64,000 nucleotides of DNA from the NCBI RefSeq assembly GCF_008802365.1, contig NZ_VZQZ01000011.1, positions 129,501 through 193,500 of the forward strand, written 5' to 3'. A model generated the notes under the pieces. That model was not told the DNA's origin, made no database searches, and saw nothing but the letters and a program-made list of their open reading frames with translations. This document shows positions 1 to 64,000 of this stretch, piece by piece. Position 1 is the first letter of the stretch. Every line of letters starts with the position of its first letter. Position numbers and translations under genes: made by a program. Source of the stretch: Oryzomonas japonica (GTDB lineage: Bacteria; Desulfobacterota; Desulfuromonadia; Geobacterales; Pseudopelobacteraceae).

Positions 1-468
1 TGCCCTGAGGGCGGCCTTCACTTCCGGCGGCACAAACCGGTCGATGTTCCCGTTCAGCAGACAGACCTCCTTGACGATGGAGGAGGAGAGATAACCGTAT
101 TGCAGCGATGTCATCATGAACAGCGTCTCGACGCCTTGCCCGATCGTGCTGTTCATCTGGGCGATCTGAAACTCGTATTCAAAGTCCGATATGGCGCGCA
201 GCCCCCGGATGATGACATGTGCCCGCCGTGAGGACACATAATCTATCAGAAGGCCGCTGAAGGTGTCAACAACCACCCGCGGCTCCTCCCTGAACACATC
301 GCGGATCAGGGCGACCCGTTCGTCGATGGAAAACAGGGGGTTCTTCTGGGAGTTGGCGGCCACCGCCACCACCACCTGATCGAAGATCTTCAAGCCGCGG
401 TTTATGATATCCACGTGACCGTAGGTGATGGGATCGAAGGAACCGGGATAGACAGCGATCTTTTTCAT
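1..468 (-). CDS. coaD: phosphopantetheine adenylyltransferase CoaD. C-terminal few residues lie beyond the window start
   Basis: Reverse-strand translation MKKIAVYPGSFDPITYGHVDIINRG... shows the nucleotidyltransferase HxGH motif. The ATG at 468..466 overlaps the rsmD stop (ATGA). The ORF runs to position 1 without a stop. Confidence 0.85.
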   Translation of the reverse strand, partial: MKKIAVYPGSFDPITYGHVDIINRGLKIFDQVVVAVAANSQKNPLFSIDERVALIRDVFREEPRVVVDTFSGLLIDYVSSRRAHVIIRGLRAISDFEYEFQIAQMNSTIGQGVETLFMMTSLQYGYLSSSIVKEVCLLNGNIDRFVPPEVKAALRA

Positions 469-1040
469 GCGTCCTCCAACATAAAGAACTCCAGTGCCGT
501 GTCACCGTAAACCCGGCGATCACACTTGATAAGCGTCCCTACCCGTTCGGGCAGTGGATTGCGCGCCGCGCATTCCACGATCAGCACCCCGTCATCCGCC
601 AGCAGGGACAGGCCGCCTACCGCCTCCGGCACGGTATTGTAAAGGGCAGAGGCATAGGGGGGATCAAAGAACGCCACATCGAAGCGCCGTCCTTGTGACG
701 CCAAGAGACGCAAGGCCTTGAGACAATCGAGGGTAAGGACCTGAGACCGGGCGGTAAGGCCGGTGGCCTCCAAATTTTTTTCCAGAACCGCCTGTACGTT
801 CCTATCATGCTCCACAAAACAACAAAAGGCCGCCCCCCGGCTGAGGGCTTCGACCCCCAGGCTCCCGGTTCCCGCGCAGATATCCAGCACTTGGGCATCT
901 TCAAGGTCACGGCGGCTCGTAACGATGCTGAAAAGTGCTTCACGGACCCGGTCGGCTGTAGGACGGGTTTGCATCCCGCGGGGCGCCGCAAGCTTCATTC
1001 CCCGCACACTGCCCGCAATTACGCGCATTTTCGGCGTCAC
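465..1040 (-). CDS. rsmD: 16S rRNA (guanine966-N2)-methyltransferase RsmD
   Basis: 191-aa ORF with the N6-adenine/N2-guanine methyltransferase DPPY motif (FFDPPYASALY) and the SAM-binding DICAGTGSLGVEALSRGA. The coaD-rsmD pairing is conserved in many bacteria. Confidence 0.8.
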   Translation of the reverse strand: MTPKMRVIAGSVRGMKLAAPRGMQTRPTADRVREALFSIVTSRRDLEDAQVLDICAGTGSLGVEALSRGAAFCCFVEHDRNVQAVLEKNLEATGLTARSQVLTLDCLKALRLLASQGRRFDVAFFDPPYASALYNTVPEAVGGLSLLADDGVLIVECAARNPLPERVGTLIKCDRRVYGDTALEFFMLEDA

Positions 1041-1209
1041 CTTTCCTGTATACTCTATCTGGCGAAAGCTACATTAAAACAGTATAGGCGTCAAGTCGGA
1101 AGCACTCCAGGCAAAAAATGACGCGCTGCGGAAAAAACAGTTGAAAACAAACCATGCTCCAGTACAATGGCGCAGTCGGGCTTATCCTTGAAAATGTTAA
1201 GGAATTCAC

Positions 1210-2144
1210 GTGAACACAGGACGAGCACTACCATACCGTTTCGTGCGCCTCATGGTGCTGGCGGCCTCACTGAGCGTTATTCTTCAGGGGACTGCGGCGG
1301 CTGTCCAATGGCGCCCCCTGGCCCGTACGGCGCGTCATGACGTCGCCGTTGATATGGATTCCCTGAAACTGACCCCCCTGGGCAGGGTGACCGTCTGGCT
1401 CAGGTTCACCCCCCTCGGCGAACCGCAGCGCAAACTGGCTGCCGGCGAATATGGCGAAAAACAGTACCGCCTCCACCTGGAATATTACGAAATAGATTGC
1501 AGTGAACAGACCGATATCCTGGGACTCATCGACATCATTGGACCGGATGGAAAACGGTTGGCGAGGATGAAGGGGGGGGGGCGCTGGCAGCCATCTTCCC
1601 CGGCTCGGCGCTCGACCTGGCCGCCAAACAGGTCTGCCCGTCATTTGAGGATGAAACCGTTTCGGACGATGAGATGGAAACGCCGGACAGCAACGACACG
1701 GCGGAGGCGACCACACAACAGGTCCCTGAAGAGGTCCGCACACGCATTGCCGCGGCGCTCCAGAAGACACAACGGGAACCGGGCGATCAGGCAGCCTGGC
1801 GCGAGCTGGGAAATGCCTATTACGACGGCGACCAGCCCCAGCAGGCCATTGAGGCCTATGACCGGGCACTGGCGCTCACCCCCGACGATGCGGACATACT
1901 TAACGACCAGGGGGCTATGTACCGTCAGCTAGGCGATTTCACGCGAGCCCTGGCAAATTTCGAGAGGGCGCTCAAGATCGCGCCCTATAACCTGGAAAGC
2001 CTGTATAACGTCGGATACGTCAATGCCTTTGACCTGAACCGCATGGACAAGGCGCGGGAGGCGTGGCGCCGTTACCTGGAACTTGACCGGACCAGCGAGA
2101 CCGCCCTCCAGGTTCAGGGGTTCATCGAACGTTACAACAAATAA
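1210..2144 (+). CDS. secreted signal-peptide protein with C-terminal TPR domain, interrupted by a +1/-2 frameshift at a G10 homopolymer (1572-1581)
   Basis: The ORF at 1210 (signal peptide MVLAASLSVILQGTAAA) turns into Arg-rich nonsense right after the G10 tract. A different frame reads cleanly through the tract (..GEDEGGGALAAIFPGSALDLAAKQVCPSFEDE..) into the TPR ORF 1674..2144 (AYYDGDQPQQAIEAYDRALALTPDDADILNDQGAMY). Inserting one G would fuse both into a protein of about 310 aa. Confidence 0.5.
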
Positions 2145-2246
2145 GTCACCATTGCAGTGGGCGGCAAGAACCGGGCAACTTAATCATTTCCGCGCTGTTG
2201 CTAATTTTGCGTCATGTGATATCTTAGTAAGCAAGGGGGTAATGCC

Positions 2247-2732
2247 ATGACGATACGCTATCTTGCACGCGCGCTTTTTGCCCTTCTCGTTACCACAGCC
2301 TTCGGTTGCGGCGGAGGCGGTGGAGGAGGAAGTACTGCTCCCGTAAACCCCACGAAGGCCACCCTCACCTTGAGCATACCGAGCCTACCCGCAAACACCC
2401 TGGTGTCGTCAGCTATATTCACCATCAAGCTGCCGCAGGGAGTGTCGCCAGCCGTTCTCTCTGGTACCGATGCATGGGGATCGGTGACCTTGACCGGGGG
2501 AGCTGTCGGGAGCCTCTCTATTGCCAATTTCAGTTCTTCCCAGATAACGTTCGGCAGCGTAACCCTGAACGGCTTCGGCCCGGGCAATTTTATGATCGTG
2601 AACTGTGTTATCAGTTCCGGGACGACCGTCACCGCAAGTGACTTTTCGCTTTCGAATATTCAAGTGTATGACTCACCAAGTGCCACTCTGATACCTACAG
2701 CGACCATCAGCATGGCGGTTCAGTTGTCATAA
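2247..2732 (+). CDS. lipoprotein, hypothetical
   Basis: Signal peptide plus lipobox (LVTTAFGC) followed by a GGGGGGGS linker. Ser/Thr-rich beta-like body. RBS GGGGGTAA upstream. Confidence 0.6.
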   Translation: MTIRYLARALFALLVTTAFGCGGGGGGGSTAPVNPTKATLTLSIPSLPANTLVSSAIFTIKLPQGVSPAVLSGTDAWGSVTLTGGAVGSLSIANFSSSQITFGSVTLNGFGPGNFMIVNCVISSGTTVTASDFSLSNIQVYDSPSATLIPTATISMAVQLS

Positions 2733-2741
2733 TCTCGGTAT

Positions 2742-2818
2742 GCGCCCGTAGCTCAGCTGGATAGAGTCCCTGGCTTCGAACCAGGTTGTCGGGAGTTCGA
2801 ATCTCTCCGGGCGCGCCA
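2742..2818 (+). tRNA. tRNA-Arg (anticodon TCG)
   Basis: Cloverleaf folded by hand. Acceptor GCGCCCG/CGGGCGC, D-arm GCTC-AGCTGGATA-GAGT, anticodon stem CCTGG/CCAGG with loop CTTCGAA, T-arm GGGAG-TTCGAAT-CTCTC, discriminator G plus encoded CCA. Confidence 0.8.
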
Positions 2819-2828
2819 AACCTCATTG

Positions 2829-2867
2829 AATCTGAGTACTTCAGCTGGAGTGCTCAGATTCTTTTTT
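2829..2867 (+). terminator. rho-independent terminator after tRNA-Arg
   Basis: Inverted repeat AATCTGAG...CTCAGATT followed by CTTTTTTCC. Confidence 0.5.
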
Positions 2868-3269
2868 CCCGCCGTAGACTTTACGGCTCCCACCAGTGAC
2901 CGTAAGCTTCCCTGTCAAGTAGACAGATTTAAAGTAGAGTTTCTGGTGTAGTTTTCCATGTACCTGAGAACATGCCTTTCGTCATCAATTGAAAACCATG
3001 CAAGTTTCACAAAGTAGCCCTAACATCGTCCGTCATATATGGAAGTTTTGTCAGATATGATAGATTCCGCTGCTGATCTTCTCTTCTCTCTGCACCCTCT
3101 CTTTTCATTTATCCCTGCACAATCAAGCCGTTGCACTCTTAGTACCCACAGATATTCATTGGCGTGTTAGTTGCTAATTAATTGATGCGGATTTCAAATA
3201 ACGAATGCTCCACAACGGGCGTTTCATTAAGCCCAATTATCAACCATTAACCAGGTAAAGGAGGATGTC

Positions 3270-4202
3270 ATGAAACAAATTGCTTTTGCAATGTACCTGA
3301 TCTCGGCGGTAGTCGTCTTTGCACTAAACGGTTGCGGTGGAGGAGGTGGCGGAAGCGGTACCCCAACTGTTTCTGGGGTCGCAGCTAGCGGAGCGCCTAT
3401 GAGCGGCACTGTATTTATGAAGGATTCTGCAAATAATCCCGAAATGAGTACTACGATCAATGCACAAAGCGGAGCATTCTCGTTCAATGTTAGCGGTAAA
3501 ACGGCCCCTTACATGCTAAGAGCTGGTACGCTCTATTCAATGAGTAGCGGTCCGGGAACGGCCAACATTAACCCTCTGTCGCACCTGATGGTGGCGGATG
3601 CGGCAGGATTTGCCAATATGTCATCCATGAATGCCTTCTATAATAATCCGAATGGAACGCAAATGGGCACCATTTCGGGAAACATCGGTACAGCCAGGCA
3701 ACATATGCAACAAAAGATGGCGCCATTGCTAAGCGCATATGGCGTTGCCAATGTAGACCCAATTACGGGATCTATAACAATTGGTTTGGGGCTTGATAGA
3801 ATGTTTGATGACGTGAAAATGACTATCGATGCCGGCGGCAACGTATCCATGATGTATGTGAATGGTACTAGCGTATATACGGGATCAATGGCAAGTATGT
3901 CGTCCGGCACTATGATGGCAGGAAATATTGTCACGCCGGCTACAACGCCGACGGCTAGCGGCATAACCATAACGCCTAGTGTCGCCAAAATGCAGATAAA
4001 CGGACCAACACAACAGTTTACGGCCAATATTTCCGTGACGTGGTCGGTGATAACTCCGAACGGTGGCACTATTACACCCGGCGGACTTTATACGGGACCC
4101 GCTAGGCAGGGGATGTTTCTCGTTAAAGCTACCAGTACTGTTGACCCGACTAAATCATCGACAGCTATTGTTCTGATGGGAAGCGGTGGAATGATGATGT
4201 AG
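3270..4202 (+). CDS. lipoprotein with C-terminal Ig-like (Big_2-type) domain, hypothetical
   Basis: Lipobox ALNGC followed by a GGGGGGSG linker. Met/Ser/Gly-rich body. C-terminal segment ITITPSVAKMQINGPTQQFTANISV...TPGGLYTGPA resembles bacterial Ig-like group-2 domains. RBS AGGAGG 7 nt upstream. Confidence 0.65.
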   Translation: MKQIAFAMYLISAVVVFALNGCGGGGGGSGTPTVSGVAASGAPMSGTVFMKDSANNPEMSTTINAQSGAFSFNVSGKTAPYMLRAGTLYSMSSGPGTANINPLSHLMVADAAGFANMSSMNAFYNNPNGTQMGTISGNIGTARQHMQQKMAPLLSAYGVANVDPITGSITIGLGLDRMFDDVKMTIDAGGNVSMMYVNGTSVYTGSMASMSSGTMMAGNIVTPATTPTASGITITPSVAKMQINGPTQQFTANISVTWSVITPNGGTITPGGLYTGPARQGMFLVKATSTVDPTKSSTAIVLMGSGGMMM

Positions 4203-4236
4203 TAACCATCCAACGCATGACTGTTGGGAGAAGCAC

Positions 4237-5862
4237 ATGTCTGTGATGATCGGCCCGGCTAAAAGAAATCTGCGGCGAGTGATGCCGCGACTCATGCAAA
4301 TTATGCGTGTGCTTGCCCGGCACAAGTTCCTGGGCGCCCTACGCGGCAAGGGACATTGGCCTCCACCGAAAGAGGTCCGGGAAACCTTCGAGGAACTGGG
4401 ACTCACCTTTCTTAAATTCGGACAAGTACTCGCGATGCGACGAGATCTGCTGCCGGACGCCTACATCGATGAGTTGGAATTGCTGCATGACCAGTTGCCG
4501 GCGATGAGCACGAGCACAATGCGCGCCAGAATTGAAATAGAACTTGGCGCGCCATGGACGAAATTGTTCGCCTCGTTCAATGAAACGCCGATAGCTTCTG
4601 CCACCATTGCCCAGGTGCATGAAGCGACACTGCTGGACGGGCGTCACGTGGCCGTGAAGGTGCAGCGGCGCGGCCTTGAAAAGATGATCTCCACGGATAT
4701 CGCGGCAATGACCTATCTGGTAGCATTGGTGGAAAGTTTCTTTCCTCGTTTAATTGCGCTCGACCTCCCTGTTCTGGTGCAAGAATTTGCCAAAAGTCTG
4801 AAAAGGGAAACCGATTTTCAACGTGAAGCGCGCTCCATAGTGCTCTTTCGCACTGCGCTGGCGGATATTCCTGACCTCTGGATTCCGGATGTCGTGTCTG
4901 AGTTCTCGACCGGAAACATTCTCACAATGGAGTTCTCTGCTGGTGAACGTGTAGATATCTACGCAAAACAACAACCTGAAGCTATGCCGCGGGCGATCAA
5001 CACCCTGGTTAGGCTTATGCTACAAACTATTTTCGAAGAGGGATTGTTCCACGCAGATCCGCATCCCGGCAATGTGTTGGTTCTGCCCGATGGACGGCTC
5101 TCCTTGCTTGATTTCGGGATGACGGGTGAGCTTGACGAGTCGATGCGCGAATCGCTGACGCTCCTGCTCGAAGCGGTCGTGAAAGGCGATGCCCGGGCCG
5201 CCAAAGAGGCGTATCTTGAAATGGCACCGCAGGGGAGCGAAAAGGTCGATCGTGCGGAGTTGTTGATGGACATAAAGGCCGTACTCACTGAAATTCACAG
5301 GAGCGATCTTGCTGTTGTTTCGGTCGGGGAAGTGTTCGATTCGCTGCTGCGCGCCGGGAGCCGAAACGGAGTCCACAATCCCCCCGAGTTTTTCCTGCTG
5401 ACGCGTGCCTTCGTCATCCTGGAATCGTTGATACGTCAACTCGATCCGGGCCATAACTACATGGGATCGTTTCGAGAAGAAATCAAACGCCTGACCGCGC
5501 AGCATTTTTCACTGGGGCGGATAAAGGAAAAAACAAGCAAGCTGGCGCGCGAAATGGAACGCTTGATGAATGATGCGCCCGGTGACACGCGACGTGTCCT
5601 CCGACGTATCGCTGAAGGCAACCTGGGCCGCTTTCAGGCTCCGGCTATTGAAGCATTAGGGGGTCGTGTCAGCCGCAACCTAGAACTGCTCACCAGCGCC
5701 ATCATTTCTGCGGCGCTTATGGTCGCTGGAGCGTTGATGGTGAGTACACCACCGGACGCCGGATTGCATCATAATGCCGGCGAAGTAATGGTTACCGCCG
5801 GAATCTTTAGCACGATCTTTATTGCTGTCAAAGCAATACGTCGCGACCGTGGCCGACGCTGA
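4237..5862 (+). CDS. ubiB: ABC1/UbiB-family atypical protein kinase (ubiquinone-biosynthesis-type)
   Basis: 541 aa. aarF/ABC1 signature FNETPIASATIAQVHEATLLDGRHVAVKVQRRG, catalytic HADPHPGNVLV and two C-terminal TM helices. Confidence 0.75.
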   Translation: MSVMIGPAKRNLRRVMPRLMQIMRVLARHKFLGALRGKGHWPPPKEVRETFEELGLTFLKFGQVLAMRRDLLPDAYIDELELLHDQLPAMSTSTMRARIEIELGAPWTKLFASFNETPIASATIAQVHEATLLDGRHVAVKVQRRGLEKMISTDIAAMTYLVALVESFFPRLIALDLPVLVQEFAKSLKRETDFQREARSIVLFRTALADIPDLWIPDVVSEFSTGNILTMEFSAGERVDIYAKQQPEAMPRAINTLVRLMLQTIFEEGLFHADPHPGNVLVLPDGRLSLLDFGMTGELDESMRESLTLLLEAVVKGDARAAKEAYLEMAPQGSEKVDRAELLMDIKAVLTEIHRSDLAVVSVGEVFDSLLRAGSRNGVHNPPEFFLLTRAFVILESLIRQLDPGHNYMGSFREEIKRLTAQHFSLGRIKEKTSKLAREMERLMNDAPGDTRRVLRRIAEGNLGRFQAPAIEALGGRVSRNLELLTSAIISAALMVAGALMVSTPPDAGLHHNAGEVMVTAGIFSTIFIAVKAIRRDRGRR

Positions 5863-5889
5863 CGCTCCCCCCAAAATCCCAGGCTACCT

Positions 5890-6279
5890 TTGCGGCTATT
5901 GGTTGGTTTTTTTGCGGCCATAATGTTAGCGGGTTTCGTTATGAACGAAATCTGGGAAATGGCACAGATGCCCGCTTACGTCGAAACGGCGGAATATTCT
6001 TGGACGAGCACGCTCGGTTTATGCACGCGGGCGGCGGTGGGTGATGTGGGAATCATTCTGGGCCTTTATGCGTCCGGAGCGCTGGCTGCTGGCGATCCCC
6101 GATGGGGCTTACGCGCCAGATGGAACAGGTATGCCACGGCGGCAGCTGTTCTGGGGCTGACGTATGCGGTGCTGGTGGAACATGCGGCGCTAGACGCCGG
6201 ACGCTGGGCGTACAACGAGCAGATGCCCATAGTGCCTATGTTTGTTGGCACGGGCCTGTGGCCGCTACTCCACAAATGA
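5890..6279 (+). CDS. small integral membrane protein, hypothetical (start uncertain, TTG at 5890 or ATG 5923)
   Basis: 129-aa ORF with four hydrophobic helices. No recognisable family. Confidence 0.35.
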   Translation: MRLLVGFFAAIMLAGFVMNEIWEMAQMPAYVETAEYSWTSTLGLCTRAAVGDVGIILGLYASGALAAGDPRWGLRARWNRYATAAAVLGLTYAVLVEHAALDAGRWAYNEQMPIVPMFVGTGLWPLLHK

Positions 6280-6352
6280 CGCTGCTGCCTCCGTTCACAT
6301 TCTGGATTGCCAAACGACTGGCCGGTCGCAGCGCAACCAAAGGAGGATCTTT

Positions 6353-6478
6353 ATGATGGACCATACAGGCGGATGGATGGGTGGATGGGCTGGCGGACAG
6401 ACGTGGTTTTGGGCAGCGCTCGCCGTACTGGTGGTGCTGGTCGTAGTGTTTAAGAGTCTGTCCAGGAAAAATAAGTGA
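6353..6478 (+). CDS. 41-aa single-TM peptide (MMDHTGGWMGGWAGGQTWFWAALAVLVVLVVVFKSLSRKNK)
   Basis: Strong RBS AAGGAGG 7 nt upstream of ATGATG. Gly/Trp-rich N-terminus then one TM helix. Confidence 0.35.
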   Translation: MMDHTGGWMGGWAGGQTWFWAALAVLVVLVVVFKSLSRKNK

Positions 6479-6516
6479 GTTCACTACTCGTCCATGAAAT
6501 CCACTAACTATCCATA

Positions 6517-6858
6517 ATGAAGCAGTTCAAAGATGTCAATACGGTCCGGATTCTAACAGAAGGGCAAGCAAAAGCTCTTGATGTTCAGGGAGCTGACGAC
6601 AAGGCCGTCTCGGCAATCTCGCCTCCCCGGCTGTTGAGTATCACGGCAGTTAAGGACAAGGGCGCCAAGGAAGTTGAAGAGGTTAACGCCTTCTTTGACC
6701 GGCCTGTTGATGTGAAAGAGCTGCGGATGACCTTGCAGGACGGCACTCCCCTTGAAGGCGACATCTACCTCTCTGTCTTTGACATGGCAGCGGTATTGAA
6801 GCCCAAAACTCCATTATTGTTCAAGGAAAGTTTGCCATCAAAGTGCGATGGAAGGTGA
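6517..6858 (+). CDS. hypothetical protein
   Basis: 113-aa ORF with coding-like composition and no family recognised. Confidence 0.5.
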   Translation: MKQFKDVNTVRILTEGQAKALDVQGADDKAVSAISPPRLLSITAVKDKGAKEVEEVNAFFDRPVDVKELRMTLQDGTPLEGDIYLSVFDMAAVLKPKTPLLFKESLPSKCDGR

Positions 6859-6953
6859 TAGATAAACTTGGTAGGCCAGCGGAAGGCGACACCGTGATGC
6901 CGCTTGAAGTGAAACAGCACGAGCATTGAATATCACAGCTTGGGGAGGAAATC

Positions 6954-7373
6954 ATGAGACTACAAACTTCATATGCGTTCGGTGTATCACTAGATGGCTC
7001 TTTCGATGCAGTGGAGAAAAAGGTCCGCGAAGAGCTGGCCAAGGAAGGTTTCGGCGTCCTGACGGAGATAGACGTAAAACAGACTTTTCAGAAGAAACTG
7101 GGCCGGCAATTCCGTGATTATGTCATCCTGGGGGCCTGTAACCCTACGCTGGCCTGGGAAGCCTTCGATAGCGAAATCAACATAGGGACCCTACTCCCCT
7201 GCAATGTAGTCGTTTATCAGGGAGATGACGATAAAACCGCCGTGATGGTCATGGACCCGGTCGCAGCTCTGGGAATGATCGCAAATGACCAGCTTACGAA
7301 GGTCGCTGGCCAGGTACGCGCCACGATGGAGCGGGTTCTCGATGCGCTCTGTAGTGAGCAGGATGACGTTTAG
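6954..7373 (+). CDS. DUF302-domain protein
   Basis: 139 aa with the ILGACNP motif and overall DUF302 pattern. RBS GGGGAGG upstream. Confidence 0.65.
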   Translation: MRLQTSYAFGVSLDGSFDAVEKKVREELAKEGFGVLTEIDVKQTFQKKLGRQFRDYVILGACNPTLAWEAFDSEINIGTLLPCNVVVYQGDDDKTAVMVMDPVAALGMIANDQLTKVAGQVRATMERVLDALCSEQDDV

Positions 7374-7516
7374 CCGTAATCAGCCCTTGAGTTGAGAAGG
7401 GAGGTGAAACGGCTGGGGTAGTAACTGGTTTAAAGCACAAGTAATAGTAGTATACTATTTTTTTAGCACCCGGGATAAAAGATGCGCAAATATATACAGG
7501 AAGATAGGGCTCTATT

Positions 7517-7876
7517 ATGAAAAGAATAATCAACATTCTCACCCTTCTCAGCCTCTCGGCCATATTGGCTATCCCCGTTGTCACCCAGGCCGCTGAGAAA
7601 AAAGCCAAAAACGAAATCGTCATGAAGATGGGCAGCAAAGTACATCTGTTTCACAGCAGCGATGTAGAGGCACAGAAGGAAATCGCGGTAAACGACGTAC
7701 TTCCGGTTTACCGTATGAACATGAAGACCCGACAGGAGACAGAAGTCGGAGCGGTGAAGGTGCTATCGTTCATGGGGAAGCATTACTTCGAGGCAGAAAT
7801 CATCAAGGGAGAGGTTAAGATCGGTGACATCGCTAAGAAGGCTGATGCTTCATTACTGGTACAGCCGGCAAAATAG
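7517..7876 (+). CDS. secreted hypothetical protein
   Basis: Signal peptide MKRIINILTLLSLSAILAIPVVTQAAEKK. 119 aa. Confidence 0.55.
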   Translation: MKRIINILTLLSLSAILAIPVVTQAAEKKAKNEIVMKMGSKVHLFHSSDVEAQKEIAVNDVLPVYRMNMKTRQETEVGAVKVLSFMGKHYFEAEIIKGEVKIGDIAKKADASLLVQPAK

Positions 7877-8149
7877 AAACGAGACAAAAAGCGACGGGCC
7901 AACGATGTCTCGACGCTTTTGAGCCTTCAGCAAGTTTTTTGCAATTGAGGAGATAATATGATTGCCGTCAAATTTAGTGACGATGTCTCAACCGTGCGCG
8001 AGCTCGCAGTAAATGGCAATTTCGGATCTGCCAAAGAGGCGTTTGGCAAATTTGAAAATCGATGTGCGGAATGCCATACAAAGTTCAGGGATTGAAACCG
8101 ATCTTTCACCAAGTGATTTTCGCCTCAACTCTGGCCGGGTAACATCCCC

Positions 8150-8650
8150 ATGCTCAAAAAGATTCTACTTTTTGCCGGGGCCGGCGTTTCAATATTTCTT
8201 ATATGGTTCGCCGTCAGCGATTATCGTGGCTCCGGTCCCCATGGCAGAAGATCATCTCAGCGGCCTGGCCCACTCACTATCAGCGGCCATGGAAAACAGC
8301 GCCATGCACGACCCTTCACTGCTTTCTCTCGCCACGTTCACCACCCATGACATCGCTTATTTTGCGCTGATAGACAAATCAGGAAGATACCGTTTCCATT
8401 CCAATCCGGACCTGATCGGCACTGCTGTTCAGGACCCTGAAGCTGTGGAGATGGCCCTCAATGGCATAACAAAGGCCGGTCGGGTGATGTTGAAACGGGT
8501 GAAGAAGTCTACGAATTCATCGCCCCACTCTATCTTCCTGGCGAGATGCTCGGACTCCGTCTCACCCTGCAACCCGACACGAACATGTCGTCCGCCTTCA
8601 GAGGCGGAATAATGGAGGGACCTCGGGTACGACCACCGGTGGCATGATGC
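8150..8650 (+). pseudogene. Cache-type periplasmic sensor domain remnant (frameshifted, truncated)
   Basis: Three consecutive fragments lie in different frames. The first is a TM/signal part (MLKKILLFAGAGVSIFLIWFAVSDY, 8150-8230). The second is a Cache-like core (HDIAYFALIDKSGRYRFHSNPDLIGTAVQDPEAVEMALNGITKAGRVMLK). The third is GEEVYEFIAPLYLPGEMLGLRLTL (8500-8650). No kinase or output domain follows. Confidence 0.45.
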
Positions 8651-8897
8651 CTTAGCAATAATGTGAATTGGGTTACTGAACGGTCGTTTGCTATGCAGAC
8701 GACCGTTTATACTTATAGAGGGGCTCAACACAGAAAACGGAGAAAATTTCTATTGCGGATGTGAAGGAAATTTGACGGAAAAATTGCAATGGGATAGTTA
8801 CTGAGCTTCGACGAGAGGACTACGCCCTCACATGACGGGAATTTGGGGGGGTGATGCGGGCTAACATGTGGATTTAAACTTGTGTTAATTCAGCCTC

Positions 8898-9218
8898 TTG
8901 GCCCTTAGAATGGGAGCACCAACCCACTTCGGGCTGGTGAGGATTGAAATCAGTGGCCCTGATTTTAAGCTTGTTGCCCTACAGCAAAAGGTGAAGGAGC
9001 CGGGAAGCCAAATTGGTTCTGACGTGATATCAAAAAAAATACGTGACATGATCCGAGCGAATCCAATTACCGCAACATACAAGACAGTGTTTGCATGTGA
9101 TAAAAAGGAACGGATGGTAACCGGCCGCAAAGCTACTAACTATTCTTTCTATGTCTGCTCCACCATTGCCCCCAGTGACTATTTGTCGGCATGGCGTGAA
9201 GAATTAATATTTCGCTAA
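8898..9218 (+). CDS. hypothetical protein (orphan, low confidence)
   Basis: 106-aa ORF in a gene-poor, lower-GC stretch. Confidence 0.3.
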   Translation: MALRMGAPTHFGLVRIEISGPDFKLVALQQKVKEPGSQIGSDVISKKIRDMIRANPITATYKTVFACDKKERMVTGRKATNYSFYVCSTIAPSDYLSAWREELIFR

Positions 9219-9447
9219 TACTGGCTATCTATTTTACGCTGACCACTTTTCTCTGCCGCTGCACCGCTCTCTGACGTCATAATGAAAACGGCACTGTTCC
9301 GTGCCTAGATTTGGACAGAGCCGGATTCTAATCATATACACTAAAATACAGCTGGACTTCAAATAGACCAATGAACAGTTATATCCGGCTGATATCAAGG
9401 CATATTTTTCAGTACTGATTTTCATCATAACCGGCGCGCCATTACAT

Positions 9448-9477
9448 CAAGGGCTTAGGCTTTATTGCCTAAGCCCT
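9448..9477. other. perfect 12-bp-stem hairpin (AAGGGCTTAGGC-TTTATTG-GCCTAAGCCCTT), terminator-like
   Basis: Seen directly. T-rich sequence flanks both sides. Confidence 0.4.
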
Positions 9478-9866
9478 TATTGCTTCTTATATCCCCTGGT
9501 GGATACGCTAGTTATCTTGTGGGGGAAAGGAAATGCGCACAAAGACGATGTATCTCAAAGTAGATCGATATCAGGAAGCAAGTTTTGTCGTGCACAGATG
9601 GCTTGTCCTGATGGCGGCCAGCATTGTAAGGCGATAAGTTTTATGGTTGCTCTAAGGTTGAGCCAATATTGTTTCTGTTCAAATAATTTAATTCTGTTTT
9701 TCTTGACCCTGCCATCAAACTGGTGGCAATATCCGTGTCGATGGTGTTCAAATCAAAAGTCCGACAACACTGACAATTCATATTGAGGAGTTCCGGGGGA
9801 CACCTCGCTCTGCAAAACGAGCCCACGGCAGTTTCCCCGAGGCTCTCTGGTTACAAGGATATAGGA

Positions 9867-10592
9867 ATGCTCACACGAAGACAGTTTATTGCGGCTGGCG
9901 CCGGATTATTGTTGGTGCCGCACAGCTCGCTGGCAAAGGCGCTCATGAAGCACACCGCTTCCACAGGAATCAGCGACCTCGTCGAGAACGGCGACATCCC
10001 AAAGGACATCGCCGTTGGTCCGAACATAACCGCCGAGCAGTTCATTGCCGCCCAACGCGACGAAAAGGCCCTCGAAAGCCTGGTGGGCGGCCTTGTTGAG
10101 CGCAAGATAAAGGGTCAGCCTTTGTTCAACGAGGGGAAGATCATTCTCTATAACACACACTTCAAGGAACGGTACCTCTTCAAGTTCAGAAACGGCTACG
10201 GGGAGTATGATCCCAAGATCCTCGGCTCGCTCAACTATTTCATGCGCTGCAATTATGACAACAAATACACTGATATGGACATTGCAACCATAGAGATGAT
10301 CAACTACGTTGCACAACTCCTCGGGGTCAAGGAGATCTACATCAACTCAGCCTACCGGACGCCGGAATACAACGCCATACTCGCCAGGAAAAGCGAGAAC
10401 GTGGCGCGCAACTCGTTCCACATGCAGGGCAAGGCGGTGGACTACTCCATACCTGGCGTGCCGATCAGCAAAGTGTGCCAGTATGCCCAGCTGGCGCGCA
10501 ACTATTTCGGCTACGGCGGCGTCGGCTATTATCCGCGGCAGAACTTCGTGCATAACGACAGCGGACCGCTTCGCAACTGGGCGAAGAAGTAG
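9867..10592 (+). CDS. Tat-secreted YcbK/DUF882 family peptidase M15A-like protein
   Basis: Tat motif MLTRRQFIAAGAGLLLVPHSSLA. YRTPEYNAILARKSENVARNSFHMQGKAVDYSIPGVPI...GVGYYPRQNFVHNDSGPLRNW matches the YcbK family. Confidence 0.8.
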   Translation: MLTRRQFIAAGAGLLLVPHSSLAKALMKHTASTGISDLVENGDIPKDIAVGPNITAEQFIAAQRDEKALESLVGGLVERKIKGQPLFNEGKIILYNTHFKERYLFKFRNGYGEYDPKILGSLNYFMRCNYDNKYTDMDIATIEMINYVAQLLGVKEIYINSAYRTPEYNAILARKSENVARNSFHMQGKAVDYSIPGVPISKVCQYAQLARNYFGYGGVGYYPRQNFVHNDSGPLRNWAKK

Positions 10593-10785
10593 CCGTCACA
10601 CTCCAGAGCAGATCATTTGCAAATAACTATCTAATATTTACTGATGTTCCCCACTACTCCTTTTCATCTCTCGTGGCACGTCACTATAGGGTAAAGGTAT
10701 TTGTACGGTTACTGATGCCGGTATCATTGTTTCAGGCCCATAGCCCACAAGTTGCACACGTCAAAACCGGCGGGAGGTTTAACCC

Positions 10786-11250
10786 ATGATTTTTCAGAGT
10801 GGCACAAAGGAGACCGTCTTGGCCAACCACACCGAGTTCCCGGTGGGAGAACTGCTTCTCCGTACCTATGCAAAGCCGAGCGATACGAACGCGAATGGAG
10901 ATATCTTCGGGGGATGGATCATGTCGCAGATGGACATCGCCGGCGGCATGTTGGCAATAGAGATCACCGGCGGCCGGGCCGTGACTATTGCGGTGGACGC
11001 GATGAAATTCATCAAACCGGTAAAAACCGGCGATATTGTCTGTTGCTTCGGCAAAGTTACAAGGATCGGGAACACCTCCATCACCATCAGGCTGGAGGTT
11101 TGGGTTAAGCCGAGCCTGAGGGAAGCACCGACCGACAAGGAAAACGCATTGTACTTGGTCACGGAAGCTTCATACACCTATGTGGCCGTTGACCAGGAAG
11201 GGCGCAAACGGCAGTTCCAGAAACCGGCTGCTCGCCAACACGAGCAATAG
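10786..11250 (+). CDS. acyl-CoA thioester hydrolase (YciA/hotdog family)
   Basis: ANGDIFGGWIMSQMDIAGG...AVTIAVDAMKFIKPVKTGDIV is a hotdog-fold thioesterase signature. Confidence 0.75.
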   Translation: MIFQSGTKETVLANHTEFPVGELLLRTYAKPSDTNANGDIFGGWIMSQMDIAGGMLAIEITGGRAVTIAVDAMKFIKPVKTGDIVCCFGKVTRIGNTSITIRLEVWVKPSLREAPTDKENALYLVTEASYTYVAVDQEGRKRQFQKPAARQHEQ

Positions 11251-11459
11251 AGCCCCCCCTCACGGCACCACCTTCGGCATGCCGTAAAGGCCGAAGTACC
11301 ATCGGGCGGCTGCTTTTTCCGTGGGGATTGCGATATCGAGCGACGCAATATCGTAATTACCTTTTGAAATCATAATTTAAATCCAATAAACCAATTTGAC
11401 CTTGACCGGTTAACACTTTAGGATGCTCCTCCGCTAACTAATGCCGAGGGAGCTTTTTC

Positions 11460-11876
11460 ATGAAATATGTATCCGCACTGTTCGTACTCCTGATTCCTTC
11501 CCTCCTGTTTGCCGACCAGATTCCAACCGTGTGCCACAACGAACTGTCGTCATGGATCAAGGCCAATAAGAAGCTTTCCATAGTGGATATCCAAAATGCC
11601 GAAGGGTTTCGCGCCCACAATTACGACCACTCGCTCGCCGCGGGTAACGACCCGGCATTTTTGAAAAAAATCGCCGCCAGATTGCGTTCGACCAAAGGCA
11701 GGGTGATTGTGGTCAGCGCAACAGGCGGCAGCGACGCCGTGCATGCCGCGGAGTCGCTCGAACGCGGGGGCGTTCAACATTCCCGGCTCCTGGTGCTGGA
11801 GGGGGGGATGGAGGCAGCGGCCAAGAATGCGGCCTGCGAATGCTGCAAGCCGGCCCAATCAGGTAAAACAGAATGA
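11460..11876 (+). CDS. secreted rhodanese-domain protein
   Basis: Signal peptide then a rhodanese-like fold (IVDIQNAEGFRAHNYDHSLA, VIVVSATGGS). Stop overlaps the next start (ATGA). Confidence 0.65.
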   Translation: MKYVSALFVLLIPSLLFADQIPTVCHNELSSWIKANKKLSIVDIQNAEGFRAHNYDHSLAAGNDPAFLKKIAARLRSTKGRVIVVSATGGSDAVHAAESLERGGVQHSRLLVLEGGMEAAAKNAACECCKPAQSGKTE

Positions 11877-14302
11877 GTTCGATCCAGAGTGAAACCGGGA
11901 CGTTGCGGCCGCAACTGGCGGCGCTGCTTGCGGACGAAATCAGCGGCTGCACCGGGTGCGGCGTCTGCGTCGGGGAGTGCGGATTCCTGAAACTCTACGG
12001 CTCCCCCCGGGATATTGCCCGTTCCTACGATCCGGATGACCCGAAAAAAAATGTCGTCTGTTTCGAGTGCAGCCTCTGCGGACTCTGCTCGGCCGTCTGC
12101 CCCTCCGGCGTCAAGCCCCAGGCCCTCTTTCTGGAGATGCGGCGCGAGGCGATCGACCGGGGCTTTGGCTCGTTCCGCGAGCACAAGGGGCTTCTCGGGT
12201 ATGAGAGGACCGGCACATCCCGCCGTTTCAGTTGGTACGGCTTGCCGGAAGGATGCACCACGATCTTTTTCCCGGGCTGTGCCTTGCCAGGCACGCGCCC
12301 CAGCGTAACCGTCGCGGTCTATGAGCGGCTGAAAGAGGCGTTTCCCGACCTCGGCCTGGTGTTGGACTGCTGCACCAAACCGTCCCACGACCTGGGGAGG
12401 GAACAGTATTTCTCCCAGATGTTCGGCGAGATGGTGGCCTGGCTGGAATCCCACGGGATACAACGGGTCCTGGTGGCCTGCCCCAACTGCTACAAGGTCT
12501 TTACCGAATACGCCCCCCAGTTTCAGACGGAAACGGTCTACGAAAGGCTTGCCGGGATCATGCCGGAGACAACGGCGGAGGCGACATCTTCTCCGGTGGC
12601 CATCCACGACCCCTGCGTGATCAGGTTCGCCTCCGCGCCGCAGGAAGCGGCCCGTGGACTGGTTTCCCGATCCGGCCGCGTGATCGCAGAGATGTCGCAC
12701 ACACGCACAAGAACACTCTGCTGCGGTGAGGGTGGGACCGTGGGGGCCCTGGCCCCCGACCTGGCCGATGCCTGGGGAGAACTCCGGGTGGGTGAAGCCG
12801 CGGGCCGTCAAGTTGTCACCTACTGTGCCGGCTGCGCCAACCACCTCGGGAAACGGCTGAAGGTCAGCCATGTCCTCGACCTTCTTTTCAACGCGTCGAA
12901 ACCGTCATCGGGGCCGATCACCTATGTCAATCGCCTGCGGCTCAAATCCCGGTTCAAGAGAATCGTGCCCGCCGTCATAAGCCGGGAGAGGACCGTCCCC
13001 GGCGGCGGGTCCGGGATGCTCCGGCCGCTCCTCTTTCTGGGCGTCATGATCGCCGCCATAGTTCTGGTGCGGGCGAGCGGGGCCGGCCAGTACCTGGAAC
13101 CGGAACGGCTGCGTGCCCTGTTTAGCGGCTTCGGCATCGTGGCGCCGCTGGTGTACATCGCCATCTATACGGTCGCTCCCGCCCTGATGCTGCCCGGCCT
13201 CCCCCTCAGCATGGCCGGAGCAACAGTTTTCGGGCCGGTCTGGGGGGTGGTCTACACGATCATCGGGGCCACCCTGGGGGCCTGTGCGGCTTTCCTGATC
13301 GCCCGCTATGCCGCCCGGAACTGGGTAGAACGGCAACTGGTCGGTTCGCGGTGGAACAAACTTGACAGCGAAACCGCCCAGAACGGCTGGAAAGCGGTGG
13401 CCTTTACCCGGTTGATCCCCCTGTTCCCCTTCAACCTGCTCAATTTTGCCTTCGGCCTGACGAAGATATCGTTTCCCCAGTATGCCGTGGCAACCTTTAT
13501 CTTCATGCTGCCCGGCACCATCGCCTTTATCACGTTTTCAAGCTCGTTGCTGGGATTGCTCAAGGGGAAGGTCTCCTGGGAGTTTTTCGTCGGCATAGCC
13601 CTCATCGTCGCGGTGTCGCTGATCCCCAGGCTGGTAAAATGGTACCGGAACCGTGAGCGCAGGGAGCCACGGCCGGAAGTCCCATGGAGTTTGCGGAGAA
13701 GCTTGCAGCTCAAGGCCATTGCGGCCGCGGCGCTCGCCGTGACCGCCGCGGCTTGCTATGGCGTGGTTCTGAAGTATTTCTGGGCCCTCAATGCCTATCT
13801 CTATACCCTTGAATTCAACCTGCTCTTTGTGGCTCACCGCCTCCGGGATGGTGATCTGGCCGGTTTCGTCGAATATCTGAAACCCATGTCAAGCGCCCGT
13901 GCCGCCGGGATCGCCCTGGTCTGTCAGGCGATGCACACGTTTGCCTTTCCCTTTTCTCCCCTGAGGACAACGGCTGCCTTTGCCGCGGCTTTCGGTACGC
14001 CGACAGGCCTGGCATACGTCGGCTGCGCCGGTCTGGTCGTCACCGGTCTGAGCGCTCTGCTCGGCCGCTTCTGTCTGGGTGATCTTGCGCCGCTCCACTA
14101 CCGGCACAGGGGGCTGGCGCCACGTACGCCCCCCCCCGCGTGGGCCGTCTGGTGCGCCGGGGCAATGGCGGCGATACCGGGTTTTCCCCTGTTATTGTGC
14201 GGCCTGTGGATCGGGGGATTCCGTATCCAGCCGGGCCGCTCCGTTGCCGCGATCACGGCAGGGCTTGTTGTCCGCATGCTTCTTTCGCTTGCAGCATACT
14301 AA
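11873..14302 (+). CDS. fusion protein with N-terminal HdrD/GlpC-like (Fe-S)-binding oxidoreductase (2x[4Fe-4S] plus two CCG domains), central DedA/TVP38/TMEM64 membrane domain and C-terminal extra TM region
   Basis: Ferredoxin motifs CTGCGVCVGEC and CFECSLCGLCSAVCP. CCG-type Cys clusters (PGCALPG...DCCTKP; DPCVIRF...LCCGEGG...YCAGC). Then RLIPLFPFNLLNFAFGLTKISFPQYAVATFIFMLPGTIAFI, typical of the DedA/TVP38 family. Single uninterrupted 809-codon ORF. Confidence 0.7.
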   Translation: MSSIQSETGTLRPQLAALLADEISGCTGCGVCVGECGFLKLYGSPRDIARSYDPDDPKKNVVCFECSLCGLCSAVCPSGVKPQALFLEMRREAIDRGFGSFREHKGLLGYERTGTSRRFSWYGLPEGCTTIFFPGCALPGTRPSVTVAVYERLKEAFPDLGLVLDCCTKPSHDLGREQYFSQMFGEMVAWLESHGIQRVLVACPNCYKVFTEYAPQFQTETVYERLAGIMPETTAEATSSPVAIHDPCVIRFASAPQEAARGLVSRSGRVIAEMSHTRTRTLCCGEGGTVGALAPDLADAWGELRVGEAAGRQVVTYCAGCANHLGKRLKVSHVLDLLFNASKPSSGPITYVNRLRLKSRFKRIVPAVISRERTVPGGGSGMLRPLLFLGVMIAAIVLVRASGAGQYLEPERLRALFSGFGIVAPLVYIAIYTVAPALMLPGLPLSMAGATVFGPVWGVVYTIIGATLGACAAFLIARYAARNWVERQLVGSRWNKLDSETAQNGWKAVAFTRLIPLFPFNLLNFAFGLTKISFPQYAVATFIFMLPGTIAFITFSSSLLGLLKGKVSWEFFVGIALIVAVSLIPRLVKWYRNRERREPRPEVPWSLRRSLQLKAIAAAALAVTAAACYGVVLKYFWALNAYLYTLEFNLLFVAHRLRDGDLAGFVEYLKPMSSARAAGIALVCQAMHTFAFPFSPLRTTAAFAAAFGTPTGLAYVGCAGLVVTGLSALLGRFCLGDLAPLHYRHRGLAPRTPPPAWAVWCAGAMAAIPGFPLLLCGLWIGGFRIQPGRSVAAITAGLVVRMLLSLAAY

Positions 14303-14321
14303 CTACCGCAGGAGGTTTCAT

Positions 14322-15062
14322 ATGAACCGATTCGCACTTCGCACCATGCTGGCAGCCTTACTTTGCTGTGCCCTTGCCCTGCCTGCCGGAGCGGCCAAGC
14401 ACAAATCGGGCGGGGTAACGACCGTCAAATCCGGTACCGACACCATGACGGTCGATCTAAAGGCCCGGGAGGTCCGCGTTACCTCCACGGTGCTCAAAGA
14501 CTGCTCCCAACCATCGGTATGCGACTGGGGACGTCGCTTCCAGGCCTTTTTCGGCAGCAAGAGCGGCAAGATGGCTTCTTTCTTCATCTTCTCCACGGAG
14601 GTAAACCGGACCGATATCGACAAGGCCATCAAGTCTGTCGGCATCAAGTCCCGACGCCAGATCCCCATGACCGAGGTCAAGCAGCGCACCGGCCTGAAAT
14701 CCACCACCAGGAAGGAGGACTATCTCGACGGCGATCCGGTGCTGGTGTCCGTACGCTGGAAAAAGAACGGTAAAATGGTCGAGGTGGCAATTGAAGATCT
14801 GATCGAAGAAAAGATTGCGGTTGACGGCAAGGACGTCGTCAAACCCTATACCCCGCATTTCGTCTACCACGGCACGGCCGAGGCGATCAACTTTGCATCG
14901 GGCTGTATCGTCTGCCCATCCGGGTGCAACGGGGGGATCATCGCCGACAATTCACTTCCCCTGAAGGAGACAAAGAATTATTACCGTTTTGACTGGAGCA
15001 AGATGCCGGCGCCCGGAACAAAGGCCGAAATCGTAATCAAGTCGATTTACGGTACTAAGTAA
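14322..15062 (+). CDS. secreted hypothetical protein (Cys-containing C-terminus)
   Basis: RBS AGGAGG 6 nt upstream. Signal peptide MNRFALRTMLAALLCCALALPAGAA. 246 aa. Confidence 0.6.
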   Translation: MNRFALRTMLAALLCCALALPAGAAKHKSGGVTTVKSGTDTMTVDLKAREVRVTSTVLKDCSQPSVCDWGRRFQAFFGSKSGKMASFFIFSTEVNRTDIDKAIKSVGIKSRRQIPMTEVKQRTGLKSTTRKEDYLDGDPVLVSVRWKKNGKMVEVAIEDLIEEKIAVDGKDVVKPYTPHFVYHGTAEAINFASGCIVCPSGCNGGIIADNSLPLKETKNYYRFDWSKMPAPGTKAEIVIKSIYGTK

Positions 15063-15339
15063 TACAAGAAACGAGAGAAGTTCACCGACCGATTCAGCAC
15101 ACACGCGACAAAAACGGAAAGAGGAACCGCACGACAGCGGTTCCTCTTTCCGTTTACTCCATCATCCCAATCGAATTTTTCTCTTTTTTGTACACCAATT
15201 ACAAAATCGCTTCACATCAATTCAACCTGAGGTATACTTTATGCCTGTGCTAAACATTATCCTCCTATCTCCATAGGTAGTGGGGCGCAGTCCATCACGT
15301 GGGCTCATTGTTCAAAGATTCCACAATCCGGGAGTGTAC

Positions 15340-17376
15340 ATGAAAAGGCGTTTCCTGATCGCACCCTGTCCGGCGAAATCCTGTTCATCGTTCCCGAGCA
15401 TCTTGTTCGGCATCATTCCCCTGGCGGCCTTTTTCCTCCTTCTCCTCCGCCCTGCCCTGCTTTTGGCCGGCACTACCGTGCTGACGCCGGTCACCCTGCA
15501 ATTGAAGTGGAAACACCAGTTTCAATTCGCCGGATATTATGCCGCCGTGGAAAAGGGCTACTACCGCGATGCCGGGCTGATGGTAACGCTCCGTGAGGCG
15601 GCCCAGGGGAGCGATCCCGTGGACGCGGTTCTGAACGGTGAGGCCCAGTTCGGGGTGGGAGGCAGCTCTCTGGTCCTGATGCGGGCTGAGGGAAAACCGG
15701 TCGTCGCCCTTGCCGCCATCCTGCAGCATTCGCCCCTGGGCATCCTCTCCCTCAACGCAAATAACATCAAAAATGTCCATGATCTGGCGGGCAAACGGGT
15801 CATGCTTGAACCGATGCCGGCCGAGGTCATGGCGCTCTTCAGGGCGGAGGCGGTACCCGACGACGCGATCAGGGTCGTTCCCCACGAATTTTCCCTCGAA
15901 AAGCTCCTGAACGGCGAGGTTGACGCCGCCTCTGTCTACAGCACGACCGAACCCTATCAGCTCGAAAAACGAAGAATCGCCTATTCCATTATCTATCCCG
16001 AGCGGAGCGGAATCGATTTCTACGGCGACACGCTCTTCACGCGCCAGGAGGTGGTACAAAAGCAACCCGAGGTGGTGCGGCAATTTCGCGATGCAAGTCT
16101 GCGCGGCTGGAAATACGCCCTTGAACATCAGGATGAAATGATCGACCTCATCCTGAAACGTTACAACACCGGCCGCCTCACCAGGGGGCAGCTTGCCTAC
16201 GAAGCGGGAGAGCTGCAAAAGCTGATCAGACCGGACCTGGTGGAAGTCGGCTACATGAACCCCGGCCGGTGGCAGCACATCGCCGACACCTATTCCCAGC
16301 TGGGGATAATCCCGGCATCGAAACCGTTCCCCCTGGAAAGCTTCCTCCATGCCGGCGAACAGCCACGGCTCCCGGATTGGCTTTACGGGGCCTTGGGCGG
16401 GGCCATGGTGATCATCATCGCCGTCTCTGTGGTAGCCATCCGCTTTCACTACCTTAACGCGGCGCTCAACGATCAGATGCAGTTGCGCGACAAGGCCGAG
16501 GCAAAGCTGCGGAAGCTGTCGGCGGCCATCATTCAAAGCCCGGTTTCGATCGTTATCACCGACACGACCGGCGCAATCGAATACGTCAACCCCAAGTTCT
16601 GCGAGCTTACCGGCTATACGGCGGAGGAGGTCGCCGGCCAGAATCCCCGCATCCTGCGCGGCAGCATCCTGCCCCCCGAATTCTACGATGATCTCTGGCG
16701 GACCATTCTCGCCGGCGGACTCTGGCATGGGGAGTTTCTGAACAAGAAGAAGAATGAGGAGCTGTTCTGGGAACATGCCACCATCGCCCCCATCTGGGAC
16801 ACACAAGGCGAGCTCACCAACTTCATCGCCATCAAGGAGGATATCACCGAGCGCAAGATGTTGCAGGAAAAGCTCAATCACATGGCCCATCACGACGAAC
16901 TGACCGGCCTGCCCAACCGGGCGCTCTTCTTTGACAGGATCGGGCAGGCGCTGGCCCATGCCAAAAGGAATCAGACGGGATTCGCCCTGCTGTTCGTGGA
17001 CCTGGATGGTTTCAAGACGATCAATGATACCTACGGGCATGACAGCGGCGATGCGCTGTTGCGGGAGACGGCCCGGCGCCTTTCGGGGTGCGTCAGGGAC
17101 TCGGATACGGTCGCGCGCATGGGGGGAGACGAATTTGCGGTCATGCTGCTGGATGTTGCCGCTCTCGGGCATATCACCCAGGTGGCGGAGAAGATGCTGA
17201 CGCTTCTTTCGATGCCGTTCATGTTCAAAGGGCTCGAGTGCCATGTGGGGGCGAGCATCGGCATCAGCATCTTCCCCCAGGATGGCGACGCCGTGGACAC
17301 CCTCATGAACACGGCCGACATGGCCATGTACCGCGTCAAGCAAGGCACCAAAAACAACTATGCCTTTGCCTCATAA
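15340..17376 (+). CDS. sensor diguanylate cyclase with periplasmic NMT1/SsuA-like substrate-binding domain, TM, PAS and GGDEF
   Basis: N-terminal signal/TM. NMT1-like fold (VTLQLKWKHQFQFAGYYAAVEKGYY...). TM helix (YGALGGAMVIIIAVSVVAI). PAS (SPVSIVITDTTGAIEYVNPKFCELTGY). GGDEF motif (RMGGDEFAV). Confidence 0.85.
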   Translation: MKRRFLIAPCPAKSCSSFPSILFGIIPLAAFFLLLLRPALLLAGTTVLTPVTLQLKWKHQFQFAGYYAAVEKGYYRDAGLMVTLREAAQGSDPVDAVLNGEAQFGVGGSSLVLMRAEGKPVVALAAILQHSPLGILSLNANNIKNVHDLAGKRVMLEPMPAEVMALFRAEAVPDDAIRVVPHEFSLEKLLNGEVDAASVYSTTEPYQLEKRRIAYSIIYPERSGIDFYGDTLFTRQEVVQKQPEVVRQFRDASLRGWKYALEHQDEMIDLILKRYNTGRLTRGQLAYEAGELQKLIRPDLVEVGYMNPGRWQHIADTYSQLGIIPASKPFPLESFLHAGEQPRLPDWLYGALGGAMVIIIAVSVVAIRFHYLNAALNDQMQLRDKAEAKLRKLSAAIIQSPVSIVITDTTGAIEYVNPKFCELTGYTAEEVAGQNPRILRGSILPPEFYDDLWRTILAGGLWHGEFLNKKKNEELFWEHATIAPIWDTQGELTNFIAIKEDITERKMLQEKLNHMAHHDELTGLPNRALFFDRIGQALAHAKRNQTGFALLFVDLDGFKTINDTYGHDSGDALLRETARRLSGCVRDSDTVARMGGDEFAVMLLDVAALGHITQVAEKMLTLLSMPFMFKGLECHVGASIGISIFPQDGDAVDTLMNTADMAMYRVKQGTKNNYAFAS

Positions 17377-17404
17377 GGCGACGTGGTAGTAGGCCTCCAG
17401 CAGG

Positions 17405-17600
17405 CTGTTGAAAAAACCTGGTTGTTCAAAAATAGTCAGATCGTCGCACCCGCAGGAAGCCCCGCGGAGGCGTAGCAGCGCTACGCCGCACAATTTCACT
17501 CGAGAAATTGGACCGCGAAGGCGCCCGAAGGGTGAGGCCGCAGGCCGAAGTCACAAGGAGGCTTTCGAGGACGCGGCGAGATGGCTGTTTTTCAACAACC
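17405..17600 (+). repeat. MITE-like intergenic repeat, copy 1 (196 bp; carries an extra internal insertion of about 60 bp)
   Basis: Shares CTGTTGAAAA..CAGGTTGTTCAAAAATAGTCAGATCGTCGCACCCGCAG, the hairpin GGCGTAGC-AGC-GCTACGCC, and the 3-prime end GAGATGGCTGTTTTTCAACAACC with copies at 19359, 22248 and 52389. Termini are inverted repeats (GGTTGTTCAAAAA / TTTTTCAACAACC). Confidence 0.8.
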
Positions 17601-17602
17601 TG

Positions 17603-18517
17603 TCAGGCCTCCAGAGCCCCGATCAGGCTCTTCACATCTTCAACGCCGTTTTCCGCCAGCCACTTTTCCATGCCTTCAGCGATTTCCTGCGCAGCACCCG
17701 GATTGATGAAACTGGCGGTCCCGACCTGCACCGCCGTCGCCCCGGCCAGGATGAATTCCAGGGCGTCGCGGGCGTTCATGATGCCGCCGATGCCGATGAT
17801 CGGCAGGGAAACGGCTCGAGCCACCTGCCAGACCATGCGCAACGCCACCGGCTTGACCGCCGGGCCAGAGAGGCCGCCGGTAATGTTGGCCAGCACCGGC
17901 CGGCGGCGCTCCAGGTCGATGGCCATGCCGGTCAGGGTGTTGATCAGCGACAGGGCGTCGGCCCCCGCATCGGCGCAGGCCTTGGCCATGGAGACGATAT
18001 CCGTGACATTGGGCGAGAGCTTGACAATCAGCGGCTTGATGGTGGCCTCGCGGCAGGCCGTGACCACCTGGAAGGCACACTGGGGATCGGTGCCGAAAAC
18101 GATGCCCCCCTGCTTGACATTGGGGCAGGAGATATTCACCTCCAACCCGGCGATCTCGGGGATGGCGTCCAGACGGCGGGCCAGTTCGGCGTACTCGTCG
18201 ATGGTGTTGCCGAAGAAATTGGCAATGGCCGGGGTGGCGACCGAGCGGAGGAAGGGGACCTTTTTCTCGATAAAAGCGTCGATGCCCACGTTCTGGAGGC
18301 CGATGGCGTTCAGCATGCCGCCCGGCGTCTCCACGATGCGCGGCGTGGGATTGCCGGCCCGGGGCCTGAGGGACAGCCCCTTGGTCACGAAGGCGCCGAT
18401 AGTTTCCAGGTCCACGTATTCCGCAAATTCCTCGCCATAGCCGAAGGTACCCGAGGCGGTCATCACCGGGTTGCGCAGTTCCAGCCCTGCAATGGATACA
18501 GACAGGTCAGGTTTCAT
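17603..18517 (-). CDS. pyrD: dihydroorotate dehydrogenase, class 1B catalytic subunit
   Basis: [31 protein letters not shown]... is the typical PyrD-1B N-terminus. Lies immediately downstream of pyrK. Confidence 0.85.
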
Positions 18518-18521
18518 GGTT

Positions 18522-19340
18522 TCAGGCCTCCCACTTCAGTTCGGCAGCGTCGAAGACCGGTCCATCCGCACAGACGCAGCGATAATCGGGTGTTTCGTTG
18601 GAATGATGGTGGCCGGGGGTGACACACCCCAGGCAGGCCCCCATGCCGCAGGCCATATACCCCTCAAGGGAGACCTGACAGGGTATGTTCCTCTGGGCGG
18701 CGATGCCGGCCACGGCGTTCAGCATGCCATGGGGGCCGCAGGCAAAGATGCGCGGCGTACCGTCGCAGACAGCCAGCCGTCTGACCAAGGCCTCGGTCAC
18801 CAGGCCACATTCCCCCAACGACCCATCCTCGGTGGCCACATAGCACTCCACCCCCAGGCGCTCGAATTCGGTAATGCAGAGGACGTCGTCCCGCGTCCTG
18901 CCGCCGACAAAGAGTCGCACCGGCGACTGTTTCACCAGTTCCTTGGCTAACAGGTAGAGCGGCGCCAGCCCAACGCCCCCCCCCACGATAATCTTTTCCT
19001 CCTTGGGAGAGCCGAGCTCGAAGCCCTTCCCCAAAGGCCCTAAGACATCCAGCAGATCGGTGTCATGCAGCGCCGAAAGCATGCCGGTCCCCTTCCCCAC
19101 CACCCGGTAGAGCATCTCCAGGTAGGGTTGGGATGCGGCGCCGGTCTGGGCCGGGGTATGGACACCCACGTCGAAGATGCCGAAAGGACGCCGCAGGAGC
19201 GGATCGATGGCATCATTCACCCGCACCATCACGAACTGCCCCGGTTGGGCCGCGGGGAACTCGGAGGGAGCGGTCATGCGCATGCGCCAGTAGCCGGGCG
19301 AGACCTCCACGTTGGATATGATCATGGATTTGAACTGCAT
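18522..19340 (-). CDS. pyrK: dihydroorotate dehydrogenase electron-transfer subunit
   Basis: FAD/NAD-binding ferredoxin-reductase-like fold with a C-terminal 2Fe-2S Cys cluster (CGMGACLGC). Adjacent to pyrD. Confidence 0.8.
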
Positions 19341-19358
19341 CTAACTGTCTCCTTGGAA

Positions 19359-19494
19359 GGTTGTTGAAAAACAGCCATCTCGCCGCCATCCTCGAAAGCC
19401 CTTTCGTGCGGCGTAGCGCTGCTACGCCTCCTCAGGGCATTCTGCGGGTGCGACGATCTGACTATTTTTGAACAACCTGAGTTTTTCAATAGCC
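19359..19494 (-). repeat. MITE-like intergenic repeat, copy 2 (inverted orientation)
   Basis: Reverse complement aligns with copies 1, 3 and 4 across the whole length, including the GGCGTAGCGCTGCTACGCC hairpin. Confidence 0.8.
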
Positions 19495-19504
19495 TGTCAG
19501 GCTC

Positions 19505-19954
19505 TTATAGTGTTTTTTCCATCAACAGCGCGTCCTCGACGCCTTCGTAGTACTTCGTCCGCATCCCGGTCCGGGAGAAACCGAACCGTTCGTAGAGGGC
19601 GATGGCTGCCCGGTTGGAGGCGCGGACTTCCAACCTCATGATCCCGGCCTGTTTCCCTTGGGCGATGGCAACGGCATGCTCCAGCAGCGCCCGGGCGATA
19701 CCCCGCCCCCGCAAGTGCGGCGCCACGACGATGTCCAGAATCTCGGCCTCTTCGAAAAGCGACATCAGGCAGACATAACCGCCCACCGCGCCTTCGATGA
19801 CGGCGACGAACGGAAACGAATGGGGTGACGCAAGTTCGTGCAGGAAATGTTCATAGCGCCAGGGATGGGGAAAGGAGGCCTGCTCAATGGCCAGCACGCT
19901 CTCCAGATCGGCCTTGGTCATGGGGCGGATATCAACGGTTCCCGGTGCAGACAT
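19505..19954 (-). CDS. rimI: ribosomal-protein-alanine N-acetyltransferase (GNAT family)
   Basis: GNAT motifs (ILDIVVAPHLRGRGIARALLEHA; ASNRAAIALYERFGF). Start chosen at MSAPGTVDIRPMTKADL. The longer ORF to 20098 lacks an RBS and looks like an extension artefact. Confidence 0.7.
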   Translation of the reverse strand: MSAPGTVDIRPMTKADLESVLAIEQASFPHPWRYEHFLHELASPHSFPFVAVIEGAVGGYVCLMSLFEEAEILDIVVAPHLRGRGIARALLEHAVAIAQGKQAGIMRLEVRASNRAAIALYERFGFSRTGMRTKYYEGVEDALLMEKTL

Positions 19955-20183
19955 GGGAAAATATGATAGGCAAACAACCGGGTAAAGTAAACGATTTTGT
20001 ACGGCCAGGGTCTGCATCGGTCCCACAATCCCGCCCCATGAATCGCCCTGCGCCACGCAAGGCGCATATTTCGGCAAAAAGCACCGTCTGAACGGCAAAA
20101 CCGGCGTATAATACTATCCAGAGGTAGAGCACGAGCCGGTTCAGGGAGACGACGTCGCCGTTTGCCGGCAGAGGAGGTGTGCC

Positions 20184-20546
20184 ATGAAAGGACGTGAGAT
20201 ACTGACAACCGTCAAGGAGCGGGCAACAGCGGATCATTGCTTCGTCAAGTGGTGGCGCAAGGAAGAGGATTTTCTCGATTACGAACTGCTTGACCGGTTC
20301 CTGGAACATGCCACGGAAAGTGAAGAGATCGGCGGCCTGCAACTATTGACCATGAACGAGATGCGGGATGAAGTCAAACGGATCGGTGGGACACGGGTGA
20401 AGTTCATCCATGAGGCGTCCGGAGACAAAATCGAATGGGTGCATCGGGCCAAGGAAGGTGTGCGTACCCACATCTGCGCCTATACGCCCGAGGCGCTGAT
20501 GACGATCTTCGACGTGGAGACCCACGGCAATCCGGTCGATTCCTGA
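20184..20546 (+). CDS. hypothetical protein
   Basis: 120-aa ORF. RBS GAGGAGG upstream. Confidence 0.5.
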   Translation: MKGREILTTVKERATADHCFVKWWRKEEDFLDYELLDRFLEHATESEEIGGLQLLTMNEMRDEVKRIGGTRVKFIHEASGDKIEWVHRAKEGVRTHICAYTPEALMTIFDVETHGNPVDS

Positions 20547-20667
20547 GATATGCCCGGACCTGAAGGCTGCCGGCCGATGATCGGCAGCCTTTTTTATGCC
20601 GATGCCTGACGCGGGACAGCGTCCAGGAGCATCGACTTCATGCGGCAACCACTAAGGAGAATCATCC

Positions 20668-22086
20668 ATGACAACCGGCAGCACACCCGACCTGATCATC
20701 CTTGGCTCCGGCTCCACCGCCTTTGCGGGGGCGTTGCGCGCCACCTCCCACGGCGCGCGGGTACTCATGTTCGAAAAGAGCGTTCTGGGAGGCACCTGCA
20801 TCAATTGGGGCTGTATCCCCAGCAAGACCCTCATCCACGCGGCCCTGTTCAATCACGAGGCTCATCTGGGGATGAGGCTCGGGCTCGGGCTTGAGGATGG
20901 CAGGCAGGGCGTCGCTTGCGAGACGCTCTTCGCCCACCGGGAAAAGGTCGTGCACAAACTCCGCCAGGAGCGCTACCTGGACGTGCTCAAAAACATGTCC
21001 GGCCTGGAACTCGTCAAGGGGACCGCACGCTTTATCGACCCGCACACCATCGAGGCCAACGACAAGCGGTATCGCTGCGACCGTTTTCTTGTCGCGGTGG
21101 GTGGCAAGCCGCGCATCCCCCCTATTCCGGGGATCGAAGGGTGCAACTATCTGACGAGCCGGAGCGCCCTGCTGATGAAAGAGCTTCCCCAATCCCTGGT
21201 CATAGTGGGGGGCGGCGTCATTGCCGTCGAACTGGGGCAGATGTACCATCGCTTGGGCAGTCGTGTGACGATCCTAGAACACGGACCGCGCCTCTTGCCG
21301 ACCGTGGAGCGGGAAGTGGCCGAAGCGCTTCGCGCGGTGCTGATGGGGGAAGGCATCAAGGTGGTGACGGATGTGACCATCTGTTCGGCCGATCGTGCGG
21401 GGGATGTGAATGTACTCTCCGCCGATGTGTGCGGCAGGCGCCACGAATACACCGCCCAACGGCTGCTCCTGGCGGTGGGGACCGGACCGGCCACGGAAGG
21501 GCTCGGCCTGGAACAGGCGAACGTGGGGACGGACCCGAAGGGCTTTATTGTCACCGATGGGCGCATGCGCACCTCAACCGATGGCATCTGGGCGGCCGGG
21601 GACGTGACCGGCAAGATGCTGATCGCCACGGTGGGAGCCCGTCAGGCCATCGTGGCGGTCGACGACATGTTCAACGAGGGGTGCGGCTGCACCATGGACT
21701 ACCTGTCGGCCCCCATGGCGGTCTTCACGGACCCGGAGATCGGCATGGTGGGCCATACCGAGGAGAGCGCCCGGCAGGCCGGTTTTGACGTGGCGGTCAA
21801 TACCATGCCGGTCAGCGCCATCCCCAAGGCCCACGTCACCGGCCATACCGCCGGGGTGATCAAGATGATCGCCGACCGGCCGACCGGGCGGCTCCTGGGG
21901 GTGCACCTGGCCTGCCACCGGGGGGCGGACCTGATCAATGAGGCGGCCCTGGCCCTCCACCTGAAGGCGACCGTGGCGGATCTGGCCACCACCATGCACG
22001 TCTACCCTTCCATCGGCGAGGGGTTGAAACTCTGCGCCCAGGGGTTCGATAGGGATATCAGCAGGCTCTCCTGCTGCGCCGAGTGA
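20668..22086 (+). CDS. class I pyridine-nucleotide-disulfide oxidoreductase, MerA-like (C-terminal CC pair, no N-terminal HMA domain)
   Basis: FAD site GSGSTAFAGAL. Redox disulfide GGTCINWGCIPSK. C-terminal ..RLSCCAE, as in mercuric-reductase-type enzymes. Confidence 0.75.
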   Translation: MTTGSTPDLIILGSGSTAFAGALRATSHGARVLMFEKSVLGGTCINWGCIPSKTLIHAALFNHEAHLGMRLGLGLEDGRQGVACETLFAHREKVVHKLRQERYLDVLKNMSGLELVKGTARFIDPHTIEANDKRYRCDRFLVAVGGKPRIPPIPGIEGCNYLTSRSALLMKELPQSLVIVGGGVIAVELGQMYHRLGSRVTILEHGPRLLPTVEREVAEALRAVLMGEGIKVVTDVTICSADRAGDVNVLSADVCGRRHEYTAQRLLLAVGTGPATEGLGLEQANVGTDPKGFIVTDGRMRTSTDGIWAAGDVTGKMLIATVGARQAIVAVDDMFNEGCGCTMDYLSAPMAVFTDPEIGMVGHTEESARQAGFDVAVNTMPVSAIPKAHVTGHTAGVIKMIADRPTGRLLGVHLACHRGADLINEAALALHLKATVADLATTMHVYPSIGEGLKLCAQGFDRDISRLSCCAE

Positions 22087-22247
22087 TCCAGCACCCGTCT
22101 TCACGGCATCTTCGCCCCGCCCTCAATCGCACAATCCTCGACGTAGCGCTGCTACGCCTGCGGTCTTGCTCAATCGGCCAGGGCAAATCTTCCGCAAATC
22201 CGGGCGCGGTCCTGGTGGCAGTTATTTATGGATAAGCTCTAAAAAGG

Positions 22248-22381
22248 TTATAGAAAGACTCAGGTTGTTCAAAAATAGTCAGATCGTCGCACCCGCAGAA
22301 TGCACCGAGGAGACGTAGCAGCGCTACGCCGCACGAAAGGGCGTTCGAGGATGGCGGCGAGATGGCTGTTTTTCAACAACC
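22248..22381 (+). repeat. MITE-like intergenic repeat, copy 3
   Basis: About 90% identical to copy 4 over 134 bp. Confidence 0.8.
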
Positions 22382-22388
22382 TGTTCCA

Positions 22389-23843
22389 TCAGATACCGCC
22401 CATGCAGAGGTACTTGATCTCCAGGAAGTCATCGACGCCGTACCGGGAACCCTCCCGGCCGACCCCCGATTCCTTCACCCCGCCGAAGGGGGCGACCGCG
22501 GACGAGATGAGGCCGGTATTGATGCCGACAATCCCGTATTCCAGGGCCTCCGCGACCCGCCAGACCCGGCCCATGTCCCGGCTGTAGAAGTAGGAGGCCA
22601 GCCCAAACTCGGTGTCGTTGGCCATGCCTACCGCCTCTTCGTCGGTGGTGAAACGGAACAGGGGCGCCAGGGGGCCGAAGGTCTCTTCCCGGGCCACCGC
22701 CATGGCTGGGGTGACATCGGCCAGAATGGTGGGCTGGAAGAAGCTGCCGCCAAGTTCGTGCCGCCCTCCGCCGGTGACGATGCGCGCCCCCTTGGCGAGT
22801 GCGTCGGCGATGTGTTCTTCCACCTTCTCCACGGCCTTCATGTCGATCAGCGGCCCCTGCTGGGTCTCCCCCTTGAGCCCGTCGCCCACCTTCAGCCTGG
22901 CCACGGCAGCGGACAATTTTTCCGCAAAGGCGTCGTAGACGCCGGCCTGCACGAGGAAGCGGTTGGTGCAGACGCAGGTCTGGCCGGTGTTGCGGTACTT
23001 GGAGGCGATGGCCCCCTCCACCGCGGCATCCAGGTCGGCATCGTCGAACACAATAAAGGGGGCGTTGCCGCCCAACTCCATGGCCACCTTCTTGACCGTC
23101 CCGGCGCACTGCTGCATGAGCAGCTTGCCGATTTCCGTCGAGCCGGTGAAGGTCAGCTTGCGGACAATGGGGTTGGCGGTCATCTCGCCGCCGATGGCGC
23201 CGGAGACCCCGGTGACCACGTTAAACACCCCGGCCGGGATACCGGCCCGCTCGGCCAACACAGCCAGCGCCAGAGCCGAATAGGGGGTCTGGCTGGCCGG
23301 TTTGAGGACCATGGTGCAGCCGACGGCCAGGGCGGGTCCGGCCTTGCGGGTGATCATGGCGGCGGGGAAGTTCCAGGGGGTGATGGCGGCGCAAACGCCG
23401 ATCGGTTCCTTGATGACAACGATCCGCTTGTCGTTCTGAACCGTGGGGATGGTGTCGCCGTAGACCCGCTTTCCTTCCTCGGCAAACCATTCGATGAACG
23501 AGGCGGCATAGGCGATCTCGCCCCGGGATTCGGCCAGCGGCTTGCCCTGTTCGGCGGTCATCAGGATCGCCAGGTCCTCCTGGTTTTCCAACAGCAACTC
23601 GTACCAGCGGCGCAGGAGCCGGGAACGATCCGCAGCGGTCCTGGCCCGCCAGGCCGGATAGGCCGCGTTGGCCGCCTCGATGGCGGTGCGGGTCTCAGCC
23701 CCCCCCATCCTGGGAACCGTGCCGATGACCTCGTCGGTGGCGGGATTATTGACCGAAATGGTGCCACCGTCCGCGGCATGAAGCCACTGGCCGTCGATAT
23801 AGCATTGCTGGCGAAAAAGGGTCGGGTCTTGTAAGGTGAGCAT
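22389..23843 (-). CDS. gabD: succinate-semialdehyde dehydrogenase (NAD(P)+), aldehyde dehydrogenase family
   Basis: 484 aa. ALDH catalytic region (FTGSTEIGK; LGGNAPFIVF; QTCVCTNR) and an N-terminus typical of GabD. Confidence 0.8.
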   Translation of the reverse strand: MLTLQDPTLFRQQCYIDGQWLHAADGGTISVNNPATDEVIGTVPRMGGAETRTAIEAANAAYPAWRARTAADRSRLLRRWYELLLENQEDLAILMTAEQGKPLAESRGEIAYAASFIEWFAEEGKRVYGDTIPTVQNDKRIVVIKEPIGVCAAITPWNFPAAMITRKAGPALAVGCTMVLKPASQTPYSALALAVLAERAGIPAGVFNVVTGVSGAIGGEMTANPIVRKLTFTGSTEIGKLLMQQCAGTVKKVAMELGGNAPFIVFDDADLDAAVEGAIASKYRNTGQTCVCTNRFLVQAGVYDAFAEKLSAAVARLKVGDGLKGETQQGPLIDMKAVEKVEEHIADALAKGARIVTGGGRHELGGSFFQPTILADVTPAMAVAREETFGPLAPLFRFTTDEEAVGMANDTEFGLASYFYSRDMGRVWRVAEALEYGIVGINTGLISSAVAPFGGVKESGVGREGSRYGVDDFLEIKYLCMGGI

Positions 23844-24233
23844 GATGTCAATCCTCCGTCGGGATAGTCAGGGGCACGCCGGCACTGCCGGTGGCTGCTA
23901 TTTTACCCCAAAGCCTTGTGAAGTAAAGTGTTGGATAACGCCAGGGCTGAAGCATGCCGAGCAAGAGGAGCCATTCATGCTTTTGTATTTCAGAGCGACC
24001 TGAATCCGTGGTGCCGGAACGGTGGAGTGAGCGACATGCCGGAGTCAAACACCGCCCGTGAAGCACCATGCCGCCAGTGTCGTGTGTACTCCGTCACGGA
24101 GAAGCCCCGGCCGGCACAGCGAAGACTGAGGCATGCCCAGCGAGTGGAGCCGTGAGGGCGCCACGGATTCAAGGCACTTAAAGCTTGCCCCCCACGTCAT
24201 TTCGGCCACAGTTTCATCCTGTGACAATTCCCC

Positions 24234-24262
24234 TTGACACATTAGACCGACCGGTCTATTTT
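24234..24262 (+). promoter_or_regulatory. sigma70-like promoter (TTGACA -35) overlapped by TetR-type operator palindrome TAGACCG-ac-CGGTCTA
   Basis: Seen directly, 12-36 nt upstream of the tetR start. Confidence 0.45.
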
Positions 24263-24269
24263 TACTCCC

Positions 24270-24857
24270 ATGAAAAAGAAAGACACACGAGGCGAGATCA
24301 TTCGGATCGGCACCGAGATGATCGCCCGCCAAGGATACAACGCCACCGGCATCGACGCCGTTCTGAAGGAGGCCGGCGTCCCCAAGGGGTCGTTCTACCA
24401 CTACTTCAGGAGCAAGGAAGATTTCGGCTTGGCGGTGATCGATCACTTCGCCGAACGCTTCGAACGACGCATGGAGGAGTTCCTCAGCAACGAGCACCTT
24501 GCGCCGCTCGACCGCATCCGCGATTTTTTTGAGAGCGGCCTGACGCGCGTAACCCAGAACCAGTGCACCAAGGGATGCCTGATCGGCAACCTGGGGCAGG
24601 AACTGGCAGACCTGAACGAGCGCTTCCGCGCCCGGCTGGATGAGATCTTCGGCATGTGGCGGGAACGCTTTGCCGCCTGCCTGCGCGAGGCCCAGAACCG
24701 GAGCGAGCTTTCCGGCGCTGTCGATCCGGCGATAACCGCCGGTTTCATCCTTTCCGGCTGGGAAGGTGCGATCCTGCGGGCCAAGGTGATGAAATCGCCC
24801 CAGCCGATGCGGGACTTCGTCGATCTCCTCTTCAGCGCCATCCTGGGGCAGAAGTAA
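24270..24857 (+). CDS. TetR/AcrR family transcriptional regulator
   Basis: N-terminal HTH (GYNATGIDAVLKEAGVPKGSFYHYFRSKEDF). Confidence 0.8.
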   Translation: MKKKDTRGEIIRIGTEMIARQGYNATGIDAVLKEAGVPKGSFYHYFRSKEDFGLAVIDHFAERFERRMEEFLSNEHLAPLDRIRDFFESGLTRVTQNQCTKGCLIGNLGQELADLNERFRARLDEIFGMWRERFAACLREAQNRSELSGAVDPAITAGFILSGWEGAILRAKVMKSPQPMRDFVDLLFSAILGQK

Positions 24858-24877
24858 GCCCTTTATTTATCCCAAAT

Positions 24878-24896
24878 ATAGTTGACCGGTCTATTA
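24878..24896 (+). promoter_or_regulatory. second operator-like half-site pair (ATAGTTGACCGGTCTATTA) upstream of the flavin reductase gene
   Basis: Shares the core GACCGGTCTA with the site at 24243-24258. Confidence 0.35.
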
Positions 24897-24930
24897 TCGT
24901 CAGATTGGCGAACCAACCAAGGAGGAACCG

Positions 24931-25515
24931 ATGAAACAATCCGTTGGAGCAAAGACACTGGCCACCCCAACACCGGTGTGGCTGGTTGGCACCTATGATG
25001 AAGCAGGCACGCCAAACATCATGACCGCTGCCTGGGGCGGCATCTGCTGTTCCCAGCCCCCCTGCCTGGCGGTATCCCTGCGCAAGGCGACCTACAGCCA
25101 TGCCGCCATCGTGGCGCGCAAGGCCTTCACCGTCAGCATCCCGTCCCAGGCCCAGGTGGCGCAGGCCGACTATGTGGGGACCGTATCGGGCCGCGACGGA
25201 GACAAATTCGCCGCCTGCGGCTGGACGGCGGTGCGGAGCGACCTGGTGGACGCCCCCTACGTGGACGAGGTACCGCTGGTGGTGGAGTGCCGCCTGTTGC
25301 ATATCCATGAACTGGGCCTGCACACCCAGTTCGTGGGAGAGATCGTGGACGTCAAAGCGGACGAGGCGCTTATCGGTGCCAAGGGATACCCGGACATCAC
25401 CAAAGTCAGGCCGATAATCTGGGACACGGCCCACATGGGGTACTACGGCCTGGGGGAATTCCTGGGCAAGGCGTGGGAGATCGGCAAGACCATCACAACG
25501 GAGGGAATGAAATGA
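24931..25515 (+). CDS. flavin reductase-like (FMN-binding split-barrel) domain protein
   Basis: LVGTYDEAGTPNIMTAAWGGICCSQPPCLAVSLRK is a flavin-reductase-like domain signature. Confidence 0.7.
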   Translation: MKQSVGAKTLATPTPVWLVGTYDEAGTPNIMTAAWGGICCSQPPCLAVSLRKATYSHAAIVARKAFTVSIPSQAQVAQADYVGTVSGRDGDKFAACGWTAVRSDLVDAPYVDEVPLVVECRLLHIHELGLHTQFVGEIVDVKADEALIGAKGYPDITKVRPIIWDTAHMGYYGLGEFLGKAWEIGKTITTEGMK

Positions 25516-26081
25516 AAATCGTTTGTCTGCTGGGAAGCCCCCGCACCAAGGGGAGCAGTGCCACCATCGCCAACCATCTCCTGAAAACCGCCGGGAATCT
25601 GGGGGCAGAAACGCGATCCTTTGAATTGAACCGTCTTGCCTACCGCGGTTGCCAGGCGTGCTATGCCTGCAAGACCAAGCTCGACCGATGCGCGCTCAAA
25701 GACGATCTGAGCGAGGTATTGGCCGCGGTGAGCGAGGCGGACGCGGTGGTGCTAGCCTCACCGGTCTATTACGGCGACATCACCAGCCAGCTCAAGGGTT
25801 TTATCGACCGCAGCTACTCCTACCTGGTCCCCGATTATATTACCAACCCGCAGCCAAGCCGCCTGGCGCCCAAAAAACTGGTCTTCGTCCAGACCCAGGG
25901 GCAACCGGAAGAGACGGCATTTTCCGATATCTTCCCGCGGTACGAAGGGTTCCTGAAATGGATGGGGTTCAGCGAAACCACACTGATCCGCGCCTGCGGC
26001 ATCGGCCCCGGTAGAACCGACGTCGTTCCGGGACATATCCTGCAACAGGCCGAGGAAGCGGCACGCGCCTTGATGGCATAG
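25512..26081 (+). CDS. NADPH-dependent FMN reductase / flavodoxin-like (iron-sulfur flavoprotein type)
   Basis: MKIVCLLGSPRTKGSS...CQACYACK...VVLASPVYYGDITSQLKGFIDR. Start overlaps the upstream stop. Paralogue of 27904..28557. Confidence 0.7.
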   Translation: MKIVCLLGSPRTKGSSATIANHLLKTAGNLGAETRSFELNRLAYRGCQACYACKTKLDRCALKDDLSEVLAAVSEADAVVLASPVYYGDITSQLKGFIDRSYSYLVPDYITNPQPSRLAPKKLVFVQTQGQPEETAFSDIFPRYEGFLKWMGFSETTLIRACGIGPGRTDVVPGHILQQAEEAARALMA

Positions 26082-26104
26082 GCCCGGGAAGAAAGGAGAC
26101 GGGG

Positions 26105-26944
26105 ATGGAAGAGCGCATCCGCACCATGATCTGCCGCTTTGTCGGGGAAAGTCCGGCCGGCCGCTTTCCCGAGAGCGATGAGCCGTATTTCGATGAACCG
26201 CTGGTCGGCTATGCCGCTGCCGACGACCCACTCTTCGATGACTACAAACGGATCATCGGAGCGTTTCACCGTACGCCGCACGAGGTGATGGAGATCGGTT
26301 TCGGCACCGGCGTGCGGGCGTCCACGGTCATTTCCTGGATTCTGCCCATCACCCAGCCGACGCGGGACAGCAACCGCCGGGAAACGGTCTATCCCTCCCC
26401 GGCCTGGGCCCGTACCCGGAACTTCGGCGAGCAACTCAACGCCGCGTTGCGCCGCCATGTGACGGAGTGGCTGGCCGAACAGGGACACCGCGCCGTGGCG
26501 CCCCAACTGGAAGCGACCTGGCGCGAATACCCCGAAACCCCGGTCGGGAGGGCCTCTACCTGGTCGGAGCGCCACGCCGCCTATGCAGCCGGCTTGGGCA
26601 CCTTCAGCCTGAACGACGCCCTGATCACCCCCCGTGGGATCGCCCATCGCTGCGGCAGCGTCATTACCGACCTGCCCCTGACGCCGAGCCCGCGCCCGTA
26701 CCCCGACCACTATCACAACTGCCTCTATTACCGGGAGAAGAGTTGCGGCGCCTGCATCGGACGTTGCCCGGCCGGGGCTATTTCGCACCAGGGACACGAT
26801 AAGGACGCCTGCAGCCGTTACGTCTACGGCACGGCGGTGGCGGCGGTCGCGGAGAAATACGGCGTGGCGCAGACCGGGTGCGGCCTCTGCCAGACCAGGG
26901 TCCCGTGCGAGGGGCAAATCCCGGCCGGAACGAACGACGCTTGA
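26105..26944 (+). CDS. QueG/reductive-dehalogenase-like 4Fe-4S protein (epoxyqueuosine-reductase-like C-terminal module)
   Basis: WSERHAAYAAGLGTFSLNDALITPRGIAHRCGSVITDLPL then CLYYREKSCGACIGRCPAGAI and a second Cys cluster. Paralogous to 44837..46198. Confidence 0.55.
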   Translation: MEERIRTMICRFVGESPAGRFPESDEPYFDEPLVGYAAADDPLFDDYKRIIGAFHRTPHEVMEIGFGTGVRASTVISWILPITQPTRDSNRRETVYPSPAWARTRNFGEQLNAALRRHVTEWLAEQGHRAVAPQLEATWREYPETPVGRASTWSERHAAYAAGLGTFSLNDALITPRGIAHRCGSVITDLPLTPSPRPYPDHYHNCLYYREKSCGACIGRCPAGAISHQGHDKDACSRYVYGTAVAAVAEKYGVAQTGCGLCQTRVPCEGQIPAGTNDA

Positions 26945-27017
26945 CTTCACGGAACACGAACGTCCGCCGTGAGCATTCTGCAGTTCCAACAGCAGGTTTC
27001 ACTTCAAGGAGGAAAGA

Positions 27018-27821
27018 ATGAGTCTGGTAACGATTGATCACAGCACCTGCCGGCGTGACGGCATGTGCAGCGAAGTATGCCCGCCGGCGCTTTTTGAGGT
27101 GGATGGGGAGGGATTTCCCGTTTTCCGTGCCGGTGGAGAGCAGGACTGCATCACCTGCGGTCACTGTGTCGCCGTCTGTCCCCAGGGGGCGGTTCACCAC
27201 GAAAAAATTCCCCTGGAGGAGTCGCTCCCCATCGATCCCGCCCTGACGGTTTCCGTCCCGGCCCTGAACCAGCTCGTGAGGAGCCGCCGTTCGGTCAGGG
27301 AATTCCGGGATGAGCCGGTGCCCCAGGCCCTGGTCAAGCAGGTTATCGAAGTGGCCCGGTGGGCCCCCTCGGCCGTGAACCGCCAGCCGGTGCACTGGCT
27401 GGTGATCCAGACTCCGTCCGAGGTGAAGCGCCTGGCCGGACTGGTGATCGATTACCTGCGCCAGAGCAACAAGCTGGAACCGCGCTACACCCGGTATATC
27501 GACTTGTGGGAACAGGGCAAGGACCCGATCCTACGCAATGCGCCCCACCTGGCCGTTATCCACGCCCCGGACGAATGGCTCTGGAGTTCGGTGGACAGCA
27601 CCATCGCCCTGACCCAGTTTGAATTGGCGGCCGTCGCCCAGGGCATCGGCACCTGCTGGGCCGGCTTCCTGATGCGTGCGGCCAACGGGCATCCTCCGCT
27701 CAAGGAGACGCTCGGCATCCCCGAGGATCACAGCGTCTACGGGGCGCTGATGTATGGTTTTCCCCGCTATCGTTACCCCCGCGTCCCACCGCGCCAGGAG
27801 GCGCGAATCCAGTGGAGATGA
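27018..27821 (+). CDS. ferredoxin-nitroreductase fusion (N-terminal 2x[4Fe-4S] ferredoxin, C-terminal nitroreductase)
   Basis: CRRDGMCSEVCP and CITCGHCVAVCP, then RRSVREFRDEPVPQALVKQVIEVARWAPSAVNRQP. Confidence 0.8.
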   Translation: MSLVTIDHSTCRRDGMCSEVCPPALFEVDGEGFPVFRAGGEQDCITCGHCVAVCPQGAVHHEKIPLEESLPIDPALTVSVPALNQLVRSRRSVREFRDEPVPQALVKQVIEVARWAPSAVNRQPVHWLVIQTPSEVKRLAGLVIDYLRQSNKLEPRYTRYIDLWEQGKDPILRNAPHLAVIHAPDEWLWSSVDSTIALTQFELAAVAQGIGTCWAGFLMRAANGHPPLKETLGIPEDHSVYGALMYGFPRYRYPRVPPRQEARIQWR

Positions 27822-27903
27822 TCGGGCTGCCGGCGCTGATGTCGAACAAAAGGAAACATGACGTGAAAATCTCAAAAAAAGTCCTAGTGCGGAGGTGTAA
27901 CTG

Positions 27904-28557
27904 ATGAAGGTCATTGCCATAAACGGAAGTCCGAGAAAAAAATGGAACACGGCGACCCTGCTGGGCAAGGCCCTGGAAGGGGCCGCCGCGCAGGGGGCCG
28001 AGACCGAGCTTGTCCACCTCTACGACCTTGACTACAAAGGGTGCGTGAGCTGTTTCGCCTGCAAGACCCGAGGGGGCAAGAGTTACGGCACTTGCGGTTT
28101 CACCGACGGCTTGACGCCGGTCCTGAACAGGATCATCGAGGCCGACGCCCTGATCATCGGGTCGCCGATCTATTTCGGCTCGGTGACCGGCGAGACCCGC
28201 TCCTTCCTTGAGCGCCTGCTGTTTCCCTACCTGACCTACACCCTGCCCTATGCATCCATAGCCCCCAAGCAGATCGCCACCGGGTTCATCTATACGATGA
28301 ATGTCACGGACGAACAGAGCACGACGTACGGCTACGAGCACCTTTTCAACTCCCATGCCCGTTACCTGCAACTGATCTTCGGGCAGCAGCCCGAAACGTT
28401 GTGCAGCTTCGACACTTGTCAGGTCAGCGATTACTCCAAGGTGCTGATCGAGAGTTTCGACCCCGTTCACAAGGCAAAGCGGCGCGAGGAGGTATTTCCC
28501 CAGGACTGCCAGCAGGCGTATGACTTGGGGGCCAGGCTTGCCGGGAAGGGGCAATGA
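27904..28557 (+). CDS. NADPH-dependent FMN reductase / flavodoxin-like protein (paralogue 2)
   Basis: MKVIAINGSPRKKWNT...CVSCFACK...LIIGSPIYFGSVTGETRSFLERL. Confidence 0.7.
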   Translation: MKVIAINGSPRKKWNTATLLGKALEGAAAQGAETELVHLYDLDYKGCVSCFACKTRGGKSYGTCGFTDGLTPVLNRIIEADALIIGSPIYFGSVTGETRSFLERLLFPYLTYTLPYASIAPKQIATGFIYTMNVTDEQSTTYGYEHLFNSHARYLQLIFGQQPETLCSFDTCQVSDYSKVLIESFDPVHKAKRREEVFPQDCQQAYDLGARLAGKGQ

Positions 28558-28558
28558 C

Positions 28559-28987
28559 ATGACGGAGCAGGCGAAGAACTTCACAGCAGCCCATATCGGC
28601 CCGTTGGAAGGCCTTTTGAACCACGACTTCCGCGGACTCAAGGGCAAGTATTTCATCGGCGGGGAGTTGGGACTTACCGGCTGCGAGGCTTCCCTCAACC
28701 GGCTTCCGGCCGGCAAGGCCATGCCTTTTGTCCATGCCCACAGGAAAAACGAAGAGCTCTACATCGTGCTGCGCGGCAACGGCACGTTCTTCGTGGACGG
28801 CGACGAATTCCCGGTCCAGGAGGGAAGCTTGGTACGGGTGGCCCCCCAGGGCGAGCGGTCGTGGAAAGCCGGCGATGAGGACCTGTACTTCATCTGCATC
28901 CAGGCCGAGGAAAGCAGCCTGAGCCAGGCCACCCTGGAGGATGGATTTCGCATCCCGACGGCCAAGGCGTCCTGGATGGCGGAGTAG
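28559..28987 (+). CDS. cupin-domain protein
   Basis: HAHRKNEELYIVLRGNGTFFVDGDEFPVQEGSLVRV is a cupin beta-barrel motif. Confidence 0.6.
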   Translation: MTEQAKNFTAAHIGPLEGLLNHDFRGLKGKYFIGGELGLTGCEASLNRLPAGKAMPFVHAHRKNEELYIVLRGNGTFFVDGDEFPVQEGSLVRVAPQGERSWKAGDEDLYFICIQAEESSLSQATLEDGFRIPTAKASWMAE

Positions 28988-29220
28988 GCCCAAACCGGAC
29001 AGGATTGTTGCGGCATTACCTGCAAAAGCCCCGTTTCCCGGATGGGAGGCGGGGCTTTTGCGCGCCAGGTGGTACGCGCCCAGCCTCGTGACGCTTTTCA
29101 TGCTCAGCAGGCCGGAAAAACCATACGACGGCTACCGACCTTCCGGGCGGCAGTTCCTCCCTTGGAGGGGACCATAAGAACCCCTTGACAGGCCATTGTA
29201 AACATTATAAATTGGCCACA

Positions 29221-29240
29221 TTGAATGACCATTCATTCAA
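29221..29240 (+). promoter_or_regulatory. candidate TetR operator, perfect 8-bp inverted repeat TTGAATGA-ccat-TCATTCAA
   Basis: Seen directly, 26 nt upstream of the second tetR start. Confidence 0.4.
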
Positions 29241-29265
29241 TTCCAACGGGATTGGGGTCAGGAAC

Positions 29266-29844
29266 ATGGCAAAACTTGATAAGCGTAGTGAAATAGTGCG
29301 TGCGGCGGTGCAGATCATCGCCGACCAGGGATTCCATGGCTCCCCCATGGCCATGATCGCCGAGCGGGCCGGGGTGGCGGCCGGGACGATCTACTGCTAC
29401 TTCGAGAGCAAGGACATCCTCATCAAGGAGTTGTATCGGGAGATAGAGGGGAAATTACTGGAGGCGCTCCGGGTTGGCTACCAGACGGAACGCCCCATCA
29501 GGGAGCGTTTTCTGCACCTCGGCATCAACTTCCTCAAGTACTTCGTTGCCCACCCCCTCGAATCCAAGTACATGGAGCAGTTTCACAACTCCCCCTATGG
29601 AGTGGACCTGCGCCGGGGCAGGTTTGCCAAAGAATTCAAGGACGACGACCTCCTGTATCTGGAGTTGTTCGAGCAGGGAGTCGCCCAGCAGGTCATCAAG
29701 GACCTGCCCACTATCTTACTCTTTGCCCTGGCCTTCGGACCAGTGATCACCCTGACCCGGGACCATATTCTCGGGTTTATAGAACTGGACGACGCGCTCA
29801 TTGAGAAGACCATCGCGGCATGCTGGGACGGCATCAAACGATAG
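29266..29844 (+). CDS. TetR/AcrR family transcriptional regulator
   Basis: HTH region (AVQIIADQGFHGSPMAMIAERAGVAAGTIYCYFESKD). Confidence 0.75.
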   Translation: MAKLDKRSEIVRAAVQIIADQGFHGSPMAMIAERAGVAAGTIYCYFESKDILIKELYREIEGKLLEALRVGYQTERPIRERFLHLGINFLKYFVAHPLESKYMEQFHNSPYGVDLRRGRFAKEFKDDDLLYLELFEQGVAQQVIKDLPTILLFALAFGPVITLTRDHILGFIELDDALIEKTIAACWDGIKR

Positions 29845-29881
29845 GCCGGCGTTGTCAAAAAAACCGCATGAAGGACCCGAT

Positions 29882-32521
29882 ATGACAGAAACTGCCCATA
29901 CCACCATTCACCGTCACGATTACCGTCCGCCCGACTATACCGTTGAAAGCGTCGATCTCCGCTTTGAGTTGGGGGAGGACACGACGCTCGTCCGCTCCCG
30001 CCTTGCCCTGCGGGCGGCTTATGACCGCTCCGGGGGAGAGCGGCCGTTGGTTCTGGACGGCCACCGTTTCGTACTGCGCAGCCTCTCCCTCGACGGGACG
30101 CCCCTTGCCCCGGAGGCCTTCCAGGTGTCGGCAGAGACGCTCGTCGTGCCGTCGGTTCCCGCCAGCTTCACCCTGGAGGTGGAAACCGAACTGCGCCCCC
30201 AGGACAATACCTTTCTCGAAGGGCTCTATCGCTCCAACGGGATGTTCTGTACCCAGTGCGAGGCCCAGGGTTTCCGCTCCATCACCTACTACCCGGACCG
30301 TCCCGATGTCCTTTCCATCTTCACCGTCACCGTCGTCGCCGACCGCGAGCGCTACCCGGTGCTTCTGTCCAACGGCAACCCGCTGGACAGGGGCGAACTG
30401 CCGGATGGCCGCCACTTCATCACCTGGCACGACCCGTTCAGGAAGCCGAGCTACCTCTTCGCCCTGGTGGCCGGCAGGCTGGCCTGCATCGAGGACTCTT
30501 TTACGACCTGCTCGGGCCGGGAGGTGAGCCTGCGGCTCTATCTCCAGGAGGCCAACCGCAACAAGGGTGGGCACGCCCTCCGTTCCCTGAAAAAGGCCAT
30601 GCGCTGGGACGAGGAAACCTTTGGCCGGGAATACGACCTGGACTGCTACATGATCGTGGCGGTGGACGATTTCAACATGGGGGCCATGGAAAACAAGGGG
30701 CTCAACATCTTCAATTCCTGCTACGTCCTGGCCACCCCCGAAACCGCCACAGATACGGACTACCAGGCCATCGAGGAGGTCATCGGCCACGAGTATTTCC
30801 ATAACTGGAGCGGCAACCGGGTTACCTGCCGCGACTGGTTCCAGCTCTCCCTCAAAGAGGGGCTCACCATCTTCCGCGACCAGGAGTTTTCCGCCGACAT
30901 GGAATCGCGCGGCGTGAAGCGCATCGCCGATGTCCGCTACCTGCGCACCGCACAGTTCGCCGAGGATGGCGGCCCGCTGGCGCACCCGGTCCGCCCCGAA
31001 TCCTACATGGAGATCAACAACTTCTACACCGCGACCGTCTACAACAAGGGGGGTGAGCTGATCCGCATGCTCCGCACCTTGCTGGGCGCAGAGCGTTTCA
31101 GAAAGGGTATGGACCTCTACTTCGAACGCCATGACGGGCAGGCGGTCACGATTGAGGACTTTGTCCAGGCCATGGCCGATGCGAGTAATATGGACCTCGG
31201 TCAGTTCCGCCTCTGGTACAGCCAGGCCGGAACGCCGCTTATGGAGGCATCGAGCTCATTTGAAGCGGCCGACGGCGTCTTCACTCTGACGGTGCGCCAG
31301 TCCTGCCCCCCCACCCCTGGGCAGCCGGATAAACAACCGTTCCACATCCCGCTGGTCGTCGGCCTCCTGGACCGGGCCGGCCGGGAGCTTCCCGTCACCC
31401 TGTTCGGCGAACCGGCGCCCGGCCCCACCACCAGGATTCTCGAGGTGAACAGGGCCGAACAGACGTTTCACTTCTCCGGTCTGGACAGCGAGCCGGTGCC
31501 GGCCCTGCTGCGCGGCTACTCTGCCCCGGTAAAGCTGGATTACCCCTACCGCCCTGACGACCTCGTACTTCTCATGGCCCACGAGACCGATCCGTTCTGT
31601 CGCTGGGAAGCGGGCCAGCAATTGGCGGCGCAGGTCATTCTCTCCCTGGTGGCCGACCAGCAGGCCGGCCGGGAACTCAAGCCGGACCAGGCGTTCGTGG
31701 CGGCCTACCGAGCCGCCCTTACCAGTGGGGAGCCGGATCGAGCCTTTCTGGCCGAGGCGCTCACGCTGCCGTCGGAGAAATACTTGGCCGAACTGATGCC
31801 GGTCATTGACCCGGAGGCCATCCACATCGCCCGCAGGTTCATGATCCACACCCTGGCGACGCAGTTGCGGAGCGATTTTCTGGCGGTGCGCGAGGCGTGC
31901 CGCAGTGCGCTCCCCTACGGGGTGGACGACGGCCGTTCGGGAGAACGCCGCCTGGCCAACCTCTGTTTGGCCTACCTGATGAGTCTGGAAGAGCAGGCCA
32001 TCACCGAACTCTGCATCCAGCAGTACCGCACATCGGACAACATGACCGACACCATGGGGGCGCTTGGGCCGCTGGCCTCGTGCGACTGCCCCGAGCGCAG
32101 CCAGGTGCTGGAGGATTTCTACCGTCACTGGCAGGGAGATCGCCTCGTGGTGGACAAGTGGTTCTCGCTCAGAGCCCTGTCGGATCTCCCCGGCACCCTT
32201 GACGACGCCCGGGCGCTCATCGGCCATCCGGCTTTCGAACTTGCCAATCCCAACCGTTTCCGCGCCCTGGTAGGAGCCTTCAGCCAGAACCAGCCCCACT
32301 TCCATGCCCCCGACGGCGCAGGTTACCGGTTTCTGGTCGATCAACTGCTCCGCCTCATCCCGCTCAACCCCCAGGTTTCCGCCCGCCTGCTTGCGCCGTT
32401 GACCACTTGGCGGCGCTTCGAGCCGGGGAGACAGGCGCTCATGCAGCAGGAGTTGAGACGGATCCAGGCACTTCCCCAATTGCCCAGGGATGTCTATGAG
32501 GTCGTAGAAAAGAGCCTGTAA
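29882..32521 (+). CDS. pepN: aminopeptidase N (M1 family)
   Basis: Gluzincin HEYFHNWSGNRVT...LKEGLT motif and GAMEN exopeptidase motif. 879 aa. Start at MTETAHTT chosen over the upstream in-frame ATG. Confidence 0.9.
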   Translation: MTETAHTTIHRHDYRPPDYTVESVDLRFELGEDTTLVRSRLALRAAYDRSGGERPLVLDGHRFVLRSLSLDGTPLAPEAFQVSAETLVVPSVPASFTLEVETELRPQDNTFLEGLYRSNGMFCTQCEAQGFRSITYYPDRPDVLSIFTVTVVADRERYPVLLSNGNPLDRGELPDGRHFITWHDPFRKPSYLFALVAGRLACIEDSFTTCSGREVSLRLYLQEANRNKGGHALRSLKKAMRWDEETFGREYDLDCYMIVAVDDFNMGAMENKGLNIFNSCYVLATPETATDTDYQAIEEVIGHEYFHNWSGNRVTCRDWFQLSLKEGLTIFRDQEFSADMESRGVKRIADVRYLRTAQFAEDGGPLAHPVRPESYMEINNFYTATVYNKGGELIRMLRTLLGAERFRKGMDLYFERHDGQAVTIEDFVQAMADASNMDLGQFRLWYSQAGTPLMEASSSFEAADGVFTLTVRQSCPPTPGQPDKQPFHIPLVVGLLDRAGRELPVTLFGEPAPGPTTRILEVNRAEQTFHFSGLDSEPVPALLRGYSAPVKLDYPYRPDDLVLLMAHETDPFCRWEAGQQLAAQVILSLVADQQAGRELKPDQAFVAAYRAALTSGEPDRAFLAEALTLPSEKYLAELMPVIDPEAIHIARRFMIHTLATQLRSDFLAVREACRSALPYGVDDGRSGERRLANLCLAYLMSLEEQAITELCIQQYRTSDNMTDTMGALGPLASCDCPERSQVLEDFYRHWQGDRLVVDKWFSLRALSDLPGTLDDARALIGHPAFELANPNRFRALVGAFSQNQPHFHAPDGAGYRFLVDQLLRLIPLNPQVSARLLAPLTTWRRFEPGRQALMQQELRRIQALPQLPRDVYEVVEKSL

Positions 32522-32604
32522 CCTGAGCCCTGGCAAAACGGCCGGGCACTATTCGAGACAACACGGGTTTGAAGGATTGGAGCAACAGGCTGCGGGGAGG
32601 ATTC

Positions 32605-33017
32605 CTACCCGAGGCATTCCGGCAGTGAATATCCGGGATTGATAGGGATATCGAAATGTATCCCCGTTGAAAACTCCATGATTTTCTCGATCCGGACCAT
32701 GAACCTGGTCAAGGCGGGGGTAACGTCCAGTGGCCTAGGGACGGCGCGCTCTCCTTCGACCATATCGTCGTGGGGCTTGACGACCCGGCCGATCAACTGA
32801 TAGCCCGTCTTCGATCCGGGCGCGGCCACAACAACCGCAACATGGGTGTTGCGGGTAATATTGTGCAGCGTCACCGGGCAAAACCAGTTTTCGAACACCA
32901 GAAGCGACCCGCCACTCACGGTCAGATGATTACCGGCTGCTACGTGAGGATGTCCCTTTGCATCCGCAGAAGCCACATAGACCACGGGAGTGCTTTCAAT
33001 GAACTGGCGCAGCGCTT
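32605..33017 (-). CDS. pyridoxamine 5-prime-phosphate oxidase-like FMN-binding protein
   Basis: 137 aa from MISEALRQFIESTPVVYVASADAKGHPHVAAG... Typical split-barrel. Upstream in-frame extension lacks coding character. Confidence 0.6.
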
Positions 33018-34154
33018 CCGAAATCATGTCGGCACCTCTTCTTGCAGCAACGCTCCCGAACACACAATGCGTATCAACTCTCACCACTCTTACAATACAT
33101 CGCAGGATACGCGCCAACAACACAACAAAAAAATAGCGCAATTAAATAAGCATATTGCAGCATCCGCCCAATCCTCTGCAATCAGGGGGAGTGCAATAAA
33201 ACTTGCAGCGGAAGCACGCATGAAACGAGTAATGGGCCTGAAAATGGCAATTTGCGGGGCGAGTACATCTTTATTGCTTATGCAACAAAGATTGCTGAAT
33301 ATGGGGCAGCGTCTGGGACGAGAGGACGACGGCCTGATCCTGCGGCGAAGGATACCTTACAGGCGCCTGCCGATGGCGCAGGCTTCCCTCCACACAACAA
33401 CGGTTCTACTGACGCACGTTGGCTCCCTTCTACCTGCGGCTCAAAAACTTAGCCTGCGCTCCTCACCCGCACCGGTTCGGAAAGTTCCTTTACCTGGAAG
33501 CGGGATGAATTGGCCGACCTTGGCGACAACGTCTGCTCGGCACTCCCCGGGGCATGGAAGAAATTGTCCGATGAAGACAATCCATTCTTGGTAAAAATCC
33601 CCCTGGTGGTTTTGTAAACAGAACAAATCAATGGCTATATAATGCCCACCCCGGCCATTGGTGCGTTCAATCCGCCAGCGCCTATGACGTTGCGCACCCA
33701 AAGGATCTTCATAGTTATGCGTGCCGACTTTCTCCCCCTCTTCATACAATGCTACCAACCTCATAACTAACGAACACGACTATCGCATAGATGCTGAGGT
33801 CAAAGAGCCCCACGCATACTGTCAGGTGTGTAGCTCCACCGATATCGTCGGCCTTGACCGCAATAAGCGGTTGGCGAGCGATCTGCCTATATACGGTAAA
33901 CGAGTTGGAATCTATGTGGATACCGATTTTTTACTGCGTCAAAAAGATACAAATGAAGGGCGAAAGATATGCTTTCGGTGTTATGTTTTTATATAAAAAC
34001 AGATAGATAGGCATATTATACAAGCATGTTAATTATTTTAACACTTTGAAATTACATTGTGATTTTGTTTTCTGTCATGTAGAAGAAAGTATATTTTCAA
34101 TGATAAGCAATAGCCATCTAGTTGAAACGCGGAACATCACCTAGGAGGAACCTC

Positions 34155-36686
34155 ATGTACGATGCTGTAGCCCTCTTTTCCTGGATTGCCCATCATTACT
34201 ACTACTTTCTCGCCTTTACCGTCCTTGTCATCCTGCTCTGGAACTCGGTGGTGGTGGTCGGCGGCAACGAGATCGCCCTTATCGAACGCAGGTGGTTCGG
34301 CAGCAAGATGCCCCAGGGACGGGTCGTGGCCCTGGGCAAAGAGGTCGGCATCCAGGCGCGGACCCTCGGCCCCGGCCTGCATTTCCTGATTCCATTCATC
34401 TACAAGGCAACCAAGAGCGTCTTTACCGAGATTTTGGAGAACGAGATAGGCCTGATCGAGTCAGTGGATGGCTCGGCCATCCCCTCCGGACGAATTTTTG
34501 CCACGGTGGTGGCCGGCCATAACTCCTTTCAGGACGGCGAAACCTTCATCAAAAACGGCGGCCAGAAGGGGCCACAGATCGAGGTGCTGCCTCCGGGCAA
34601 ATACCGGATTAACCCCTACCTGTTCAAGCTGACCAAGGGGAGTGTCACCGAGATCAAGGATTTCGAGATCGGCATCGTGGAGTCGGTTGACGGCGTCGCC
34701 ATCCCGGAGGGAAAGATCTTTGCCCAGGCAGTGGCAGGCCACTCGTCCTTTCAGAACGGCGAGGCATTCATCACCAACAGCGGCCAGAAGGGGCCACAGA
34801 TCGAGATCATCCCGCCGGGCAACTACCGTATCAACCCCTATCTGTTCAAGGTAACAAAAGGCGAGGCCACCAAGATCAATGAAGGGGAGATCGGCCTGGT
34901 CGAGTCTGCCGATGGTTCTGCTATACCGGCCGGCCGCATCTTTGCCAATGTGGTGCCGGGACACAACTCCTTCCAATCCGGCCAGGATTTCATCAAGAGT
35001 GGCGGCCAGAAAGGGCCTCAGACAGAGATTCTGCCGCCGGGCGTCTACCGTATCCATCCGAATCTCTTCAAGATCACCAAGGCCGCAGCCGTGGTAATCG
35101 CCAAAGGCGAGGTCGGCATGGTCACGGCCCAGGACGGCGCCCCCATCCCCATGGGGCGGCTCCTGGCCCAGAGCGTACAGGGACACTCCAATTACGAAAA
35201 CGGCGAGGTGTTCCTGAAGAACGGCGGCCAGAAGGGCCCCCAGATCGACGTGCTGCTGCCGGGCACCTATCGCATCAACCTGAACCTGTTCCAGGTGCAG
35301 GTTGCTCCCGCCGTGGTCATCGAGGCCAACAAGGTCGGCCTGGTAACCGCCCTGGACGGCATCCCGCTGCCGGAACGGGAATACGTGGCCTCCCCCATCA
35401 GTGGCCACAACGATTACCAGGACGGTTCCGCCTTCCTGACCAAACAGGGACAACGCGGCCCGCAATTGGACGTGCTGCGGCCGGGCACCTATTACATCAA
35501 CCCGTTCATGTTCAGCGTAGAACTCGATGATGTGGCCGTGATCGAACGCGGTCAGGTCGGGGTCGTGGTGTCGAACGTGGGCGAGGACCCCACGGAGGAA
35601 ATGAAGAAACGGCTCGGTTCCTCACAGAATGGCGCCACTGAGGAAGAAGGCAAGGAAAAGTATGTCGTGCCCACGGGATTCCGCGGCATCCAGGAGGAGG
35701 TGGCCGGTCCGGGGCGCTATTACCTCAACCGCCGGGCTTTCATGGTGTACGTGATCGACACCACCAACATCACCATCGACTGGGACGACCAGGAAGACAC
35801 CCGCTTCGACCAGTTGACGGTCATTTCCAAGGACGGCTTCCCGATCCAGGTTTCGGTCAAGGTCGTGATCCGCGTGCGTCCGGACCAAGCCCCCTACATG
35901 GTGGCCAAGGTCGGCTCCATCGACAACCTGATCCAACACGTCATCCACCCCATGATCGACTCATCGTTCCGTAACCAGGCTTCCACCGCCTCGGCCATGA
36001 ACTTTCTCCAGAGCCGTTCGGAGGAGCAGACCAAGGCCGAAAACCGTGCCCGGACAGATCTTGAGCGCTATCACGTTGAGTGCGTGTCGGTCCTGATCTG
36101 CCAGATCCGCCTGCCCGAGGAATTGATGCAGACCCAGACCAAGCGGATCATCGCCGAGCAACAGCAGGAGATGTACAAGATGGAGCAAAGGTCCCAAGCG
36201 GAGCGCACCGAGATGGAGAAAATGCGCGCCACCGCCGACCAGCAGCCCACCCTGGTGGCATCGGAGATTGCCGTGAAGGTGGCCACCCAGAAGAAGACCG
36301 AGATGATCACCCTGGCCGAAGGCACGGCAGAGTCCAAGGCCTTGGAAGGCGTCGGCGAGGGCAAGCGGCTGAAGGCCATCGGCGACGGCGAAGCGTCCAA
36401 GATCGCGGCCATCGGTGAGGCGACCGCCCAGGCCTACAGCAAACAGCAGGAGGCCATCGGCGAAGAGGCCATCAAGCAGATCAAGATCGTTGAGCTGATC
36501 TCCACCGCCATCCAAAACGGCAACATCAAGATCGTCCCGGATGTCTTGGTCACGGGCGGCGGCAATGCCACGGAAGGGCTGATGGGGATGCTGACGAAAC
36601 TGCTGCCCGGAGTGGATATACCGGCGTTGGTGAAACAATCCGCACCATCTGCCGCGATAGGGCGACCGGAGTCGGGGCGGGCGTAA
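34155..36686 (+). CDS. flotillin/SPFH (band-7) family protein with N-terminal TM and five tandem 74-aa repeats
   Basis: RBS AGGAGG 6 nt upstream. TM anchor. Repeated SPFH-N-like units (EIGxVESxDG..IP.GrIFA..V.GH..FqnGe.F...GGQKGPQ.e.LpPG.YRINP.LF). C-terminal flotillin coiled-coil/EA-rich region (EQQQEMYKMEQRSQAE...). Confidence 0.8.
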   Translation: MYDAVALFSWIAHHYYYFLAFTVLVILLWNSVVVVGGNEIALIERRWFGSKMPQGRVVALGKEVGIQARTLGPGLHFLIPFIYKATKSVFTEILENEIGLIESVDGSAIPSGRIFATVVAGHNSFQDGETFIKNGGQKGPQIEVLPPGKYRINPYLFKLTKGSVTEIKDFEIGIVESVDGVAIPEGKIFAQAVAGHSSFQNGEAFITNSGQKGPQIEIIPPGNYRINPYLFKVTKGEATKINEGEIGLVESADGSAIPAGRIFANVVPGHNSFQSGQDFIKSGGQKGPQTEILPPGVYRIHPNLFKITKAAAVVIAKGEVGMVTAQDGAPIPMGRLLAQSVQGHSNYENGEVFLKNGGQKGPQIDVLLPGTYRINLNLFQVQVAPAVVIEANKVGLVTALDGIPLPEREYVASPISGHNDYQDGSAFLTKQGQRGPQLDVLRPGTYYINPFMFSVELDDVAVIERGQVGVVVSNVGEDPTEEMKKRLGSSQNGATEEEGKEKYVVPTGFRGIQEEVAGPGRYYLNRRAFMVYVIDTTNITIDWDDQEDTRFDQLTVISKDGFPIQVSVKVVIRVRPDQAPYMVAKVGSIDNLIQHVIHPMIDSSFRNQASTASAMNFLQSRSEEQTKAENRARTDLERYHVECVSVLICQIRLPEELMQTQTKRIIAEQQQEMYKMEQRSQAERTEMEKMRATADQQPTLVASEIAVKVATQKKTEMITLAEGTAESKALEGVGEGKRLKAIGDGEASKIAAIGEATAQAYSKQQEAIGEEAIKQIKIVELISTAIQNGNIKIVPDVLVTGGGNATEGLMGMLTKLLPGVDIPALVKQSAPSAAIGRPESGRA
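34443..35552 (+). repeat. intragenic tandem repeat, 5 x 222 bp (encodes the 74-aa units of the flotillin-like protein)
   Basis: Units begin EIGLIES, EIGIVES, EIGLVES, EVGMVTA and KVGLVTA with conserved GGQKGPQ..LPPG.YRINP cores. Degenerate copies flank on both sides. Confidence 0.7.
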
Positions 36687-36742
36687 CAGGTTGCGATGCC
36701 TATGATATCACGAGGAATGTTTTCAGGCGGAGACGGAGCACC

Positions 36743-37483
36743 ATGATCTGCCCCAAATGCACCCATGAACAGCCTGACGGCTCCGACCACTGCCTGCGTT
36801 GCGGCGTTATCTTCGCCAAGGTGCATTCTGCGCCGCAACTGGTAACCGTTGAAGTCGCCGCAACGCCTACCGCTACCTTGTCAGGGGTGACCGGTCCGTT
36901 CAAAGAACGACTGTTCGCGGTTGAGGCGGAGGAAAACCGGCTATTGCTGGCGGGACGTTTCTGCCTCTGGCTGGGCCTCGCCGTATGGGGAGTCCGGTTC
37001 ATGACGGCGCCAATCAGCGGGGAGTTTTTCAACCAATCGTTCATGCACCTGATCAACCTCCCTTTCCACGAGGCGGGTCACCTCTTTTTCTCTCCCTTCG
37101 GCAGATTTCTCCAGGTCCTGGGCGGTACCCTGGGGCAATGGATCATACCGTTAGTGGTAACAGTGGCCTTCCTTCTCAAGACGGACCGGTTTGCCGCCTC
37201 GGTCGGCCTCTGGTGGCTCGGCCAGAGCTTCATGGACATCGCGCCCTACATGGACGACGCCCGGGCCGGGCAGTTGATGCTCCTGGGCGGGGTTACCGGG
37301 AGCGAGGTGGCGGATTACCACGACTGGGAGATCATCCTGACCCGCCTGGGGTGGATGCGGTACGACCACCTCATCGCACGCCTCTCCTTCGGCTGCGGCG
37401 CGGTCCTGATGCTTGCGGCGCTCCTGTGGGGCGGCTGGGTGCTGTACCGCCAGAAGGGCGCGGGCGTATCGAGGCGTTCATGA
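36743..37483 (+). CDS. zinc-ribbon plus polytopic membrane protein with HEAGH (HExxH) motif
   Basis: N-terminal CPKC...CLRCG zinc ribbon. Then 5-6 TM helices with HEAGH in the first hydrophobic region. Stop overlaps the plsY start. Confidence 0.6.
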   Translation: MICPKCTHEQPDGSDHCLRCGVIFAKVHSAPQLVTVEVAATPTATLSGVTGPFKERLFAVEAEENRLLLAGRFCLWLGLAVWGVRFMTAPISGEFFNQSFMHLINLPFHEAGHLFFSPFGRFLQVLGGTLGQWIIPLVVTVAFLLKTDRFAASVGLWWLGQSFMDIAPYMDDARAGQLMLLGGVTGSEVADYHDWEIILTRLGWMRYDHLIARLSFGCGAVLMLAALLWGGWVLYRQKGAGVSRRS

Positions 37484-38082
37484 CACAAACCATTATCGCC
37501 ATAACCGTCGCCTACCTGCTGGGCTGTTTCGCCACCGGCTACTACCTGGTGCGGTTTTTGACCGGCCAGGATATCCGCGCCACTGCCAGCGGCAACCTGG
37601 GGAGCCGCAACGTGGGGCGTCTGTTGGGCACCAAAGGTTTTATCCTCACCTTTCTCGGCGATGCCGGGAAGGGGCTGCTGGCGGTCTGGCTGGCCCGTTA
37701 CCTGAGCCCCGCCCCGTGGCTTCCCTGCGCCGCCCTGCTGGCGGCTGTTGCCGGGCACATCTGGCCGATACAGCTCGGCCTGCGCGGCGGCAAGGGGTTC
37801 GCCACCTTCGCGGGTGGAATGATCCTGCTCAAGCCGCTGGTGCTGCTGACCGGCCTGGCCCTCTGCGCCGTGGCCTATCCGTTTCTGCGCGGCACCACCA
37901 AGACCGGCCTGGTGGCCCTGGCCTGCTCCCCCCTGTTTGTCGTAGCAGGGCATCTGCGGAGCGGCACCCCACCCGTATCGGTGGAAACGACGCTCTACTG
38001 CCTGCTGGTGCTCGTGGTCCTCTACGCCCACCGTACCAACATCCGCAAGGAATTTTTCAATCGCGGCGGCTGTTTGGGATAA
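37479..38082 (+). CDS. plsY: glycerol-3-phosphate acyltransferase PlsY
   Basis: SGNLGSRNVGR (SGNxGxxN) motif. Five-TM, 200-aa protein. Confidence 0.85.
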
Positions 38083-38131
38083 TACCGGAGGCTCCTGATT
38101 TGTGCAAAACTGCCAACACACGGATATCACC

Positions 38132-39274
38132 ATGACCGGCACCACCGGTAAACGGCAAAAAATCGCCATCCTGAGCGTCTCGGCCGGCGCCGGCCACGTG
38201 CGGGCCGCCCAGGCGCTCCAGGCCGCGGCGGAGAAATGGTATCCCAACCTGGAAACGGTCCACGTGGACCTGATGGCGCTGGTGCCCAAACTGTTCAAGA
38301 CCATCTACGCCGACACCTATATCAAGGTGGTGGAACGCCACCCGGCCTTTTGGGGCTACCTCTACGACAAGACCGACCGCGACAAGGTGGATTCGGCCCT
38401 GAGCCGCCTGAGGAGCGCCATCGAGCGGCTAAATACCCGGAAGCTGAAACGGGTGCTGGCCGAGATCGCCCCGGACCATGTGATCTGCACCCACTTCCTG
38501 CCGGCCCAACTGCTGGCGCGCCAGATCCGCAAGGGAGAGTTCAAACGGCCGGTCTGGGTACAGGTGACCGATTTCGACGTGCATGCCCTCTGGATTCACG
38601 AGGGGTTGAACGGCTACTTCGCCGCCCACGACGAGGTGGCTTGGCGCATGGCCGAGCGGGGTATCCCGGCGACCGGCGTTCGGGTGACCGGCATCCCGAT
38701 CATGCCGGCTTTCGGACAAAAATTGGACCGCGCCACCTGCGCCGCTGAACTGGGGCTCGATCCCGGCCGGAAAACGTTCTTGATGATGTCCGGCGGCGCC
38801 GGTGTGGGGAGTATCCAATTTCTGGCCGAACGGCTGCTCAAACTGGAGGGGGATTTCCAGATCGTGGCCCTGGCGGGAAAAAACGAGCGACTGCTGGCCG
38901 ATCTCCGGGCCATGGCCCACCACCATCCGGGCCGGCTCTTCCCCCTTGGGTTCACCAAGGTGATCGAGCGGGCCATGGCGGCTAGCGACCTGGCCATCAC
39001 CAAGCCGGGCGGCCTGACCACCTCGGAATGCCTGGCCATGGGGCTGCCCATGATCGTGGTATCGCCGATCCCGGGCCAGGAGGAACGCAACGCCGATTTC
39101 CTGCTGGAAAACGGTGCGGCCATGAAGGCCTGCGACGCCGGTGCCCTGGCCTGGCGGGTTGATATGCTGCTGCACGAGCCGGAGCGTCTGGCGCGCATGG
39201 GGGAGAAGGCCCTGGGGCTGGGGCGGCCGGATGCGGCCCGGCAGGTGTTGGAGATCGTTCAGGGCACGTTCTAA
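38132..39274 (+). CDS. MGDG-synthase/MurG-like glycosyltransferase (diacylglycerol glycosyltransferase family, GT28)
   Basis: N-terminal ILSVSAGAGHVRAAQAL and C-terminal GT-B fold (KPGGLTTSECLAMGLPMIV). Confidence 0.7.
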   Translation: MTGTTGKRQKIAILSVSAGAGHVRAAQALQAAAEKWYPNLETVHVDLMALVPKLFKTIYADTYIKVVERHPAFWGYLYDKTDRDKVDSALSRLRSAIERLNTRKLKRVLAEIAPDHVICTHFLPAQLLARQIRKGEFKRPVWVQVTDFDVHALWIHEGLNGYFAAHDEVAWRMAERGIPATGVRVTGIPIMPAFGQKLDRATCAAELGLDPGRKTFLMMSGGAGVGSIQFLAERLLKLEGDFQIVALAGKNERLLADLRAMAHHHPGRLFPLGFTKVIERAMAASDLAITKPGGLTTSECLAMGLPMIVVSPIPGQEERNADFLLENGAAMKACDAGALAWRVDMLLHEPERLARMGEKALGLGRPDAARQVLEIVQGTF

Positions 39275-39315
39275 ATCCTTTTCCCCGCACAAACAAGCTG
39301 AAGGTGAAACCGTCT

Positions 39316-39822
39316 ATGAAAAAAACCCCTTGGTCCCACGCAGGGCACCTGTTGCTCCTCATCACCTGGGTAACACTCCTGGGGCTGTTCTTTGCCATGA
39401 CCGAAATCCAGATCGAGGGGGCTAACGGCTGGGCCGCTTCCCTGCCCACCTGGCGCGTCGAAAAGCATTGGCTGCTGGACCTTTTCTGGGGCGGCCGGGC
39501 CATGACCGGCTACCACGCCTGGGTATTTTCCTTCATGTGCCTGGTCTTCCACCTGCCCCACGCCATCGTGGGACGGATCACCTGGCGTCAGGAGGCGCGG
39601 TGCCTCGGTTCGTTGATGATCTTCTGGATCATCGAGGACTTCCTCTGGTTCGTTATGAACCCGGCCTTCGGCATCGCCCATTTCAGGCCGCAATTCATCC
39701 CCTGGCACAAACATTGGGCCGTGGGCGTGCCCACGGATTATCTACTCTTCACCGCGGTGGGATCCCTGCTCCTCATGGCTTCTTTTTCAGGATTGCGCTC
39801 GAACGAGAGAGTACAGCCGTGA
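39316..39822 (+). CDS. integral membrane protein, hypothetical
   Basis: 4-5 TM helices. An alternative GTG start lies at 39304. Confidence 0.5.
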   Translation: MKKTPWSHAGHLLLLITWVTLLGLFFAMTEIQIEGANGWAASLPTWRVEKHWLLDLFWGGRAMTGYHAWVFSFMCLVFHLPHAIVGRITWRQEARCLGSLMIFWIIEDFLWFVMNPAFGIAHFRPQFIPWHKHWAVGVPTDYLLFTAVGSLLLMASFSGLRSNERVQP

Positions 39823-39930
39823 ACTGAATCACAGAGTTTTCCTTTCCTTACTGCGCTCGCCTTTCATTAATTGCCTATTGAAATTCCCCTCACAACTTGA
39901 GAAAATGAATCGAGAAGGAGGTACGCGATT

Positions 39931-40389
39931 ATGATACGCAAAGCGCTACTGCTCATGGGAGCCCTGTTCCTGCTGGGAGGGTTCACGTCGCTCCCGGACC
40001 GGCTCAGGGAACAACTAAAAACGTCACCACAGCATTATTCCCAGTTTGATGTGAATATGGGGTGGGATGTGAAAGCGGAGAAGGGCATCACCGCCATTAA
40101 CGGCGTTATCCAGAATGTCCGTTATGCAACGATGGAAGATATTGAGATCTGGGTATCGTCGATTGACGCCAGCGGCAAGGTCGTCAGCCGGTCAGTGGGT
40201 TATGTGATCCCGCGGACCCTGGAGAAGGACGGTCTTACCACCTTCGGCGTCACGTTGCCGACCATGGCGGCGCCGGGCACAAAACTTATTTTCACCTACA
40301 AATACAGTGGGAGTGACGACGGCGGCTCGGATGGCGGCGGCACCAAGTGGATGCAATCGTTTGAATCGATCGTTTCTCCCCCTGCATAG
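39931..40389 (+). CDS. secreted hypothetical protein
   Basis: Signal peptide MIRKALLLMGALFLLGGFTS. RBS GGAGG upstream. Confidence 0.55.
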   Translation: MIRKALLLMGALFLLGGFTSLPDRLREQLKTSPQHYSQFDVNMGWDVKAEKGITAINGVIQNVRYATMEDIEIWVSSIDASGKVVSRSVGYVIPRTLEKDGLTTFGVTLPTMAAPGTKLIFTYKYSGSDDGGSDGGGTKWMQSFESIVSPPA

Positions 40390-40569
40390 AGACGGGAAGC
40401 AGGGAGCACAGAAAAGCCCACCCCGAAAGAGGTGGGCTTTTCTGTGCCTGGTCGCGGCGCGTGGAATTTCCGGATAATATGAATAATTTGACGTACGTCA
40501 TGCATAAGGTGAATGCAGGGGGGTATGCTGCTCTCGGATAGCGACACACCAATTCAGGAGGAGCAGACT

Positions 40570-40860
40570 ATGTGCGATTGTGGACCAAACGGAGGACCGG
40601 GAGCAGGGCCGTTTGCCACCGGCAGAGAACTTGTGGAATTCGTGCTTGCAGCCCATGGCGGTGCTCTAGCAGCGTCACCCCTACCCAATGGCGGGCTGAC
40701 GGCAACGTGCCAGGGATGCGGCGCATCCTTTTTACTGGTGTCGTTCGTCCAGGCCTGCCCGGAGTGCGGCGGCGTGCATGCCGTATCGCCGCCTCGCGCC
40801 GCAGACCCGGCTGCCATCCAGTTTGCCGGGGCCAATTTCGTCCTGCCGACGGTGCCGTGA
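40570..40860 (+). CDS. small Cys-rich (zinc-ribbon-like) protein, 96 aa
   Basis: RBS AGGAGG 8 nt upstream. CDC...CQGC...CPEC Cys pattern. Confidence 0.5.
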   Translation: MCDCGPNGGPGAGPFATGRELVEFVLAAHGGALAASPLPNGGLTATCQGCGASFLLVSFVQACPECGGVHAVSPPRAADPAAIQFAGANFVLPTVP

Positions 40861-40893
40861 ACCTACGGCGACTCTGGGGGAAAGGAGCATGTA

Positions 40894-41046
40894 ATGGTCA
40901 CCACAAGTGAAATCGTCGTTACGGCAACCATCTGGGTGCTGACCGCAACCGGCGGGTTCTTCGGGATGCGCGCCGCGGTGCGTAGGAAACGAGAAAAACG
41001 CGCCGGGCTGGATGCAGACAAGGCGATGCGCAGAAATAGCATCTAA
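40894..41046 (+). CDS. 50-aa single-TM peptide (low confidence)
   Basis: RBS AAGGAG 6 nt upstream. MVTTSEIVVTATIWVLTATGGFFGMRAAVRRKREKR... Confidence 0.3.
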   Translation: MVTTSEIVVTATIWVLTATGGFFGMRAAVRRKREKRAGLDADKAMRRNSI

Positions 41047-41049
41047 AAG

Positions 41050-41616
41050 CTAGAGCCAATGTTTGGGGTACGAGCGATGATACACCACGTTATTGGTAAA
41101 GATCGCCGTTGCCAGAAGGATCAACGCCCCTGCCAGCACCGGCATCAGGATGAAGCTCGGGCCCACCGCCCCCTGTACGCCGATCAGGGCGGTGGCTCCG
41201 CCGGGAGGATGGGTTGTGTGGGTCACGTTCATCACGAAAATGGCCAGCCCCACCCCAATGGCCATGGTCACCGGCGAGGAGCCGAAGAGGGCGACCACAA
41301 CCACCGCCACCGTGGCGGAGACAAGGTGCCCTCCGACCAGGTTGCGCGGCTGCGCCAGCGGCGAATCCGTGGCGCCGAACAGGAGAACCGCCGAAGCGCC
41401 GAACGAGCCGATCAGCAAGGGATGGCCGACCAGGGTAGTCACCTCGCAAATAGCAAGAATACCCAGGGTGGCGCTGATGAAGCTCCAGACGGCATAGCGC
41501 AGCGACATGGGCGGGCGCGGCCCCCGGAGCGGGGCTTTGCAGTTGCGGGGCAGCCTGGCAAGCCTCTTATTGATCGCAAGGTGCCTTCTCACAAAGATTG
41601 AAATGCGTTTTTTCAT
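41050..41616 (-). CDS. HPP-family membrane protein
   Basis: HPPGGA motif and four TM helices. Confidence 0.75.
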   Translation of the reverse strand: MKKRISIFVRRHLAINKRLARLPRNCKAPLRGPRPPMSLRYAVWSFISATLGILAICEVTTLVGHPLLIGSFGASAVLLFGATDSPLAQPRNLVGGHLVSATVAVVVVALFGSSPVTMAIGVGLAIFVMNVTHTTHPPGGATALIGVQGAVGPSFILMPVLAGALILLATAIFTNNVVYHRSYPKHWL

Positions 41617-41826
41617 TCAGCCGATGCCTCCGATTTCATGACCAAGATACGTTTCAGGCGGTATGCGCCGCTGACAACCGGGCTCAGTGCCCGCAAAAGA
41701 TGGTGCTGGAGCGTGCATTCGGAACACGTCAAAGGTAGCATAAATCACCGGCATGGCTTTGACTCAGATCAAAAATGCCGTGATGCGGGGCCATGAATGG
41801 CCGTGTCGTGCGCGGGAGAGATGGCC

Positions 41827-41870
41827 GGGAAAAGGAAAACCCGCTCAACCCTCGGAAGGGTGGGCGGGTT
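41827..41870 (-). terminator. rho-independent terminator downstream of the nifK-like gene
   Basis: On the minus strand, the GC hairpin AACCCGCCCACCC-TTCCGA-GGGTTGAGCGGGTT is followed by TTTTCCTTTTCC. Confidence 0.5.
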
Positions 41871-41916
41871 CACGATGCGACGTCTGGAGCGGTATCACCC
41901 CGGTGCCGGAAGGAGT

Positions 41917-43260
41917 CTACCTCCCCGCCACAACAGCGCTGAGGATATCCTCGGTCAGGCGCAGTCCTCCGCGGAAACCGGTGTAGCCCCGGTCGAGCAC
42001 GGCACGGTTGGACACCGGGAAACTGACCGACAGGTGGGGAGCGCCGATGGTCTGGGCCAGTTCCCGCTCCAAAGAGCTGCCGATGACAAAGGCCGGGCTG
42101 AAGGCGTTATGGTACTTTTGGCCACCGGCCGGCGGCCATTTCTTCTGCAGGTGTTCGATGGCGCGGCTGCCGTCGGTCTCGAAGACCAGCGTGCTCTTGT
42201 AGCGCGACTCCAGAACGTTCAATTGGCTGGTCAGCCGGTCCTTTTCCTCGTCCTCCAAGGGGTCGGTGCAGACGGTCAGTTCGGGGAGCCATCCCAGGTC
42301 GTCGGCCAGGAACTTGGTCAGGGCCGTGGCATAGTTGGCGTCGCCCACGACGATGGCGTAACGTTGCAGGTCCAGGTCGTTGAGGCAGTCGGTCAGCGGT
42401 TCGAGGAAGCGGAAGTAGGCCTGTTTCTCCCGGCTGAGGACCGTGTTGACCTTCTGCCGGGAAATCTTCAGGGCCTTGCCCACGCTCCGCAGGAAGGCTT
42501 CCGAGGCGCTGGCGCCCACCGGCAACGACAGGCTCAGAAAGGGTGTGCCGTGGATATCTTCGAACAGCTTGGCAGCCTCAACCCCGTAGACGTGGGACAC
42601 GACGATGTTCAATGAGGCCGCCCCGGCCCCGCGGATGTTCTCTATGGTGTCTTCCGAGGTAAAGAACGAGTTGACGGTCAGCCCCAGGGCCTCCAGCAGA
42701 CGGCGCACCCCTTCCAGGTTGCCGCGCCAGAACGGGTCTGCCGACGGCACGACGCCCCACAGGTTGACGCTGTTTTTGACCTTTGCCGCGCCGCGCTCCA
42801 CGAATTCCCGGAACAGGGACTGCAAGGCCAGATCGTATCCCCAGTAGGAGTTTCCCTTGAATCCCCCGGTCTCGGCGCCGATGATCGGAACATTCTGATC
42901 GCGGAAATCGGAAACCACCGTCTTGATGTCGTCGCCGATCACCTCGGTGACGCAGCCGGTCAAGATGGCGTAGATCTGGCCGTCCATGACCTTGAGGGTA
43001 CTTTCGACCTGTTCCCTGAGGCGCGCATCGCCGCCGAAGACCACCTCCCGTTCCTGGACGTTGGAACTGGGGATGGAGAGGGGCCCGCAATACCCCCCCA
43101 CCTGGAGACCCGAGCCGCCGTTCTGGGCCCAGGCGAAGTTGCCGGCGCAGCCCGAGGCGGAATGAAGGATGGGGATGCCTCCGGGAAGGGCCGCGATGGT
43201 TGCCGCAGCACCGCCAAGTGCGCACACGTAACGGGGCCGTTCGATAAAATTGTCGCTCAT
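41917..43260 (-). CDS. nitrogenase component-1-type oxidoreductase, beta (NifK/NifN/MarK-like) subunit
   Basis: 447 aa. Nitrogenase component-1 fold (ALGGAAATIAALPGGIPILHSASGCAGNF; ILTGCVTEVIGDDI). Start overlaps the upstream stop by 4 nt. Confidence 0.8.
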   Translation of the reverse strand: MSDNFIERPRYVCALGGAAATIAALPGGIPILHSASGCAGNFAWAQNGGSGLQVGGYCGPLSIPSSNVQEREVVFGGDARLREQVESTLKVMDGQIYAILTGCVTEVIGDDIKTVVSDFRDQNVPIIGAETGGFKGNSYWGYDLALQSLFREFVERGAAKVKNSVNLWGVVPSADPFWRGNLEGVRRLLEALGLTVNSFFTSEDTIENIRGAGAASLNIVVSHVYGVEAAKLFEDIHGTPFLSLSLPVGASASEAFLRSVGKALKISRQKVNTVLSREKQAYFRFLEPLTDCLNDLDLQRYAIVVGDANYATALTKFLADDLGWLPELTVCTDPLEDEEKDRLTSQLNVLESRYKSTLVFETDGSRAIEHLQKKWPPAGGQKYHNAFSPAFVIGSSLERELAQTIGAPHLSVSFPVSNRAVLDRGYTGFRGGLRLTEDILSAVVAGR

Positions 43261-44777
43261 GCCGCTGTACCTCCACGTTGATCGATATGGGAAAAGGGGT
43301 CCGCTGTGTACCAGGCATCGCTGTAGGGAAGCCGGAGGTTTTCGCCCAGCTTGCGGTTATAGATCGGATTTTTGAGCTGGCGGTACAGGCGGCGGGCGAC
43401 CTCGTAGACCCCCCGGTAACCGATGTAAGCCAGTCCGGTGTTGTAGATGACATGGGTGGGAATGCCCAGTTTGGCGGCGGTGCCGTTGCCGTTGGCATGC
43501 CCCAGAAACAGGTCCGGCTTGATCCTTTTCAGCAGGTTGGCCTCCTCGAAGGGCTGTACGTTGGCGATATCGATCACATAATCGTCCTTGCTGGAATTGG
43601 CCAGTTTCCGATATTCCCCCTCGGCGAATTCGTCGTGGTGGAAGGAGCGGATGCCAGAGACCGTGAGCCCCAGCTCTTCCAGCAGACGGGCCGTTGCCAG
43701 GGCGCGGAACTCGCCGGCGCTGATGAAGACCCGCTTCCCCTCGAACAAGGGGCGGAAGACCTCAAGCGCCTCCCGCAGTTCCCGTTCCTCATGCTCTATG
43801 ATCCGCTCCGCCTTCTCCTCTTCGCCGAAACGGGCCGCCACGTCCCGCAGCCAGAGGCCGGTGTTCTCGATGCCGATCGGCATGTGGCGGATCAGGGAGG
43901 GGACGCCGAAACGCTCCTCCAGATAGCCGAGGAAATAGTCGTCATGGGTCGGGCAGGTGCTGACCGACAGTGCCGCCTGGGTGGCCTTGACCATGTTCTC
44001 GGGATGGGCGAAGACCGGGAAGACGTTGACATCCAGACCGAGGGTGGTCAGGAGGCGTTCCAGCTCCACCTCGTCGACACGCCCCATGGAGGACACGTTC
44101 ATAAGGTTGACGGTGCGGGGCAGCCGCTCCAGCCCCTTGAAGGGCGCCAGGCCGTCCTCGGTCGGGGCCTGTTCACCTTCCCGAAGCAGGGTACGGCCGA
44201 TGCCGTGGTAGACCGCATCGTAGGCCGTGGCCCAGATCTTGGTTTTGAAACCTTCACAATGCACCGGTAGCAGTTTGGCGGTCACCTGGGGCTGGACCCG
44301 TTGCACCACGCCGTCGATATCGTCGCCGATGATGCCGGGTACACAGCCCGCCACCACGGTGATGCTGAAGGGGCGGTACCGCCGGTCGGCCTCGATGATG
44401 GCCTTTTCCAGTTTTTCTTCGCCGCCGGTGATGACATCGGTTTCATCCATGGCCGTGGAGAGCCAGACGCCGTCCTTGGGGCGTCCCCAGCGCGCATTGC
44501 TGCCGAAGCGCACATTGGTGTTCTGGGAGTGGGTGCAGCCGCCGCAGCCGATGGCGCTGTGCAGCAACACCACATTGTCCGGAAGGGTGTTGAGCATGGC
44601 CAGGGCCGGCAGGATCAGGCAGATGGACCCTTGGGTGAAGGAGCGTTCGCCGTCGTCGTGCAGGCAGGACTTCTTGCCCTTGGCGCCGGCCATTTCGCAG
44701 ATCGTGCCGCCGTGGGCGATGCAGGCCTTGAGGCGGTCTTCACGCTTTGGGGGGGATTTCAGGTCGATAGAGCTCAT
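43257..44777 (-). CDS. nitrogenase component-1-type oxidoreductase, alpha (NifD/NifE/MarD-like) subunit
   Basis: 506 aa from MSSIDLKSPP.... CIAHGGTICEMAGAK; VLLHSAIGCGGCTHSQ; VVAGCVPGIIGDDI; HCEGF. These are hallmarks of the NifD/NifE family. Confidence 0.8.
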   Translation of the reverse strand: MSSIDLKSPPKREDRLKACIAHGGTICEMAGAKGKKSCLHDDGERSFTQGSICLILPALAMLNTLPDNVVLLHSAIGCGGCTHSQNTNVRFGSNARWGRPKDGVWLSTAMDETDVITGGEEKLEKAIIEADRRYRPFSITVVAGCVPGIIGDDIDGVVQRVQPQVTAKLLPVHCEGFKTKIWATAYDAVYHGIGRTLLREGEQAPTEDGLAPFKGLERLPRTVNLMNVSSMGRVDEVELERLLTTLGLDVNVFPVFAHPENMVKATQAALSVSTCPTHDDYFLGYLEERFGVPSLIRHMPIGIENTGLWLRDVAARFGEEEKAERIIEHEERELREALEVFRPLFEGKRVFISAGEFRALATARLLEELGLTVSGIRSFHHDEFAEGEYRKLANSSKDDYVIDIANVQPFEEANLLKRIKPDLFLGHANGNGTAAKLGIPTHVIYNTGLAYIGYRGVYEVARRLYRQLKNPIYNRKLGENLRLPYSDAWYTADPFSHIDQRGGTAA

Positions 44778-44836
44778 GGTTGTTCCTTTCTCCGTTTTTC
44801 CAGATGTTTTCATCTCGTTCCCGCTCAGGTATGGCG

Positions 44837-46198
44837 TTACAGCGTTTTTCTGATCTTTGCCGGAATCCCCCGCGAGCAGGGGATATTGGTGGAGCAATGA
44901 CCACAAGAGCCGTAATTCCATTCCTTGAAATGTTCCTTGTTGCCGTGGGTCTCGCACCTTCCGGGCAACTTGCCGGCATCGGTGACGGCCCCGGTGGGGC
45001 AACGCCTGATACAGGCATCGCAGCTTCCGTCAAAGGCATACAGACAGTAGCCGTAGACCTCCGTGTAGTTCCTTTCCGTCGGGGTCAGGTGCAATGTGGT
45101 GACGACACTGCACAGCCGCCCCAGGCATCCCTTTTCGGAGATGAAATTCTGGTGCAGGCCGAAGGTGCCGAGTCCGGCGGCGAAAGCGGCATGCCGCTCC
45201 GACCAGAACGGCCGCCAGTTATCGGAATCGTAGCGGGGGTCGATATTGGGCGCGACAGCCTTGCCACCATGCTGCGCGGCAAAACGGATCAAGGCCCGGC
45301 GGACCACGTTGAGAAACTTTGAGCCGTTCCATTTGCCGGACGAAAATTCGATGGCGGAATAACGCTGCTCCCTGGAGTAGTTGGCCGATATATGCTCCGT
45401 GAACGGCAGAAAGACGCTGATGACCGAACGGGCTCCCGGCAGCCATTCATAGGGGAGCCGGTGCCCCGGGCCGACCACCTCCGGGTCCTGAAAACGCTCG
45501 AACAACGAGTCATGGGCGGAAGCGATGCCGATCAGCGGTTCAGCCCAGATCGGCGGGTTTGTCCCTTCCGGGAGCGCGTTGCGGAAATCGGTCTTCACCA
45601 GATGAGCCACAAAATGCAACAGTTCATCGTACGGGACATCGGGCCGAACCTTTCCGTCAATCACATTTTTCGGCACGGGATCGGGCTGGAAGAACAAGGG
45701 GTTGATCCCGTTCTTGATCTCCCGCCCCCTGGTCTTCTGCTCGGGGTTGGGATGGGGCGATCCCTTGACGATCAGAGGGACGTCAAAGGGTTTTCTGAAG
45801 CCGGGGGGCGACCCCTTGGTGAAGTCATAGGCGGTCCAGATATAAAGTTGTTCGTAGATATTTTCCAGCAACTCCTCGGCCAGTTCCGTCGCGCTTTGCC
45901 CATCGTTCAGGCGGGTGGCCCCCTCTTCCGGGAACAGTTCTCCCTCTATGAAGTAGTAGACCTCCTGGCGGATGGGGATGCTGGCGTTGCGCAGGGTGGC
46001 GGTCCGGTCCGAGGTTCGCACGGCAAGTACCTTGCGCCGGTCGGGCCTGTATTCATAAAGGTTCGCCTGGAGGATGTAGTCTTTCAGGCATTCGAATACC
46101 GACTGGCGATTGAGGATATTCGGGTACGGTTCGCCCCACTTGGGGATCTCGTTGACAAACAGCGAAGTGCTTTCGGATGATAAATTTTTGCCGGACAT
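44837..46198 (-). CDS. QueG/reductive-dehalogenase-like 4Fe-4S protein (paralogue of 26105..26944 with long N-terminal extension)
   Basis: WSERHAAFAAGLGTFGLHQNFISEKGCLGRLCSVVTTLHL...CDACIRRCPTGAV...CGHCSTNIPC. Start chosen at MSGKNLSS. Confidence 0.6.
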   Translation of the reverse strand: MSGKNLSSESTSLFVNEIPKWGEPYPNILNRQSVFECLKDYILQANLYEYRPDRRKVLAVRTSDRTATLRNASIPIRQEVYYFIEGELFPEEGATRLNDGQSATELAEELLENIYEQLYIWTAYDFTKGSPPGFRKPFDVPLIVKGSPHPNPEQKTRGREIKNGINPLFFQPDPVPKNVIDGKVRPDVPYDELLHFVAHLVKTDFRNALPEGTNPPIWAEPLIGIASAHDSLFERFQDPEVVGPGHRLPYEWLPGARSVISVFLPFTEHISANYSREQRYSAIEFSSGKWNGSKFLNVVRRALIRFAAQHGGKAVAPNIDPRYDSDNWRPFWSERHAAFAAGLGTFGLHQNFISEKGCLGRLCSVVTTLHLTPTERNYTEVYGYCLYAFDGSCDACIRRCPTGAVTDAGKLPGRCETHGNKEHFKEWNYGSCGHCSTNIPCSRGIPAKIRKTL

Positions 46199-46208
46199 GA
46201 CGGTCTCC

Positions 46209-46973
46209 TTACCGTTTCCCTGTCCAGTACAGGGCTCTGCGCTGGATCGCATCGAAAATTTCCATCATCAGGATGATGAAGATGGACATGAAGATCATGC
46301 CTGCCAGGACACGGGGATAGTCGGAGAAGTCCGAATAATACTGAATGAAATACCCCATGCCGGATTTGGCCCCGAACATCTCCGCAACCGTCAGCAGGAT
46401 GAAGCTGAAGACCAGCGCCATCCCGGCCCCGGCAAAGATATGGGGGAGCGCCCCCGGAAAGACCACCAGTCGGAACAGGCGGTTGCCATGGAGCCCCAAC
46501 GCCCTGGCGTTATCCAGATAACGTTCCTCCAGCAGCACTACCCCATGGATGGTCCCCATCAGGATGGGCCAGAAGGCGCCCACAAAAACGATGAATGCCG
46601 ACGAGAGCCAGAACGTGGGCAGTACGGAGATGGCGTAGGGGATCAGCATCGTGGGTGGGATCGGGCTGATGCCCCTGAAGAGGGGCATCAGCGTGGTCCG
46701 CACGGCCTGGTGATAGCCGACGAAAAGCCCTAGGACGACACCCAGGACCAAAGCCAGGAAATAACTGGGCAGCAGCAGGCCGAAGGAGCTCAACAGGCCT
46801 TCGAGGAGCTTGGGGAGCGCCTCGGCAAATGCCGGGAGAATCCTGGAAAGCCCGGGGAACAGGACCGGTTCCAGCCATCCCGTGATATCGGTAGCCAGTT
46901 CGAAGATGGCTACGAAGATCAGGATGATGATGACTGTCCCGGTGTATTTTTTAACGTTTGTGGTCAGTAACAC
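46209..46973 (-). CDS. ABC transporter permease, NitT/TauT (sulfonate/nitrate/taurine) family
   Basis: SsuC/TauC-type permease with EAA-like loop (LEERYLDNARALGLHGNRLFRLVVFPGALP). Confidence 0.8.
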   Translation of the reverse strand: MLLTTNVKKYTGTVIIILIFVAIFELATDITGWLEPVLFPGLSRILPAFAEALPKLLEGLLSSFGLLLPSYFLALVLGVVLGLFVGYHQAVRTTLMPLFRGISPIPPTMLIPYAISVLPTFWLSSAFIVFVGAFWPILMGTIHGVVLLEERYLDNARALGLHGNRLFRLVVFPGALPHIFAGAGMALVFSFILLTVAEMFGAKSGMGYFIQYYSDFSDYPRVLAGMIFMSIFIILMMEIFDAIQRRALYWTGKR

Positions 46974-46985
46974 GGGCTATTCCCT

Positions 46986-48035
46986 CTAACTGTTCTGCTT
47001 TTCAAAGTGTTTTTTCGCATTCAGGTAATAACGGTCCTTGGGATTGCGGCGGATCAATTCACCGAGCGCGTCGCGGTACAACTGGGTGTTGATGTAGCGA
47101 TTGATATCCAGTTCCGACGTGACATAGTTGATCTCCTTCAGCTCATGCCACATCTGCTTGACCCGGTGCTTGTCGGGATCGACGCTGACGTGCTGGTGCG
47201 GTTCACTCACGAAGGTGGCAGCCAGGTTGTCGTCGATATTCATATAGCGCTTGGTTATGTTCTGGGCCAATTTGGGGTTGGTGTCCTTGATCTTTTCGGC
47301 TTGCAGCAGAGCCCGCAGGAAAGCCCGGTAGACGTCCGGGGCGCCGTTGACCGCCTTGCCCTTGGCGACGATGCGGCAGCAGGGATGCTGCGGGAAAAAA
47401 TCGTTGCTCCACCCGACGATCGCGAGGCCGGATTCCTTGGCTTGCAGGAAGATGGACGACGCACCGATACCCACATCGACCTTGCCCGATTTGACCGCTT
47501 CCAGCACAGCAGGCGGATTTTTCAGTTCTATGATCTTCAGATCTTTGTTCGGGTCGAGTCCGGCGCGTTTGAGCGCCCCGCGCCAGACCACGTCCGCCGT
47601 ATAGAGCCGGGGAACGGCAACCGTTTTCCCCTTGAAGTCCCTGATGGTTTTAAATTGCCCGGCCCGCGCGGGAAGGGCTATTACCGGATGCCCCCCTGCC
47701 AGGGCCCCGCCGATGATAGTAAAGTCGGATCCCTTGGAGATAAAGGTCAGCGGCGCCGCCGTGCCGAAAGAGATCCCGATGTCGATCTTGCCGCTGTTGA
47801 GCGCATTCAGGCCGTCGCCGGTGCTGCTGAACTGCACCAATTCGACCTCGACGCCCTCCTTGGTAAAGAGCTTCTGATCCTGGGCGACAAAGGCCAGGAT
47901 GCTGGCGCCGCCGGGGGTATAGCCAACCTTGAGTTTTCCCTGCTGTTTGGCCTGTGCCTGGGTCATGGTCAGCAGCAGCGCGACCAGCACCAGGGCAATA
48001 ATGTTGCCTGCCAGTACCACTTGTTTCAACCTCAT
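46986..48035 (-). CDS. ABC transporter substrate-binding protein (NMT1/SsuA-like)
   Basis: Signal peptide then an NMT1-type periplasmic binding fold. Confidence 0.75.
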   Translation of the reverse strand: MRLKQVVLAGNIIALVLVALLLTMTQAQAKQQGKLKVGYTPGGASILAFVAQDQKLFTKEGVEVELVQFSSTGDGLNALNSGKIDIGISFGTAAPLTFISKGSDFTIIGGALAGGHPVIALPARAGQFKTIRDFKGKTVAVPRLYTADVVWRGALKRAGLDPNKDLKIIELKNPPAVLEAVKSGKVDVGIGASSIFLQAKESGLAIVGWSNDFFPQHPCCRIVAKGKAVNGAPDVYRAFLRALLQAEKIKDTNPKLAQNITKRYMNIDDNLAATFVSEPHQHVSVDPDKHRVKQMWHELKEINYVTSELDINRYINTQLYRDALGELIRRNPKDRYYLNAKKHFEKQNS

Positions 48036-48072
48036 CTGATTCTCCTTTAAGTAATATGAAAATGGACTAAAG

Positions 48073-48975
48073 TTAGTTCCGCCACCTCAGTAAATGGCGT
48101 TCAAGCCGTTCCGTGCCGAAGGTAATGACCAGCACCACCAGACTTATGAAGATGATGCCCACGACCACCCGCGGGTAGTCGGCAAAGTCGGCGAAGTTCT
48201 TCACATACCAGCCGATGCCCGAGTTGGCCCCGATCAGTTCGGCGGCGGTCAACAGCACGAAGGCAAAGACCAGTGCAAGCGTAGCCCCGGTGCAGATGGA
48301 GGGCATGGCACCCGGCAGGATGACCCGCAGCAGCAAGGTATGCTCCTTCAAGCCCAGTACCCGGGCGGAGTCCAACAGCCCCTTGGGGATGTTGAAGACA
48401 CCGTTGACCGTGTTGATGAAAATGGGCCAAAAAGCGCCGATGAAGATCACGAAGATCGAGGCAGCACGGAAGCTCGGCAACAGGGCAATGGCGTAGGGAA
48501 TATAGACAATGGGCGGAATGGGCCCCAGCACCTTGGTGAACGGGTTGACGGCATGGAACAGGCGGACCCGCCAGCCGACCAGAAGCCCCAGCGGCAGGGC
48601 GGTTGCCACAGCCAGCAGATACCCGCTCACCAACAGGATCAGGGAGTTCACCAGCCCCTTGAGCATGTCCGGCAATTCGGCCACGAACAGCGTCAATACC
48701 GCTTCCGGCTGGGGGAAGAGCATCTTGTCCAGCACAATGAAGCGGGAGGTGGCCACGTACCATGCCAGAAGAATGGCAAGGATGATGGCGCTCACATCGC
48801 TGGATCCCCGACGCGATGCTTCATTTTTGACGGTAGCCAGCATGATCAGATCAATGGCCTTGACCACAATGGCCACGGTCAGGAGGTGCCAGGGGACCGG
48901 CCCCGCCGACGGCCAGAGAATGGCTGCCAGCAGGGTGATAAAGAGCAGGTTTGAAGTAGTTGTTACCTGGTTCAT
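48073..48975 (-). CDS. ABC transporter permease, NitT/TauT family (second)
   Basis: SsuC-type six-TM permease (LDSARVLGLKEHTLLLRVILPGAMP). Confidence 0.8.
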   Translation of the reverse strand: MNQVTTTSNLLFITLLAAILWPSAGPVPWHLLTVAIVVKAIDLIMLATVKNEASRRGSSDVSAIILAILLAWYVATSRFIVLDKMLFPQPEAVLTLFVAELPDMLKGLVNSLILLVSGYLLAVATALPLGLLVGWRVRLFHAVNPFTKVLGPIPPIVYIPYAIALLPSFRAASIFVIFIGAFWPIFINTVNGVFNIPKGLLDSARVLGLKEHTLLLRVILPGAMPSICTGATLALVFAFVLLTAAELIGANSGIGWYVKNFADFADYPRVVVGIIFISLVVLVITFGTERLERHLLRWRN

Positions 48976-49034
48976 GGGTTATATCCTGATAGGTATGAAT
49001 GTGCGGTTCCGAATCGCAGCCCTGGAATGCCTTC

Positions 49035-50063
49035 TCAATTGTTCTTTTTGTAGAAGCTCAGCATCTGCTGATAGACCTTGTCCTTAGGATTTTTCTTGAT
49101 GACCGAATCAAGCGCCTGCTTGTAGATGTCGGTGTTGATATGCTTATCGATCGGGTAGTCCTGAGGGATGTAGCCCGCTTCACGGATATGCTGCCAGAAA
49201 TCCAATATTCCCTTGCGGAGCGGGTCGGGGTTCGATTCGGACACCTTTTTCACGTACGTTTCATTGCGGACGATGCCTTCGTCGATCTTCAGGGACTTGG
49301 TATAGATCCTGACCGTCTCTTCGGGGTTGGTTTTATAGAACCTGTAGGCACGGATCAGCGCGGCCAGGAAACGGCGATAGGTATCCTTGTCGGCATTCAG
49401 TTTGGCCGTGGGGGCAACGATGCGGCAGCAGGTGTATTTGGGGTAGTATTCTTCAAGGTAGTGGGCAACCTTCAAGCCGCTGTTCTTCTCGGCCAGTGAA
49501 AAGTGAGGCGGCCACAGGAGTCCGGCATCCACAGAACCTTTCTTGATCGCCTCCACCACCGCCGTGGCCGAGCCCAGCTCAACGAACGTGATATCCTTTT
49601 TCCAGTCGATGCCGGCTTTTTTCAGGGCGCCCTTGAAGATGACATCACCGGTGGAAAGCTTCACTAGGCCGATCTTTTTCCCTTTGTAGACCTTGAGGTT
49701 TTTACCCGCAAGTTCGGCCAGACGATCCGGACGGGTGACAATGGCCTGTCCGCCGATCATCATGCCGCCGAAGAAGGTGAAGTCGGACCCTTTGGAAATG
49801 AACAACAGCGGCGCGGTGGTGCCGAAGGTGCCCACGTCCAGTTTTTCAGCCTTGAGCGCAGCTATGCCCTCGGAGGCGCTGCCGAACTGGAACAACTCCA
49901 CGTCAACCCCTTCTTCCTTGAAGTAGCCCTTTTCCTTGGCCACGAAGTACAACCCGTGGGCCGGCTCAGGGACATACCCCACCCGAAGCTTGGGCAGGTT
50001 CGCGGCAACAGCGACGGACATCATGAACATTGACAGCAGGAAAGCGGCGATGATCCTCTTCAT
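49035..50063 (-). CDS. ABC transporter substrate-binding protein (NMT1/SsuA-like, second)
   Basis: Signal peptide MKRIIAAFLLSMFMMSVAVAA. NMT1 fold. Confidence 0.75.
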   Translation of the reverse strand: MKRIIAAFLLSMFMMSVAVAANLPKLRVGYVPEPAHGLYFVAKEKGYFKEEGVDVELFQFGSASEGIAALKAEKLDVGTFGTTAPLLFISKGSDFTFFGGMMIGGQAIVTRPDRLAELAGKNLKVYKGKKIGLVKLSTGDVIFKGALKKAGIDWKKDITFVELGSATAVVEAIKKGSVDAGLLWPPHFSLAEKNSGLKVAHYLEEYYPKYTCCRIVAPTAKLNADKDTYRRFLAALIRAYRFYKTNPEETVRIYTKSLKIDEGIVRNETYVKKVSESNPDPLRKGILDFWQHIREAGYIPQDYPIDKHINTDIYKQALDSVIKKNPKDKVYQQMLSFYKKNN

Positions 50064-50881
50064 TGGGTACTACCTCCTTGTAACGTAAATAGTCTGCCGG
50101 AATTGGCCGGGCAGCAATTGGGCGTGCAGACCGCCTTGGAGAACAGCTCTTGCAGGACAGGGTCCATGGGACCAATCAACAGGCGATCCAGCGCATCACA
50201 GTAAATCTCTTCATAGACATGGTTTGCCAGGAAATCACCCGGCATAGCGGCATCCTGGAGGCCGAGCCCTTGCCAGATGCGGAGCATGCGCCAATAGTCA
50301 GGATTGGGGTCGAAATGGATATTCGGGACGGTTGCACCTTGCGATAGCTTCTGCAGCGTCGCCTGCCTGACTACCGGTGATTGTTGCTGCAACGTGCGGT
50401 GGGCCCGGATCAGGGCGGCGGTCAAGCCGATGATGGAGCCCTTTTCGGCCACCGGCCGGTTTGCCGGTACGAGCACGACAATCCCCCTGCGCTCCTGCTC
50501 ACCCTGGTGGTTTTCGTCCAGGCTTGCCAGCGGCCCCGTGTCGGTGGGGGTCCCGCCTCCGGCAATGATGCGAAATCCCTTTCCTTTGGCTATCTGCCCC
50601 AGCGCCTCTCCGACCATGAAGGCCCCGGCGTCGATGGAGCCCGCTTCAAGGGCGGCCAAGCCGCTGGCGGTATCCTGAAATTTGACCAGCTTGACCTGCA
50701 ATCCTTCTTCGCGAAAATGCCCGTGTGTTGCGGCAACGCGGCACAGGGCGCTGCCGGGGTGGTCCAGATAGCCCAAGCGGAAAAATTTTCCCGCCGCATG
50801 GCACGGCATGACGCCGGAGACCAGCAACAGTACCGCCATGAGAGACGGTGCCGCTATCCGGTGGACATGCCCGAAATTCAT
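50060..50881 (-). CDS. ABC transporter substrate-binding protein (NMT1-like, third, shorter)
   Basis: Signal peptide then KFFRLGYLDHPGSALCRVAA... Confidence 0.65.
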   Translation of the reverse strand: MNFGHVHRIAAPSLMAVLLLVSGVMPCHAAGKFFRLGYLDHPGSALCRVAATHGHFREEGLQVKLVKFQDTASGLAALEAGSIDAGAFMVGEALGQIAKGKGFRIIAGGGTPTDTGPLASLDENHQGEQERRGIVVLVPANRPVAEKGSIIGLTAALIRAHRTLQQQSPVVRQATLQKLSQGATVPNIHFDPNPDYWRMLRIWQGLGLQDAAMPGDFLANHVYEEIYCDALDRLLIGPMDPVLQELFSKAVCTPNCCPANSGRLFTLQGGSTQ

Positions 50882-51693
50882 ATCCCATCCCCCTGGGATG
50901 CGACTATCTGACCGGCATCCAGCTCGGAGAGGATGTTTTCGTACAGCACCGTGACCAGCCGGTCCCGCAGCGTCTGGAAGGTCTGGTTGTGGTACAGTTC
51001 CTGGCGGATGCGGGGACGGGGTAGGTCCACCTCGAATACTCCCTTTATGGTACCGGGATTGACACCCAGCACAACGATGCGGTTGGCCAGCAGGATGGCC
51101 TCCTCCACGTCGTGGGTAACGAAGAAGACGGTCTTGCGCTCGTCCTGCCGCTGCTGCCAGAGCTGGAGAAGCAGGTCCTGGAGCCGAGCGCGGGTGATGG
51201 CGTCCAGCGCGCCGAAGGGCTCATCCATCAGGAGCACCGGCGCGTTGATGGCAAAGGCCCGCGCAATGGCCGCCCGCTGGCGCATCCCGCCGGAAAGCAG
51301 GCCGGGGAGCTTGTCATAGGCATCCGCCAGGCCGACCATTTCCAGGTAGCCGGCCGCCGTCTCCCGGTACTCATCTTTCTTCTTTCCGGGGAAGGCCTGT
51401 TCCAGGGCCAGGACGATATTCTGCCCGGCGGTCATCCAGGGAAACAGGGAGTAATCCTGAAAGACCACGCCCCGGTCCAGGCCGGGACCGCTGATCTGCT
51501 TCCCGTCCAGGGTTATACCGCCTGACGACGGAAAGGAAAGGCCCGCCAGAAGCCGCAAGAGCGTGCTCTTGCCACAGCCGGACGGCCCCAGCAGGCAGAC
51601 GAAATCTCCCGGTTCGGCGGTAAAGGTGATGTCCTGTAGGACCCGTTGGTCACCGTAGGAATAATTGACGTTGGACAATGTTACTTCATACAT
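50878..51693 (-). CDS. ABC transporter ATP-binding protein (SsuB/TauB-like)
   Basis: Walker A LLGPSGCGKST, signature LSGGMRQR and Walker B LLMDEPF. Start at MYEVTLSNV. Confidence 0.85.
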   Translation of the reverse strand: MYEVTLSNVNYSYGDQRVLQDITFTAEPGDFVCLLGPSGCGKSTLLRLLAGLSFPSSGGITLDGKQISGPGLDRGVVFQDYSLFPWMTAGQNIVLALEQAFPGKKKDEYRETAAGYLEMVGLADAYDKLPGLLSGGMRQRAAIARAFAINAPVLLMDEPFGALDAITRARLQDLLLQLWQQRQDERKTVFFVTHDVEEAILLANRIVVLGVNPGTIKGVFEVDLPRPRIRQELYHNQTFQTLRDRLVTVLYENILSELDAGQIVASQGDGI

Positions 51694-51703
51694 GGAAATA
51701 TCC

Positions 51704-52360
51704 TCACAGATCCCGTTTATCGGCCAGCCGCTTGTAGTACGAGTGACTGGTGTACAGCGCGCCGACCGGGTTATGGGCCAGCACGCGGTCCTTGACCACA
51801 AGGTAGGTTACCGGCGCTTCGGAATATTTTATGAACATGGAATCGTGGCCGACACACAGGCCGACGATTATGTTCAAATCGGTTTTTTCCCTGGCCAGGA
51901 TGCGGGCCTGAAGCACCGGGTTGCAGGCCGATTCGTGCTGCCCTTTGTTGATCTTGAACTCTTCAGGAATACCCAATTCGGTCTTGTCCACCGAACCGAC
52001 CTTGCAGGCCACGGTATAGCTCTGGATTCCCTGGGCATCGAGAAACTTGATGAAGTTTTTGGTCTCGTTGATCAGGCCGACGCAGGTGGCGATGCCGACC
52101 TTCTTTGCCTTGATGCGGCGCGCAAAGGCGGCCACTTCCTCCACGCGGGTCAACCTGCCGTAGTAGGTCCCTTCGACCTCTGCGGCGGCGTTGGAAATTT
52201 TCGAAACCAACGGATCTTCGCGATAAATGCGGTTGACCTCCTCAATTTCCTGTTTATCCTCGGCCTCGGTCAGGCAGAAGGCGGGAAAAACGGAGGTCCG
52301 CGAGTTGCAGTTGATGGTGGCGCAGTCGCCACAGGTCAGTACGTTCTTTTTCTTGGCCAT
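51704..52360 (-). CDS. Cys-rich metal-binding protein, DUF1847-like
   Basis: LTCGDCATINCNSRTSVFPAFCLTEAE...GLCVGHDSMF is a DUF1847-type Cys pattern. 218 aa. Confidence 0.5.
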   Translation of the reverse strand: MAKKKNVLTCGDCATINCNSRTSVFPAFCLTEAEDKQEIEEVNRIYREDPLVSKISNAAAEVEGTYYGRLTRVEEVAAFARRIKAKKVGIATCVGLINETKNFIKFLDAQGIQSYTVACKVGSVDKTELGIPEEFKINKGQHESACNPVLQARILAREKTDLNIIVGLCVGHDSMFIKYSEAPVTYLVVKDRVLAHNPVGALYTSHSYYKRLADKRDL

Positions 52361-52388
52361 GATTCTCTCCGAAGTAGGGTATTTGCGA

Positions 52389-52522
52389 CTGTTGAAAAGC
52401 TCAGGTTGTTCAAAAATAGTCAGATCGTCGCACCCGGAGAAGGCCCTGAGGAGGCGTAGCAGCGCTACGCCGCACGAAAGGGCTTTCGAGGAGGGCGGCG
52501 AGATGGCTGTTTTTCAACAACC
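52389..52522 (+). repeat. MITE-like repeat, copy 4 (inserted inside the nif-like operon between the nifH-like and DUF1847 genes)
   Basis: Aligns end-to-end with copy 3. Confidence 0.8.
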
Positions 52523-52524
52523 TC

Positions 52525-53400
52525 TTAGATGCTTGCCCCGCTGCTGCGGACCTCCCCGGCCTCAACGGCCAGGATCTGATCGGACCAGTCGGCGGCCCAC
52601 TTGCGCAGCGCCTCCGCGCTCAGCGGCTCCGGCACCCTGGATTCCGTGTGGTTGGCGATCCGGTCGGCAAGCTTCTTATAGACCTGGGCCTGCTCGGAAT
52701 CGGGGAAGGCCTCGATGGTGGTCTTACCCTGCAACTCGGCCTGGGTGACGGTGATCGAACGAGGTACATACTCCATCACCTGGGTGTTGGTGCGTGCCAC
52801 GAAGTCGTCGATGATATGTTTGGCATAGGGTGCATTGACGGAGTTGGCGATCACGCCGCCCAAAAGTGCCCCACCGTTGTTGGAGTACTTCTTGATGCCG
52901 GTGAACAGATTGTTTGCGGCGTAAATGGCCATAAAGTCCGACGACGACACCGTGAAAACGTGCTCGGCGATCCCTTCCCGGATCGGTACGGCAAAGCCGC
53001 CGCAGACCACGTCCCCCAGGACATCGTAGATTACGTAATCCAGGTCCAGTTCCTCGAAAACCCGTTGCTGTTTGAGCAGCTCAATGGCGGTGATAATGCC
53101 GCGACCAGCGCAGCCGACCCCCGGCGCGGGGCCGCCGGCCTCCACGCAGTGGACGCCGTTGAAACCGGAGAAGACCACCTCGCTGGCCTTGGCGCTCTTC
53201 TTTTCCCGCAGGGTGTCAAGGATAGTGGGTATATAGTTGCCCCCCCGCAGGGTGACGGTGGAGTCGTTCTTGGGGTCGCAGCCGACCTGCATGACCTTGT
53301 AGCCTGCTACCGACAGGGCGGCGGTGATATTGGAGGTGGTGGTGGATTTACCGATGCCTCCCTTGCCATAGATCGCTATCTGTTTCGGTTTTTTTGCCAT
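52525..53400 (-). CDS. nitrogenase Fe-protein-like ATPase (NifH/BchL/CfbC/MarH family)
   Basis: P-loop [15 protein letters not shown], switch [10 protein letters not shown] and both 4Fe-4S ligand cysteines (GVGCAGRG; DVVCGGFA) are conserved. 291 aa. Confidence 0.85.
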
Positions 53401-53412
53401 CTGTTCCTCCGA

Positions 53413-53757
53413 TTATTTGATGTAGGTAAAACGCTTCGACGCCCGCAATGTTTCCAGGGCCTCGTCAATGGGGCCACCCATGGTGAAGGCCAGAATCCGG
53501 TGGCCGATGAGGGCGTCGATGGCGCCGGGGCCGACCTGGGCGGCCACGACCCCTCGGCAGTCGGAAATGAGTTGTGCCGCCTGGTCCAGAACATCGTCGT
53601 CGTGCTGCTGCCCCCCGCAGACCGGGGTATTTTTCCGCAGTTCCAGGAATTCATGCCCTTCGTCGTGCAGCCGGTAGATGCGGAAGGCCTGCGCCCTGCC
53701 GAAATGCTCGTTTATTGTCGTCCCGTCGCTGCTTGCCACGGCGATCTTTACATCCAT
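53413..53757 (-). CDS. dinitrogenase FeMo-cofactor-binding-like domain protein (NifX/NafY/NifB-C-terminal family)
   Basis: MDVKIAVASSDGTTINEHFGRAQAFRIY...VVAAQVGPGAIDALIGHRILAF matches the NifX/NafY-type domain. RBS GAGGAG upstream. Confidence 0.7.
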   Translation of the reverse strand: MDVKIAVASSDGTTINEHFGRAQAFRIYRLHDEGHEFLELRKNTPVCGGQQHDDDVLDQAAQLISDCRGVVAAQVGPGAIDALIGHRILAFTMGGPIDEALETLRASKRFTYIK

Positions 53758-53780
53758 GAGCCAGCTCCTCGTTGGGGTAG

Positions 53781-53834
53781 AAAATAAAAAAAGAGGTCAA
53801 GGTATGGGCGAAATTCTCGCCCAGCCTTGACCTC
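53781..53834 (-). terminator. strong intrinsic terminator/attenuator 24 nt upstream of the nifX-like start codon
   Basis: On the minus strand, the nested GC hairpin GAGGTCAAGG-CTG-GGCGAGAATTTCGCCC-ATAC-CCTTGACCTC is followed by TTTTTTTATTTT. Next come CTACCCCAACGAGGAGCTGGCTC and the ATG. Confidence 0.55.
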
Positions 53835-54129
53835 CAGTGTATCTGGTCGGCCGTTGCCGGTATGATTGTGTGAAGCTGAAACAGTTGGACAGAGTTCTTG
53901 ACTTAAGTGGTGTTGCTTAAGTGATGGTCAAGTTAACATTTACAGGTGGCTCCGTCAACAAAAAAATAATATTATGTCTATCTATTTTATATTTTATTTA
54001 AATATTCGTAGAAAAGTGGCAAAAACGCACCCGCTTTCAGACTCATTTTGTTGAGTAATCAAGGGGATAATCATTGAATGCGGAGAACGTGGCGCAAGCG
54101 CGGTTCAGCGGAGGGCGTACAGGGCCGGG

Positions 54130-54975
54130 CTACGTATTCAGAAAATGGGACAAAACCTGCTCCTTGAGACCCTGAACGGCAACAGTCTGATGCCGTCGCG
54201 GCCGGGGAACGTCAATGGCAACCCGACCACGAATCGCTCCAGGCGCAGGGGAAAAGACGTAGACCTCGTCGGACAGGCAGACCGCTTCGCCCACATCGTG
54301 AGTCGCCAGAACAATAGTTATGCCACTGGTTTCCCAGAGACGCACCAGATCGTCCTGGAGCTTTTCCCTGGTCAGGGCGTCAACGGCTGCAAAGGGCTCA
54401 TCCATTAGGATGATCCCGGGTTCCGCGGAAAAGGCCCGCGCCAGGGCCAGCCGCTGACGCATGCCGCCCGACATGTGGGCTGGGTAGCTGTTGGCGGCCT
54501 CCTCCAGTCCGACCATAGCCAGATAGTGGCGGGCCAGTTTTTCACGCTCACCCCGGGGGACGCCGCGCAGCCCCAAGACGAATTGTACGTTCTGGCGGGC
54601 GGTCATCCAGGGGAAGACGGCGTAGTCCTGAAAGATCATGGCGATGTCGTGCCGGGGTTTGTTGCGGAAGAGGCTGTTGGCGATGGGCGAGAGAAAGCGG
54701 TGTTTTTTGCGATACGCTTTAATCCCGGACGGTGTGTTGGGTAGCGGCTCCAAGAGCCGAGTCCCGTCGATGCGCACCTCGCCGTGGGACGGCGCCTGGA
54801 GACCGGCCAGAATTTCCAGGAAGGTGGACTTGCCGCAGCCGGTCGGACCGACCAGGGACACAAAGGCGCCGTCCCCGATGGTGAGCGACACCGACTGCAG
54901 CACCGTCTTGTCCGTCGTACGCCCCTGCCCGCTTGAAATGGGAAAGGTTTTGGTGATAGCGACCGCCTCGATCAT
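54130..54975 (-). CDS. ABC transporter ATP-binding protein (NitT/TauT family, second system)
   Basis: Walker A LVGPTGCGKST, signature MSGGMRQR and Walker B ILMDEPF. Confidence 0.85.
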   Translation of the reverse strand: MIEAVAITKTFPISSGQGRTTDKTVLQSVSLTIGDGAFVSLVGPTGCGKSTFLEILAGLQAPSHGEVRIDGTRLLEPLPNTPSGIKAYRKKHRFLSPIANSLFRNKPRHDIAMIFQDYAVFPWMTARQNVQFVLGLRGVPRGEREKLARHYLAMVGLEEAANSYPAHMSGGMRQRLALARAFSAEPGIILMDEPFAAVDALTREKLQDDLVRLWETSGITIVLATHDVGEAVCLSDEVYVFSPAPGAIRGRVAIDVPRPRRHQTVAVQGLKEQVLSHFLNT

Positions 54976-54979
54976 GGCG

Positions 54980-55822
54980 TCACCGTTCGATGCGCCATAC
55001 GGCCAGCTTCAACTCGGCGTATTTCATGATTTCGGTCATAAGCCATCCCGCCGCGCCCAGGATCAGCATGCAGACCACCATCCGGTCGATCTGAAAATAT
55101 TCCTTGCCCCGCAACAGCAAATAGCCTATTCCGCTGCCGCCGCTCTGCATTTCGGCCACCACCAACATGACCAGCCCCAGGGCGATGCCGATCCTGATCC
55201 CCATGATAACCGAACCAAGGGCGTGCCAGATATGGACGTGGGTGATGATGGTAAATTCACTGGCGCCAAAGACGCGGGCCGAGGCGATGTACCGGGGGTT
55301 GGTTTCACTGATTCCCTGGTAAGTACTAAACAACACCGGATAGAAAACCCCCAGGAAGATGAGGAATACCTGCATCGGCAGGCCGATACCCAGCACGATT
55401 ATGGTGACCGGCACCCAGGCCGGCGGCGGGATCGGCGCCAGGATCTGGAACAGAGGCAGGCAGTGCTTGCGGATGAACCGGTTCCACCCCATCACCACCC
55501 CGAGGGGAAAAGCGGTCGCCACCGCCAGGGCGAAGCCGAGCAAGAATCGGAGCGCGCTCTCGCCCAGGTGTGCCAGCAGGTGTTGTTTCTGAAACATCTG
55601 GCTGCAGGCGGAAACAAGTGTTGAGGGTGGCGGGACCAGGGATGCGGGCACCAGGCCGAGCAGGGGCAGGACCTCCCAGAAGATCAGCAGCGGAACCAAA
55701 ACGGTCAGGGATTCCCGGGACAACAGGCTGCCGAAGGATGACCGCCAGAAGAGCCGCACCTCAACCAACAGCCGCCGCCAGCGACCTTCAGCCTCACCCG
55801 CAATCAGCGGAGTACCAGGCAT
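54980..55822 (-). CDS. ABC transporter permease (NitT/TauT family, second system)
   Basis: SsuC-type permease (ISETNPRYIASARVFGASEFTIITHVHIWHAL). Confidence 0.8.
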   Translation of the reverse strand: MPGTPLIAGEAEGRWRRLLVEVRLFWRSSFGSLLSRESLTVLVPLLIFWEVLPLLGLVPASLVPPPSTLVSACSQMFQKQHLLAHLGESALRFLLGFALAVATAFPLGVVMGWNRFIRKHCLPLFQILAPIPPPAWVPVTIIVLGIGLPMQVFLIFLGVFYPVLFSTYQGISETNPRYIASARVFGASEFTIITHVHIWHALGSVIMGIRIGIALGLVMLVVAEMQSGGSGIGYLLLRGKEYFQIDRMVVCMLILGAAGWLMTEIMKYAELKLAVWRIER

Positions 55823-56718
55823 CGCCCATCTCCCAACTCCTTGCGCAGGTCATCGCCCACCGTCACGAAGTTTGCCGCCGGCAGCCGCTCCAGGTCTTCC
55901 CGGGAATAACCGAGCCTTTTGCTTACCGCCTTGCGTAGTTCGGCAGGGGGCAGTGCGCTGGCCGCCAAAAGGGACTGCACCACCGGCTTGAGCGCCTCCA
56001 CGGCCCCTCCCCTGACCACCAGAAAATAATCGCTCTGGGCCAGGGCCGCCGGGCAACATTCGTCGCCGGCCTTGATGTCCCAATTCTGGTAGAGCACCTT
56101 GTGCCCCAGATGCTCGGCGAGTACCGCGTAGGAGCCCTTTACCAGCACGGCATCGACCTTGCCCGCCTCCAGAGCGGGCACCATCTCGTCGAAAGACATG
56201 AATCGGGTATGTATGCGATCCACATCGACGCCCAGTCGCTTGGCGTCCCTCCTGAACTGGTGGAGCAGCTTGCAGTCCGGCTCCTGGGCCGCAATGGTCC
56301 TGCCGGCAAGATCCCCCAGGCGGATGTTCAGGTCCTTGCGGATCACCAGCGTCGCGCCGTAGGGAAACTGTACGGCCCCGGCCACCTTGAGGGTCTCGCC
56401 TCCGGGTGCCTTGAGCAGCTTGACCGCCTTGTTGGTCTCCACGAATCCGGCGTCGATCTTGCCCGAGATTAGGGAATAGCCGATGTCGCCACCACTACCG
56501 ATGGGGACCGCTTGCCAGGTGTGCGGCCGGCCTGTCTGGCGTTCATCGGCTGCGTAGATCGGTCCCAGCAGGGGGCTGTCCCCGTAGCCGATACGGAGCA
56601 CCGGTGACGACGAGGCGGAACCCTGGGGAGGATTCTGCTTTTGGCATGCCGCACACAGTAGTATCGTTGTGAAGAGCAGCGCAAACCATGGGGCACGTGA
56701 TTGTAGTTTCCGGTTCAT
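55804..56718 (-). CDS. ABC transporter substrate-binding lipoprotein (NMT1/SsuA-like)
   Basis: Lipobox LLCAAC. NMT1-like fold. Confidence 0.7.
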   Translation of the reverse strand: MNRKLQSRAPWFALLFTTILLCAACQKQNPPQGSASSSPVLRIGYGDSPLLGPIYAADERQTGRPHTWQAVPIGSGGDIGYSLISGKIDAGFVETNKAVKLLKAPGGETLKVAGAVQFPYGATLVIRKDLNIRLGDLAGRTIAAQEPDCKLLHQFRRDAKRLGVDVDRIHTRFMSFDEMVPALEAGKVDAVLVKGSYAVLAEHLGHKVLYQNWDIKAGDECCPAALAQSDYFLVVRGGAVEALKPVVQSLLAASALPPAELRKAVSKRLGYSREDLERLPAANFVTVGDDLRKELGDGRCLVLR

Positions 56719-56755
56719 CAGTTAGTAATCCTCCGCGGCTCCGTAGTGAATATGG

Positions 56756-57706
56756 TTAATGGACACGACCCCAGGTAATTCCCTTGAATGCTGGGGCATA
56801 CAGGTTATCCTTCGGGTTTTCCCGGATTTCCCTCAGGGACGCCAACTCCTCACCCAGGGTGTTTAAACCTTTTTCATTGATCCTGTCGCTAAACGTAAAA
56901 CGACGAGCGGCACGCGTGATCGCCTGCTGCGGCGCCCCGGTGTATTTCAGGGCTATCTCCGCGACCTGTCGGGAGGCAGGGGCTTTGTTGATAAAGCTAT
57001 TGGCCTCCCGGATGGCCGCGACCAGGCGCTTGAGCGCGTCCGGGTTTTCCTTGAGATAGGCCGTGCGTACATTGATGGTTCGGCAGGGGAACTTTTGGGG
57101 GGCATCTCGCAGGACCACCCGATATCCTTTGATCTCGGCAATGGCGAGGTGTGGGTCCTCCAGGATGGCGCCATCCACCTTGCCGGCATCCAGTGCAGCT
57201 ATGGCCTGCCCTCCGGCCAACTTTTCCAGGACAAAGCGGGCGCCGGTTTCACGGGCCTTTTTCTCGTAGGCAATGACCGCCTCGCAGGCCGGGGAACTGC
57301 CGGCAATGCGTTTCCCGTTCAAATCCTTGTAGGACTTGATGGGAGAACCTTTCGGAACGACGAGCAGCGAGGAGCAGGGGGCCTTGACCTGGGCAATTAT
57401 CTTGAGCGGTGCGCCGTTGGCGATGGCCGAGACAGCCACCGACGGGCACGACCAGAAAACATCGGCTTGGCCTGAGATCACCAAATCGCGGGCCAGGGCC
57501 GGGTCCCTGGCCTCCACAATGGCGACGTCAAGCCCGTGTTTCCGGAACAACCCGCGTTCCTGGGCCACATACAGGTTCAGGTGGTTGGTTGTTTTGGCGT
57601 CGGCAACGATGATTCTGGCGGGGGCAGCGCCCTGGCGGGCCGCGACAGCCCCCGCCAGGACCGCAGAAACGCCAACAACAATAATCCCGGTTCTCCACAT
57701 GCCCAT
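56756..57706 (-). CDS. ABC transporter substrate-binding protein (NMT1/SsuA-like, second of system 2)
   Basis: Signal peptide MGMWRTGIIVVGVSAVLAGAVAA. RBS AAGGGGA. Confidence 0.7.
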   Translation of the reverse strand: MGMWRTGIIVVGVSAVLAGAVAARQGAAPARIIVADAKTTNHLNLYVAQERGLFRKHGLDVAIVEARDPALARDLVISGQADVFWSCPSVAVSAIANGAPLKIIAQVKAPCSSLLVVPKGSPIKSYKDLNGKRIAGSSPACEAVIAYEKKARETGARFVLEKLAGGQAIAALDAGKVDGAILEDPHLAIAEIKGYRVVLRDAPQKFPCRTINVRTAYLKENPDALKRLVAAIREANSFINKAPASRQVAEIALKYTGAPQQAITRAARRFTFSDRINEKGLNTLGEELASLREIRENPKDNLYAPAFKGITWGRVH

Positions 57707-57734
57707 ATCGGTTTCCCCTTTGTTCCTGTTACCG

Positions 57735-59114
<1,380 letters not shown>

Positions 59115-60089
59115 CTAACGGGCTTCCGCCAATCGGGCACCTTGCGGCGCTCCCTGCGCCAGCGGGAGCGCGGTGTCTTTCGACCAGCCGATCCACGAAC
59201 TGTCGTAGTTGTGCAGCTTCTCCAGCGGCCAGCCGGCGAGGTACAGCGCAAAGAGTGCCTGGGTGGAGCGCACCCCGGACTGGCAGTAGAAGTACTGTTC
59301 CTTATTCCTGTCGTAGCCGAGCGTGTGCAGCAGGTGCTCAAGTTCGGCGGCATTCAGCCACTCGGCCTGATTATCCTTTTTCTTGAACAGTGCCCAGTTG
59401 CTGTGGTTGCTGCCCGGAATCCGGCCGGCGCGGTAGGCGCCCTTCTTCAGCTCCTCGCCGGTAAACTCCTTCAGGTCCCGGTTATCCCACAACTGGGCGG
59501 TTGCACTACCACGCTTGGCATTGATCTCAGGGGTATCAACCCGCAGCCGCGGCTCGGCGATGCGGGCGGCAAAACCACCTCTGCGGGCCCGGGCGTCCGG
59601 GGCCAGGATATCGACCGGATACCCGGCCGCACGCCACGCCTTGACGCCGCCGTCCAACACCCTGACATCCCTCTTCCCGTAATAGGTGAAGGCCCACCAG
59701 AGGCGGGTGGCGTCGTACTTTGTGTCATAGACCACCACAACAGAGTTCTGGTCGATACCGAGCCCCTGAGCCAATCTGCTGAAACCGGCGGCATCGATGA
59801 TATTGCCGGTGACGCCGTTCTGGGTCTCCGGGGGCGCCTCAATGGCCGGGCGATCCACCTGGCGCGAACCGGGGATGTGTCCCAGGCGGTATTCCACGTT
59901 GTTTTCAGCCGCCAGGATCACCAGTTTCGGGTTGTGGACATCGATCAAGCGCTTCAGTTCCTGGACGCTGATCAAAGCGTTCCCCCGGGGGTACCCCTTG
60001 TAGCCGGCCTCTCCGGCAAAGGCACTGGCCAGCGTCAGGTTCAGCAGGGCCAGGATCGTGAAAATAATACGGATCGGTTTTGTGTTCAT
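59115..60089 (-). CDS. periplasmic tandem-rhodanese sulfurtransferase (thiosulfate/3-mercaptopyruvate sulfurtransferase-like)
   Basis: Signal peptide. Two rhodanese modules. Active-site loop YCQSGVRS. Confidence 0.75.
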   Translation of the reverse strand: MNTKPIRIIFTILALLNLTLASAFAGEAGYKGYPRGNALISVQELKRLIDVHNPKLVILAAENNVEYRLGHIPGSRQVDRPAIEAPPETQNGVTGNIIDAAGFSRLAQGLGIDQNSVVVVYDTKYDATRLWWAFTYYGKRDVRVLDGGVKAWRAAGYPVDILAPDARARRGGFAARIAEPRLRVDTPEINAKRGSATAQLWDNRDLKEFTGEELKKGAYRAGRIPGSNHSNWALFKKKDNQAEWLNAAELEHLLHTLGYDRNKEQYFYCQSGVRSTQALFALYLAGWPLEKLHNYDSSWIGWSKDTALPLAQGAPQGARLAEAR

Positions 60090-60224
60090 GGCACGTCTCC
60101 TTTTGAATGGAAAAAGGCCGGGAAATGCCCATGATTATGGGACATTGAACCCGGCCTCCGGTTTTTCCGGTCAGCACAGAATCGTTTGTCGCAGGCCGTG
60201 GGGGCCTGTTCTGTAGTTACGGGC

Positions 60225-60770
60225 TTACGCCCGGTCCATCTGGTAGATGGCAGCCACCGCATGGCTGCGGTAATAATGGCTGATGCGCCGCAGGCCATGG
60301 GGCGCCAGAAGGGTATCGAGTTCCTCGTGGGTAAGGGTCTTGGAGCATTCCGCACACGAGAAATAGTCGTTGCAGGTCGTGTCGCAGCGTTCCTGCGGCT
60401 TGCGGCACCGCACCTCCATCAACAGGTAACCGCCCGGCCTCAGGTTGGCGACGGCGTTTTTCAGGTAGGCGTGCCGTTCGGCGCTGTTCATGATGATGTT
60501 GAACACATAGGTGGACAGCACCAGATCCACGTTCAGGTCGCTGCGGGGCAGTTCATCGGTGGCAAGCAGGCGCTCCACATGGTGAATGGCCGGACACCCT
60601 TCCAGCTTCTCCACCTGTTCCGGCAGGTCGGCGGCATAGACCTGAAACCCTTCCTGTGCCAGGTAAAGGGCGTTGCGCATGGTGCCGGTCCCGTAGTCCA
60701 GAACCTTCGCGGCATTCTGTTTTTTGAAGAAACGACTATAACGTTTCACACTCTCGGCTACGGCTGCCAT
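60225..60770 (-). CDS. class I SAM-dependent methyltransferase (small, TehB/thiol-methyltransferase-like)
   Basis: VLDYGTGTMRNALYLAQEGFQVYAADL is SAM-binding motif I. 181 aa. Confidence 0.65.
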   Translation of the reverse strand: MAAVAESVKRYSRFFKKQNAAKVLDYGTGTMRNALYLAQEGFQVYAADLPEQVEKLEGCPAIHHVERLLATDELPRSDLNVDLVLSTYVFNIIMNSAERHAYLKNAVANLRPGGYLLMEVRCRKPQERCDTTCNDYFSCAECSKTLTHEELDTLLAPHGLRRISHYYRSHAVAAIYQMDRA

Positions 60771-61105
60771 TGCGCCCCCCTTGTTTAAAATATAATAACT
60801 ATAAATTTAATAGATTAATAACATGCAGAAACAAAACCTGTCAAGAAGAATAATCGACATATCCCTTAAGCAGGCATGTTTTGACCGAAATCCCATTGTC
60901 TCCACAAAACCGGTTCAACACCCGGTTGCCTGCCAAGTCCACAACACTCACCTGATGATGCCACGTTCCACCCCTTGCTGTAGATGGCACAACACTTCAA
61001 ATGCAGCTTTCTGGCTGATGGTACGGTTTTTTGAATTACATTGATCGTTTTTATTAATTATATCAATTGGACTGTCGTTTCGAATTAGGTTAGTTTACCA
61101 ACGAT

Positions 61106-61181
61106 GGGCACATAGCTTAGCTGGTAGAGCAGCCGACTCTTAATCGGCAGGTCGTCGGTTCGATCCCGACTGTGCCCACCA
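61106..61181 (+). tRNA. tRNA-Lys (anticodon CTT)
   Basis: Acceptor GGGCACA/TGTGCCC, D-arm GCTT-AGCTGGTA-GAGC, anticodon stem GCCGA/TCGGC with loop CTCTTAA, T-arm GTCGG-TTCGATC-CCGAC, discriminator A plus CCA. Confidence 0.85.
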
Positions 61182-61232
61182 TCTCTTCCCGCCACACTTC
61201 CCTACGCAACGCTATCACCTGCGACCTTACGG

Positions 61233-62105
61233 TCAAATCGCAGCCCCATCGGTAACCAGGCCGTTTTCAAGAGCATAGATCCGGTCTCCCCACGTTCGCG
61301 CCCATGCCCGCAGTTCTTCGGGCTGCATCGGCACAGACGGGCCCGGCTGGGACGCAGCCTCGTCAACGATCTGATTGGCCAGTCTGCGGTAGAAATAGGA
61401 CTGGTTGGAGAGGGGCGACGCCTCGATGACGGTCTTGCCGTACAGTTCGCACTGTCTGACCATCAGGGAGCGGGGGATGCGCCCCATGGTGCGGGTGCGG
61501 GTCTGAACGGCAAAATCGGCGATAAACGATTCCTCGAACGAACTGCTGATGCTGTTGGGGATCAGTCCGCCCACCGGTACCGGCACATTCGATTCGCCAT
61601 AACGGTCCAACATCTTGAAGATGGCGTTGGCGGCATGCAGCGACATGAAATCGGCCGTTGTCACCACAAACACCCGCCGGACCCCGATCTGCTGGACCGG
61701 GGTATAGAAGCTGGAGCAGGTGCTGTCGCCGGAGATGTCGTAGAGCACGAAGTCAGGAGCGACGGCCTCGAACAGGTCGATCCTCTTCAGTTCTGCAAGC
61801 GCGCGGGCTATCTCGGACGATCCGCATTGGCCCGAGCCGAACGGATCACCCAACTCGACGCAGGTGACCCCCTTGAACCCCTTGTGGGCAACGGCATCAA
61901 CAGAGATCTCGCCCCGTTCCCGCAAAAGATCGAACACCGTCGGGATGGGATCGCCGTTGTTGAGGAGGCTGCACGAGTCGCCTTTCGGGTCACATCCAAC
62001 CTGCAGGACGCTGAAACCGGCTTCTGCCAGGGCGGCGCTGAGGTTGGAGGTCAAGGTGGATTTGCCCACTCCCCCCTTGCCGTATAATGCGATGTGTTCT
62101 GTCAT
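61233..62105 (-). CDS. divergent NifH-like P-loop ATPase lacking both canonical 4Fe-4S ligand cysteines
   Basis: P-loop LYGKGGVGKSTLTSN and switch GCDPKGDS are retained. The CAGRG motif is replaced by GSGQCGSS and VVCGGF by DSTCSSF. The C-terminus (RAWARTWGDRIYALENGLV) is collinear with the 52525..53400 NifH-like protein. Confidence 0.75.
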   Translation of the reverse strand: MTEHIALYGKGGVGKSTLTSNLSAALAEAGFSVLQVGCDPKGDSCSLLNNGDPIPTVFDLLRERGEISVDAVAHKGFKGVTCVELGDPFGSGQCGSSEIARALAELKRIDLFEAVAPDFVLYDISGDSTCSSFYTPVQQIGVRRVFVVTTADFMSLHAANAIFKMLDRYGESNVPVPVGGLIPNSISSSFEESFIADFAVQTRTRTMGRIPRSLMVRQCELYGKTVIEASPLSNQSYFYRRLANQIVDEAASQPGPSVPMQPEELRAWARTWGDRIYALENGLVTDGAAI

Positions 62106-62287
62106 GGGTCGCCTCGTTTCCCATCCGGCAATCCGTCGCGGGACTCCGAACGTTTGAAAAGCAAGAGGCCGGGGCTGCCCATGGAAGGGACATGAACCCC
62201 GGCCTCCGGTTTATCCGGTCAGCGCGGAAAAGATGATTGATCGTTGTTCAAAGTTGCGAACGGAACCCCGTCGCCGCCGTTTGAGGA

Positions 62288-62470
62288 TTAAATCCCGCCG
62301 CCGTCCACATATCCGGTTTTGTTGAGCCGGATCTTCTCGCTCTTGTCTACCTGGATCACCCGGCCGTCCTGCACCACCAGGGTCACCGTGCCGAAACGGA
62401 TCGAGCTCAGCGCCTCACGCACGACCTGCTCCAGATCCCGGCTCCATGGTTCAGGGGGCGGGGCGGCCAT
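62288..62470 (-). CDS. YezD/DUF2292 family small protein
   Basis: FGTVTLVVQDGRVIQVDKSEKIRL matches the YezD signature. Start overlaps the cysK stop. Confidence 0.65.
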   Translation of the reverse strand: MAAPPPEPWSRDLEQVVREALSSIRFGTVTLVVQDGRVIQVDKSEKIRLNKTGYVDGGGI

Positions 62471-63423
62471 CAGATGCCCTCGAACAGCGGCGTGGAGAGG
62501 TAGCGTTCAGCCGCGTCGGGAAGGATGGCGACAATGGTCTTGCCGGCAAATTCGTCCAGTTTGGCGAGTCGCACCGCGGCGGCAGCCGCGGCACCGCTGG
62601 AGATACCCACCAGGAGGCCTTCTTCGCGGGACAGCCGCTTGGCGAATTCGATGGCTTCGTTGCTCTCCACCGGTTCGACCCGGTCGATTACCTTGAGGTC
62701 AAGGGTGTCGGGGATGAAACCGGCGCCGATGCCCTGGATCTTGTGGGGAGCCGGTTTAATTGCCTGGCCGGCCAAAAACTGGGTGATGACCGGGCTCTCC
62801 TTGGGCTCCACCGCCACGGAGATGATCTTCTTCCCCTTGGTGTTCTTGATGTACCGGGAGATGCCGGTGATGGTGCCGCCGGTGCCGACCCCCGCCACGA
62901 CCACGTCCACTGCGCCGTCCGTGTCGTTCCAGATCTCAGGGCCGGTGGTCTTCTCGTGGATCTCCGGGTTGGCCGGGTTCTTGAACTGCTGGGGGATGAA
63001 GTATTTCTTGGGATCGGAGGCGGCGATCTCCTCGGCCTTGGCAATGGCCCCTTTCATCCCTTCGGCACCCGGGGTGAGGATCAGGTTGGCACCCAGGGCG
63101 GCCAATACCCGGCGGCGTTCGATGCTCATGGTCTCGGGCATGGTCAGGGTCAGTTTGTAGCCCCGGGCCGCAGCCACGTAGGCCAAAGCGATGCCGGTGT
63201 TGCCGCTGGTCGGCTCGATGATCTCCACGCCCGGCTTGAGCACCCCGCGCTTCTCGGCATCCCAGATCAGGTTGGCCCCGATGCGGCACTTGACCGAGTA
63301 GGCCGGGTTGCGCCCTTCGACCTTCACCAGGACCGTGGCCTTGGCCCCGTCAACGACGTGGTTCAGTTTGATCAGCGGTGTGTTACCGATGGATTGGGAG
63401 TTGTCTGCGTAGATGGTGCTCAT
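62470..63423 (-). CDS. cysK: cysteine synthase A (O-acetylserine sulfhydrylase)
   Basis: PLP Lys motif (NPAYSVKCR), [10 protein letters not shown] and [10 protein letters not shown]. Confidence 0.9.
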
Positions 63424-63485
63424 GGTTATTCTCCTTTCAGATGTTTACTGCCTATAGAAATACTAGATAAAAAGGGCAAAAAAAT

Positions 63486-63947
63486 TCAGATGCTGAAATC
63501 CAGCACGTTTGCCCGCTTGCTCCGCTCGGTCTCGCTTCGCTCAAGCATGTCCGCTAGGGTCAGGCTGTCCAGCACCTGGGCCAGGGCCTTGTTGACATCC
63601 ACCATCACCAGCCGGATGCCGCAGATTGCCTCGTCGTCGCATTCGTCGCACTTGGCGTAGTTGGTCTCGCTCAAGCACTGCACCGGCGCCAAGTCACCCT
63701 CAAGGATCCGTACCACGCTGCCCAGGGTAATCTTGGCAGGCGGGGAGGCCAGGTAGTAGCCGCCCCCCTTGCCGATCCTGCTCTGGAGGATGCCCCCCTT
63801 GCGCAGGGACAGGAGGATGAACTCCAGAAACTTCTTGGGGATGTTCCCGGCCTTGGCCAGGTCCGAAATCAATACCGGCTGGGAGGTGGGCTGCCCGGCC
63901 AGATGATAGAGCGCCTTAAGCGCGTATTTGGTCTTTTTCGATATCAT
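63486..63947 (-). CDS. Rrf2-family transcriptional regulator (CymR/IscR-like)
   Basis: N-terminal Rrf2 HTH (SKKTKYALKALYHLAGQ...ISDLAKAGNIPKKFLEFILLSLRKGGIL). C-terminal Cys cluster (CDECDDEAIC) suggests Fe-S sensing. Confidence 0.8.
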   Translation of the reverse strand: MISKKTKYALKALYHLAGQPTSQPVLISDLAKAGNIPKKFLEFILLSLRKGGILQSRIGKGGGYYLASPPAKITLGSVVRILEGDLAPVQCLSETNYAKCDECDDEAICGIRLVMVDVNKALAQVLDSLTLADMLERSETERSKRANVLDFSI

Positions 63948-64000
63948 GTCTAGTTGAACTATAGATAAAATAAATATACCCGGACGTCAAGGACTTTTTT

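Follow-up and report, generated by a model that had tools for sequence, protein, structure and literature searches.

The Oryzomonas japonica DNA analysed in this study (a stretch of 64 kb, hereafter the window) encodes an 809-aa protein in which a cytoplasmic Fe-S/CCG module is joined through an amphipathic helix to a VTT domain of the DedA superfamily (VTT1) and to a further C-terminal membrane module. The gene (11873..14302, + strand) lies between a gene for a rhodanese-like protein and ydjY, and the three genes form one operon. The domain anatomy and conservation of the protein, the alternative fusions and gene neighbourhoods of its relatives and the co-loss of accessory parts in a close relative were all observed directly. 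Since the fusion of the Fe-S and DedA parts is real and conserved, it reflects functional coupling of the two.

Reading frame and domain anatomy

The 809-aa ORF starts with ATG, and its sequence is identical to the RefSeq protein WP_246167072.1 of O. japonica, in agreement with the single ORF of 809 codons proposed in an earlier note made from the DNA alone. That note had also drawn attention to a C9 homopolymer (14129..14137, + strand), which lies within the C-terminal module and is read in frame as T-P-P-P. The position of this run towards the 3' end of the gene, together with the length of only 594 aa of the O. sagensis orthologue, could be taken to mean that the fusion is an artefact of a frameshift or an assembly error. 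The frame, however, was kept in 70 homologues of 780-860 aa from independent assemblies, with identity down to 45%, and the alignment of homologues revealed conserved residues 3' of the run (P769, P772, G781, R784 and R801). Moreover, the O. sagensis orthologue is short because a clean 1,147-bp deletion has left a remnant of ydjY. With the identical RefSeq protein added, these findings rule out a break at the C9 run or elsewhere for practical purposes, and the probability left to such an artefact is negligible. The separate genes in relatives that the earlier note regarded as a sign of a spurious fusion have no bearing on the Fe-S/VTT junction, as the relatives are split between VTT1 and the C-terminal module.

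Pfam analysis of the 809-aa protein returned Fer4_17/Fer4_8 over residues 23-80, two stretches of CCG (E 6e-12) and the VTT domain PF09335 (VTT_dom) over residues 440-556 (E 2e-24; 86.8 bits against a gathering score of 33.9), which places the membrane part in the DedA superfamily. The ferredoxin-type dicluster domain (residues 23-80; 11939..12112, + strand) contains two CxxCxxCxxxC(P) motifs of the HdrD/HdrB type, C26xxC29xxC32xxxC36 and C66xxC69xxC72xxxC76P, whose Cys are at least 90% conserved. It is followed by CCG domain 1 (residues 128-206; 12254..12490, + strand), with C136, C166-C167 and C203-P-N205-C206 as well as a conserved C128, and by CCG domain 2 (residues 242-325; 12596..12847, + strand), with C248, C283-C284-G and C318xxC321. 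The third residue of the first CCG motif is Thr and not Gly. All ten CCG Cys (C136, C166, C167, C203, C206, C248, C283, C284, C318 and C321) are invariant or nearly so, and they are conserved in the homologues together with the eight ferredoxin Cys. In addition, an HdrB-like fold was recognised. The head has an HdrC plus HdrB-like, that is HdrD/DsrK-like, layout and is cytoplasmic. CCG-type non-cubane clusters are of the kind that cleave S-S bonds. The head should carry two such clusters, fed by two cubane [4Fe-4S] clusters, and may have disulfide reductase activity.

The head is followed by a basic amphipathic helix (TY.NRL..K...RER, residues 349-373; 12917..12991, + strand), which is conserved and holds the Fe-S module at the surface of the membrane. 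The AF2 model has a helix at residues 349-364, and the hydrophobic moment is highest over residues 356-373 (99.7th percentile). Furthermore, the helix is kept in the stand-alone Fe-S/CCG homologues examined, with the exception of a few truncated or unrelated entries.

VTT1 occupies residues 383-596 (13019..13660, + strand) and is of the YdjX type (COG0398); it shares 30% identity with E. coli YdjX over 219 aa (E 3e-29) and 26% with E. coli YdjZ (E 1e-18). Both re-entrant-loop motifs, LPGLP...FGP..G and R.IP.FPFN..N, are invariant in it. A DsbD-like relay of thiols across the membrane by way of the DedA domains was considered and rejected because no membrane Cys is conserved: among diverse VTT domains, the conservation of C471 of VTT1 is only 56%, and none of the Cys in the C-terminal module is conserved. 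A fold search with the membrane part and with YdjY returned no solved relatives.

The C-terminal module (residues 607-808; 13691..14296, + strand) had no Pfam match at E<=1. When compared by hhalign with the VTT profile, it aligned in register over 132 columns with a probability of 94.9% and an E value of 4e-8, against 0.09-0.39 for controls; this value required broad alignments, and a narrow alignment reached no more than E 0.004 at a probability of 8%. The AF2 pLDDT of the module is about 90-95. By this profile comparison, the C-terminal 200 or so residues are identified as a diverged second VTT-like domain, and VTT1 and this degenerate DedA-like domain probably form a pseudo-heterodimer. 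The C-terminal extension with further helices noted earlier is thus a membrane domain, as claimed, and is not a generic transmembrane tail. In four loci (L014, L042, L052 and L056) the module is a separate ORF, and as a separate gene it travels with ydjY.

Operon partners, relatives and gene neighbourhood

The upstream gene (11460..11876, + strand) encodes a secreted rhodanese-like protein of 138 aa with a C-terminal CECCKP tail (WP_151129552.1). Its stop codon TGA at 11874-11876 shares bases with the start of the 809-aa gene, so that the ATGA overlap described in the earlier note holds; the identification of the partner as a rhodanese is weaker. The match to rhodanese PF00581 reached 19.8 bits, below the gathering score of 22.2, and the active-site loop VVVSATGGS has Ser at the position of the catalytic Cys, so that neither mark of rhodanese membership is present. 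In orthologues from other lineages, the loop reads VVVCPRGGGG. The downstream gene, ydjY (14322..15062, + strand), is preceded by an AGGAGG ribosome-binding site at 14310-14315 and encodes a secreted YdjY-domain protein of 246 aa with invariant C196xxC199xxxC203, H180 and H184. It is a member of the YdjY family NF040466 (97.8 bits against a cut-off of 50), and PF27149 (YdjY) is recorded on its homologues. YdjY, which is essentially uncharacterised in the literature, is the conserved partner of the membrane part.

A promoter-like site, TTGACC-17-TAGGAT, was found by consensus scan only at 11396..11424 (+ strand), 5' of the three-gene unit, in a scan for promoters and terminators whose yield was not above chance (2 promoter sites found against 1.4 expected). 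No Rfam match was found in positions 10500-15500. The site is still present in the close relative O. sagensis, where two deletions have removed the accessory parts: one, corresponding to 11437-11860, took the rhodanese gene, and the other, 13650-14796, took the C-terminal module and the 5' part of ydjY. The 594-aa core is retained intact.

Relatives are encoded in at least 563 matching stretches of species-representative genomes, and the fusion architecture is represented by more than 1,100 protein clusters in databases. The fusion of an HdrD-like 2x[4Fe-4S]/2xCCG module, a DedA/TVP38 domain and a further C-terminal membrane domain is therefore real and conserved in relatives, as proposed earlier. 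The literature searched contains no paper that pairs DedA with a CCG domain, and neither Haft's organometallic-selenoprotein preprint nor Lin et al. 2015 mentions the family; the architecture is thus undescribed in these sources, although it is not rare in databases. Redox fusions of this DedA subfamily (COG0398), to pyridine-nucleotide disulfide oxidoreductases, have already been published (PMC10127716).

The earlier picture of a DedA core carrying an Fe-S addition has to be reversed, since in most members of the family DedA is missing and only the amphipathic helix is kept, at times with one transmembrane helix. The Fe-S module, rather than DedA, is the constant core of the family. The VTT domain is attached on either side of it, giving both domain orders, and the order VTT - Fe-S/CCG - C-terminal module also occurs. 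Among the other fusions, P0264 has the Fe-S/CCG module, then one transmembrane helix and then two rhodanese domains located outside the membrane; P0383 joins the module to an NAD(P)H flavoprotein of the GltD-like kind and belongs to NCBIfam NF045663 (607 bits against a cut-off of 530); one relative bears the MprF flippase-type domain PF03706 (LPG_synthase_TM) on the Fe-S module; and one (P0255) has a receiver domain. Second "Fe-S" matches in two loci (L033 and L056) proved to be proteins outside the family, LutB/LutA-like and HdrD-like.

In a census of 84 loci, the enriched neighbours were secreted rhodaneses, YdjY, MauE, SelD, YedF and a selenium-associated LysR regulator, of which SelD, YedF and MauE, like ArsS, were identified by scores above curated cut-offs. 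Rhodaneses were present in 43 of the 84 loci, and their density fell from 13.1 per 100 kb at less than 2.5 kb from the gene to 0.4 at 7.5-10 kb; 24 of 25 YdjY-family ORFs lay within 2.5 kb. Control families (histidine kinase and ABC ATPase) did not exhibit this distance effect. MauE was found in 15 of the 84 loci, and SelD, YedF or the LysR regulator in 19; ten of the 11 LysR neighbours tested matched NF040786, the selenium-metabolism LysR family. SelD adjoins eight and YedF six of the 27 loci with DedA-less forms, against two and four, respectively, of the 46 loci with Fe-S/VTT forms. One locus (L010) has the same operon as the window, at 72% identity, with a LysR gene of the NF040786 type divergently upstream. 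Two others (L027 and L028) bring together Fe-S/VTT, YdjY, YedF and ArsS, with an extra DUF3343-like ORF in L027 and an extra NifS/SclA-like gene in L028. In about 13 loci, an Fe-S/VTT gene of about 610 aa lies within a glycosyltransferase/ArsS cluster that contains a polyprenyl-P-hexose-synthase-like GT2, a GT-C-like protein, another GT2, an outer-membrane protein and ArsS/TIGR04282. Neither the operon of the window nor its close relatives contain glycosyltransferases, and a search of the 64-kb window for SelD, YedF, MauE, ArsS and the LysR regulator found none.

A candidate route for selenium or sulfane sulfur

The operon is tentatively interpreted as an import-and-reduce route for selenium, the leading candidate, or alternatively for sulfane sulfur; this reading is plausible and falls somewhat short of probable. 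The periplasmic carriers, namely the rhodanese-like protein and YdjY, would capture selenium or sulfur, and the paired DedA domains would move the element, free or bound to a thiol, to the other side of the membrane. At the cytoplasmic face, an S-Se or S-S bond would then be cleaved reductively by the Fe-S head (compare DsrK acting on the DsrC trisulfide), and the selenide or sulfide released would pass to SelD and related consumers. What the substrate is, which way it moves, where the electrons come from and that DedA acts in transport are all inferred from the following observations. The head is of the catalytic type, the flavoprotein fusion suggests a reductive direction, and the VTT fusions on either side together with the rhodanese fusion point to coupling between membrane and periplasm. 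The selenium and sulfur neighbours in the census, the LysR gene beside the L010 operon, the L027 and L028 combinations, the natural deletion in O. sagensis and the parallel E. coli cluster are consistent with this interpretation, as is the literature that links DedA to selenite uptake (Ledgham 2005, as cited in PMC10127716 and PMC11422209). Against it stand the lack of any selenium gene in the window itself, the occurrence of SelD and YedF mostly beside DedA-less forms, the missing catalytic Cys in the rhodanese of this clade, the lack of an obligatory Cys in the DedA domains, the movement of lipids rather than solutes by characterised DedA proteins, the loci and the fusion described below that favour a lipid-linked substrate, observations that fit sulfur as well as selenium, and an operon that does not encode the electron donor.

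Rather unlikely, by our estimate, is a heme-free quinol:disulfide oxidoreductase, in which DedA-like domains without transport function would stand in for the cytochrome b that anchors HdrDE, DsrMK or EtfD, and menaquinol presented at the membrane surface would reduce a cytoplasmic S-S or S-Se carrier through the Fe-S chain. It agrees with the membrane-anchored or quinone-linked nature of the closest solved CCG relatives (EtfD and HdrB), with the presence of a membrane-surface helix in almost all members with or without DedA, with a membrane partner that can be swapped (VTT, a single transmembrane helix or LPG_synthase_TM) and with the lack of any other electron donor encoded nearby. VTT domains, however, have neither a quinone-binding motif nor a precedent for such a role, and the ferredoxin domain of EtfD faces the membrane, whereas here it is the CCG2 end that joins it. 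Nor would this reading account for the close linkage with secreted YdjY and rhodaneses or for the periplasmic rhodanese fusion.

The loci with glycosyltransferase/ArsS clusters and the MprF-type fusion favour a lipid-linked substrate, and those DedA proteins that have been characterised act as lipid scramblases or UndP flippases (PMC10127716). DedA might flip a polyprenyl-phosphate- or other lipid-linked glycoconjugate intermediate whose head group is modified or sensed by the Fe-S head, in a pathway of the arsenosugar or "selenodomain" radical-SAM type. This is distinctly improbable for an operon that, like its close relatives, is free of glycosyltransferases: a disulfide-reductase-type cluster has no known role in such pathways, and COG0398 proteins fall outside the UndP-flippase subfamily (PMC10127716). 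Even less likely is a redox-gated DedA, in which the head would sense the cytoplasmic thiol or ferredoxin state and switch a housekeeping function in membrane or proton-motive-force homeostasis. The receiver domain of P0255 and the pleiotropic envelope phenotypes of DedA mutants (PMC10127716) would suit such a switch, but four clusters with the full HdrB-type ligand set are too much for a sensor, the NAD(P)H-flavoprotein fusion of NF045663 indicates catalytic turnover, and the specific Se/S neighbourhood would not be explained.

A wider form of the import-and-reduce reading is that the COG0398 branch of DedA and YdjY constitute a widespread, unrecognised route for selenium or sulfane sulfur through the inner membrane to a dedicated cytoplasmic module of the disulfide-reductase type, which at present we hold to be doubtful. 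That module, Fe-S/CCG here, may be a flavoprotein or AhpD-like elsewhere, including E. coli ydjXYZ-ynjA-E. If true, the route would be the missing step upstream of SelD in anaerobes, one DedA subfamily would handle a solute instead of a lipid, and the family would give heterodisulfide reductase a relative that is bound to the membrane and free of heme. DedA proteins occur almost universally, and this family bears on the substrate of COG0398 and on the acquisition and reduction of selenium for SelD in anaerobes. It offers genomic handles in the Rosetta-stone fusions of both orders, the periplasmic partner YdjY, the natural deletion series, the linkage to curated selenium-metabolism genes and the parallel cluster in the genetically tractable E. 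coli.

Comparison with known systems

HdrD/HdrBC and DsrK work with a membrane cytochrome b partner (HdrE or DsrM). No such partner was found in the operon or related loci, and the two DedA-like domains of the 809-aa protein occupy its place; the similarity of HdrB to the family profile is remote (E about 2e-4). Mycobacterial EtfD (PDB 9OJN; PMC13083937) has an N-terminal five-helix heme-b domain, whereas the membrane domain of the 809-aa protein is C-terminal and of the DedA type. In EtfD, CCG1 has C-T and a linear [3Fe-4S] cluster, and His583 caps the non-catalytic non-cubane cluster (D2); the 809-aa protein retains the CC pair and has Asn205 at the His583 position. EtfD is a pure electron wire, while the head described here is of the catalytic type by these two features. 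An EtfD-type wire to heme and quinone was accordingly rejected for the 809-aa protein, in which the heme domain is absent and the cluster ligands differ.

The closest curated family for the Fe-S/CCG module is NF045663 (diclust_near_Sec, [quoted passage not shown]). Its member P0383 is clearly homologous to the module, at 36% identity (E 3.7e-53). The 809-aa protein itself is not a member: it scored 203 bits against the cut-off of 530, with residues 28-363 on model positions 310-659, and the N-terminal flavoprotein domain is missing. The proteins of NF045663, in turn, have no DedA domain.

The gene logic of the window operon is shared by the E. coli cluster ydjX(DedA)-ydjY-ydjZ(DedA)-ynjA(AhpD-like)-ynjBCD-ynjE(rhodanese), in which YdjY is flanked by two COG0398 DedA proteins and accompanied by the thiol-redox protein YnjA and the rhodanese YnjE. 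Both transcription units of this cluster are activated by FNR (PMC3688515), and the cluster is therefore anaerobic. The E. coli genes, however, are separate, the redox partner is AhpD-like and without Fe-S/CCG, and E. coli YdjY is only locally similar to the YdjY of the window. Finally, the COG0398 DedA proteins fused to PF07992/PF02852 (Todor et al. 2023, PMC10127716) are of the same subfamily and likewise carry a cytoplasmic redox module of the disulfide-reductase type. That module is a flavoprotein and was read as a link to aerobic metabolism, whereas the module of the 809-aa protein is of the oxygen-sensitive Fe-S type and comes from strict anaerobes.

The fusion gene and its encoded domains

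Window positions 11873-14302 (+) were recovered by the ORF finder as a single ORF of 809 aa, as an earlier note had claimed, and both its ATGA overlap with the upstream rhodanese-like ORF (11460-11876), proposed there as translational coupling, and a C9 run at 14129-14137 were read directly in the sequence. The exact product is RefSeq WP_246167072.1 ("VTT domain-containing protein", Oryzomonas japonica, Geobacteraceae). Moreover, the same frame is kept in 70 homologues of 780-860 aa, at identities down to 45%, and some of the conserved residues are located downstream of the C9 run. These comparisons show that the ORF is real and continuous, and an artefactual fusion is extremely improbable. 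Two long antisense ORFs, one of 365 aa at 11774-12871 (-) across from the fusion gene and one of 652 aa at 15385-17343 (-) across from a PAS-GGDEF gene, are not genes but shadow ORFs, which GC-rich coding DNA typically produces.

Pfam matches placed a ferredoxin-type dicluster domain at residues 23-80, two CCG stretches (best at residues 242-325) and a VTT/DedA domain at residues 440-556 (86.8 bits against a cut-off of 33.9). The conserved cysteines comprise two ferredoxin motifs, C26xxC29xxC32xxxC36 and C66xxC69xxC72xxxC76P, and those of CCG1 (C136...C166-C167...C203-P-N-C206, plus C128) and CCG2 (C248...C283-C284...C318xxC321), which upholds the description of a 2x[4Fe-4S]/two-CCG module fused to DedA. 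A conserved basic amphipathic helix follows at residues 349-373, with a hydrophobic moment that ranks at the 99.7th percentile within the soluble part. The AlphaFold2 model, built from 114 input sequences, was confident (mean pLDDT 86.7, pTM 0.64), and its soluble part resembles solved structures. [quoted passage not shown] In the alignment, however, the fusion protein retains both CCG1 cysteines, C166 and C167, and a conserved Asn205 occupies the position of His583, from which we infer that its cluster pair is HdrB-like and open to substrate, and is not a wire.

The first membrane domain (residues 383-596) is YdjX-like: E. coli YdjX is 30% identical to it (E 3e-29) and YdjZ 26%. The C-terminal module (residues 607-808) gave no Pfam match at E<=1; with broad alignments, it matched the VTT profile at a probability of 94.9% (E 4e-8), staying in register for 132 columns and covering both re-entrant-loop motifs. 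Because three other membrane families used as controls reached only E 0.09-0.39, the extra C-terminal membrane domain of the earlier note is present and, on profile evidence, is a diverged second DedA-like domain. The distribution of Lys and Arg fits a cytoplasmic Fe-S head, 481-513 helices and 591-606 linker, and fusions in both domain orders fit the same predicted topology.

Architectures and the accessory unit

When a single genome was screened for each species, at least 599 stretches fitted a pattern, and at least 563 matching stretches encode relatives; those listed belong mostly to Desulfobacterota (Desulfuromonadales, Syntrophales, Desulfobacterales and Desulfobulbales) and Nitrospirota. 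In a census of 84 loci, the head plus VTT (about 610 aa) prevailed (46 loci), followed by the stand-alone head (27), the head with VTT and the C-terminal module (6, about 810-830 aa) and the reversed order, VTT then Fe-S/CCG (5). The amphipathic helix persists in nearly all of the stand-alone forms, and a single TM helix is added in about a third. When residues 1-372 were used for an exhaustive search, 344 clusters (50% identity) were returned at E<=1e-30, mostly stand-alone. Among the relatives, the head is joined to a basic linker, one TM helix and two rhodanese domains predicted outside the membrane (P0264), to an MprF-type flippase domain, PF03706 (P0266), to a response-regulator receiver domain (P0255), or to a GltD-like NAD(P)H flavoprotein preceding it (P0383), and in P0257 it lies between VTT and the C-terminal module. 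P0383 qualifies as a true NCBIfam NF045663 protein, at 607 bits for a cut-off of 530, whereas the query scored only 203 bits. What stays the same across these architectures is thus the Fe-S/CCG head; its partners, in the membrane or the periplasm, can be exchanged for one another, and DedA is one of them.

The closely related O. sagensis (locus L090, VZRA01000006.1) shows synteny to the window, in the order M15 peptidase, thioesterase, fusion gene, PAS-GGDEF and pyrD. Exactly two stretches are missing from it: window 11437-11860 (the rhodanese gene) and 13650-14796 (the C-terminal module together with the 5' two-thirds of ydjY). What it retains is a 3' remnant of ydjY and, intact, an Fe-S/VTT core of 594 aa (92.7% nucleotide identity). 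Furthermore, ydjY is present at every locus with the C-terminal module, whether fused or separate; in L014, L042, L052 and L056 the module has its own ORF (154-221 aa), flanked by the fusion gene and ydjY. Relative to the core, the rhodanese, C-terminal module and YdjY thus act together as an accessory unit.

The mechanical ORF of ydjY, 14079-15062, extends 243 nt further upstream into the end of the fusion gene; its start is likely the ATG at 14322, after AGGAGG at 14310-14315, and the 205-aa RefSeq protein of O. japonica (P0143) begins further downstream, so that the signal peptide is lost. Downstream, the gene at 15280-17376 (+) encodes an NMT1-like periplasmic domain, PAS and GGDEF; since Geobacter sp. 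FeAm09 and O. sagensis have it in synteny with or without ydjY, it probably lies outside the operon unit.

The secreted rhodaneses of the neighbourhood are of two kinds. The 170-aa kind has a CxxxxC loop and matches most closely the rhodanese domain of the selenoprotein TsoB; the 140-aa kind, in the window's clade, has Ser at the catalytic position and has gained a C-terminal CxCC tail. A secreted, rhodanese-like protein is thus encoded upstream, as had been noted, although its catalytic Cys is replaced. The tail (CECCKP) is encoded at 11835-11852. In lineages without this Cys-less rhodanese, CxCC occurs in the N-terminal extension of longer YdjY forms (about 290 aa), before a hydrophobic segment (alignment A2, columns about 50-70); the two locations would imply opposite membrane sides.

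Gene neighbourhood and selenium markers

De novo ORF clustering within 5 kb of the gene at the 84 loci gave rhodanese (43 loci), YdjY (19), MauE (15), a 283-aa outer-membrane protein (12), a GT-C-like glycosyltransferase (11), a LysR regulator (11, nine divergent upstream), SelD and YedF (10 each), two GT2 glycosyltransferases (10 each) and ArsS/TIGR04282 (9), with identities passing curated cut-offs. Rhodanese density declines with distance from the gene, from 13.1 to 0.4 per 100 kb, and most matches found for YdjY (24/25), SelD (11/16) and LysR (10/13) lie within 2.5 kb; the control families, histidine kinases and ABC ATPases, showed no distance effect. Of 11 LysR neighbours tested, ten scored above the threshold of NF040786 ("selenium metabolism-associated LysR"). 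Nineteen loci bear one or more curated selenium markers, seven of them with DedA-containing forms, and SelD and YedF mostly adjoin DedA-less forms. The window's exact operon type, with genes for a rhodanese-like protein, Fe-S/VTT/C-terminal module and YdjY, recurs at L010 (72% identity) with a selenium LysR gene directly upstream and divergent. Loci L027 and L028 combine Fe-S/VTT, YdjY, YedF, ArsS and rhodanese, the former with a DUF3343-like ORF and the latter with a NifS/SclA-like desulfurase and MauE. No selenium genes were found within the 64-kb window.

A large cluster recurs around the ~610-aa Fe-S/VTT gene (L018, L021, L025, L026, L030, L031, L034, L044, L046, L047, L049, L055 and L059), containing multi-domain rhodaneses, the 283-aa outer-membrane protein, a polyprenyl-P-hexose-synthase-like GT2, a GT-C-like 493-aa protein, a second GT2 and ArsS/TIGR04282 (the radical-SAM system termed "arsenosugar"/selenodomain). 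At L008 (5320-5970; Geobacteraceae MAG JAAXTM010000001.1), a MerB-like ORF that immediately precedes the fusion gene reads ...GNC, TGA, then ~48 further in-frame codons (MNFFCTKEHY...). As this resembles the Cys-Sec dipeptide of the organometallic-lyase selenoprotein SaoL, its database truncation is probably a missed selenocysteine.

Possible function and known relatives

The best-supported reading, still a tentative one, is a route of chalcogen acquisition, most likely of selenium. Periplasmic carriers (rhodanese-type, YdjY) would capture the element, the paired DedA-like domains would carry it across the membrane, and the HdrD/DsrK-like head would reductively cleave an S-Se or S-S bond at the cytoplasmic face. 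The NAD(P)H-flavoprotein sister architecture supports the reductive direction, and a link between DedA and selenite has a precedent in Ledgham 2005, as cited in PMC10127716 and PMC11422209. Its weaknesses are the lack of a selenium gene in the window, the placing of SelD and YedF, the Ser-substituted rhodanese of this clade and an operon that encodes no electron donor. A heme-free quinol:disulfide reductase, with DedA as a quinone-access anchor, is an unlikely alternative that leaves the linkage to secreted YdjY and rhodaneses unexplained. DedA proteins are also known lipid transporters (PMC10127716), and both the glycosyltransferase/ArsS neighbours and the fusion to an MprF-type domain suggest that the substrate is linked to a lipid; these weigh against the chalcogen route, yet lipid-carrier handling is itself rather improbable. 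A redox-gated DedA is more improbable still.

In the literature searched, no description was found of the Fe-S/CCG-DedA family, its second VTT-like domain, its YdjY linkage or its association with selenium genes. The architecture, which the earlier note had called not commonly described, is thus absent from the papers searched but present and named in databases, as "YdjX/Fe-S oxidoreductase" at JGI and as [quoted passage not shown] in a Geobacter genome record. Published redox fusions also join COG0398 DedA to disulfide reductases of the flavoprotein type (PMC10127716). The family falls within known kinds, namely the membrane-bound HdrD-like reductases and the DedA fusion proteins.

Follow-up and report, generated by a model that had tools for sequence, protein, structure and literature searches.

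A dispersed family of 140-bp palindromic elements with MITE features at gene ends in Oryzomonas and related Geobacteraceae

Among the small repeats that populate bacterial intergenic regions, the ERIC/IRU families of the Enterobacteria and the Correia/NEMIS families of Neisseria duplicate the dinucleotide TA. Both are imperfect palindromes of approximately 105–160 bp that lie in transcribed intergenic regions near gene ends, are highly conserved across species, vary in size through insertions at set internal positions and form long hairpins in co-transcripts (see PMC3184786). MITEs mobilised by IS5-family transposases are likewise small and non-coding, are enriched in non-coding DNA and have terminal inverted repeats flanked by a 4-bp YTAR direct repeat, as IS5 itself has (PMC5009759), and IS711, a member of the same family, uses a YTAR target of which TA alone is duplicated (PMC2266754). 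Within the Geobacteraceae, the MITE Chunjie of Geotalea uraniireducens Rf4, the one Geobacter MITE that has been named, is characterised as an A+T rich element of 178–235 bp with 21-bp terminal repeats and a stable hairpin (PMC3184786) and with variable direct repeats of 9 bp, for example ACGACCGGT (PMC6042816), which can insert into an operon without breaking it. Palindromic intergenic families have also been recorded in Geobacter bemidjiensis and G. metallireducens as 'multicopy nucleotide sequences', one of them in genes and without a frameshift.

The stretch of Oryzomonas japonica DNA analysed here (64,000 nt, NZ_VZQZ01000011.1:129501–193500, hereafter the window) contains four copies of a repeat which probably belong to a family of non-autonomous DNA transposons (MITEs) that spread among some of the Geobacteraceae, namely Oryzomonas, Pelotalea and several 'Geobacter sp.'. 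Short and without coding capacity, the repeats possess terminal inverted repeats as well as 4-bp target-site duplications, and occur as dispersed copies with insertion polymorphism. They share with IS5-mobilised MITEs all of the features listed above and differ from them in a tandem-duplicated left end and in the lack of a parent IS with matching ends in the approximately 1.1 Mb of loci searched; it is by the target signature that they may be assigned to the IS5 type. With the ERIC and Correia families they have size, palindromy, location near gene ends and internal-insertion variants in common, whereas their sequence is unrelated, no Rfam match was obtained, the host clade is another one and a 4-mer is duplicated instead of TA.

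All four copies were recovered at the positions and in the orientations given in a preliminary description of the window: copies 1 (17401–17602), 3 (22244–22383) and 4 (52385–52524) lie on the plus strand and copy 2 (19357–19496) on the minus strand. The sizes of 134–196 bp named there pointed to a real small element but missed its extent, the canonical length being 140 bp and that of copy 1 202 bp; similarly, the terminal inverted repeats reported are present but the true ends are CAGG...CCTG, and the sequence described as a conserved 5' leader exists but duplicates the left terminal repeat in tandem. The apical palindrome GGCGTAGCNNNGCTACGCC (form GGCGTAGC-NNN-GCTACGCC, up to 2 mismatches), previously noted as a conserved internal hairpin, occurred five times in the window against an expectation of 0.01, and the terminal 13-mer GGTTGTTCAAAAA (up to 2 mismatches) ten times against 1.1. 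Mean column identity was 70% in an alignment of the four copies including their flanks, with an almost invariant core, and the copies have a GC content of 53–58%, compared with 59% for the window.

The flanking genes named earlier (GGDEF/DHO_dh (pyrD), pyrK/GNAT and Pyr_redox/Aldedh) were borne out, as was the absence of an adjacent transposase: the neighbours of the window copies are housekeeping genes, and no transposase is encoded inside the copies either. Copy 1 consists of the outer left repeat CAGGCTGTTGAAAAA, a hairpin interrupted by an internal module (module C, see below) and the right repeat TTTTTCAACAACCTG; it borders with its 3' end, at a distance of 0 nt, on the stop codon of pyrD (TCA at 17603–17605), and an orthologous copy exists at a metagenomic locus, L083. 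Copy 2, a canonical element of 140 bp, sits between the stop codon of a GNAT (rimI-like) gene and the start codon of pyrK in the same sense as both genes, at a site that is empty in the relatives L084–L091. Copy 3 (140 bp) has a degenerate leader, AAGGTTATAGAAAGA, and ends 5 nt from the stop codon of the aldehyde dehydrogenase gene, and copy 4 (140 bp), located between DUF1847 and NifH-like genes, ends directly at the TAA of the NifH-like gene (TTA at 52525–52527, gene on the minus strand). The intergenic region that holds copy 3 also contains, approximately 100 nt upstream of it and in reverse orientation, a fifth fragmentary copy reduced to the apical hairpin (GACGTAGCGCTGCTACGCC, 22140–22158, minus strand), which probably survives from an earlier element that has decayed. 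Copies 1 (+) and 2 (−) bracket the pyrK–pyrD operon as inverted repeats (17401–19496), a layout also present in L083; since relatives lacking the copies keep the pyrK–pyrD gene order, the two are independent insertions and not the ends of a composite transposon that has moved.

When a 20-mer from the 5' arm was compared with 185,579 species genomes, at least 82 loci were found, in genomes of Pelotalea chapellei, Oryzomonas and Geobacter. Among the matches listed, approximately 18 were in P. chapellei DSM 13688 and approximately 18 and 13 in two Oryzomonas MAGs, and others were in Geobacter sp. UBA6151, OR-1, L1geo and other Geobacteraceae; the window is approximately 86% identical to an Oryzomonas contig over several kilobases. 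Two cyanobacterial matches had nothing beyond the 20-mer in common with the family and were set aside as chance, and a plasmid collection searched for the element gave no match. Some MAGs labelled Syntrophobacteraceae and Nitrospirae also have true copies on short contigs (L032, L045 and L073, of which the L045 copy has a divergent interior), which may reflect horizontal transfer or mis-binning. A 30-kb contig that is classified as viral contains one short-form copy (L163, IMG/VR UViG_3300025030_000335, 6400–6530), a possible route of horizontal spread. At three P. chapellei contig ends (L005 2520–2587, L038 1–68 and L056 1–57) three independent copies are broken by one common sequence, CAACCGTGTTCTCTGTCAAGTGAAAGC..., each time behind GCGGAG at the base of the apical hairpin, which suggests a multi-copy IS that specifically targets the element.

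The unit, delimited by CAGG 19 nt upstream of GGTTGTTC and by the position 2 nt past CAACAACC, is 140 bp long and has the layout CAGGYTGTTGAAAAA-CTCA-(119-nt hairpin)-TS; in a profile of 66 copies, conservation begins 22–23 nt upstream of GGTTGTTC and ends 6–7 nt after CAACAACC. The terminal inverted repeats of the unit comprise 15–16 bp (left CAGGYTGTTGAAAAA, right TTTTTCAACARCCTG). Two tandem copies of the left repeat occur, an outer one that forms the leader and an inner one that starts the hairpin and differs from the outer by one G-to-C change (compare CAGGCTGTTGAAAAACT with CAGGTTGTTCAAAAATA); each of them can pair with the right end TTTTTCAACAACCTG. The leader is missing in approximately one in five copies. 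The entire element is a single long imperfect palindrome that can form a hairpin of approximately 55 base pairs with the apex GGCGTAGC-AGC-GCTACGCC, and, with deletions or internal modules, copies range from 83 to 262 bp. No described IS was matched by CAGGYTGTTGAAAAA in the searchable full text; the ends of IS903 and of IS427-group elements may resemble GGCTTTGTTGAA or GAGGCTGT, which we take as a lead only. On locus L071 a different element of 144 nt (1734–1877) has the shared termini CAGGTTGTTGAAAATC ... GATCTTCAACAACCTG around an unrelated interior, lies directly after a stop codon and is accompanied by a second, partial copy at 1–52; such shared termini are expected if a transposase recognises the ends.

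The element has no conserved coding capacity: the consensus contains stop codons in five of the six frames, and translation of the open frame gave 15 matches, all of them to 'hypothetical' proteins. The family explains spurious ORFs, as well as contig breaks and odd intergenic hairpins, in genomes and MAGs of the Geobacteraceae. In one P. chapellei locus (L043) a canonical copy (1229–1372) is located inside an aminotransferase-like ORF of 485 aa (376–1833, minus strand) and is translated through in frame, element plus duplication amounting to 144 bp, or 48 codons; this copy is comparable to the Geobacter family found in genes without a frameshift.

Support for transposition came from the flanks. 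In 10 of the 45 copies with a recognisable leader, the 4-mer preceding CAGG was identical to the 4-mer following CCTS (permutation mean 2.3, maximum 9 over 20,000 permutations, p < 5e-5), and many further flank pairs differed by one base. The matched 4-mers were CTAA (four times), TTAG and TTAA (twice each), CTAG and CTTA, i.e. mostly YTAR, and as they include non-palindromic sequences in direct orientation, they are target-site duplications and not part of the inverted repeat; the latter possibility was ruled out because the flanks are direct repeats and not reverse complements of each other. A duplication of TA only, as in IS630/Tc1- or IS711-like elements, was ruled out as well, given that bases outside the TA co-vary between the flanks (CTAA/CTAA, TTAG/TTAG). 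Flanking repeats longer than 4 bp, including 9-bp repeats, gave no general signal above controls, copy 1 being the sole exception. In the short forms at L067 and L052, TTAT/TTAT repeats were found at the inner CAGG/AGG, so that the inner repeat can also serve as the left end.

Filled and empty sites were compared at 80 loci obtained by a metagenome scan with the PyrD protein of the window. The element was absent from 79 of them; only L083, the closest pyrD locus (94% amino-acid identity), was filled, with copies at the same two sites as in the window. Upstream of pyrK, several close relatives (for example L084, L088, L090 and L091) have the empty arrangement ...AAAAATCCCTCAAGGAGACAG(A)TAG-ATG with YCAAGGAGAC uninterrupted, and L083 reads ...GGCC-CCAA-(element)-CCAA-GGAGAC..., a comparison that supports a 4-bp duplication of CCAA, although it is the one clean empty-site comparison and the left flank of the window has diverged there (CTGA versus CCAA). 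Conversely, L041 and L064 carry copies where the window is empty; in the Oryzomonas contig, two intergenic regions are filled in this way. No clean empty site was obtained from the orthologous pairs L016/L048, L036/L049 and L041 or L064 versus the window (79–93% identity), the intergenic DNA of which was too diverged or filled by other repeat families. Other hairpin families occupy places where the orthologue has the MITE (L016 at approximately 4040–4180 and 5290–5460, L049 at approximately 3760–3900; CACAGAGGCAC...GTGCCTCTGTG and CCCCTCCCC...GGGGAGGG types), and different repeat families land in the same short intergenic gaps of these genomes. The family offers a marker by which strains of these environmentally important metal reducers can be typed and insertion polymorphism can be detected.

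Four recurrent insertions at fixed sites, designated modules A–D, account for the copies of 156–262 bp: module A (80 nt) lies in the 5' arm, module B (39 nt) in the apical loop, module C (63 nt) after the apex and module D (approximately 76 nt) in Pelotalea copies. The insert of about 60 bp that had been noted in copy 1 is indeed present (17492–17554, plus strand, 63 nt, AATTTCACTCGAGAAATTGG...GAAGTCAC, just 3' of the apical hairpin), but it is not private to this copy, being module C, which also occurs in Oryzomonas and metagenomic copies (L018, L067, L071 and L083). Orthologous copies differ in their modules (C in window copy 1 versus A+C in L083, C in L018 versus B in L020, B in L051 versus A+B in L081), differences that are most simply accounted for by gene conversion between copies or by hairpin deletions that remove modules. 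Modules A and B were not found outside family copies in the loci examined. At L075 (5847–5912), module C (AATTTCACTTGTGAAATTGG...GAAGTCAC) is present without recognisable flanking family sequence and may have an independent existence.

Copy 1 also departs from the 4-bp rule. It is flanked exactly by a 12-nt direct repeat (left GTAGGCCTCCAG at 17389–17400, right TCAGGCCTCCAG at 17603–17614, both read on the plus strand), which corresponds to a duplication of the last three codons and the stop codon of pyrD, the right repeat being the reverse complement of these codons. The repeat is kept in L083, where the counterparts of the pair are CTGGAGGCCTGA and CTGGAGCCCTGA (around 3901–3912 and 4198–4212), and the 12-nt repeat is a single ancestral event. 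An inversion between copies 1 and 2 was considered as its source and rejected, the pattern of the flanks being unfitting.

For the MITE family, a mechanism can be proposed in which a DDE transposase supplied in trans would recognise the terminal repeats and insert the element into 4-bp targets with a preference for YTAR, duplicating the target in the manner of the IS5 group. TAA and TAG stop codons would provide the YTAR sites at which insertion does least harm, so that copies would accumulate at gene ends and fill short intergenic gaps. Co-transcribed with its neighbours, the element would then form a very stable hairpin followed by a U-run, possibly acting like a bidirectional terminator or a 3'-end stabiliser; compensatory substitutions would uphold the stem, and modules A–D would be swapped between copies, most simply by gene conversion. 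Several observations speak against this explanation, namely that a perfect 4-bp repeat was present in only the 10 of 45 copies mentioned, that copy 1 has a 12-nt repeat, and that the near-invariant arms exceed what transposase binding usually needs. The lack of a parent IS in the loci searched, the single clean empty site, and the orientation bias and the negative terminator scan described below count against it as well.

The position of the copies relative to genes was assessed independently of any gene caller. In 33 of 69 copies the stop codon of a long ORF (at least 100 codons) starts at +3 (28 copies) or +4 (5 copies) on the 3' side, compared with 4 of 69 at the equivalent 5' position (−22). 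By a codon-usage gene caller, 50 of 63 copies have a 3'-side gene that lies on the strand opposite to theirs, with a distance of 1–3 nt in 30 of these 50, and in five copies an upstream ORF enters the leader and terminates at the leader TGA. Window copies 1, 3 and 4 obey this rule of the 3' end facing a gene end, and copy 2 is of the minority type. The location at stop codons is expected from the YTAR target and makes the family a clean case of a stop-codon-landing MITE, which together with its 4-bp duplication adds exactly the 48 codons noted above, but a symmetric YTAR target offers no explanation for the 33:4 orientation bias.

This bias and the conservation of the structure are the features of the family that deserve further attention. 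The preliminary description had proposed folding the RNA, and the 119-nt core indeed folded at −60 to −72 kcal/mol on the forward strand (z −7 to −8.5), compared with −48 to −54 kcal/mol on the reverse strand. The forward RNA is thus 12–20 kcal/mol more stable, because the three fixed wobble positions are all G-U on that strand; among the polymorphic positions, G-U on the forward strand was counted 28 times and A-C 14 times. In an alignment of 38 canonical copies, which are of common ancestry, 96.1% of the cells contained standard pairs, 10 pairs showed changes on both sides compared with 3.7 in shuffled alignments (none of 500 shuffles was as high), and by all five measures the alignment surpassed each of the 500 shuffles as well as all slid controls. 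In the middle helix, seven of nine pairs covary; there is little variation in the outer 25 pairs and in the apex, and approximately 32 nt of each arm are near-invariant across genera. These data show that the hairpin is kept by compensatory changes, which may reflect selection on RNA or on single-stranded DNA, or template-switch correction of quasi-palindromes. Such an upheld hairpin, along with internal modules exchanged between copies, makes the family noteworthy.

Whichever strand is read, UUUUU(C/G)AA follows the stem. A simple terminator scan of the element, which needs a loop of 3–8 nt and scores a contiguous stem, made no call; the G+C-rich stem and the UUUUU on both sides nevertheless lead us to predict that, wherever it is co-transcribed, the element probably acts as a terminator or as a 3'-end stabiliser. 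A sigma-70-like motif, TTGAAA-17-AATAGT, spans the leader and the 5' arm and is directed into the hairpin in three of the four window copies (17408–17436, 19489–19461 on the minus strand, and 52392–52420). If this putative leader promoter were active, it would give rise to an RNA of approximately 85 nt consisting of the hairpin and the U-run.

The elements might therefore be functional RNA modules first and transposons second, i.e. mobile bidirectional terminators, 3'-UTR stabilisers or small hairpin RNA genes whose transcript is selected and for which transposition is the means of spread, a reading that we consider unlikely but worth stating. Put in its strongest form, which we regard as similarly doubtful, the element would be a domesticated mobile RNA module and not a passive parasite, each long-form copy having its own promoter, built from the duplicated left end, and being a hairpin small-RNA gene of approximately 85 nt and a bidirectional terminator that is placed precisely at stop codons, preferentially in one orientation. 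Such a module would account for the G-U bias on one strand, the compensatory evolution of the stem, the near-invariant arms and apex, and the orientation bias relative to the adjacent gene, and both the U-runs and the promoter-like motif would fit. The sites of insertion point the other way, since the orthologous sites in most related genomes lack the family, the neighbouring genes are mutually unrelated and both orientations are found. Moreover, with its 3' end towards the gene, the element usually contributes its reverse strand to the mRNA of that gene, so that for most copies this mRNA contains the less stable strand, the −35 motif is missing from the short forms, and template-switch correction gives compensatory change in palindromes without selection. 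Should the orientation bias reflect a function, be it termination, protection of 3' ends or a small RNA borne by the element, the family would lend itself to studies of how mobile hairpins rewire operon boundaries. Apart from two tRNAs, the window gave no Rfam match at gathering thresholds, and the repeats themselves gave none; an E-value scan at copy 4 gave E = 1.6 for the best match overlapping the element and E = 0.16 for the best match in the region (hya, in the flanking gene), all matches in this region being far below their own gathering scores.

A MITE is also what Chunjie is, and the family could be Chunjie itself or a subfamily of it, which appears quite improbable. Both occur in the same bacterial family, form very stable hairpins (PMC3184786) and insert into operons without breaking them, the module-bearing copies overlap the size range of Chunjie, and the unusually long direct repeat at copy 1 would be in keeping with it. 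By contrast, the descriptions of Chunjie give variable 9-bp direct repeats (PMC6042816), 21-bp terminal repeats, 178–235 bp and A+T richness, compared with 4-bp repeats, 140 bp and approximately 55% GC (53–58% in the window copies) here, a separation made by description, and the open frame of the element matched no protein from a named isolate. None of the family motifs occurs in the alignments that supplement the genome papers on G. bemidjiensis and G. metallireducens, in which palindromic intergenic families of a similar kind are catalogued, and searchable full text yielded none or irrelevant primer matches. The term 'novel' used in the preliminary description therefore holds so far as Rfam and the searchable literature go and as far as the features of Chunjie set it apart; the family seems to have been undescribed before, and it is an ordinary kind of element.

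It is very unlikely that the repeats are REP/BIME-like units moved as single-stranded DNA by a RAYT or an IS200/IS605-type HUH transposase. The hairpin, its strand-asymmetric mismatches (G-T on one strand), the biased orientation of insertion and the intergenic location of the copies would agree with such a mode of movement, but direct 4-bp flanking repeats are no product of HUH transposition, and the 15-bp terminal inverted repeats are common to the L071 sibling element with its other interior. In addition, 140 bp is far above the size of REP units (20–40 nt), the copies are solitary, and neither a GTAG-type REP head nor BIME-like clustering was seen.

A local segmental duplication of one regulatory region, which the preliminary description had named as the finding that would overturn a dispersed family and which the presence of three of the four window copies within 5 kb might suggest, can practically be dismissed in view of at least 82 loci on many contigs and in several genera, the unrelated flanks of the four copies and the empty sites in relatives. 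Integron attC sites, which follow cassette ORFs and have the core sites 5'-RYYYAAC ... GTTRRRY-3', were considered too and ruled out, as the element reads 5'-GGTTGTT...AACAACC-3' on both strands, i.e. with the opposite polarity, and has housekeeping genes as neighbours. Apart from the family, the window contains four tandem repeats of 222 nt (74 codons) at 34392–35297, which are 68–83% identical and probably encode a repeated protein domain.

Follow-up and report, generated by a model that had tools for sequence, protein, structure and literature searches.

A bacterial gene of wide distribution encodes an SPFH protein with tandem N-terminal repeats and a predicted MVP-type architecture

We identified, in a window of 64,000 nucleotides from Oryzomonas japonica (contig NZ_VZQZ01000011.1; the window is the whole stretch of DNA analyzed here), a gene whose product we interpret, with moderate confidence and by analogy with solved structures, as a membrane-anchored SPFH repeat protein that has an MVP-type build and would form a homo-oligomeric, half-vault-like cage on the membrane. 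The small membrane-proximal beta unit with which the SPFH domain begins appears to have been duplicated in tandem, and seven units, five full 74-aa ones and one boundary unit at each end, separate the membrane helix from the SPFH core.

The reading frame is open from position 34122 and starts with an ATG at 34155 on the + strand. A ribosome-binding site, AGGAGG, is located at 34143-34148, 6 nt upstream of this codon, and the start residue is shared by more than 80 homologues that are 85-91% identical; both observations support the 843-aa reading. From the N- to the C-terminus, the protein consists of a membrane helix, the five 74-aa repeats between the two boundary units, a Band_7 domain, long helices and a tail, as follows.

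34155..36686, + strand: coding sequence of the 843-aa SPFH repeat protein, from the list of open reading frames; stop codon at 36684-36686
34164..34247, + strand (aa 4-31): N-terminal hydrophobic helix, the predicted single membrane anchor (AF2)
34251..34433, + strand (aa 33-93): unit 0, a short copy without the 17-aa insert, with the SPFH N-terminal motif GPGLHFLIPF
34434..34655, + strand (aa 94-167): repeat R1, repeat HMM 134 bits
34656..34877, + strand (aa 168-241): repeat R2, repeat HMM 134 bits
34878..35099, + strand (aa 242-315): repeat R3, repeat HMM 127 bits
35100..35321, + strand (aa 316-389): repeat R4, repeat HMM 127 bits
35322..35543, + strand (aa 390-463): repeat R5, repeat HMM 124 bits
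35544..35771, + strand (aa 464-539): unit 6, a degenerate copy with an extra loop, repeat HMM 15 bits
35664..36197, + strand (aa 504-681): SPFH / Band 7 domain (Pfam Band_7), putative counterpart of the MVP 'shoulder'
36117..36515, + strand (aa 655-787): predicted long C-terminal helices, rich in Ala, Glu and Gly (AF2)
36516..36683, + strand (aa 788-843): C-terminal tail, a conserved IKIVPDVLVTGGG segment followed by a variable, low-confidence end

The protein had been described from its sequence as an SPFH protein, and this assignment was confirmed by Pfam PF01145 Band_7 (90.2 bits against a cut-off of 23.6, E 2.2e-25, aa 504-681). The domain has the alpha/beta SPFH fold and, as in other members of the SPFH / Band 7 superfamily, is preceded by a membrane element (aa 4-31) and followed by helices (aa 655-787). 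Both flanking parts, which had also been predicted before, were recovered in the AF2 model, with helices at aa 4-13 and 15-31 in the anchor and at 655-731, 735-768 and 770-787 (pLDDT 50-68) in the C-terminal region. The hydrophobic N-terminus was conserved in the 40 homologues inspected, and the modeled segment aa 655-787 is the counterpart of the SPFH coiled-coil and of the MVP cap helix. In the tail (pLDDT <50), an alignment of 55 sequences showed conserved columns K792, P795, D796 and G801.

We delimited the repeat units by anchoring on a P-G-x-Y/H motif. The seven units obtained, five of them full 74-aa copies and two boundary units, agree with the five conserved and two degenerate copies reported earlier. 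The units carry a conserved signature, GGQKGPQ / PPGxYRINP, and the 17-aa insert bears a short helix. Searched one by one with Pfam models, as had been recommended, R1-R5 gave no match to Band_7 or any other family at E<=10; homology to the SPFH N-terminus was therefore shown by profile-profile comparison. A repeat profile made of 323 non-redundant units matched both unit 0 (hhalign 95.5%, E 1.5e-8) and unit 6 (96.8%, E 2.3e-10), each of which in turn matches the beginning of Band_7. Unit 0 corresponds to Band_7 positions 12-36 (E 0.019) and aligns with 'PGLHFKIPF' of E. coli HflC; unit 6, which covers Band_7 from position 10 onward, also provides the first strands of the SPFH domain, and the Band_7 match begins within it (profile position 10 = aa 504), just after an acidic loop (aa ~476-503) of low confidence in the AF2 model. 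These comparisons indicate that each repeat is a copy of the beta segment at the N-terminus of the SPFH domain, as the original prediction had proposed. When the repeat profile was compared with all PDB sequences, the single match was a chance one (ColH, E 0.17).

Pairwise identities are 62-70% (aa) and 67-73% (nt) among R1-R3, and 36-51% (aa) for R4 and R5. Tandem Repeats Finder reported the 222-bp period in the first 2.9 copies only (34442-35083, 73% matches, score 618). The array had been considered recombination-prone and variable in copy number among strains; for the most part this did not hold, as nearly all listed full-length relatives (85-91%) contain five copies. The longest exact DNA match between any two units is 26 bp and occurs between R2 and R1 (70% aa and 73% nt identity), and a given repeat resembles its orthologue in other species more closely than it does the neighboring units of its own protein. 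For example, R4 is 91% identical to R4 of a Paludibacterium protein and 46-57% identical to the remaining units of that protein. Copy number is stable among close relatives. We also observed one relative (P0078) in which exactly one unit is missing through an in-register deletion, the sole such case seen.

The AF2 model of the whole protein had a mean pLDDT of 75, with values of 80-91 over most of each repeat unit and of 70-76 in the insert loops. Judged from this model, the closest solved structure is eukaryotic MVP, which the earlier reading had passed over: in a Foldseek search of PDB, the top 12 matches were all MVP chains (E 7.8e-17 to 1.2e-12, ~900 aligned columns), and prohibitin, HflK/C, erlin, stomatin and flotillin ranked after them (E 2.5e-10 or weaker). 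Modeling of the repeat array, another check suggested before, produced an extended MVP-like rod; all 15 Foldseek matches of the repeat-only model at E<=1e-3 were MVP and the next match had an E of 0.3, but this model is of low confidence (pLDDT 57) and was used for the Foldseek check alone. Global TM-scores to full-length MVP were low (0.25-0.30) because long rods bend differently. The order of parts by fold is that of MVP (PDB 4V60, 9MXV, 3GF5), in which an array of beta domains is followed by an SPFH shoulder, a long cap helix and a C-terminal tail. The two proteins are also similar in length (843 aa here and 861-893 aa in MVP) and both are very strongly conserved.

This resemblance raises the question of whether the protein is a true MVP orthologue, gained from or given to eukaryotes. 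MVP is its best whole-chain structural match, and bacterial MVP homologues exist, having been reported in Myxococcales, Cytophagales and Oscillatoriales (Daly 2013, PMC3762200; Sokolskyi 2019, bioRxiv 10.1101/872010). However, sequence similarity to MVP was not detectable in Pfam or hhalign comparisons. The whole protein did not match Pfam Vault PF01505, Vault_2-4 or MVP_shoulder PF11978 at E<=1, single units did not match MVP families at E<=10, and these families were absent among those listed for 54 diverse relatives. A comparison of the family alignment with human MVP (a query 100% identical to PDB 11dr_A) gave an hhalign value at noise level (3.6%), and the repeat profile gave <2% with vertebrate MVP repeats R1-R9, the MVP profile being shallow since the homologue search returned vertebrates only. 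The shoulder matches Band_7 rather than MVP_shoulder; the full unit is 74 aa long, compared with 53-56 aa in MVP (whole range 57-76 aa for the seven units here and ~53-78 aa for the nine of MVP), and, unlike those of MVP, the units here bear the GGQKGPQ / PPGxYRINP signature and the insert with its short helix. In addition, the N-terminal membrane helix is absent from MVP, a soluble protein whose two 39-mer halves are joined via the N-terminal repeats, and vault partner genes are absent here. Orthology to MVP is therefore extremely improbable in our judgment.

Several MVP-like proteins have been reported in prokaryotes, including Asgard and archaeal ones, one Asgard example having five repeats (PMC12962969; PMC13607799), and a Herpetosiphon 'band 7' protein with a predicted MVP-like fold (PMC3762200; bioRxiv 10.1101/872010). 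They share with the present family the MVP-type repeat or repeats ahead of an SPFH/Band 7 shoulder. However, most of them were found through sequence similarity to MVP or have a single repeat, whereas the family described here is invisible to MVP models, possesses a membrane anchor, and has repeats linked by sequence to the SPFH N-terminal segment. The reported proteins include A9AUD4 and H8MNI3, and members of the present family may be among them.

The protein had been called flotillin-like. Indeed, like flotillins (FloT/YuaG, FloA, YqiK, flotillin-1/2), it combines an anchor, an SPFH domain, Ala/Glu-rich C-terminal helices and a Gly-rich C-terminal segment, and a Rhizobium relative (30% identical) is named 'flotillin family protein' in RefSeq and has a faint match to NCBIfam FloT (E 1.4e-4, 21 bits against a cut-off of 700). 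It could then be an ordinary flotillin-type microdomain scaffold, in which the extra units, rather than extending the wall, provide a multivalent surface for binding lipids or proteins at the membrane. We consider this unlikely. Pfam Flot and NCBIfam FloT/FloA were unmatched at E<=1 by the Oryzomonas protein; only the HflC model scored, and its value (TIGR01932 hflC, 20.9 bits against a cut-off of 134.4) is below that of an HflK/HflC equivalog. By fold, flotillin is outranked by prohibitin, HflC and stomatin as well as by MVP. Prokaryotic flotillins have an operon partner of the NfeD type (YuaF/YqiJ) (PMC2636767), whereas neither such a partner nor any other conserved neighbor was found in 70 related loci. 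Finally, the repeat region is modeled as an extended MVP-like rod, in which membrane contact would be possible for the first unit only. The flotillin label is thus not specific. It had also been stated that the prediction would fail if the same architecture were widespread and already described in flotillins: the architecture proved widespread (~1,200 clusters), but the repeat profile found no flotillin in PDB, and a repeat copy was not recognizable in the solved eukaryotic flotillins.

The protein also has parts in common with HflK/C, QmcA, prohibitin, stomatin and erlin, all of which contain an N-terminal anchor, an SPFH domain and a coiled-coil. Unit 0 shares the PGLHF.IPF motif of these canonical membrane SPFH cages, and the N-terminal unit of HflK/C aligns by fold to one repeat unit (72 columns, probability 0.69). 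These proteins have one N-terminal beta unit, whereas the present protein has seven, and, unlike in the canonical cages, an association with FtsH or NfeD is not evident from the gene context here.

To our knowledge, the solved SPFH proteins and MVP all assemble side by side into closed rings, and an MVP-type unit measures ~2.5 nm. In the membrane-anchored cage that we favor, each monomer would run from the anchor through a rod of seven beta units to the SPFH 'shoulder', the helical 'cap' and the C-terminal tail, a build equivalent to eukaryotic MVP with an added membrane anchor. As the build is the same as in MVP, a tall cage on the membrane is probable. By analogy, monomers would assemble into a homo-oligomeric cage with its wall lengthened by the repeat rod, which may add on the order of 15-20 nm. 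Such a membrane-capped half-vault would fence off a patch of the inner membrane together with a closed volume above it; in contrast to the closed two-half particle of MVP, only a half cage is expected. The earlier idea that multiplying the subdomain could change oligomer geometry fits these findings. The oligomerization, subunit number and height of the cage are inferred by analogy, and its sidedness and any cargo or client are likewise predictions. Lattice packing over the entire surface would be expected to impose strong constraint, and what we observed was 87-91% identity, dN/dS of 0.02-0.1 and conservation of each repeat. Half vaults were reported to attach to membranes by their N-terminal end (PMC13100048).

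The cage is probably on the cytoplasmic face, as suggested by the charge distribution around the anchor, although this argument is weak. N-termini are short and acidic or neutral, RR/K follows the helix, and basic residues preceded the anchor in 0 of ~40 homologues. The cytoplasm-facing QmcA and YqiK have the same charge pattern; periplasmic HflC likewise has basic residues after its anchor. The same architecture might instead have its bulk in the periplasm, as in HflK/C, in which case the rod would be a ruler or stalk spanning the periplasm and extending the SPFH cap in the direction of the peptidoglycan or outer membrane. With ~17 nm of repeats and the shoulder and cap added, the estimated total length is of the same order as the width of the periplasm, and the hosts are nearly all diderm, but the anchor charges point the other way and distant relatives occur in monoderm hosts (on Streptomyces and Clostridium plasmids), so a periplasmic location appears rather improbable.

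The region upstream of the gene had been described as 1.1 kb of non-coding, AT-rich DNA. There is indeed an intergenic gap, of 1013 bp (33142 to 34154), but its GC content is mostly 0.51-0.58 and falls to 0.35-0.41 solely in the final ~300 bp, and the gap contains a transposase remnant. Two features were located in it.

33721..33996, + strand: N-terminal remnant of an ISL3-family transposase (91-aa ORF), ~160 bp 5' of the gene (tblastn)
33900..34154, + strand: AT-rich stretch (GC 0.35-0.41) that holds the ribosome-binding site (composition profile, sequence)

The second of these is probably the promoter region; a promoter scan found no sigma-70 consensus site within it. The sole promoter-like site on the + strand of the gap was at 33615-33643, and the number of sites was not above that in shuffled sequences; overall, promoter and terminator scans of the gap performed no better than shuffles, and an Rfam search matched no ncRNA family there. 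The ISL3 remnant had no match in a Pfam scan, but tblastn against plasmids detected 31 records (41-48% identity over ~60-68 aa, E 6e-10 to 7e-11), and the matched plasmid features are annotated as 'ISL3 family transposase'. This remnant belongs to the context of the gene and is outside the protein. Another ORF (33441-33764, - strand), considered as an IS5-type transposase fragment, was dropped, as neither Pfam nor tblastn gave a match.

The sequences indicate that the family is widespread and strongly conserved. The repeat was present in 1,209 clusters at 50% identity (605 at E<=1e-10), with copy numbers from 2 to about 14 and a period of 73-74 aa, and was followed by Band_7 in 51 of 54 diverse members. 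Natural variants with 3, 4 and 5 repeats have lengths of about 672, 760 and 840 aa. Across several phyla, the five-copy form has the amino acid identity and dN/dS given above, with dS from 0.65 to saturation; these values are indicative of strong purifying selection, and most housekeeping proteins are less conserved across phyla than this one. DNA similarity ends at the gene boundaries across the 70 related loci. ORF clustering showed that the most common neighboring family was shared by no more than 8 of 71 loci, and none of the neighbors in the window was shared with related loci. The gene is thus a lone gene in unrelated neighborhoods.

This context bears on a further possibility, that the protein is a component of a mobile stress or anti-phage conflict system in which the cage would serve as a sensor or effector scaffold with other genes. 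Among the distant multi-repeat relatives, some have fusions to VWA (13/54), nSTAND/AAA or CHAT domains, one relative with 13-14 repeats (P0121) adjoins caspase-GUN4, VWA and PP2C genes, the ISL3 remnant adjoins the gene in the window, and the phyletic spread is patchy. However, a fused effector domain is absent from the five-repeat clade, the related loci have no conserved neighbor, and the near-saturation of synonymous sites between phyla shows that the gene is not an element in a recent sweep. We regard such a role as very unlikely. Pfam CshA_repeat matches in long relatives were rejected as evidence of kinship with adhesins and attributed to repeat-composition noise, because they are sums of weak matches, each stretch being individually non-significant.

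SPFH cages (HflK/C, prohibitin, stomatin, flotillin) and vaults form one structural class that was recognized only recently. The MVP shoulder is an SPFH domain (PMC12280208), and in ECOD the unit at the N-terminus of ordinary archaeal SPFH proteins is classified as an MVP repeat (PMC13607799). What was said to distinguish MVP from other SPFH cages is the presence of repeats where those have a membrane motif (PMC13100048); the present family combines both of these separating features. More tentatively, the family might be a bacterial membrane-tethered counterpart of the vault, forming inner-membrane cages whose height is set by 2 to ~14 units and keeping in its sequence the origin of the vault repeat, in which the first beta unit of an SPFH protein was duplicated in tandem. 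If so, the 'unique MVP domain' would be a multiplied SPFH sub-domain, and membrane binding by half vaults would be an ancestral trait and not an oddity. Because the repeats are traceable by sequence to the SPFH N-terminal unit, this route to the vault repeat is testable. A natural series of predicted cages, with wall lengths of 2 to ~14 units, is available in culturable bacteria, among them Geomonas, Trichlorobacter thiogenes and Paludibacterium purpuratum, and may be of interest for the engineering of vault particles as containers. The occurrence of a highly conserved yet lone gene points to an unrecognized, strongly selected membrane function.

A possible additional member is Synechocystis Sll1021, presumably ~673 aa long, which is a candidate three-repeat protein of this family. 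Sll1021 has been termed a 'flotillin homolog' (PMC9950537).

The ORF encoding the SPFH repeat protein lies on the plus strand, ends at 36686 and was listed with two possible starts, TTG 34122 and ATG 34155. An AGGAGG at 34143-34148, 6 nt 5' of the ATG, and homologues that begin at the residue equivalent to this ATG support a protein of 843 aa, the length given in the original prediction. Anchoring on the recurrent P-G-x-Y/H motif located seven units with a spacing of 74 aa:

aa 33-93, unit 0, a shorter copy before R1
aa 94-167, R1, full 74-aa repeat
aa 168-241, R2, full 74-aa repeat
aa 242-315, R3, full 74-aa repeat
aa 316-389, R4, full 74-aa repeat
aa 390-463, R5, full 74-aa repeat
aa 464-539, unit 6, a degenerate copy after R5 (15 bits against the repeat HMM)

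Such a pattern, with five full units, is far beyond chance and confirms the tandem 74-aa repeats noticed earlier. R1-R5 each scored 124-134 bits with an HMM built from these same repeats. Identity among R1-R3 was 62-70% for protein and 67-73% for DNA, R4 and R5 were 36-51% identical to the other repeats, and Tandem Repeats Finder recovered the 222-bp period in the first 2.9 copies only.

Pfam identified a single domain in the protein, Band_7/SPFH (aa 504-681, 90 bits), and NCBIfam and PDB sequence searches gave only faint HflC matches (aa ~600-710). Pfam has no model for the 74-aa repeat, and an HMM check repeat by repeat was negative, R1-R5 singly matching no Pfam family at E≤10. A profile of 323 non-redundant repeat units from relatives matched both boundary copies by hhalign: unit 0 at 95.5% (E 1.5e-8, full length minus a 17-residue deletion) and unit 6 at 96.8% (E 2.3e-10). 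Unit 0 alone matched Band_7 positions 12-36 in Pfam (E 0.019) and bears the classic PGLHF.IPF motif, which aligns with E. coli HflC, and the Band_7 match draws its first strands from unit 6. These ties show that the repeats arose as tandem copies of the N-terminal beta segment of SPFH, in agreement with their earlier description as SPFH-N-like. Both sequence and fold place the protein in the SPFH superfamily; however, the label "flotillin-like" is not specific, as flotillin-specific sequence models did not match it and the flotillin-specific test for an NfeD partner was also negative.

An AlphaFold2 model based on a 55-sequence alignment had a mean pLDDT of 75 (repeat units mostly 80-91, insert loops 70-76), and every unit consisted mostly of strands with one short helix. 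When the whole model was compared with PDB by Foldseek, the best 12 matches were chains of the eukaryotic major vault protein (MVP; E 7.8e-17 to 1.2e-12), aligned over ~900 columns, i.e., end to end; prohibitin, HflK/C, erlin, stomatin and flotillin ranked below (E 2.5e-10 or weaker). A model of the repeat region only was of low confidence (pLDDT 57), and all 15 of its matches at E≤1e-3 were MVP; the next had E 0.3, and MVP was followed by the N-terminal unit of HflK/C (72 columns). On these matches, the parts of the predicted monomer follow one another as in MVP (repeat rod, then SPFH shoulder, cap helix and tail), with a membrane helix in front. The likeness to MVP extends to fold and architecture but not to sequence: Pfam Vault and MVP_shoulder matched neither the protein nor single units nor diverse relatives, hhalign of the family alignment against human MVP (query identical to PDB 11dr_A) gave 3.6%, and the repeat profile gave <2% against vertebrate MVP repeats. 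Thus, no link between the two is apparent at the sequence level.

A few bacterial MVP homologues have been found by sequence (bioRxiv 10.1101/872010; PMC3762200), including a Herpetosiphon "band 7" protein with a predicted MVP-like fold (PMC3762200). Asgard MVP-like proteins with five repeats are on record (PMC12962969), and an ECOD-based study assigned one N-terminal "MVP repeat" to ordinary archaeal SPFH proteins (PMC13607799). A 2026 comparison of MVP with other SPFH cages stressed the presence in MVP of repeats in place of a membrane motif, and half vaults were shown to bind membranes (PMC13100048). In the literature we found no account of a membrane-anchored multi-repeat bacterial family of this kind, and repeats go unmentioned in the 2009 classification of prokaryotic SPFH proteins. 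The family consists of membrane-anchored, vault-like SPFH proteins that are widespread, unannotated and exceptionally conserved, and for which we infer a cage mechanism; "a flotillin with repeats" would be a less interesting description of the finding.

Matches in the homologue search ran into the thousands. Approximately 80 proteins among the matches listed were 85-91% identical, nearly all full-length ones having five full repeats; in remoter relatives the number fell to four (~757-790 aa) or three (~672 aa). When one genome per species was scanned, 70 loci were detected, in Geobacteraceae (including isolates of Geomonas, Geobacter and Trichlorobacter thiogenes), Syntrophales, Candidatus Electronema, many Verrucomicrobiota (Akkermansiaceae), Sericytochromatia (n=3) and Paludibacterium purpuratum. 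Individual contigs from MAGs assigned to other phyla were also among them and are treated with caution. An exhaustive search with the repeat profile gave 1,209 clusters (50% identity) with E≤1e-3, of which 605 reached E≤1e-10; copies numbered 2 to about 14, the longest protein had 1,802 aa, and the period was 73-74 aa or, in a second class, 85-87 aa. Of 54 diverse members, 51 had Band_7 after the repeats; a C-terminal VWA domain was added in 13 of the 54, and STAND/AAA or CHAT domains in a few. Distant two-repeat relatives (~30% identity) occurred on plasmids of Rhizobium, Streptomyces, Clostridium and Ralstonia, one of them named "flotillin family protein" in RefSeq.

The 70 loci, from Desulfobacterota, Verrucomicrobiota, Sericytochromatia and Betaproteobacteria, shared 78-87% DNA identity and 87-91% protein identity with the window over the gene, and its GC content tracked that of the host contig (0.51-0.66). 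Between lineages, dS ranged from 0.65 to saturation and dN/dS was 0.02-0.1, at the same 87-91% protein identity. The copies of Geomonas edaphica and Geomonas sp. Red32 were 89% identical, as distant as those of different phyla. Very strong purifying selection is combined here with old horizontal spread.

Each repeat was nearer to the same-numbered repeat of other species than to its neighbours; R4, for example, was 91% identical to R4 of Paludibacterium and 46-57% to the other units of the Paludibacterium protein. The repeat duplications are therefore old, and concerted evolution is absent. Units shared exact DNA stretches of at most 26 bp (R1/R2), and of ≤17 bp elsewhere. The array had been considered recombination-prone and potentially variable in copy number between strains, yet nearly all close relatives keep five copies. 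One related protein, P0078 (767 aa), is missing precisely aa 136-209, an in-register loss of one unit between R1 and R2, so unequal recombination does occur, though rarely. On an uncultured Geobacter contig (L069, 7987-8628), an internal deletion joins window-equivalent 34443 to 36278; because it removes every repeat and the SPFH core, this is a dead allele. Geomonas paludis has, ~1.4 kb downstream of its intact copy, an 84%-identical second fragment of the 3' part of the gene (L061, 11869-12149; window-equivalent 36288-36568).

In every one of the 70 loci, DNA similarity to window 34140-36640 ended at the gene ends and the flanks were unrelated. No flanking ORF family was common to more than 8 of 71 loci, and none of the window's own neighbours recurred at other loci. 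It follows that the gene stands alone as a cistron, without NfeD, FtsH or another fixed partner, patchily distributed and under unusually strong constraint. Its surroundings in the window are:

32605-33141, minus strand, 178-aa ORF with a pyridoxamine 5'-phosphate oxidase-like domain (PNPOx_N, E 2.7e-9)
33721-33996, plus strand, 91-aa ORF, zinc-finger part of an ISL3-family transposase N-terminus (41-48% identity, E to 7e-11)
36743-37483, plus strand, 246-aa ORF with a zinc-ribbon-like N-terminal CxxC...CxxC (weak Pfam DZR, E 0.019)
37483-38082, plsY, after the 246-aa ORF

The 178-aa ORF has pepN (29801-32521) on one side and the gene-poor gap on the other. This gap, described earlier as 1.1 kb of non-coding AT-rich DNA, is 1013 bp (33142-34154) and mostly has a GC content of 0.51-0.58; only the last ~300 bp are AT-rich (0.35-0.41). 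Rfam gave no match in it. The rest of the ISL3 transposase is absent, and the remnant is a decayed insertion sequence immediately upstream of the SPFH gene. The 246-aa ORF begins 57 bp past the SPFH stop codon, appears by eye mostly strongly hydrophobic beyond its Cys motifs, and adjoins the SPFH gene at none of the other loci. In Geomonas sp. Red32 (L071, 1-5928), DUF898, Peptidase_M48, DUF5684 and rhomboid protease genes lie upstream on the same strand, a series of genes for membrane proteases and membrane proteins that was not among the neighbour families common across the 70 loci. SPFH proteins have known links with membrane proteases, which makes these neighbours suggestive.

All solved SPFH proteins, including MVP, assemble laterally into a closed ring with a coiled-coil cap (PMC13100048, PMC12624060; PDB structures matched). 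By analogy, the repeat protein probably forms a homo-oligomeric cage anchored by its N-terminal helices. The assembly would equal a membrane-capped half vault, and repeat copy number would set cage height across the family. At ~2.5 nm per MVP-type unit (our own estimate), a seven-unit rod would add roughly 15-20 nm to the cage wall. That every unit is extremely conserved fits a protein with all surfaces packed in a lattice, and the lack of a conserved partner speaks for a scaffold sufficient in itself. Homologue N-termini are short and acidic or neutral, with RR/K after the membrane helix; these charges weakly suggest that the bulk of the protein is cytoplasmic.

The relative P0121 (1802 aa; L073, 3528-8936) combines 13-14 repeat units with Band_7 and a VWA domain at its C-terminus. 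It is flanked by a caspase (Peptidase_C14)-GUN4 gene on one side and VWA and PP2C phosphatase genes on the other, and is preceded by an HTH regulator. The region resembles a cassette for conflict or signalling, centred on a very tall SPFH cage.

Follow-up and report, generated by a model that had tools for sequence, protein, structure and literature searches.

The window analysed here, a 64-kb stretch from Oryzomonas japonica, a diazotrophic soil bacterium of the Geobacteraceae, carries at 41917-53757 a compact minus-strand operon coding for a NifX-like and a NifH-like protein, a DUF1847 protein, an ABC importer of the NMT1/SsuA family, a protein with RdhA/QueG fold, and a NifD-like/NifK-like pair (Table 1). 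All 12 genes that a preceding sequence-only reading had placed on this strand were found at their positions by ORF list, Pfam, and NCBIfam. Adjacent genes of the operon overlap by 4 nt or lie 10-59 nt apart, and direct reading of the sequence confirmed the ATGA overlap between the NifD-like and NifK-like genes. The sole exception is a gap of 164 nt hosting an inserted repeat. This element, previously called a MITE, is real as a repeat of ~118 bp with the terminal inverted repeats GGTTGTTGAAAAA...TTTTTGAACAACC; its hairpin reaches -55.9 kcal/mol, and four copies (three near-identical, one diverged) are present in the window, compared with zero expected by chance. It is missing in a 95% identical relative (L003), where the gap between the H and DUF1847 genes measures 21 nt.

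Table 1. Features of the operon and of the sulfur island upstream of it (positions within the 64-kb window)
Feature	Position	Strand	Evidence or remark
NflK, beta-like subunit, 447 aa	41917..43260	-	Oxidored_nitro 233 bits
NflD, alpha-like catalytic subunit, 506 aa	43257..44777	-	Oxidored_nitro 272 bits
Cytoplasmic RdhA/QueG-superfamily protein, 453 aa	44837..46198	-	AlphaFold and Foldseek; no Pfam
ABC permease 2, 254 aa	46209..46973	-	BPD_transp_1 79.7 bits
NMT1/SsuA-family substrate-binding protein 2, 349 aa	46986..48035	-	NMT1_2 71.6 bits
ABC permease 1, 300 aa	48073..48975	-	BPD_transp_1 74.5 bits
NMT1/SsuA-family substrate-binding protein 1, 342 aa	49035..50063	-	NMT1 86 bits
Short exported binding-protein-like protein, 273 aa	50060..50881	-	NMT1_2 26.5 bits (cutoff 24.7)
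ABC importer ATPase	50878..51690	-	ABC_tran 108.6 bits
DUF1847 protein, 218 aa	51704..52360	-	209 bits
Inserted repeat element, ~118 bp	52403..52523	.	Terminal inverted repeats
NFL Fe protein NflH, MarH type, 291 aa	52525..53400	-	Fer4_NifH 335 bits
NifX/NafY-like cofactor-carrier protein, 114 aa	53413..53757	-	Pfam Nitro_FeMo-Co 73.7 bits
Leader RNA copy 1	53781..53896	-	Covariance model 85.6 bits
Upstream co-regulated unit	54130..60089	-	Pfam and NCBIfam
Second NMT1-type ABC importer	54130..57778	-	Pfam and NCBIfam
MetY/homocysteine synthase	57735..59024	-	729 bits
Rhodanese	59115..60089	-	Pfam and NCBIfam
Leader RNA copy 2, directly 5' of rhodanese gene	60102..60220	-	Covariance model 27.2 bits
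tRNA	61106..61178	+	Interrupts the minus-strand "train"
Second NifH-like Fe protein, 290 aa	61233..62105	-	Fer4_NifH 214 bits
Leader RNA copy 3, directly 5' of second NifH-like gene	62153..62269	-	Covariance model 29.1 bits
cysK	62470..63423	-	TIGR01139 469 bits, over cutoff
Rrf2-family regulator	63486..63947	-	rrf2_super 110.6 bits

Importer and accessory proteins

Both permeases belong to BPD_transp_1, as read before. Of the three NMT1-type binding proteins claimed, two are full-length, while the third is short and matches weakly; many loci of Geobacteraceae have a homologue of it at the corresponding place. The nearest NCBIfam models of the importer ATPase are nitrate, taurine, and sulfonate types, all under their cutoffs, and binding protein 1 scores 122 bits against the SsuA_fam cutoff of 163.5. 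In the PDB, SsuA, TauA, and NrtA are no more than distant relatives of the binding proteins (E 1e-6 to 1e-10), which weakens an organosulfur assignment of the importer. The two binding-protein/permease sets suggest two related substrates.

The 453-aa protein yielded no Pfam match and agrees at 100% identity with "epoxyqueuosine reductase [Oryzomonas japonica]" at NCBI. Its 8-Cys motif pair is fit for two 4Fe-4S clusters, and the AlphaFold model (pLDDT 91) predicts a corrinoid-enzyme fold: all 43 Foldseek matches with E <= 0.001 were PceA, NpRdhA, a membrane-bound RDH complex, or QueG (probability 1.0). The fold of the supposed QueG-like accessory was thereby corroborated, its proposed partnership with D/K was not, as the gene is uncoupled from them and moves within a three-gene module (binding protein 2, permease 2, RdhA-like protein), the order of which is constant wherever the module occurs. 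Fold and position tentatively suggest a corrinoid enzyme that may pre-process a second substrate. On the same grounds, the DUF1847 protein, with eight invariant cysteines, two invariant histidines, and a flavodoxin/Rossmann-like fold, could tentatively be regarded as an Fe-S electron donor.

A sulfur island sharing one leader RNA

The sulfur context recognized earlier (metY, rhodanese, cysK, and an Rrf2-family regulator upstream) was recovered with NCBIfam, the CymR model scoring 74.7 bits for the regulator and thus below its cutoff. Nitrogen-regulatory genes are absent from this context, which consists of sulfur assimilation and transport. The second importer and the plus-strand tRNA had escaped the earlier reading, as had the second NifH-like gene. 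The latter encodes a divergent Fe protein with P-loop and both cysteines intact, yet with changes in Switch II and in the surroundings of the cluster cysteines (TIGR01287 235 bits vs a cutoff of 394).

Three sulfur transcription units are present in the window, namely X-H...D-K, the second nifH-like gene, and rhodanese-metY-importer, each of them behind one copy of a conserved, structured leader RNA, which also stands ahead of sulfur genes in many other genomes. The leader consists of G-R-CUGA, a 4-bp hairpin P1 with A-rich loop, AGG, a long terminator hairpin, and a U tract, and has no match among Rfam families. Copy 1 ends ~25 nt short of the NifX-like start codon and folds at -53.4 kcal/mol (z = -4.3). 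Copies 2 and 3 were found with E = 1.6e-6 (in the window) and E = 4.2e-7, respectively, the P1 and terminator stems of copy 2 being compensated; covariation was measured over 121 distinct sequences. In an independent metagenome scan, a downstream gene could be called in 29 cases, and in 28 of these it was a homologue of the DsrE-like, rhodanese, ABC importer, SAT, metY, or NFL genes. We infer that the leader responds to sulfur.

Nitrogenase-like subunits and cofactor supply

NflH passes the NCBIfam cutoff for TIGR01287 (403.8 vs 394.35 bits) and carries the motifs reported as intact, i.e., the P-loop GKGGIGKST and both cluster cysteines. Its similarity is highest toward MarH (9fmg_D, 487 bits, compared with ~279 bits for NifH), and it shares 76% identity with MarH of Rhodospirillum rubrum. 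MarD (229 bits) and MarK (272 bits) are also the nearest PDB entries of NflD and NflK. P-cluster ligands are Cys53, Cys78, and Cys145 in NflD and Cys13, Cys38, and Cys103 in NflK, the latter having Cys58 as an additional clade-invariant cysteine; Cys275 and His427 of NflD are the cofactor ligands. In the ligand alignment proposed earlier, all six cysteines of the P-cluster and the counterparts of MarD Cys270/His429 proved invariant throughout the NflDK clade (201 D and 78 K sequences). In Mar, the equivalent residues hold the P-cluster and an [Fe8S9C] cluster according to structure and spectroscopy (PMC12552129). The tree resolves the NflDK clade as separate from the Mar clade with 90% bootstrap for each, bearing out the suspicion of a distinct subgroup, and the clade carries an 18-25 residue insertion of its own besides a fixed active-site signature.

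The earlier statement that nifB is missing within 20 kb on either side holds downstream, whereas upstream it can be checked over the 10.2 kb that the window covers there. Searches of the 64-kb window with phmmer and Pfam returned neither a NifB-like or NifE/N-like gene nor a further D/K gene. By comparison, 18 of 53 long loci, among them those of sister Geobacteraceae, have a NifB-like radical-SAM gene close to D-K. In R. rubrum, NifB can replace MarB (PMC13474568, section 8.3), and O. japonica Red96, which possesses nif genes, is able to grow on N2 (PMC11127431). The cofactor would be supplied by an enzyme of NifB type whose gene lies beyond the window.

We surveyed the neighborhoods of D-K pairs in 80 species-level genomes, with counts referring to the 53 long loci. 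NMT1 importers (38/53), cysK (29/53), and URO-D methyltransferases (45/53) accompany D-K, further neighbors being a corrinoid protein and RACo. Corrinoid methyltransferase genes, near-universal companions of the NflDK clade, are absent from the window; hence the pathway of Oryzomonas may differ or be incomplete.

Proposed function and relation to known systems

The sequence-only reading had suggested a nitrogenase-like organosulfur reductase, and the locus probably does encode such an enzyme, from an as yet uncharacterised clade within group IV; it is neither a nitrogenase nor a Mar orthologue. Instead of fixing nitrogen, the enzyme most likely removes sulfur from an organic compound that the cell imports. 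In the explanation we favor, the operon is probably the core of a sulfur-limitation island, encoding an ATP-dependent two-component reductase that cleaves this compound; its parts would be the MarH-type Fe protein, NflDK with a predicted P-cluster and [Fe8S9C]-type cluster, and the NifX-like cofactor carrier. The importer would take up a non-volatile organosulfur compound, and the Fe protein would use ATP to hand low-potential electrons to NflDK. By analogy with Mar and Isr, and judging from gene context, NflDK may then cleave the C-S bond reductively, with the freed sulfide or thiol being fixed by CysK and MetY. The complex cluster would come from the diazotrophic host's NifB-type enzyme, and the terminator-containing leader common to the other sulfur units would gate expression.

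A true Mar isozyme, converting volatile thioethers (DMS, ethyl methyl sulfide, methylthioethanol) to methanethiol for methionine formation by MetY, is an unlikely alternative. The MarH-like Fe protein, the complete ligand set, metY upstream, and the conserved equivalents of MarD Trp195, Phe374, and His375 speak for it, as do the split H...DK layout and the essential NifX homologue known from R. palustris Mar systems. The system is indeed of the group IV nitrogenase-like (NFL) kind, and the earlier label "Mar-like" fits its Fe protein. The label does not extend to D/K, as NflD shares only 34% identity with MarD and NflK 37% with MarK, compared with 52-65% among confirmed or suspected Mar paralogues (bioRxiv 10.64898/2026.08.20.746119), and fall outside the Mar clade. 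Furthermore, where MarD has His194, Ser196, Phe199, and Arg428, the last a proposed Mar hallmark, the NflD clade has Ile, Ala, Tyr, and Gly without variation, and the channel residues Met70, Cys73, Tyr98, and Ile101 have given way to Pro, Ala, Gln, and Asn. An ABC importer would be superfluous for volatile thioethers, and D-K is accompanied by cysK more often than by metY (29 vs 10 of 53 long loci).

Somewhat less probable still is an isethionate-reductase-like (Isr-type) enzyme that would import an aliphatic sulfonate through the ABC system and release sulfite from it. Isr is itself an NFL enzyme and serves the assimilation of sulfonates (PMC13474568, section 9), the nearest named families of the importer are aliphatic sulfonate and taurine types, and 7 kb downstream in L003 there is a sulfite-reductase-like gene that shares the leader RNA. 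Against this, IsrDK keeps only one of the P-cluster cysteines, of which NifD has three, and is devoid of the MarD Cys270/His429 pair (PMC13474568, section 9.4), unlike the NflDK clade with its full set of ligands; the Isr-like signature D-C-P-N/D at the ligand columns belongs to another large clade of the tree, and a sulfite reductase gene is absent from the window.

We give little credence to the view that the locus provides an additional route of nitrogen fixation, of the Nfa (group IV-A) type, or acts on some other small nitrogen compound. Homologues linked to MGCs were called group IV-A by Kountz & Balskus (PMC10418091), a role in N2-dependent growth has been ascribed to Nfa systems, and group IV-A relatives from Endomicrobium and Heliophilum reportedly sustain it (PMC13474568, section 4), which counts against the organosulfur explanation. 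NflH exceeds the nifH cutoff, and the numbers of Cys53/Cys78 in D and Cys13 in K equal those published for NfaD/NfaK. Conversely, the published NfaD Cys146-Cys257 spacing of 111 residues is that of Mar-like clades, compared with 130-140 in the NflD clade, and nifH, nifB, and nifX are all missing around the Heliophilum homologue of our clade (L050), unlike around NflDK1, the proposed nitrogenase of Heliophilum (PMC9147875). The host already has a working canonical nitrogenase (PMC11127431), and the gene context is that of sulfur. Least probable of all is methyl-selenide or selenium acquisition, to which the mostly selenium-linked type I mlp clusters (usual neighbors of the clade; PMC10418091) and weak matches of the adjacent methyltransferase and rhodanese to TehB, MduS, and ExtH models would point, as these matches lie far under cutoffs, the NFL-linked clusters fall into the "non-selenium" clade of Kountz & Balskus (PMC10418091), and cysK, metY, SAT, and DsrE-like genes dominate the neighborhoods and the leader-RNA gene set.

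The 114-aa protein, read before as NifX/NafY-like, had been equated with MarB on the premise that Mar comprises a NifX/B-like protein plus H, D, and K. Both points have to be revised, since MarB is a radical-SAM NifB homologue without a NifX domain (bioRxiv 10.64898/2026.08.20.746119), whereas the 114-aa protein aligns just to the C-terminal part of the NifB model, lacks the radical-SAM domain, and is NifX-like, not an equivalent of MarB; a MarB-type radical-SAM gene is absent from the window. A NifX homologue is essential to Mar function in R. palustris, the Mar2 of which is already split into H...DK (both bioRxiv 10.64898/2026.08.20.746119), so that this layout is no novelty. The NflDK subgroup itself is widespread and already known: homologues 66-95% identical occur across Geobacteraceae, Firmicutes, and spirochaetes, and the 2023 preprint of Kountz & Balskus linked them to corrinoid methyltransferase clusters (PMC10418091).

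NFL operon layout and distribution

The function of most group IV nitrogenase-like (NFL) clades is obscure, gene context being of little help and tractable host organisms being absent according to a 2026 review (PMC13474568). With the Oryzomonas japonica locus, one such clade is available in a cultured, N2-fixing Geobacteraceae strain, together with several handles for finding a substrate, i.e., two dedicated binding proteins, a fixed non-Mar active-site signature and a leader RNA apparently marking the regulon across phyla. The NFL operon is a compact minus-strand unit of 12 genes, starting with the NifX-like and ending with the NifK-like gene in transcription order. Pfam and NCBIfam searches upheld the families assigned to these genes by the sequence-only reading, and the ATGA overlap of the D and K genes described there is directly visible in the sequence.

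Coordinates of the features discussed (window positions)
Feature	Position	Strand	Remark
NifX-like	53413-53757	-	gene 1 of NFL operon
NifH-like (NflH)	52525-53400	-	gene 2 of NFL operon
DUF1847	51704-52360	-	gene 3 of NFL operon
ABC ATPase	50878-51690	-	gene 4 of NFL operon
Short binding-protein-like gene	50060-50881	-	gene 5 of NFL operon
Binding protein 1	49035-50063	-	gene 6 of NFL operon
Permease 1	48073-48975	-	gene 7 of NFL operon
Binding protein 2	46986-48035	-	gene 8 of NFL operon
Permease 2	46209-46973	-	gene 9 of NFL operon
453-aa protein (RdhA-like)	44837-46198	-	gene 10 of NFL operon
NifD-like (NflD)	43257-44777	-	gene 11 of NFL operon
NifK-like (NflK)	41917-43260	-	gene 12 of NFL operon
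~118-bp repeat copies	52403-52523, 17463-17600, 19359-19480, 22260-22381		terminal inverted repeats
Leader RNA copies	53781-53896, 60102-60220, 62153-62269	-	covariance model
AT-rich promoter-like region	53900-54020	-	upstream of leader
Second NifH-like Fe protein	61233-62105	-	
tRNA gene	61106-61178	+	
RdhA/QueG-like paralogue (279 aa)	26105-26944	+	
Reductase gene cluster	24931-28557		contains the paralogue
NMT1-PAS-GGDEF sensor protein	15280-17376	+	

Adjacent genes overlap by 4 nt or lie 10-59 nt apart, except for a single long gap of 164 nt between the H gene and DUF1847. This gap hosts a ~118-bp repeat, of which the 64-kb window contains four copies (three near-identical, one diverged) and which is predicted to fold into a long hairpin. 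In L003, a related locus of 95% identity, the repeat is absent and the gap measures 21 nt. Based on the terminal inverted repeats, the window copies, the hairpin and the absence from this relative, an inserted small repeat element can be assigned, in line with the MITE insertion suspected earlier. Scans of the operon for consensus promoters and terminators performed no better than on shuffled sequence. Further upstream, a plus-strand tRNA gene between a methyltransferase gene and the second nifH-like gene divides what looks like a 22-kb train of minus-strand genes into separate units.

A scan of species-representative genomes yielded 80 loci with 59-95% identity to the window protein, distributed over Geobacteraceae/Desulfuromonadales, many Firmicutes (Sporomusa, Pelosinus, Desulfosporosinus, heliobacteria, Pelotomaculum, Syntrophomonas), termite-gut spirochaetes and Syntrophobacterales. 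The D-K pair is almost always accompanied by URO-D-family methyltransferases, a corrinoid protein and its reductive activase, an arrangement known as the "type I mlp cluster"; in Firmicutes, the URO-D gene usually lies directly upstream of D. NMT1-type importers and cysK are further frequent neighbours.

Predicted metal clusters and active site of the D/K proteins

The best solved relatives of D and K are MarD (229 bits) and MarK (272 bits) of the methylthio-alkane reductase (Mar), sharing only 34% and 37% identity, respectively, while known Mar paralogues reach at least ~52%. In a search of 1.8 billion cluster representatives, several lineages were nearer than Mar to the window's nitrogenase-like D/K protein. 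Neighbour-joining trees grouped the window protein with its 60-95% identical relatives at a bootstrap of 90%, or 75% with the wider representative set, and separated the Mar group at 90%. Cluster look-ups of ten representatives at 50% identity yielded hardly any names for the clade, and an exact look-up of NflD matched no record. The sequence-only reading had left the choice between a Mar-like enzyme and a distinct subgroup; these data retain the distinct subgroup, here termed the NflDK clade, and discard the Mar-type assignment of D/K. Nor are the proteins a bona fide nitrogenase (NifDK/VnfDK/AnfDK): they score 152 bits against a cutoff of 653 (nifD, TIGR01282) and 86 against 427 (nifK), and the cofactor histidine of NflD sits in a Mar-type Loop I, not at the position of NifD His442.

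All six P-cluster cysteines are invariant among 201 D and 78 K sequences (D Cys53/Cys78/Cys145 and K Cys13/Cys38/Cys103, equivalent to NifD 62/88/154 and NifK 70/95/153). MarD Cys270 and His429, which hold the [Fe8S9C] cluster, correspond to Cys275 and His427 of NflD, again invariant in the 201 D sequences; His427 aligns with His429 after shifting a one-residue gap, the spacing from the histidine to the GIP motif being identical. The structural meaning of these P-cluster and cofactor residues follows PMC12552129. The ligand alignment proposed earlier thus recovered both the P-cluster cysteines and the Mar-type cofactor Cys/His pair, and metal clusters of the nitrogenase type seem to be present in this clade.

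The active site bears a fixed clade-specific signature. MarD His194, Ser196 and Phe199 are replaced by Ile, Ala and Tyr, leaving Trp195 as the sole position kept of these four, and Arg428 beside His429, proposed as a hallmark of Mar (PMC12552129), is an invariant glycine (Gly426). The channel residues MarD Met70, Cys73, Tyr98 and Ile101 appear as Pro, Ala, Gln and Asn, and an insertion of 18-25 residues lies between the third P-cluster cysteine and the cofactor cysteine. As the P-cluster and Cys/His ligands are invariant, yet the active-site signature is specific to the clade, we read NflDK as a putative complex-cluster NFL enzyme with a substrate other than that of Mar.

NflH is a NifH-type Fe protein (Fer4_NifH, 335 bits), with the P-loop and two cluster cysteines, including GDVVCGGF, seen in the sequence. 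Its nearest solved structure is R. rubrum MarH (487 bits, 76% identity), compared with ~279 bits for NifH. The protein exceeds the curated NCBIfam nifH equivalog cutoff (403.8 vs 394.35), so that nifH-based soil "diazotroph" surveys can count a sulfur-linked gene, which would be annotated, and probably amplified too, as nifH. The second NifH-like Fe protein of the window is divergent (Switch II DISGDSTCSS, cluster loop GSGQCGSS) and retains the P-loop and both cysteines; its homologues adjoin D-K in two related loci (L014 and L026).

As regards the source of the cofactor, MarB is homologous to radical-SAM NifB but devoid of the NifX domain (bioRxiv 10.64898/2026.08.20.746119), and the 114-aa protein of the window is a NifX-type carrier only. 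No NifB-like radical-SAM protein was matched by phmmer in any frame of the 64-kb window, and neither nifEN nor a MarB encoded with H, D and K was present within it; Pfam scans of its other large ORFs returned no nif-related domains. Of 53 long related loci, 18 have a NifB-like gene close to D-K, other Geobacteraceae among them, and NifB can stand in for MarB in R. rubrum (PMC13474568). Considering in addition that O. japonica Red96 is a Geobacteraceae isolate with nif genes that grows on N2 (PMC11127431), the cofactor may plausibly be supplied from a gene elsewhere in the genome.

A conserved leader RNA and the accessory proteins

At ~25 nt upstream of the NifX-like start, a long hairpin runs into a U tract. 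Both belong to a leader RNA composed of G-R-CUGA, a 4-bp covarying P1 hairpin with an A-rich loop, AGG, a covarying terminator and the U tract. Each of the three window copies is located directly 5' of a transcription unit, namely the NFL operon, the second nifH-like gene and a rhodanese-metY-importer unit. The same sequence recurs in related loci (L001, L003, L008-L027 and Firmicute loci such as L079 and L081), where the covariance model detected 123 copies, Firmicute loci included; its position in Desulfuromonadales and Firmicutes is immediately 5' of NFL genes and genes for sulfur acquisition. When metagenome contigs were scanned for the exact pattern, 39 places emerged, of which 35 were complete. 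A downstream gene was callable in 29 cases, and in 28 of these it was homologous to a gene of the sulfur island or to a sulfur gene nearby: DsrE-like (8), rhodanese (5), ABC ATPase (4), binding protein (2), SAT (1), metY (1), NFL X/H (6) and NFL D (1).

Over 121 distinct sequences, 95.9% of the cells pair in comparison to 81.4% in shuffles. The P1 helix, which is outside the structure of the covariance model, reaches 99.6% pairing, three of its four base pairs showing compensatory changes, and seven of nine outer terminator pairs covary. Rfam returned no family at E <= 1. Together, the distribution upstream of NFL and sulfur genes, the covariation and the missing Rfam family argue for a regulon shared by the NFL operon and sulfur-assimilation genes and point to a putative undescribed attenuator or riboswitch-like element; if ligand-sensing, it would represent a new regulatory class for anaerobic sulfur acquisition.

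Three other models of the leader were rejected. Leader-peptide attenuation fails because the apparent in-frame UGA of most copies reads CGA in the window copy, a GACC-GGUC antiterminator because variant copies change GGUC to GGCC uncompensated whereas P1 covaries cleanly, and the lack of a conserved G in the P1 loop speaks against an ANTAR-type two-hairpin site. Upstream of the leader lies an AT-rich promoter-like region in which a CACTTAAG motif is duplicated. The Oryzomonas relatives L003 and L008 conserve this region, to which a regulator might bind.

DUF1847 is 61-96% conserved in many anaerobes and combines eight invariant cysteines and two invariant histidines with a flavodoxin-like fold. 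It recurs beside the activase, D or H; from this position next to either of two ATP-dependent reductases, Fe protein or corrinoid activase, we speculate that it might serve as an electron donor.

The 453-aa protein has no Pfam match and shares 100% identity with an NCBI entry from O. japonica. Its AlphaFold model (pLDDT 91) matches reductive dehalogenases and QueG only, with all 43 Foldseek matches at E <= 0.001 being PceA, NpRdhA, a membrane-bound RDH complex or QueG (probability 1.0). Eight conserved cysteines in two C-terminal motifs (385/393/396/400 and 415/432/435/441) suit two 4Fe-4S clusters, and an export signal is absent. The QueG/RdhA-like Fe-S label given before is therefore valid at superfamily level; the protein is not QueG itself, scoring 37.7 on the QueG equivalog model, far under the cutoff of 200. 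The gene occurs in Desulfuromonadales only (8 of 19 long loci) and is linked to the second uptake set rather than to D/K, as binding protein 2 and permease 2 invariably precede it, and the trio is placed after the corrinoid genes in Geomonas, not before D. Elsewhere in the window, a 279-aa paralogue (phmmer E = 6e-40; weak Fer4_16 match) is clustered with genes for flavin reductase, FMN reductase and nitroreductase, and a sensor protein combines an NMT1-type periplasmic binding domain with PAS and GGDEF (diguanylate cyclase) domains.

Comparison with known systems

The reading we favour, and consider probable, is an ATP-driven NFL reductase acting on an imported organosulfur compound and feeding CysK/MetY; a Mar isozyme, an Isr-like enzyme, an Nfa-type enzyme and a selenium role are each less likely. 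A far more specific proposal, advanced here with considerable doubt, is that the D/K clade represents a new nitrogenase-family enzyme class whose P-cluster and L-type cluster would serve to liberate sulfide instead of methanethiol from non-volatile thioether or sulfonium compounds taken up by the importer. Its partners would be corrinoid enzymes (Mlp methyltransferases in most lineages, the RdhA-like reductase in Geobacteraceae), the 8-Cys DUF1847 protein its dedicated low-potential electron donor, and the leader RNA a riboswitch-like element that senses sulfur status and switches the regulon.

A true Mar isozyme is improbable and still the strongest of the alternatives. With R. rubrum MarBHDK (group IV-C; PDB 9fmg, 9d9u), the system has in common the two-component, ATP-dependent architecture, a 76% identical Fe protein, all six P-cluster cysteines, the cofactor ligands (Cys in a ...C-x-T... 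motif and His in Loop I), the Trp195, Phe374 and His375 equivalents and a sulfur-assimilation context with MetY. In contrast, NflD and NflK form a separate clade at 34%/37% identity, with an altered active site (His194, Ser196, Phe199, Arg428), a more polar channel and the 18-25 residue insertion; the window lacks MarB, and its operon encloses an ABC importer, DUF1847 and the RdhA-like gene. Similar in layout are Mar2 (marHB2 ... marKD2) and NflDK3 of R. palustris, where other sulfur genes stand between the Fe-protein genes and D-K, the NifX homologue is a separate protein and sulfonate-type transporters are nearby. Both are up-regulated by sulfur limitation. They differ as Mar-clade systems that have a MarB of their own and 52-65% identity to MarDK; the substrates of Mar2 are methylthioethanol and ethanedithiol.

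An Isr-like sulfonate reductase is more doubtful again. The isethionate reductase of Rhodobacter capsulatus (IsrBHDK, group IV-F) can be likened to the window's system as an NFL enzyme assimilating sulfur from imported non-volatile organosulfur. However, IsrDK lacks most P-cluster cysteines (in D, the NifD Cys88 equivalent is the one retained) as well as the cofactor Cys/His pair, a [4Fe-4S] cluster being predicted, whereas the NflDK clade keeps the full complex-cluster ligand set (CCCCH); a D-C-P-N type signature belongs to another clade. An Nfa-type (group IV-A) nitrogen enzyme is very unlikely. Kountz & Balskus labelled NFL homologues adjoining corrinoid methyltransferase clusters group IV-A (PMC10418091), a label that is provisional for the NflDK clade; compared by published spacing, the NfaD cysteines of E. 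proavitum (78/146/257; PMC13474568, section 4.3) fit Mar-like clades better than the NflDK clade with its spacing of 130-140. The Heliophilum homologue of the clade has no nifH/B/X neighbours, unlike NflDK1, the proposed nitrogenase of Heliophilum (PMC9147875). Slighter still is the chance of a selenium role; the NFL genes of "non-selenium" type I mlp clusters (2023 preprint, PMC10418091) fall into the same D/K clade.

These mlp-linked Firmicute homologues, 60-71% identical to the window's NflD, adjoin a corrinoid protein, two to three URO-D (Mlp) methyltransferases and RACo, together with a NifB-like radical-SAM gene, NifX and NifH, and DUF1847 as recurrent accessory. The O. japonica window, in contrast, contains no URO-D (Mlp), corrinoid-protein or RACo genes. 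The Geobacteraceae form instead hosts a multi-gene NMT1 importer between H and D-K, and the module of binding protein 2, permease 2 and RdhA-like protein is found in 8 of 19 long Desulfuromonadales loci. Split layout and sulfur context are already known for NFL systems; new are the Geobacteraceae operon form with built-in importer, DUF1847 and RdhA-like module, the clade-specific active-site signature and the leader RNA.
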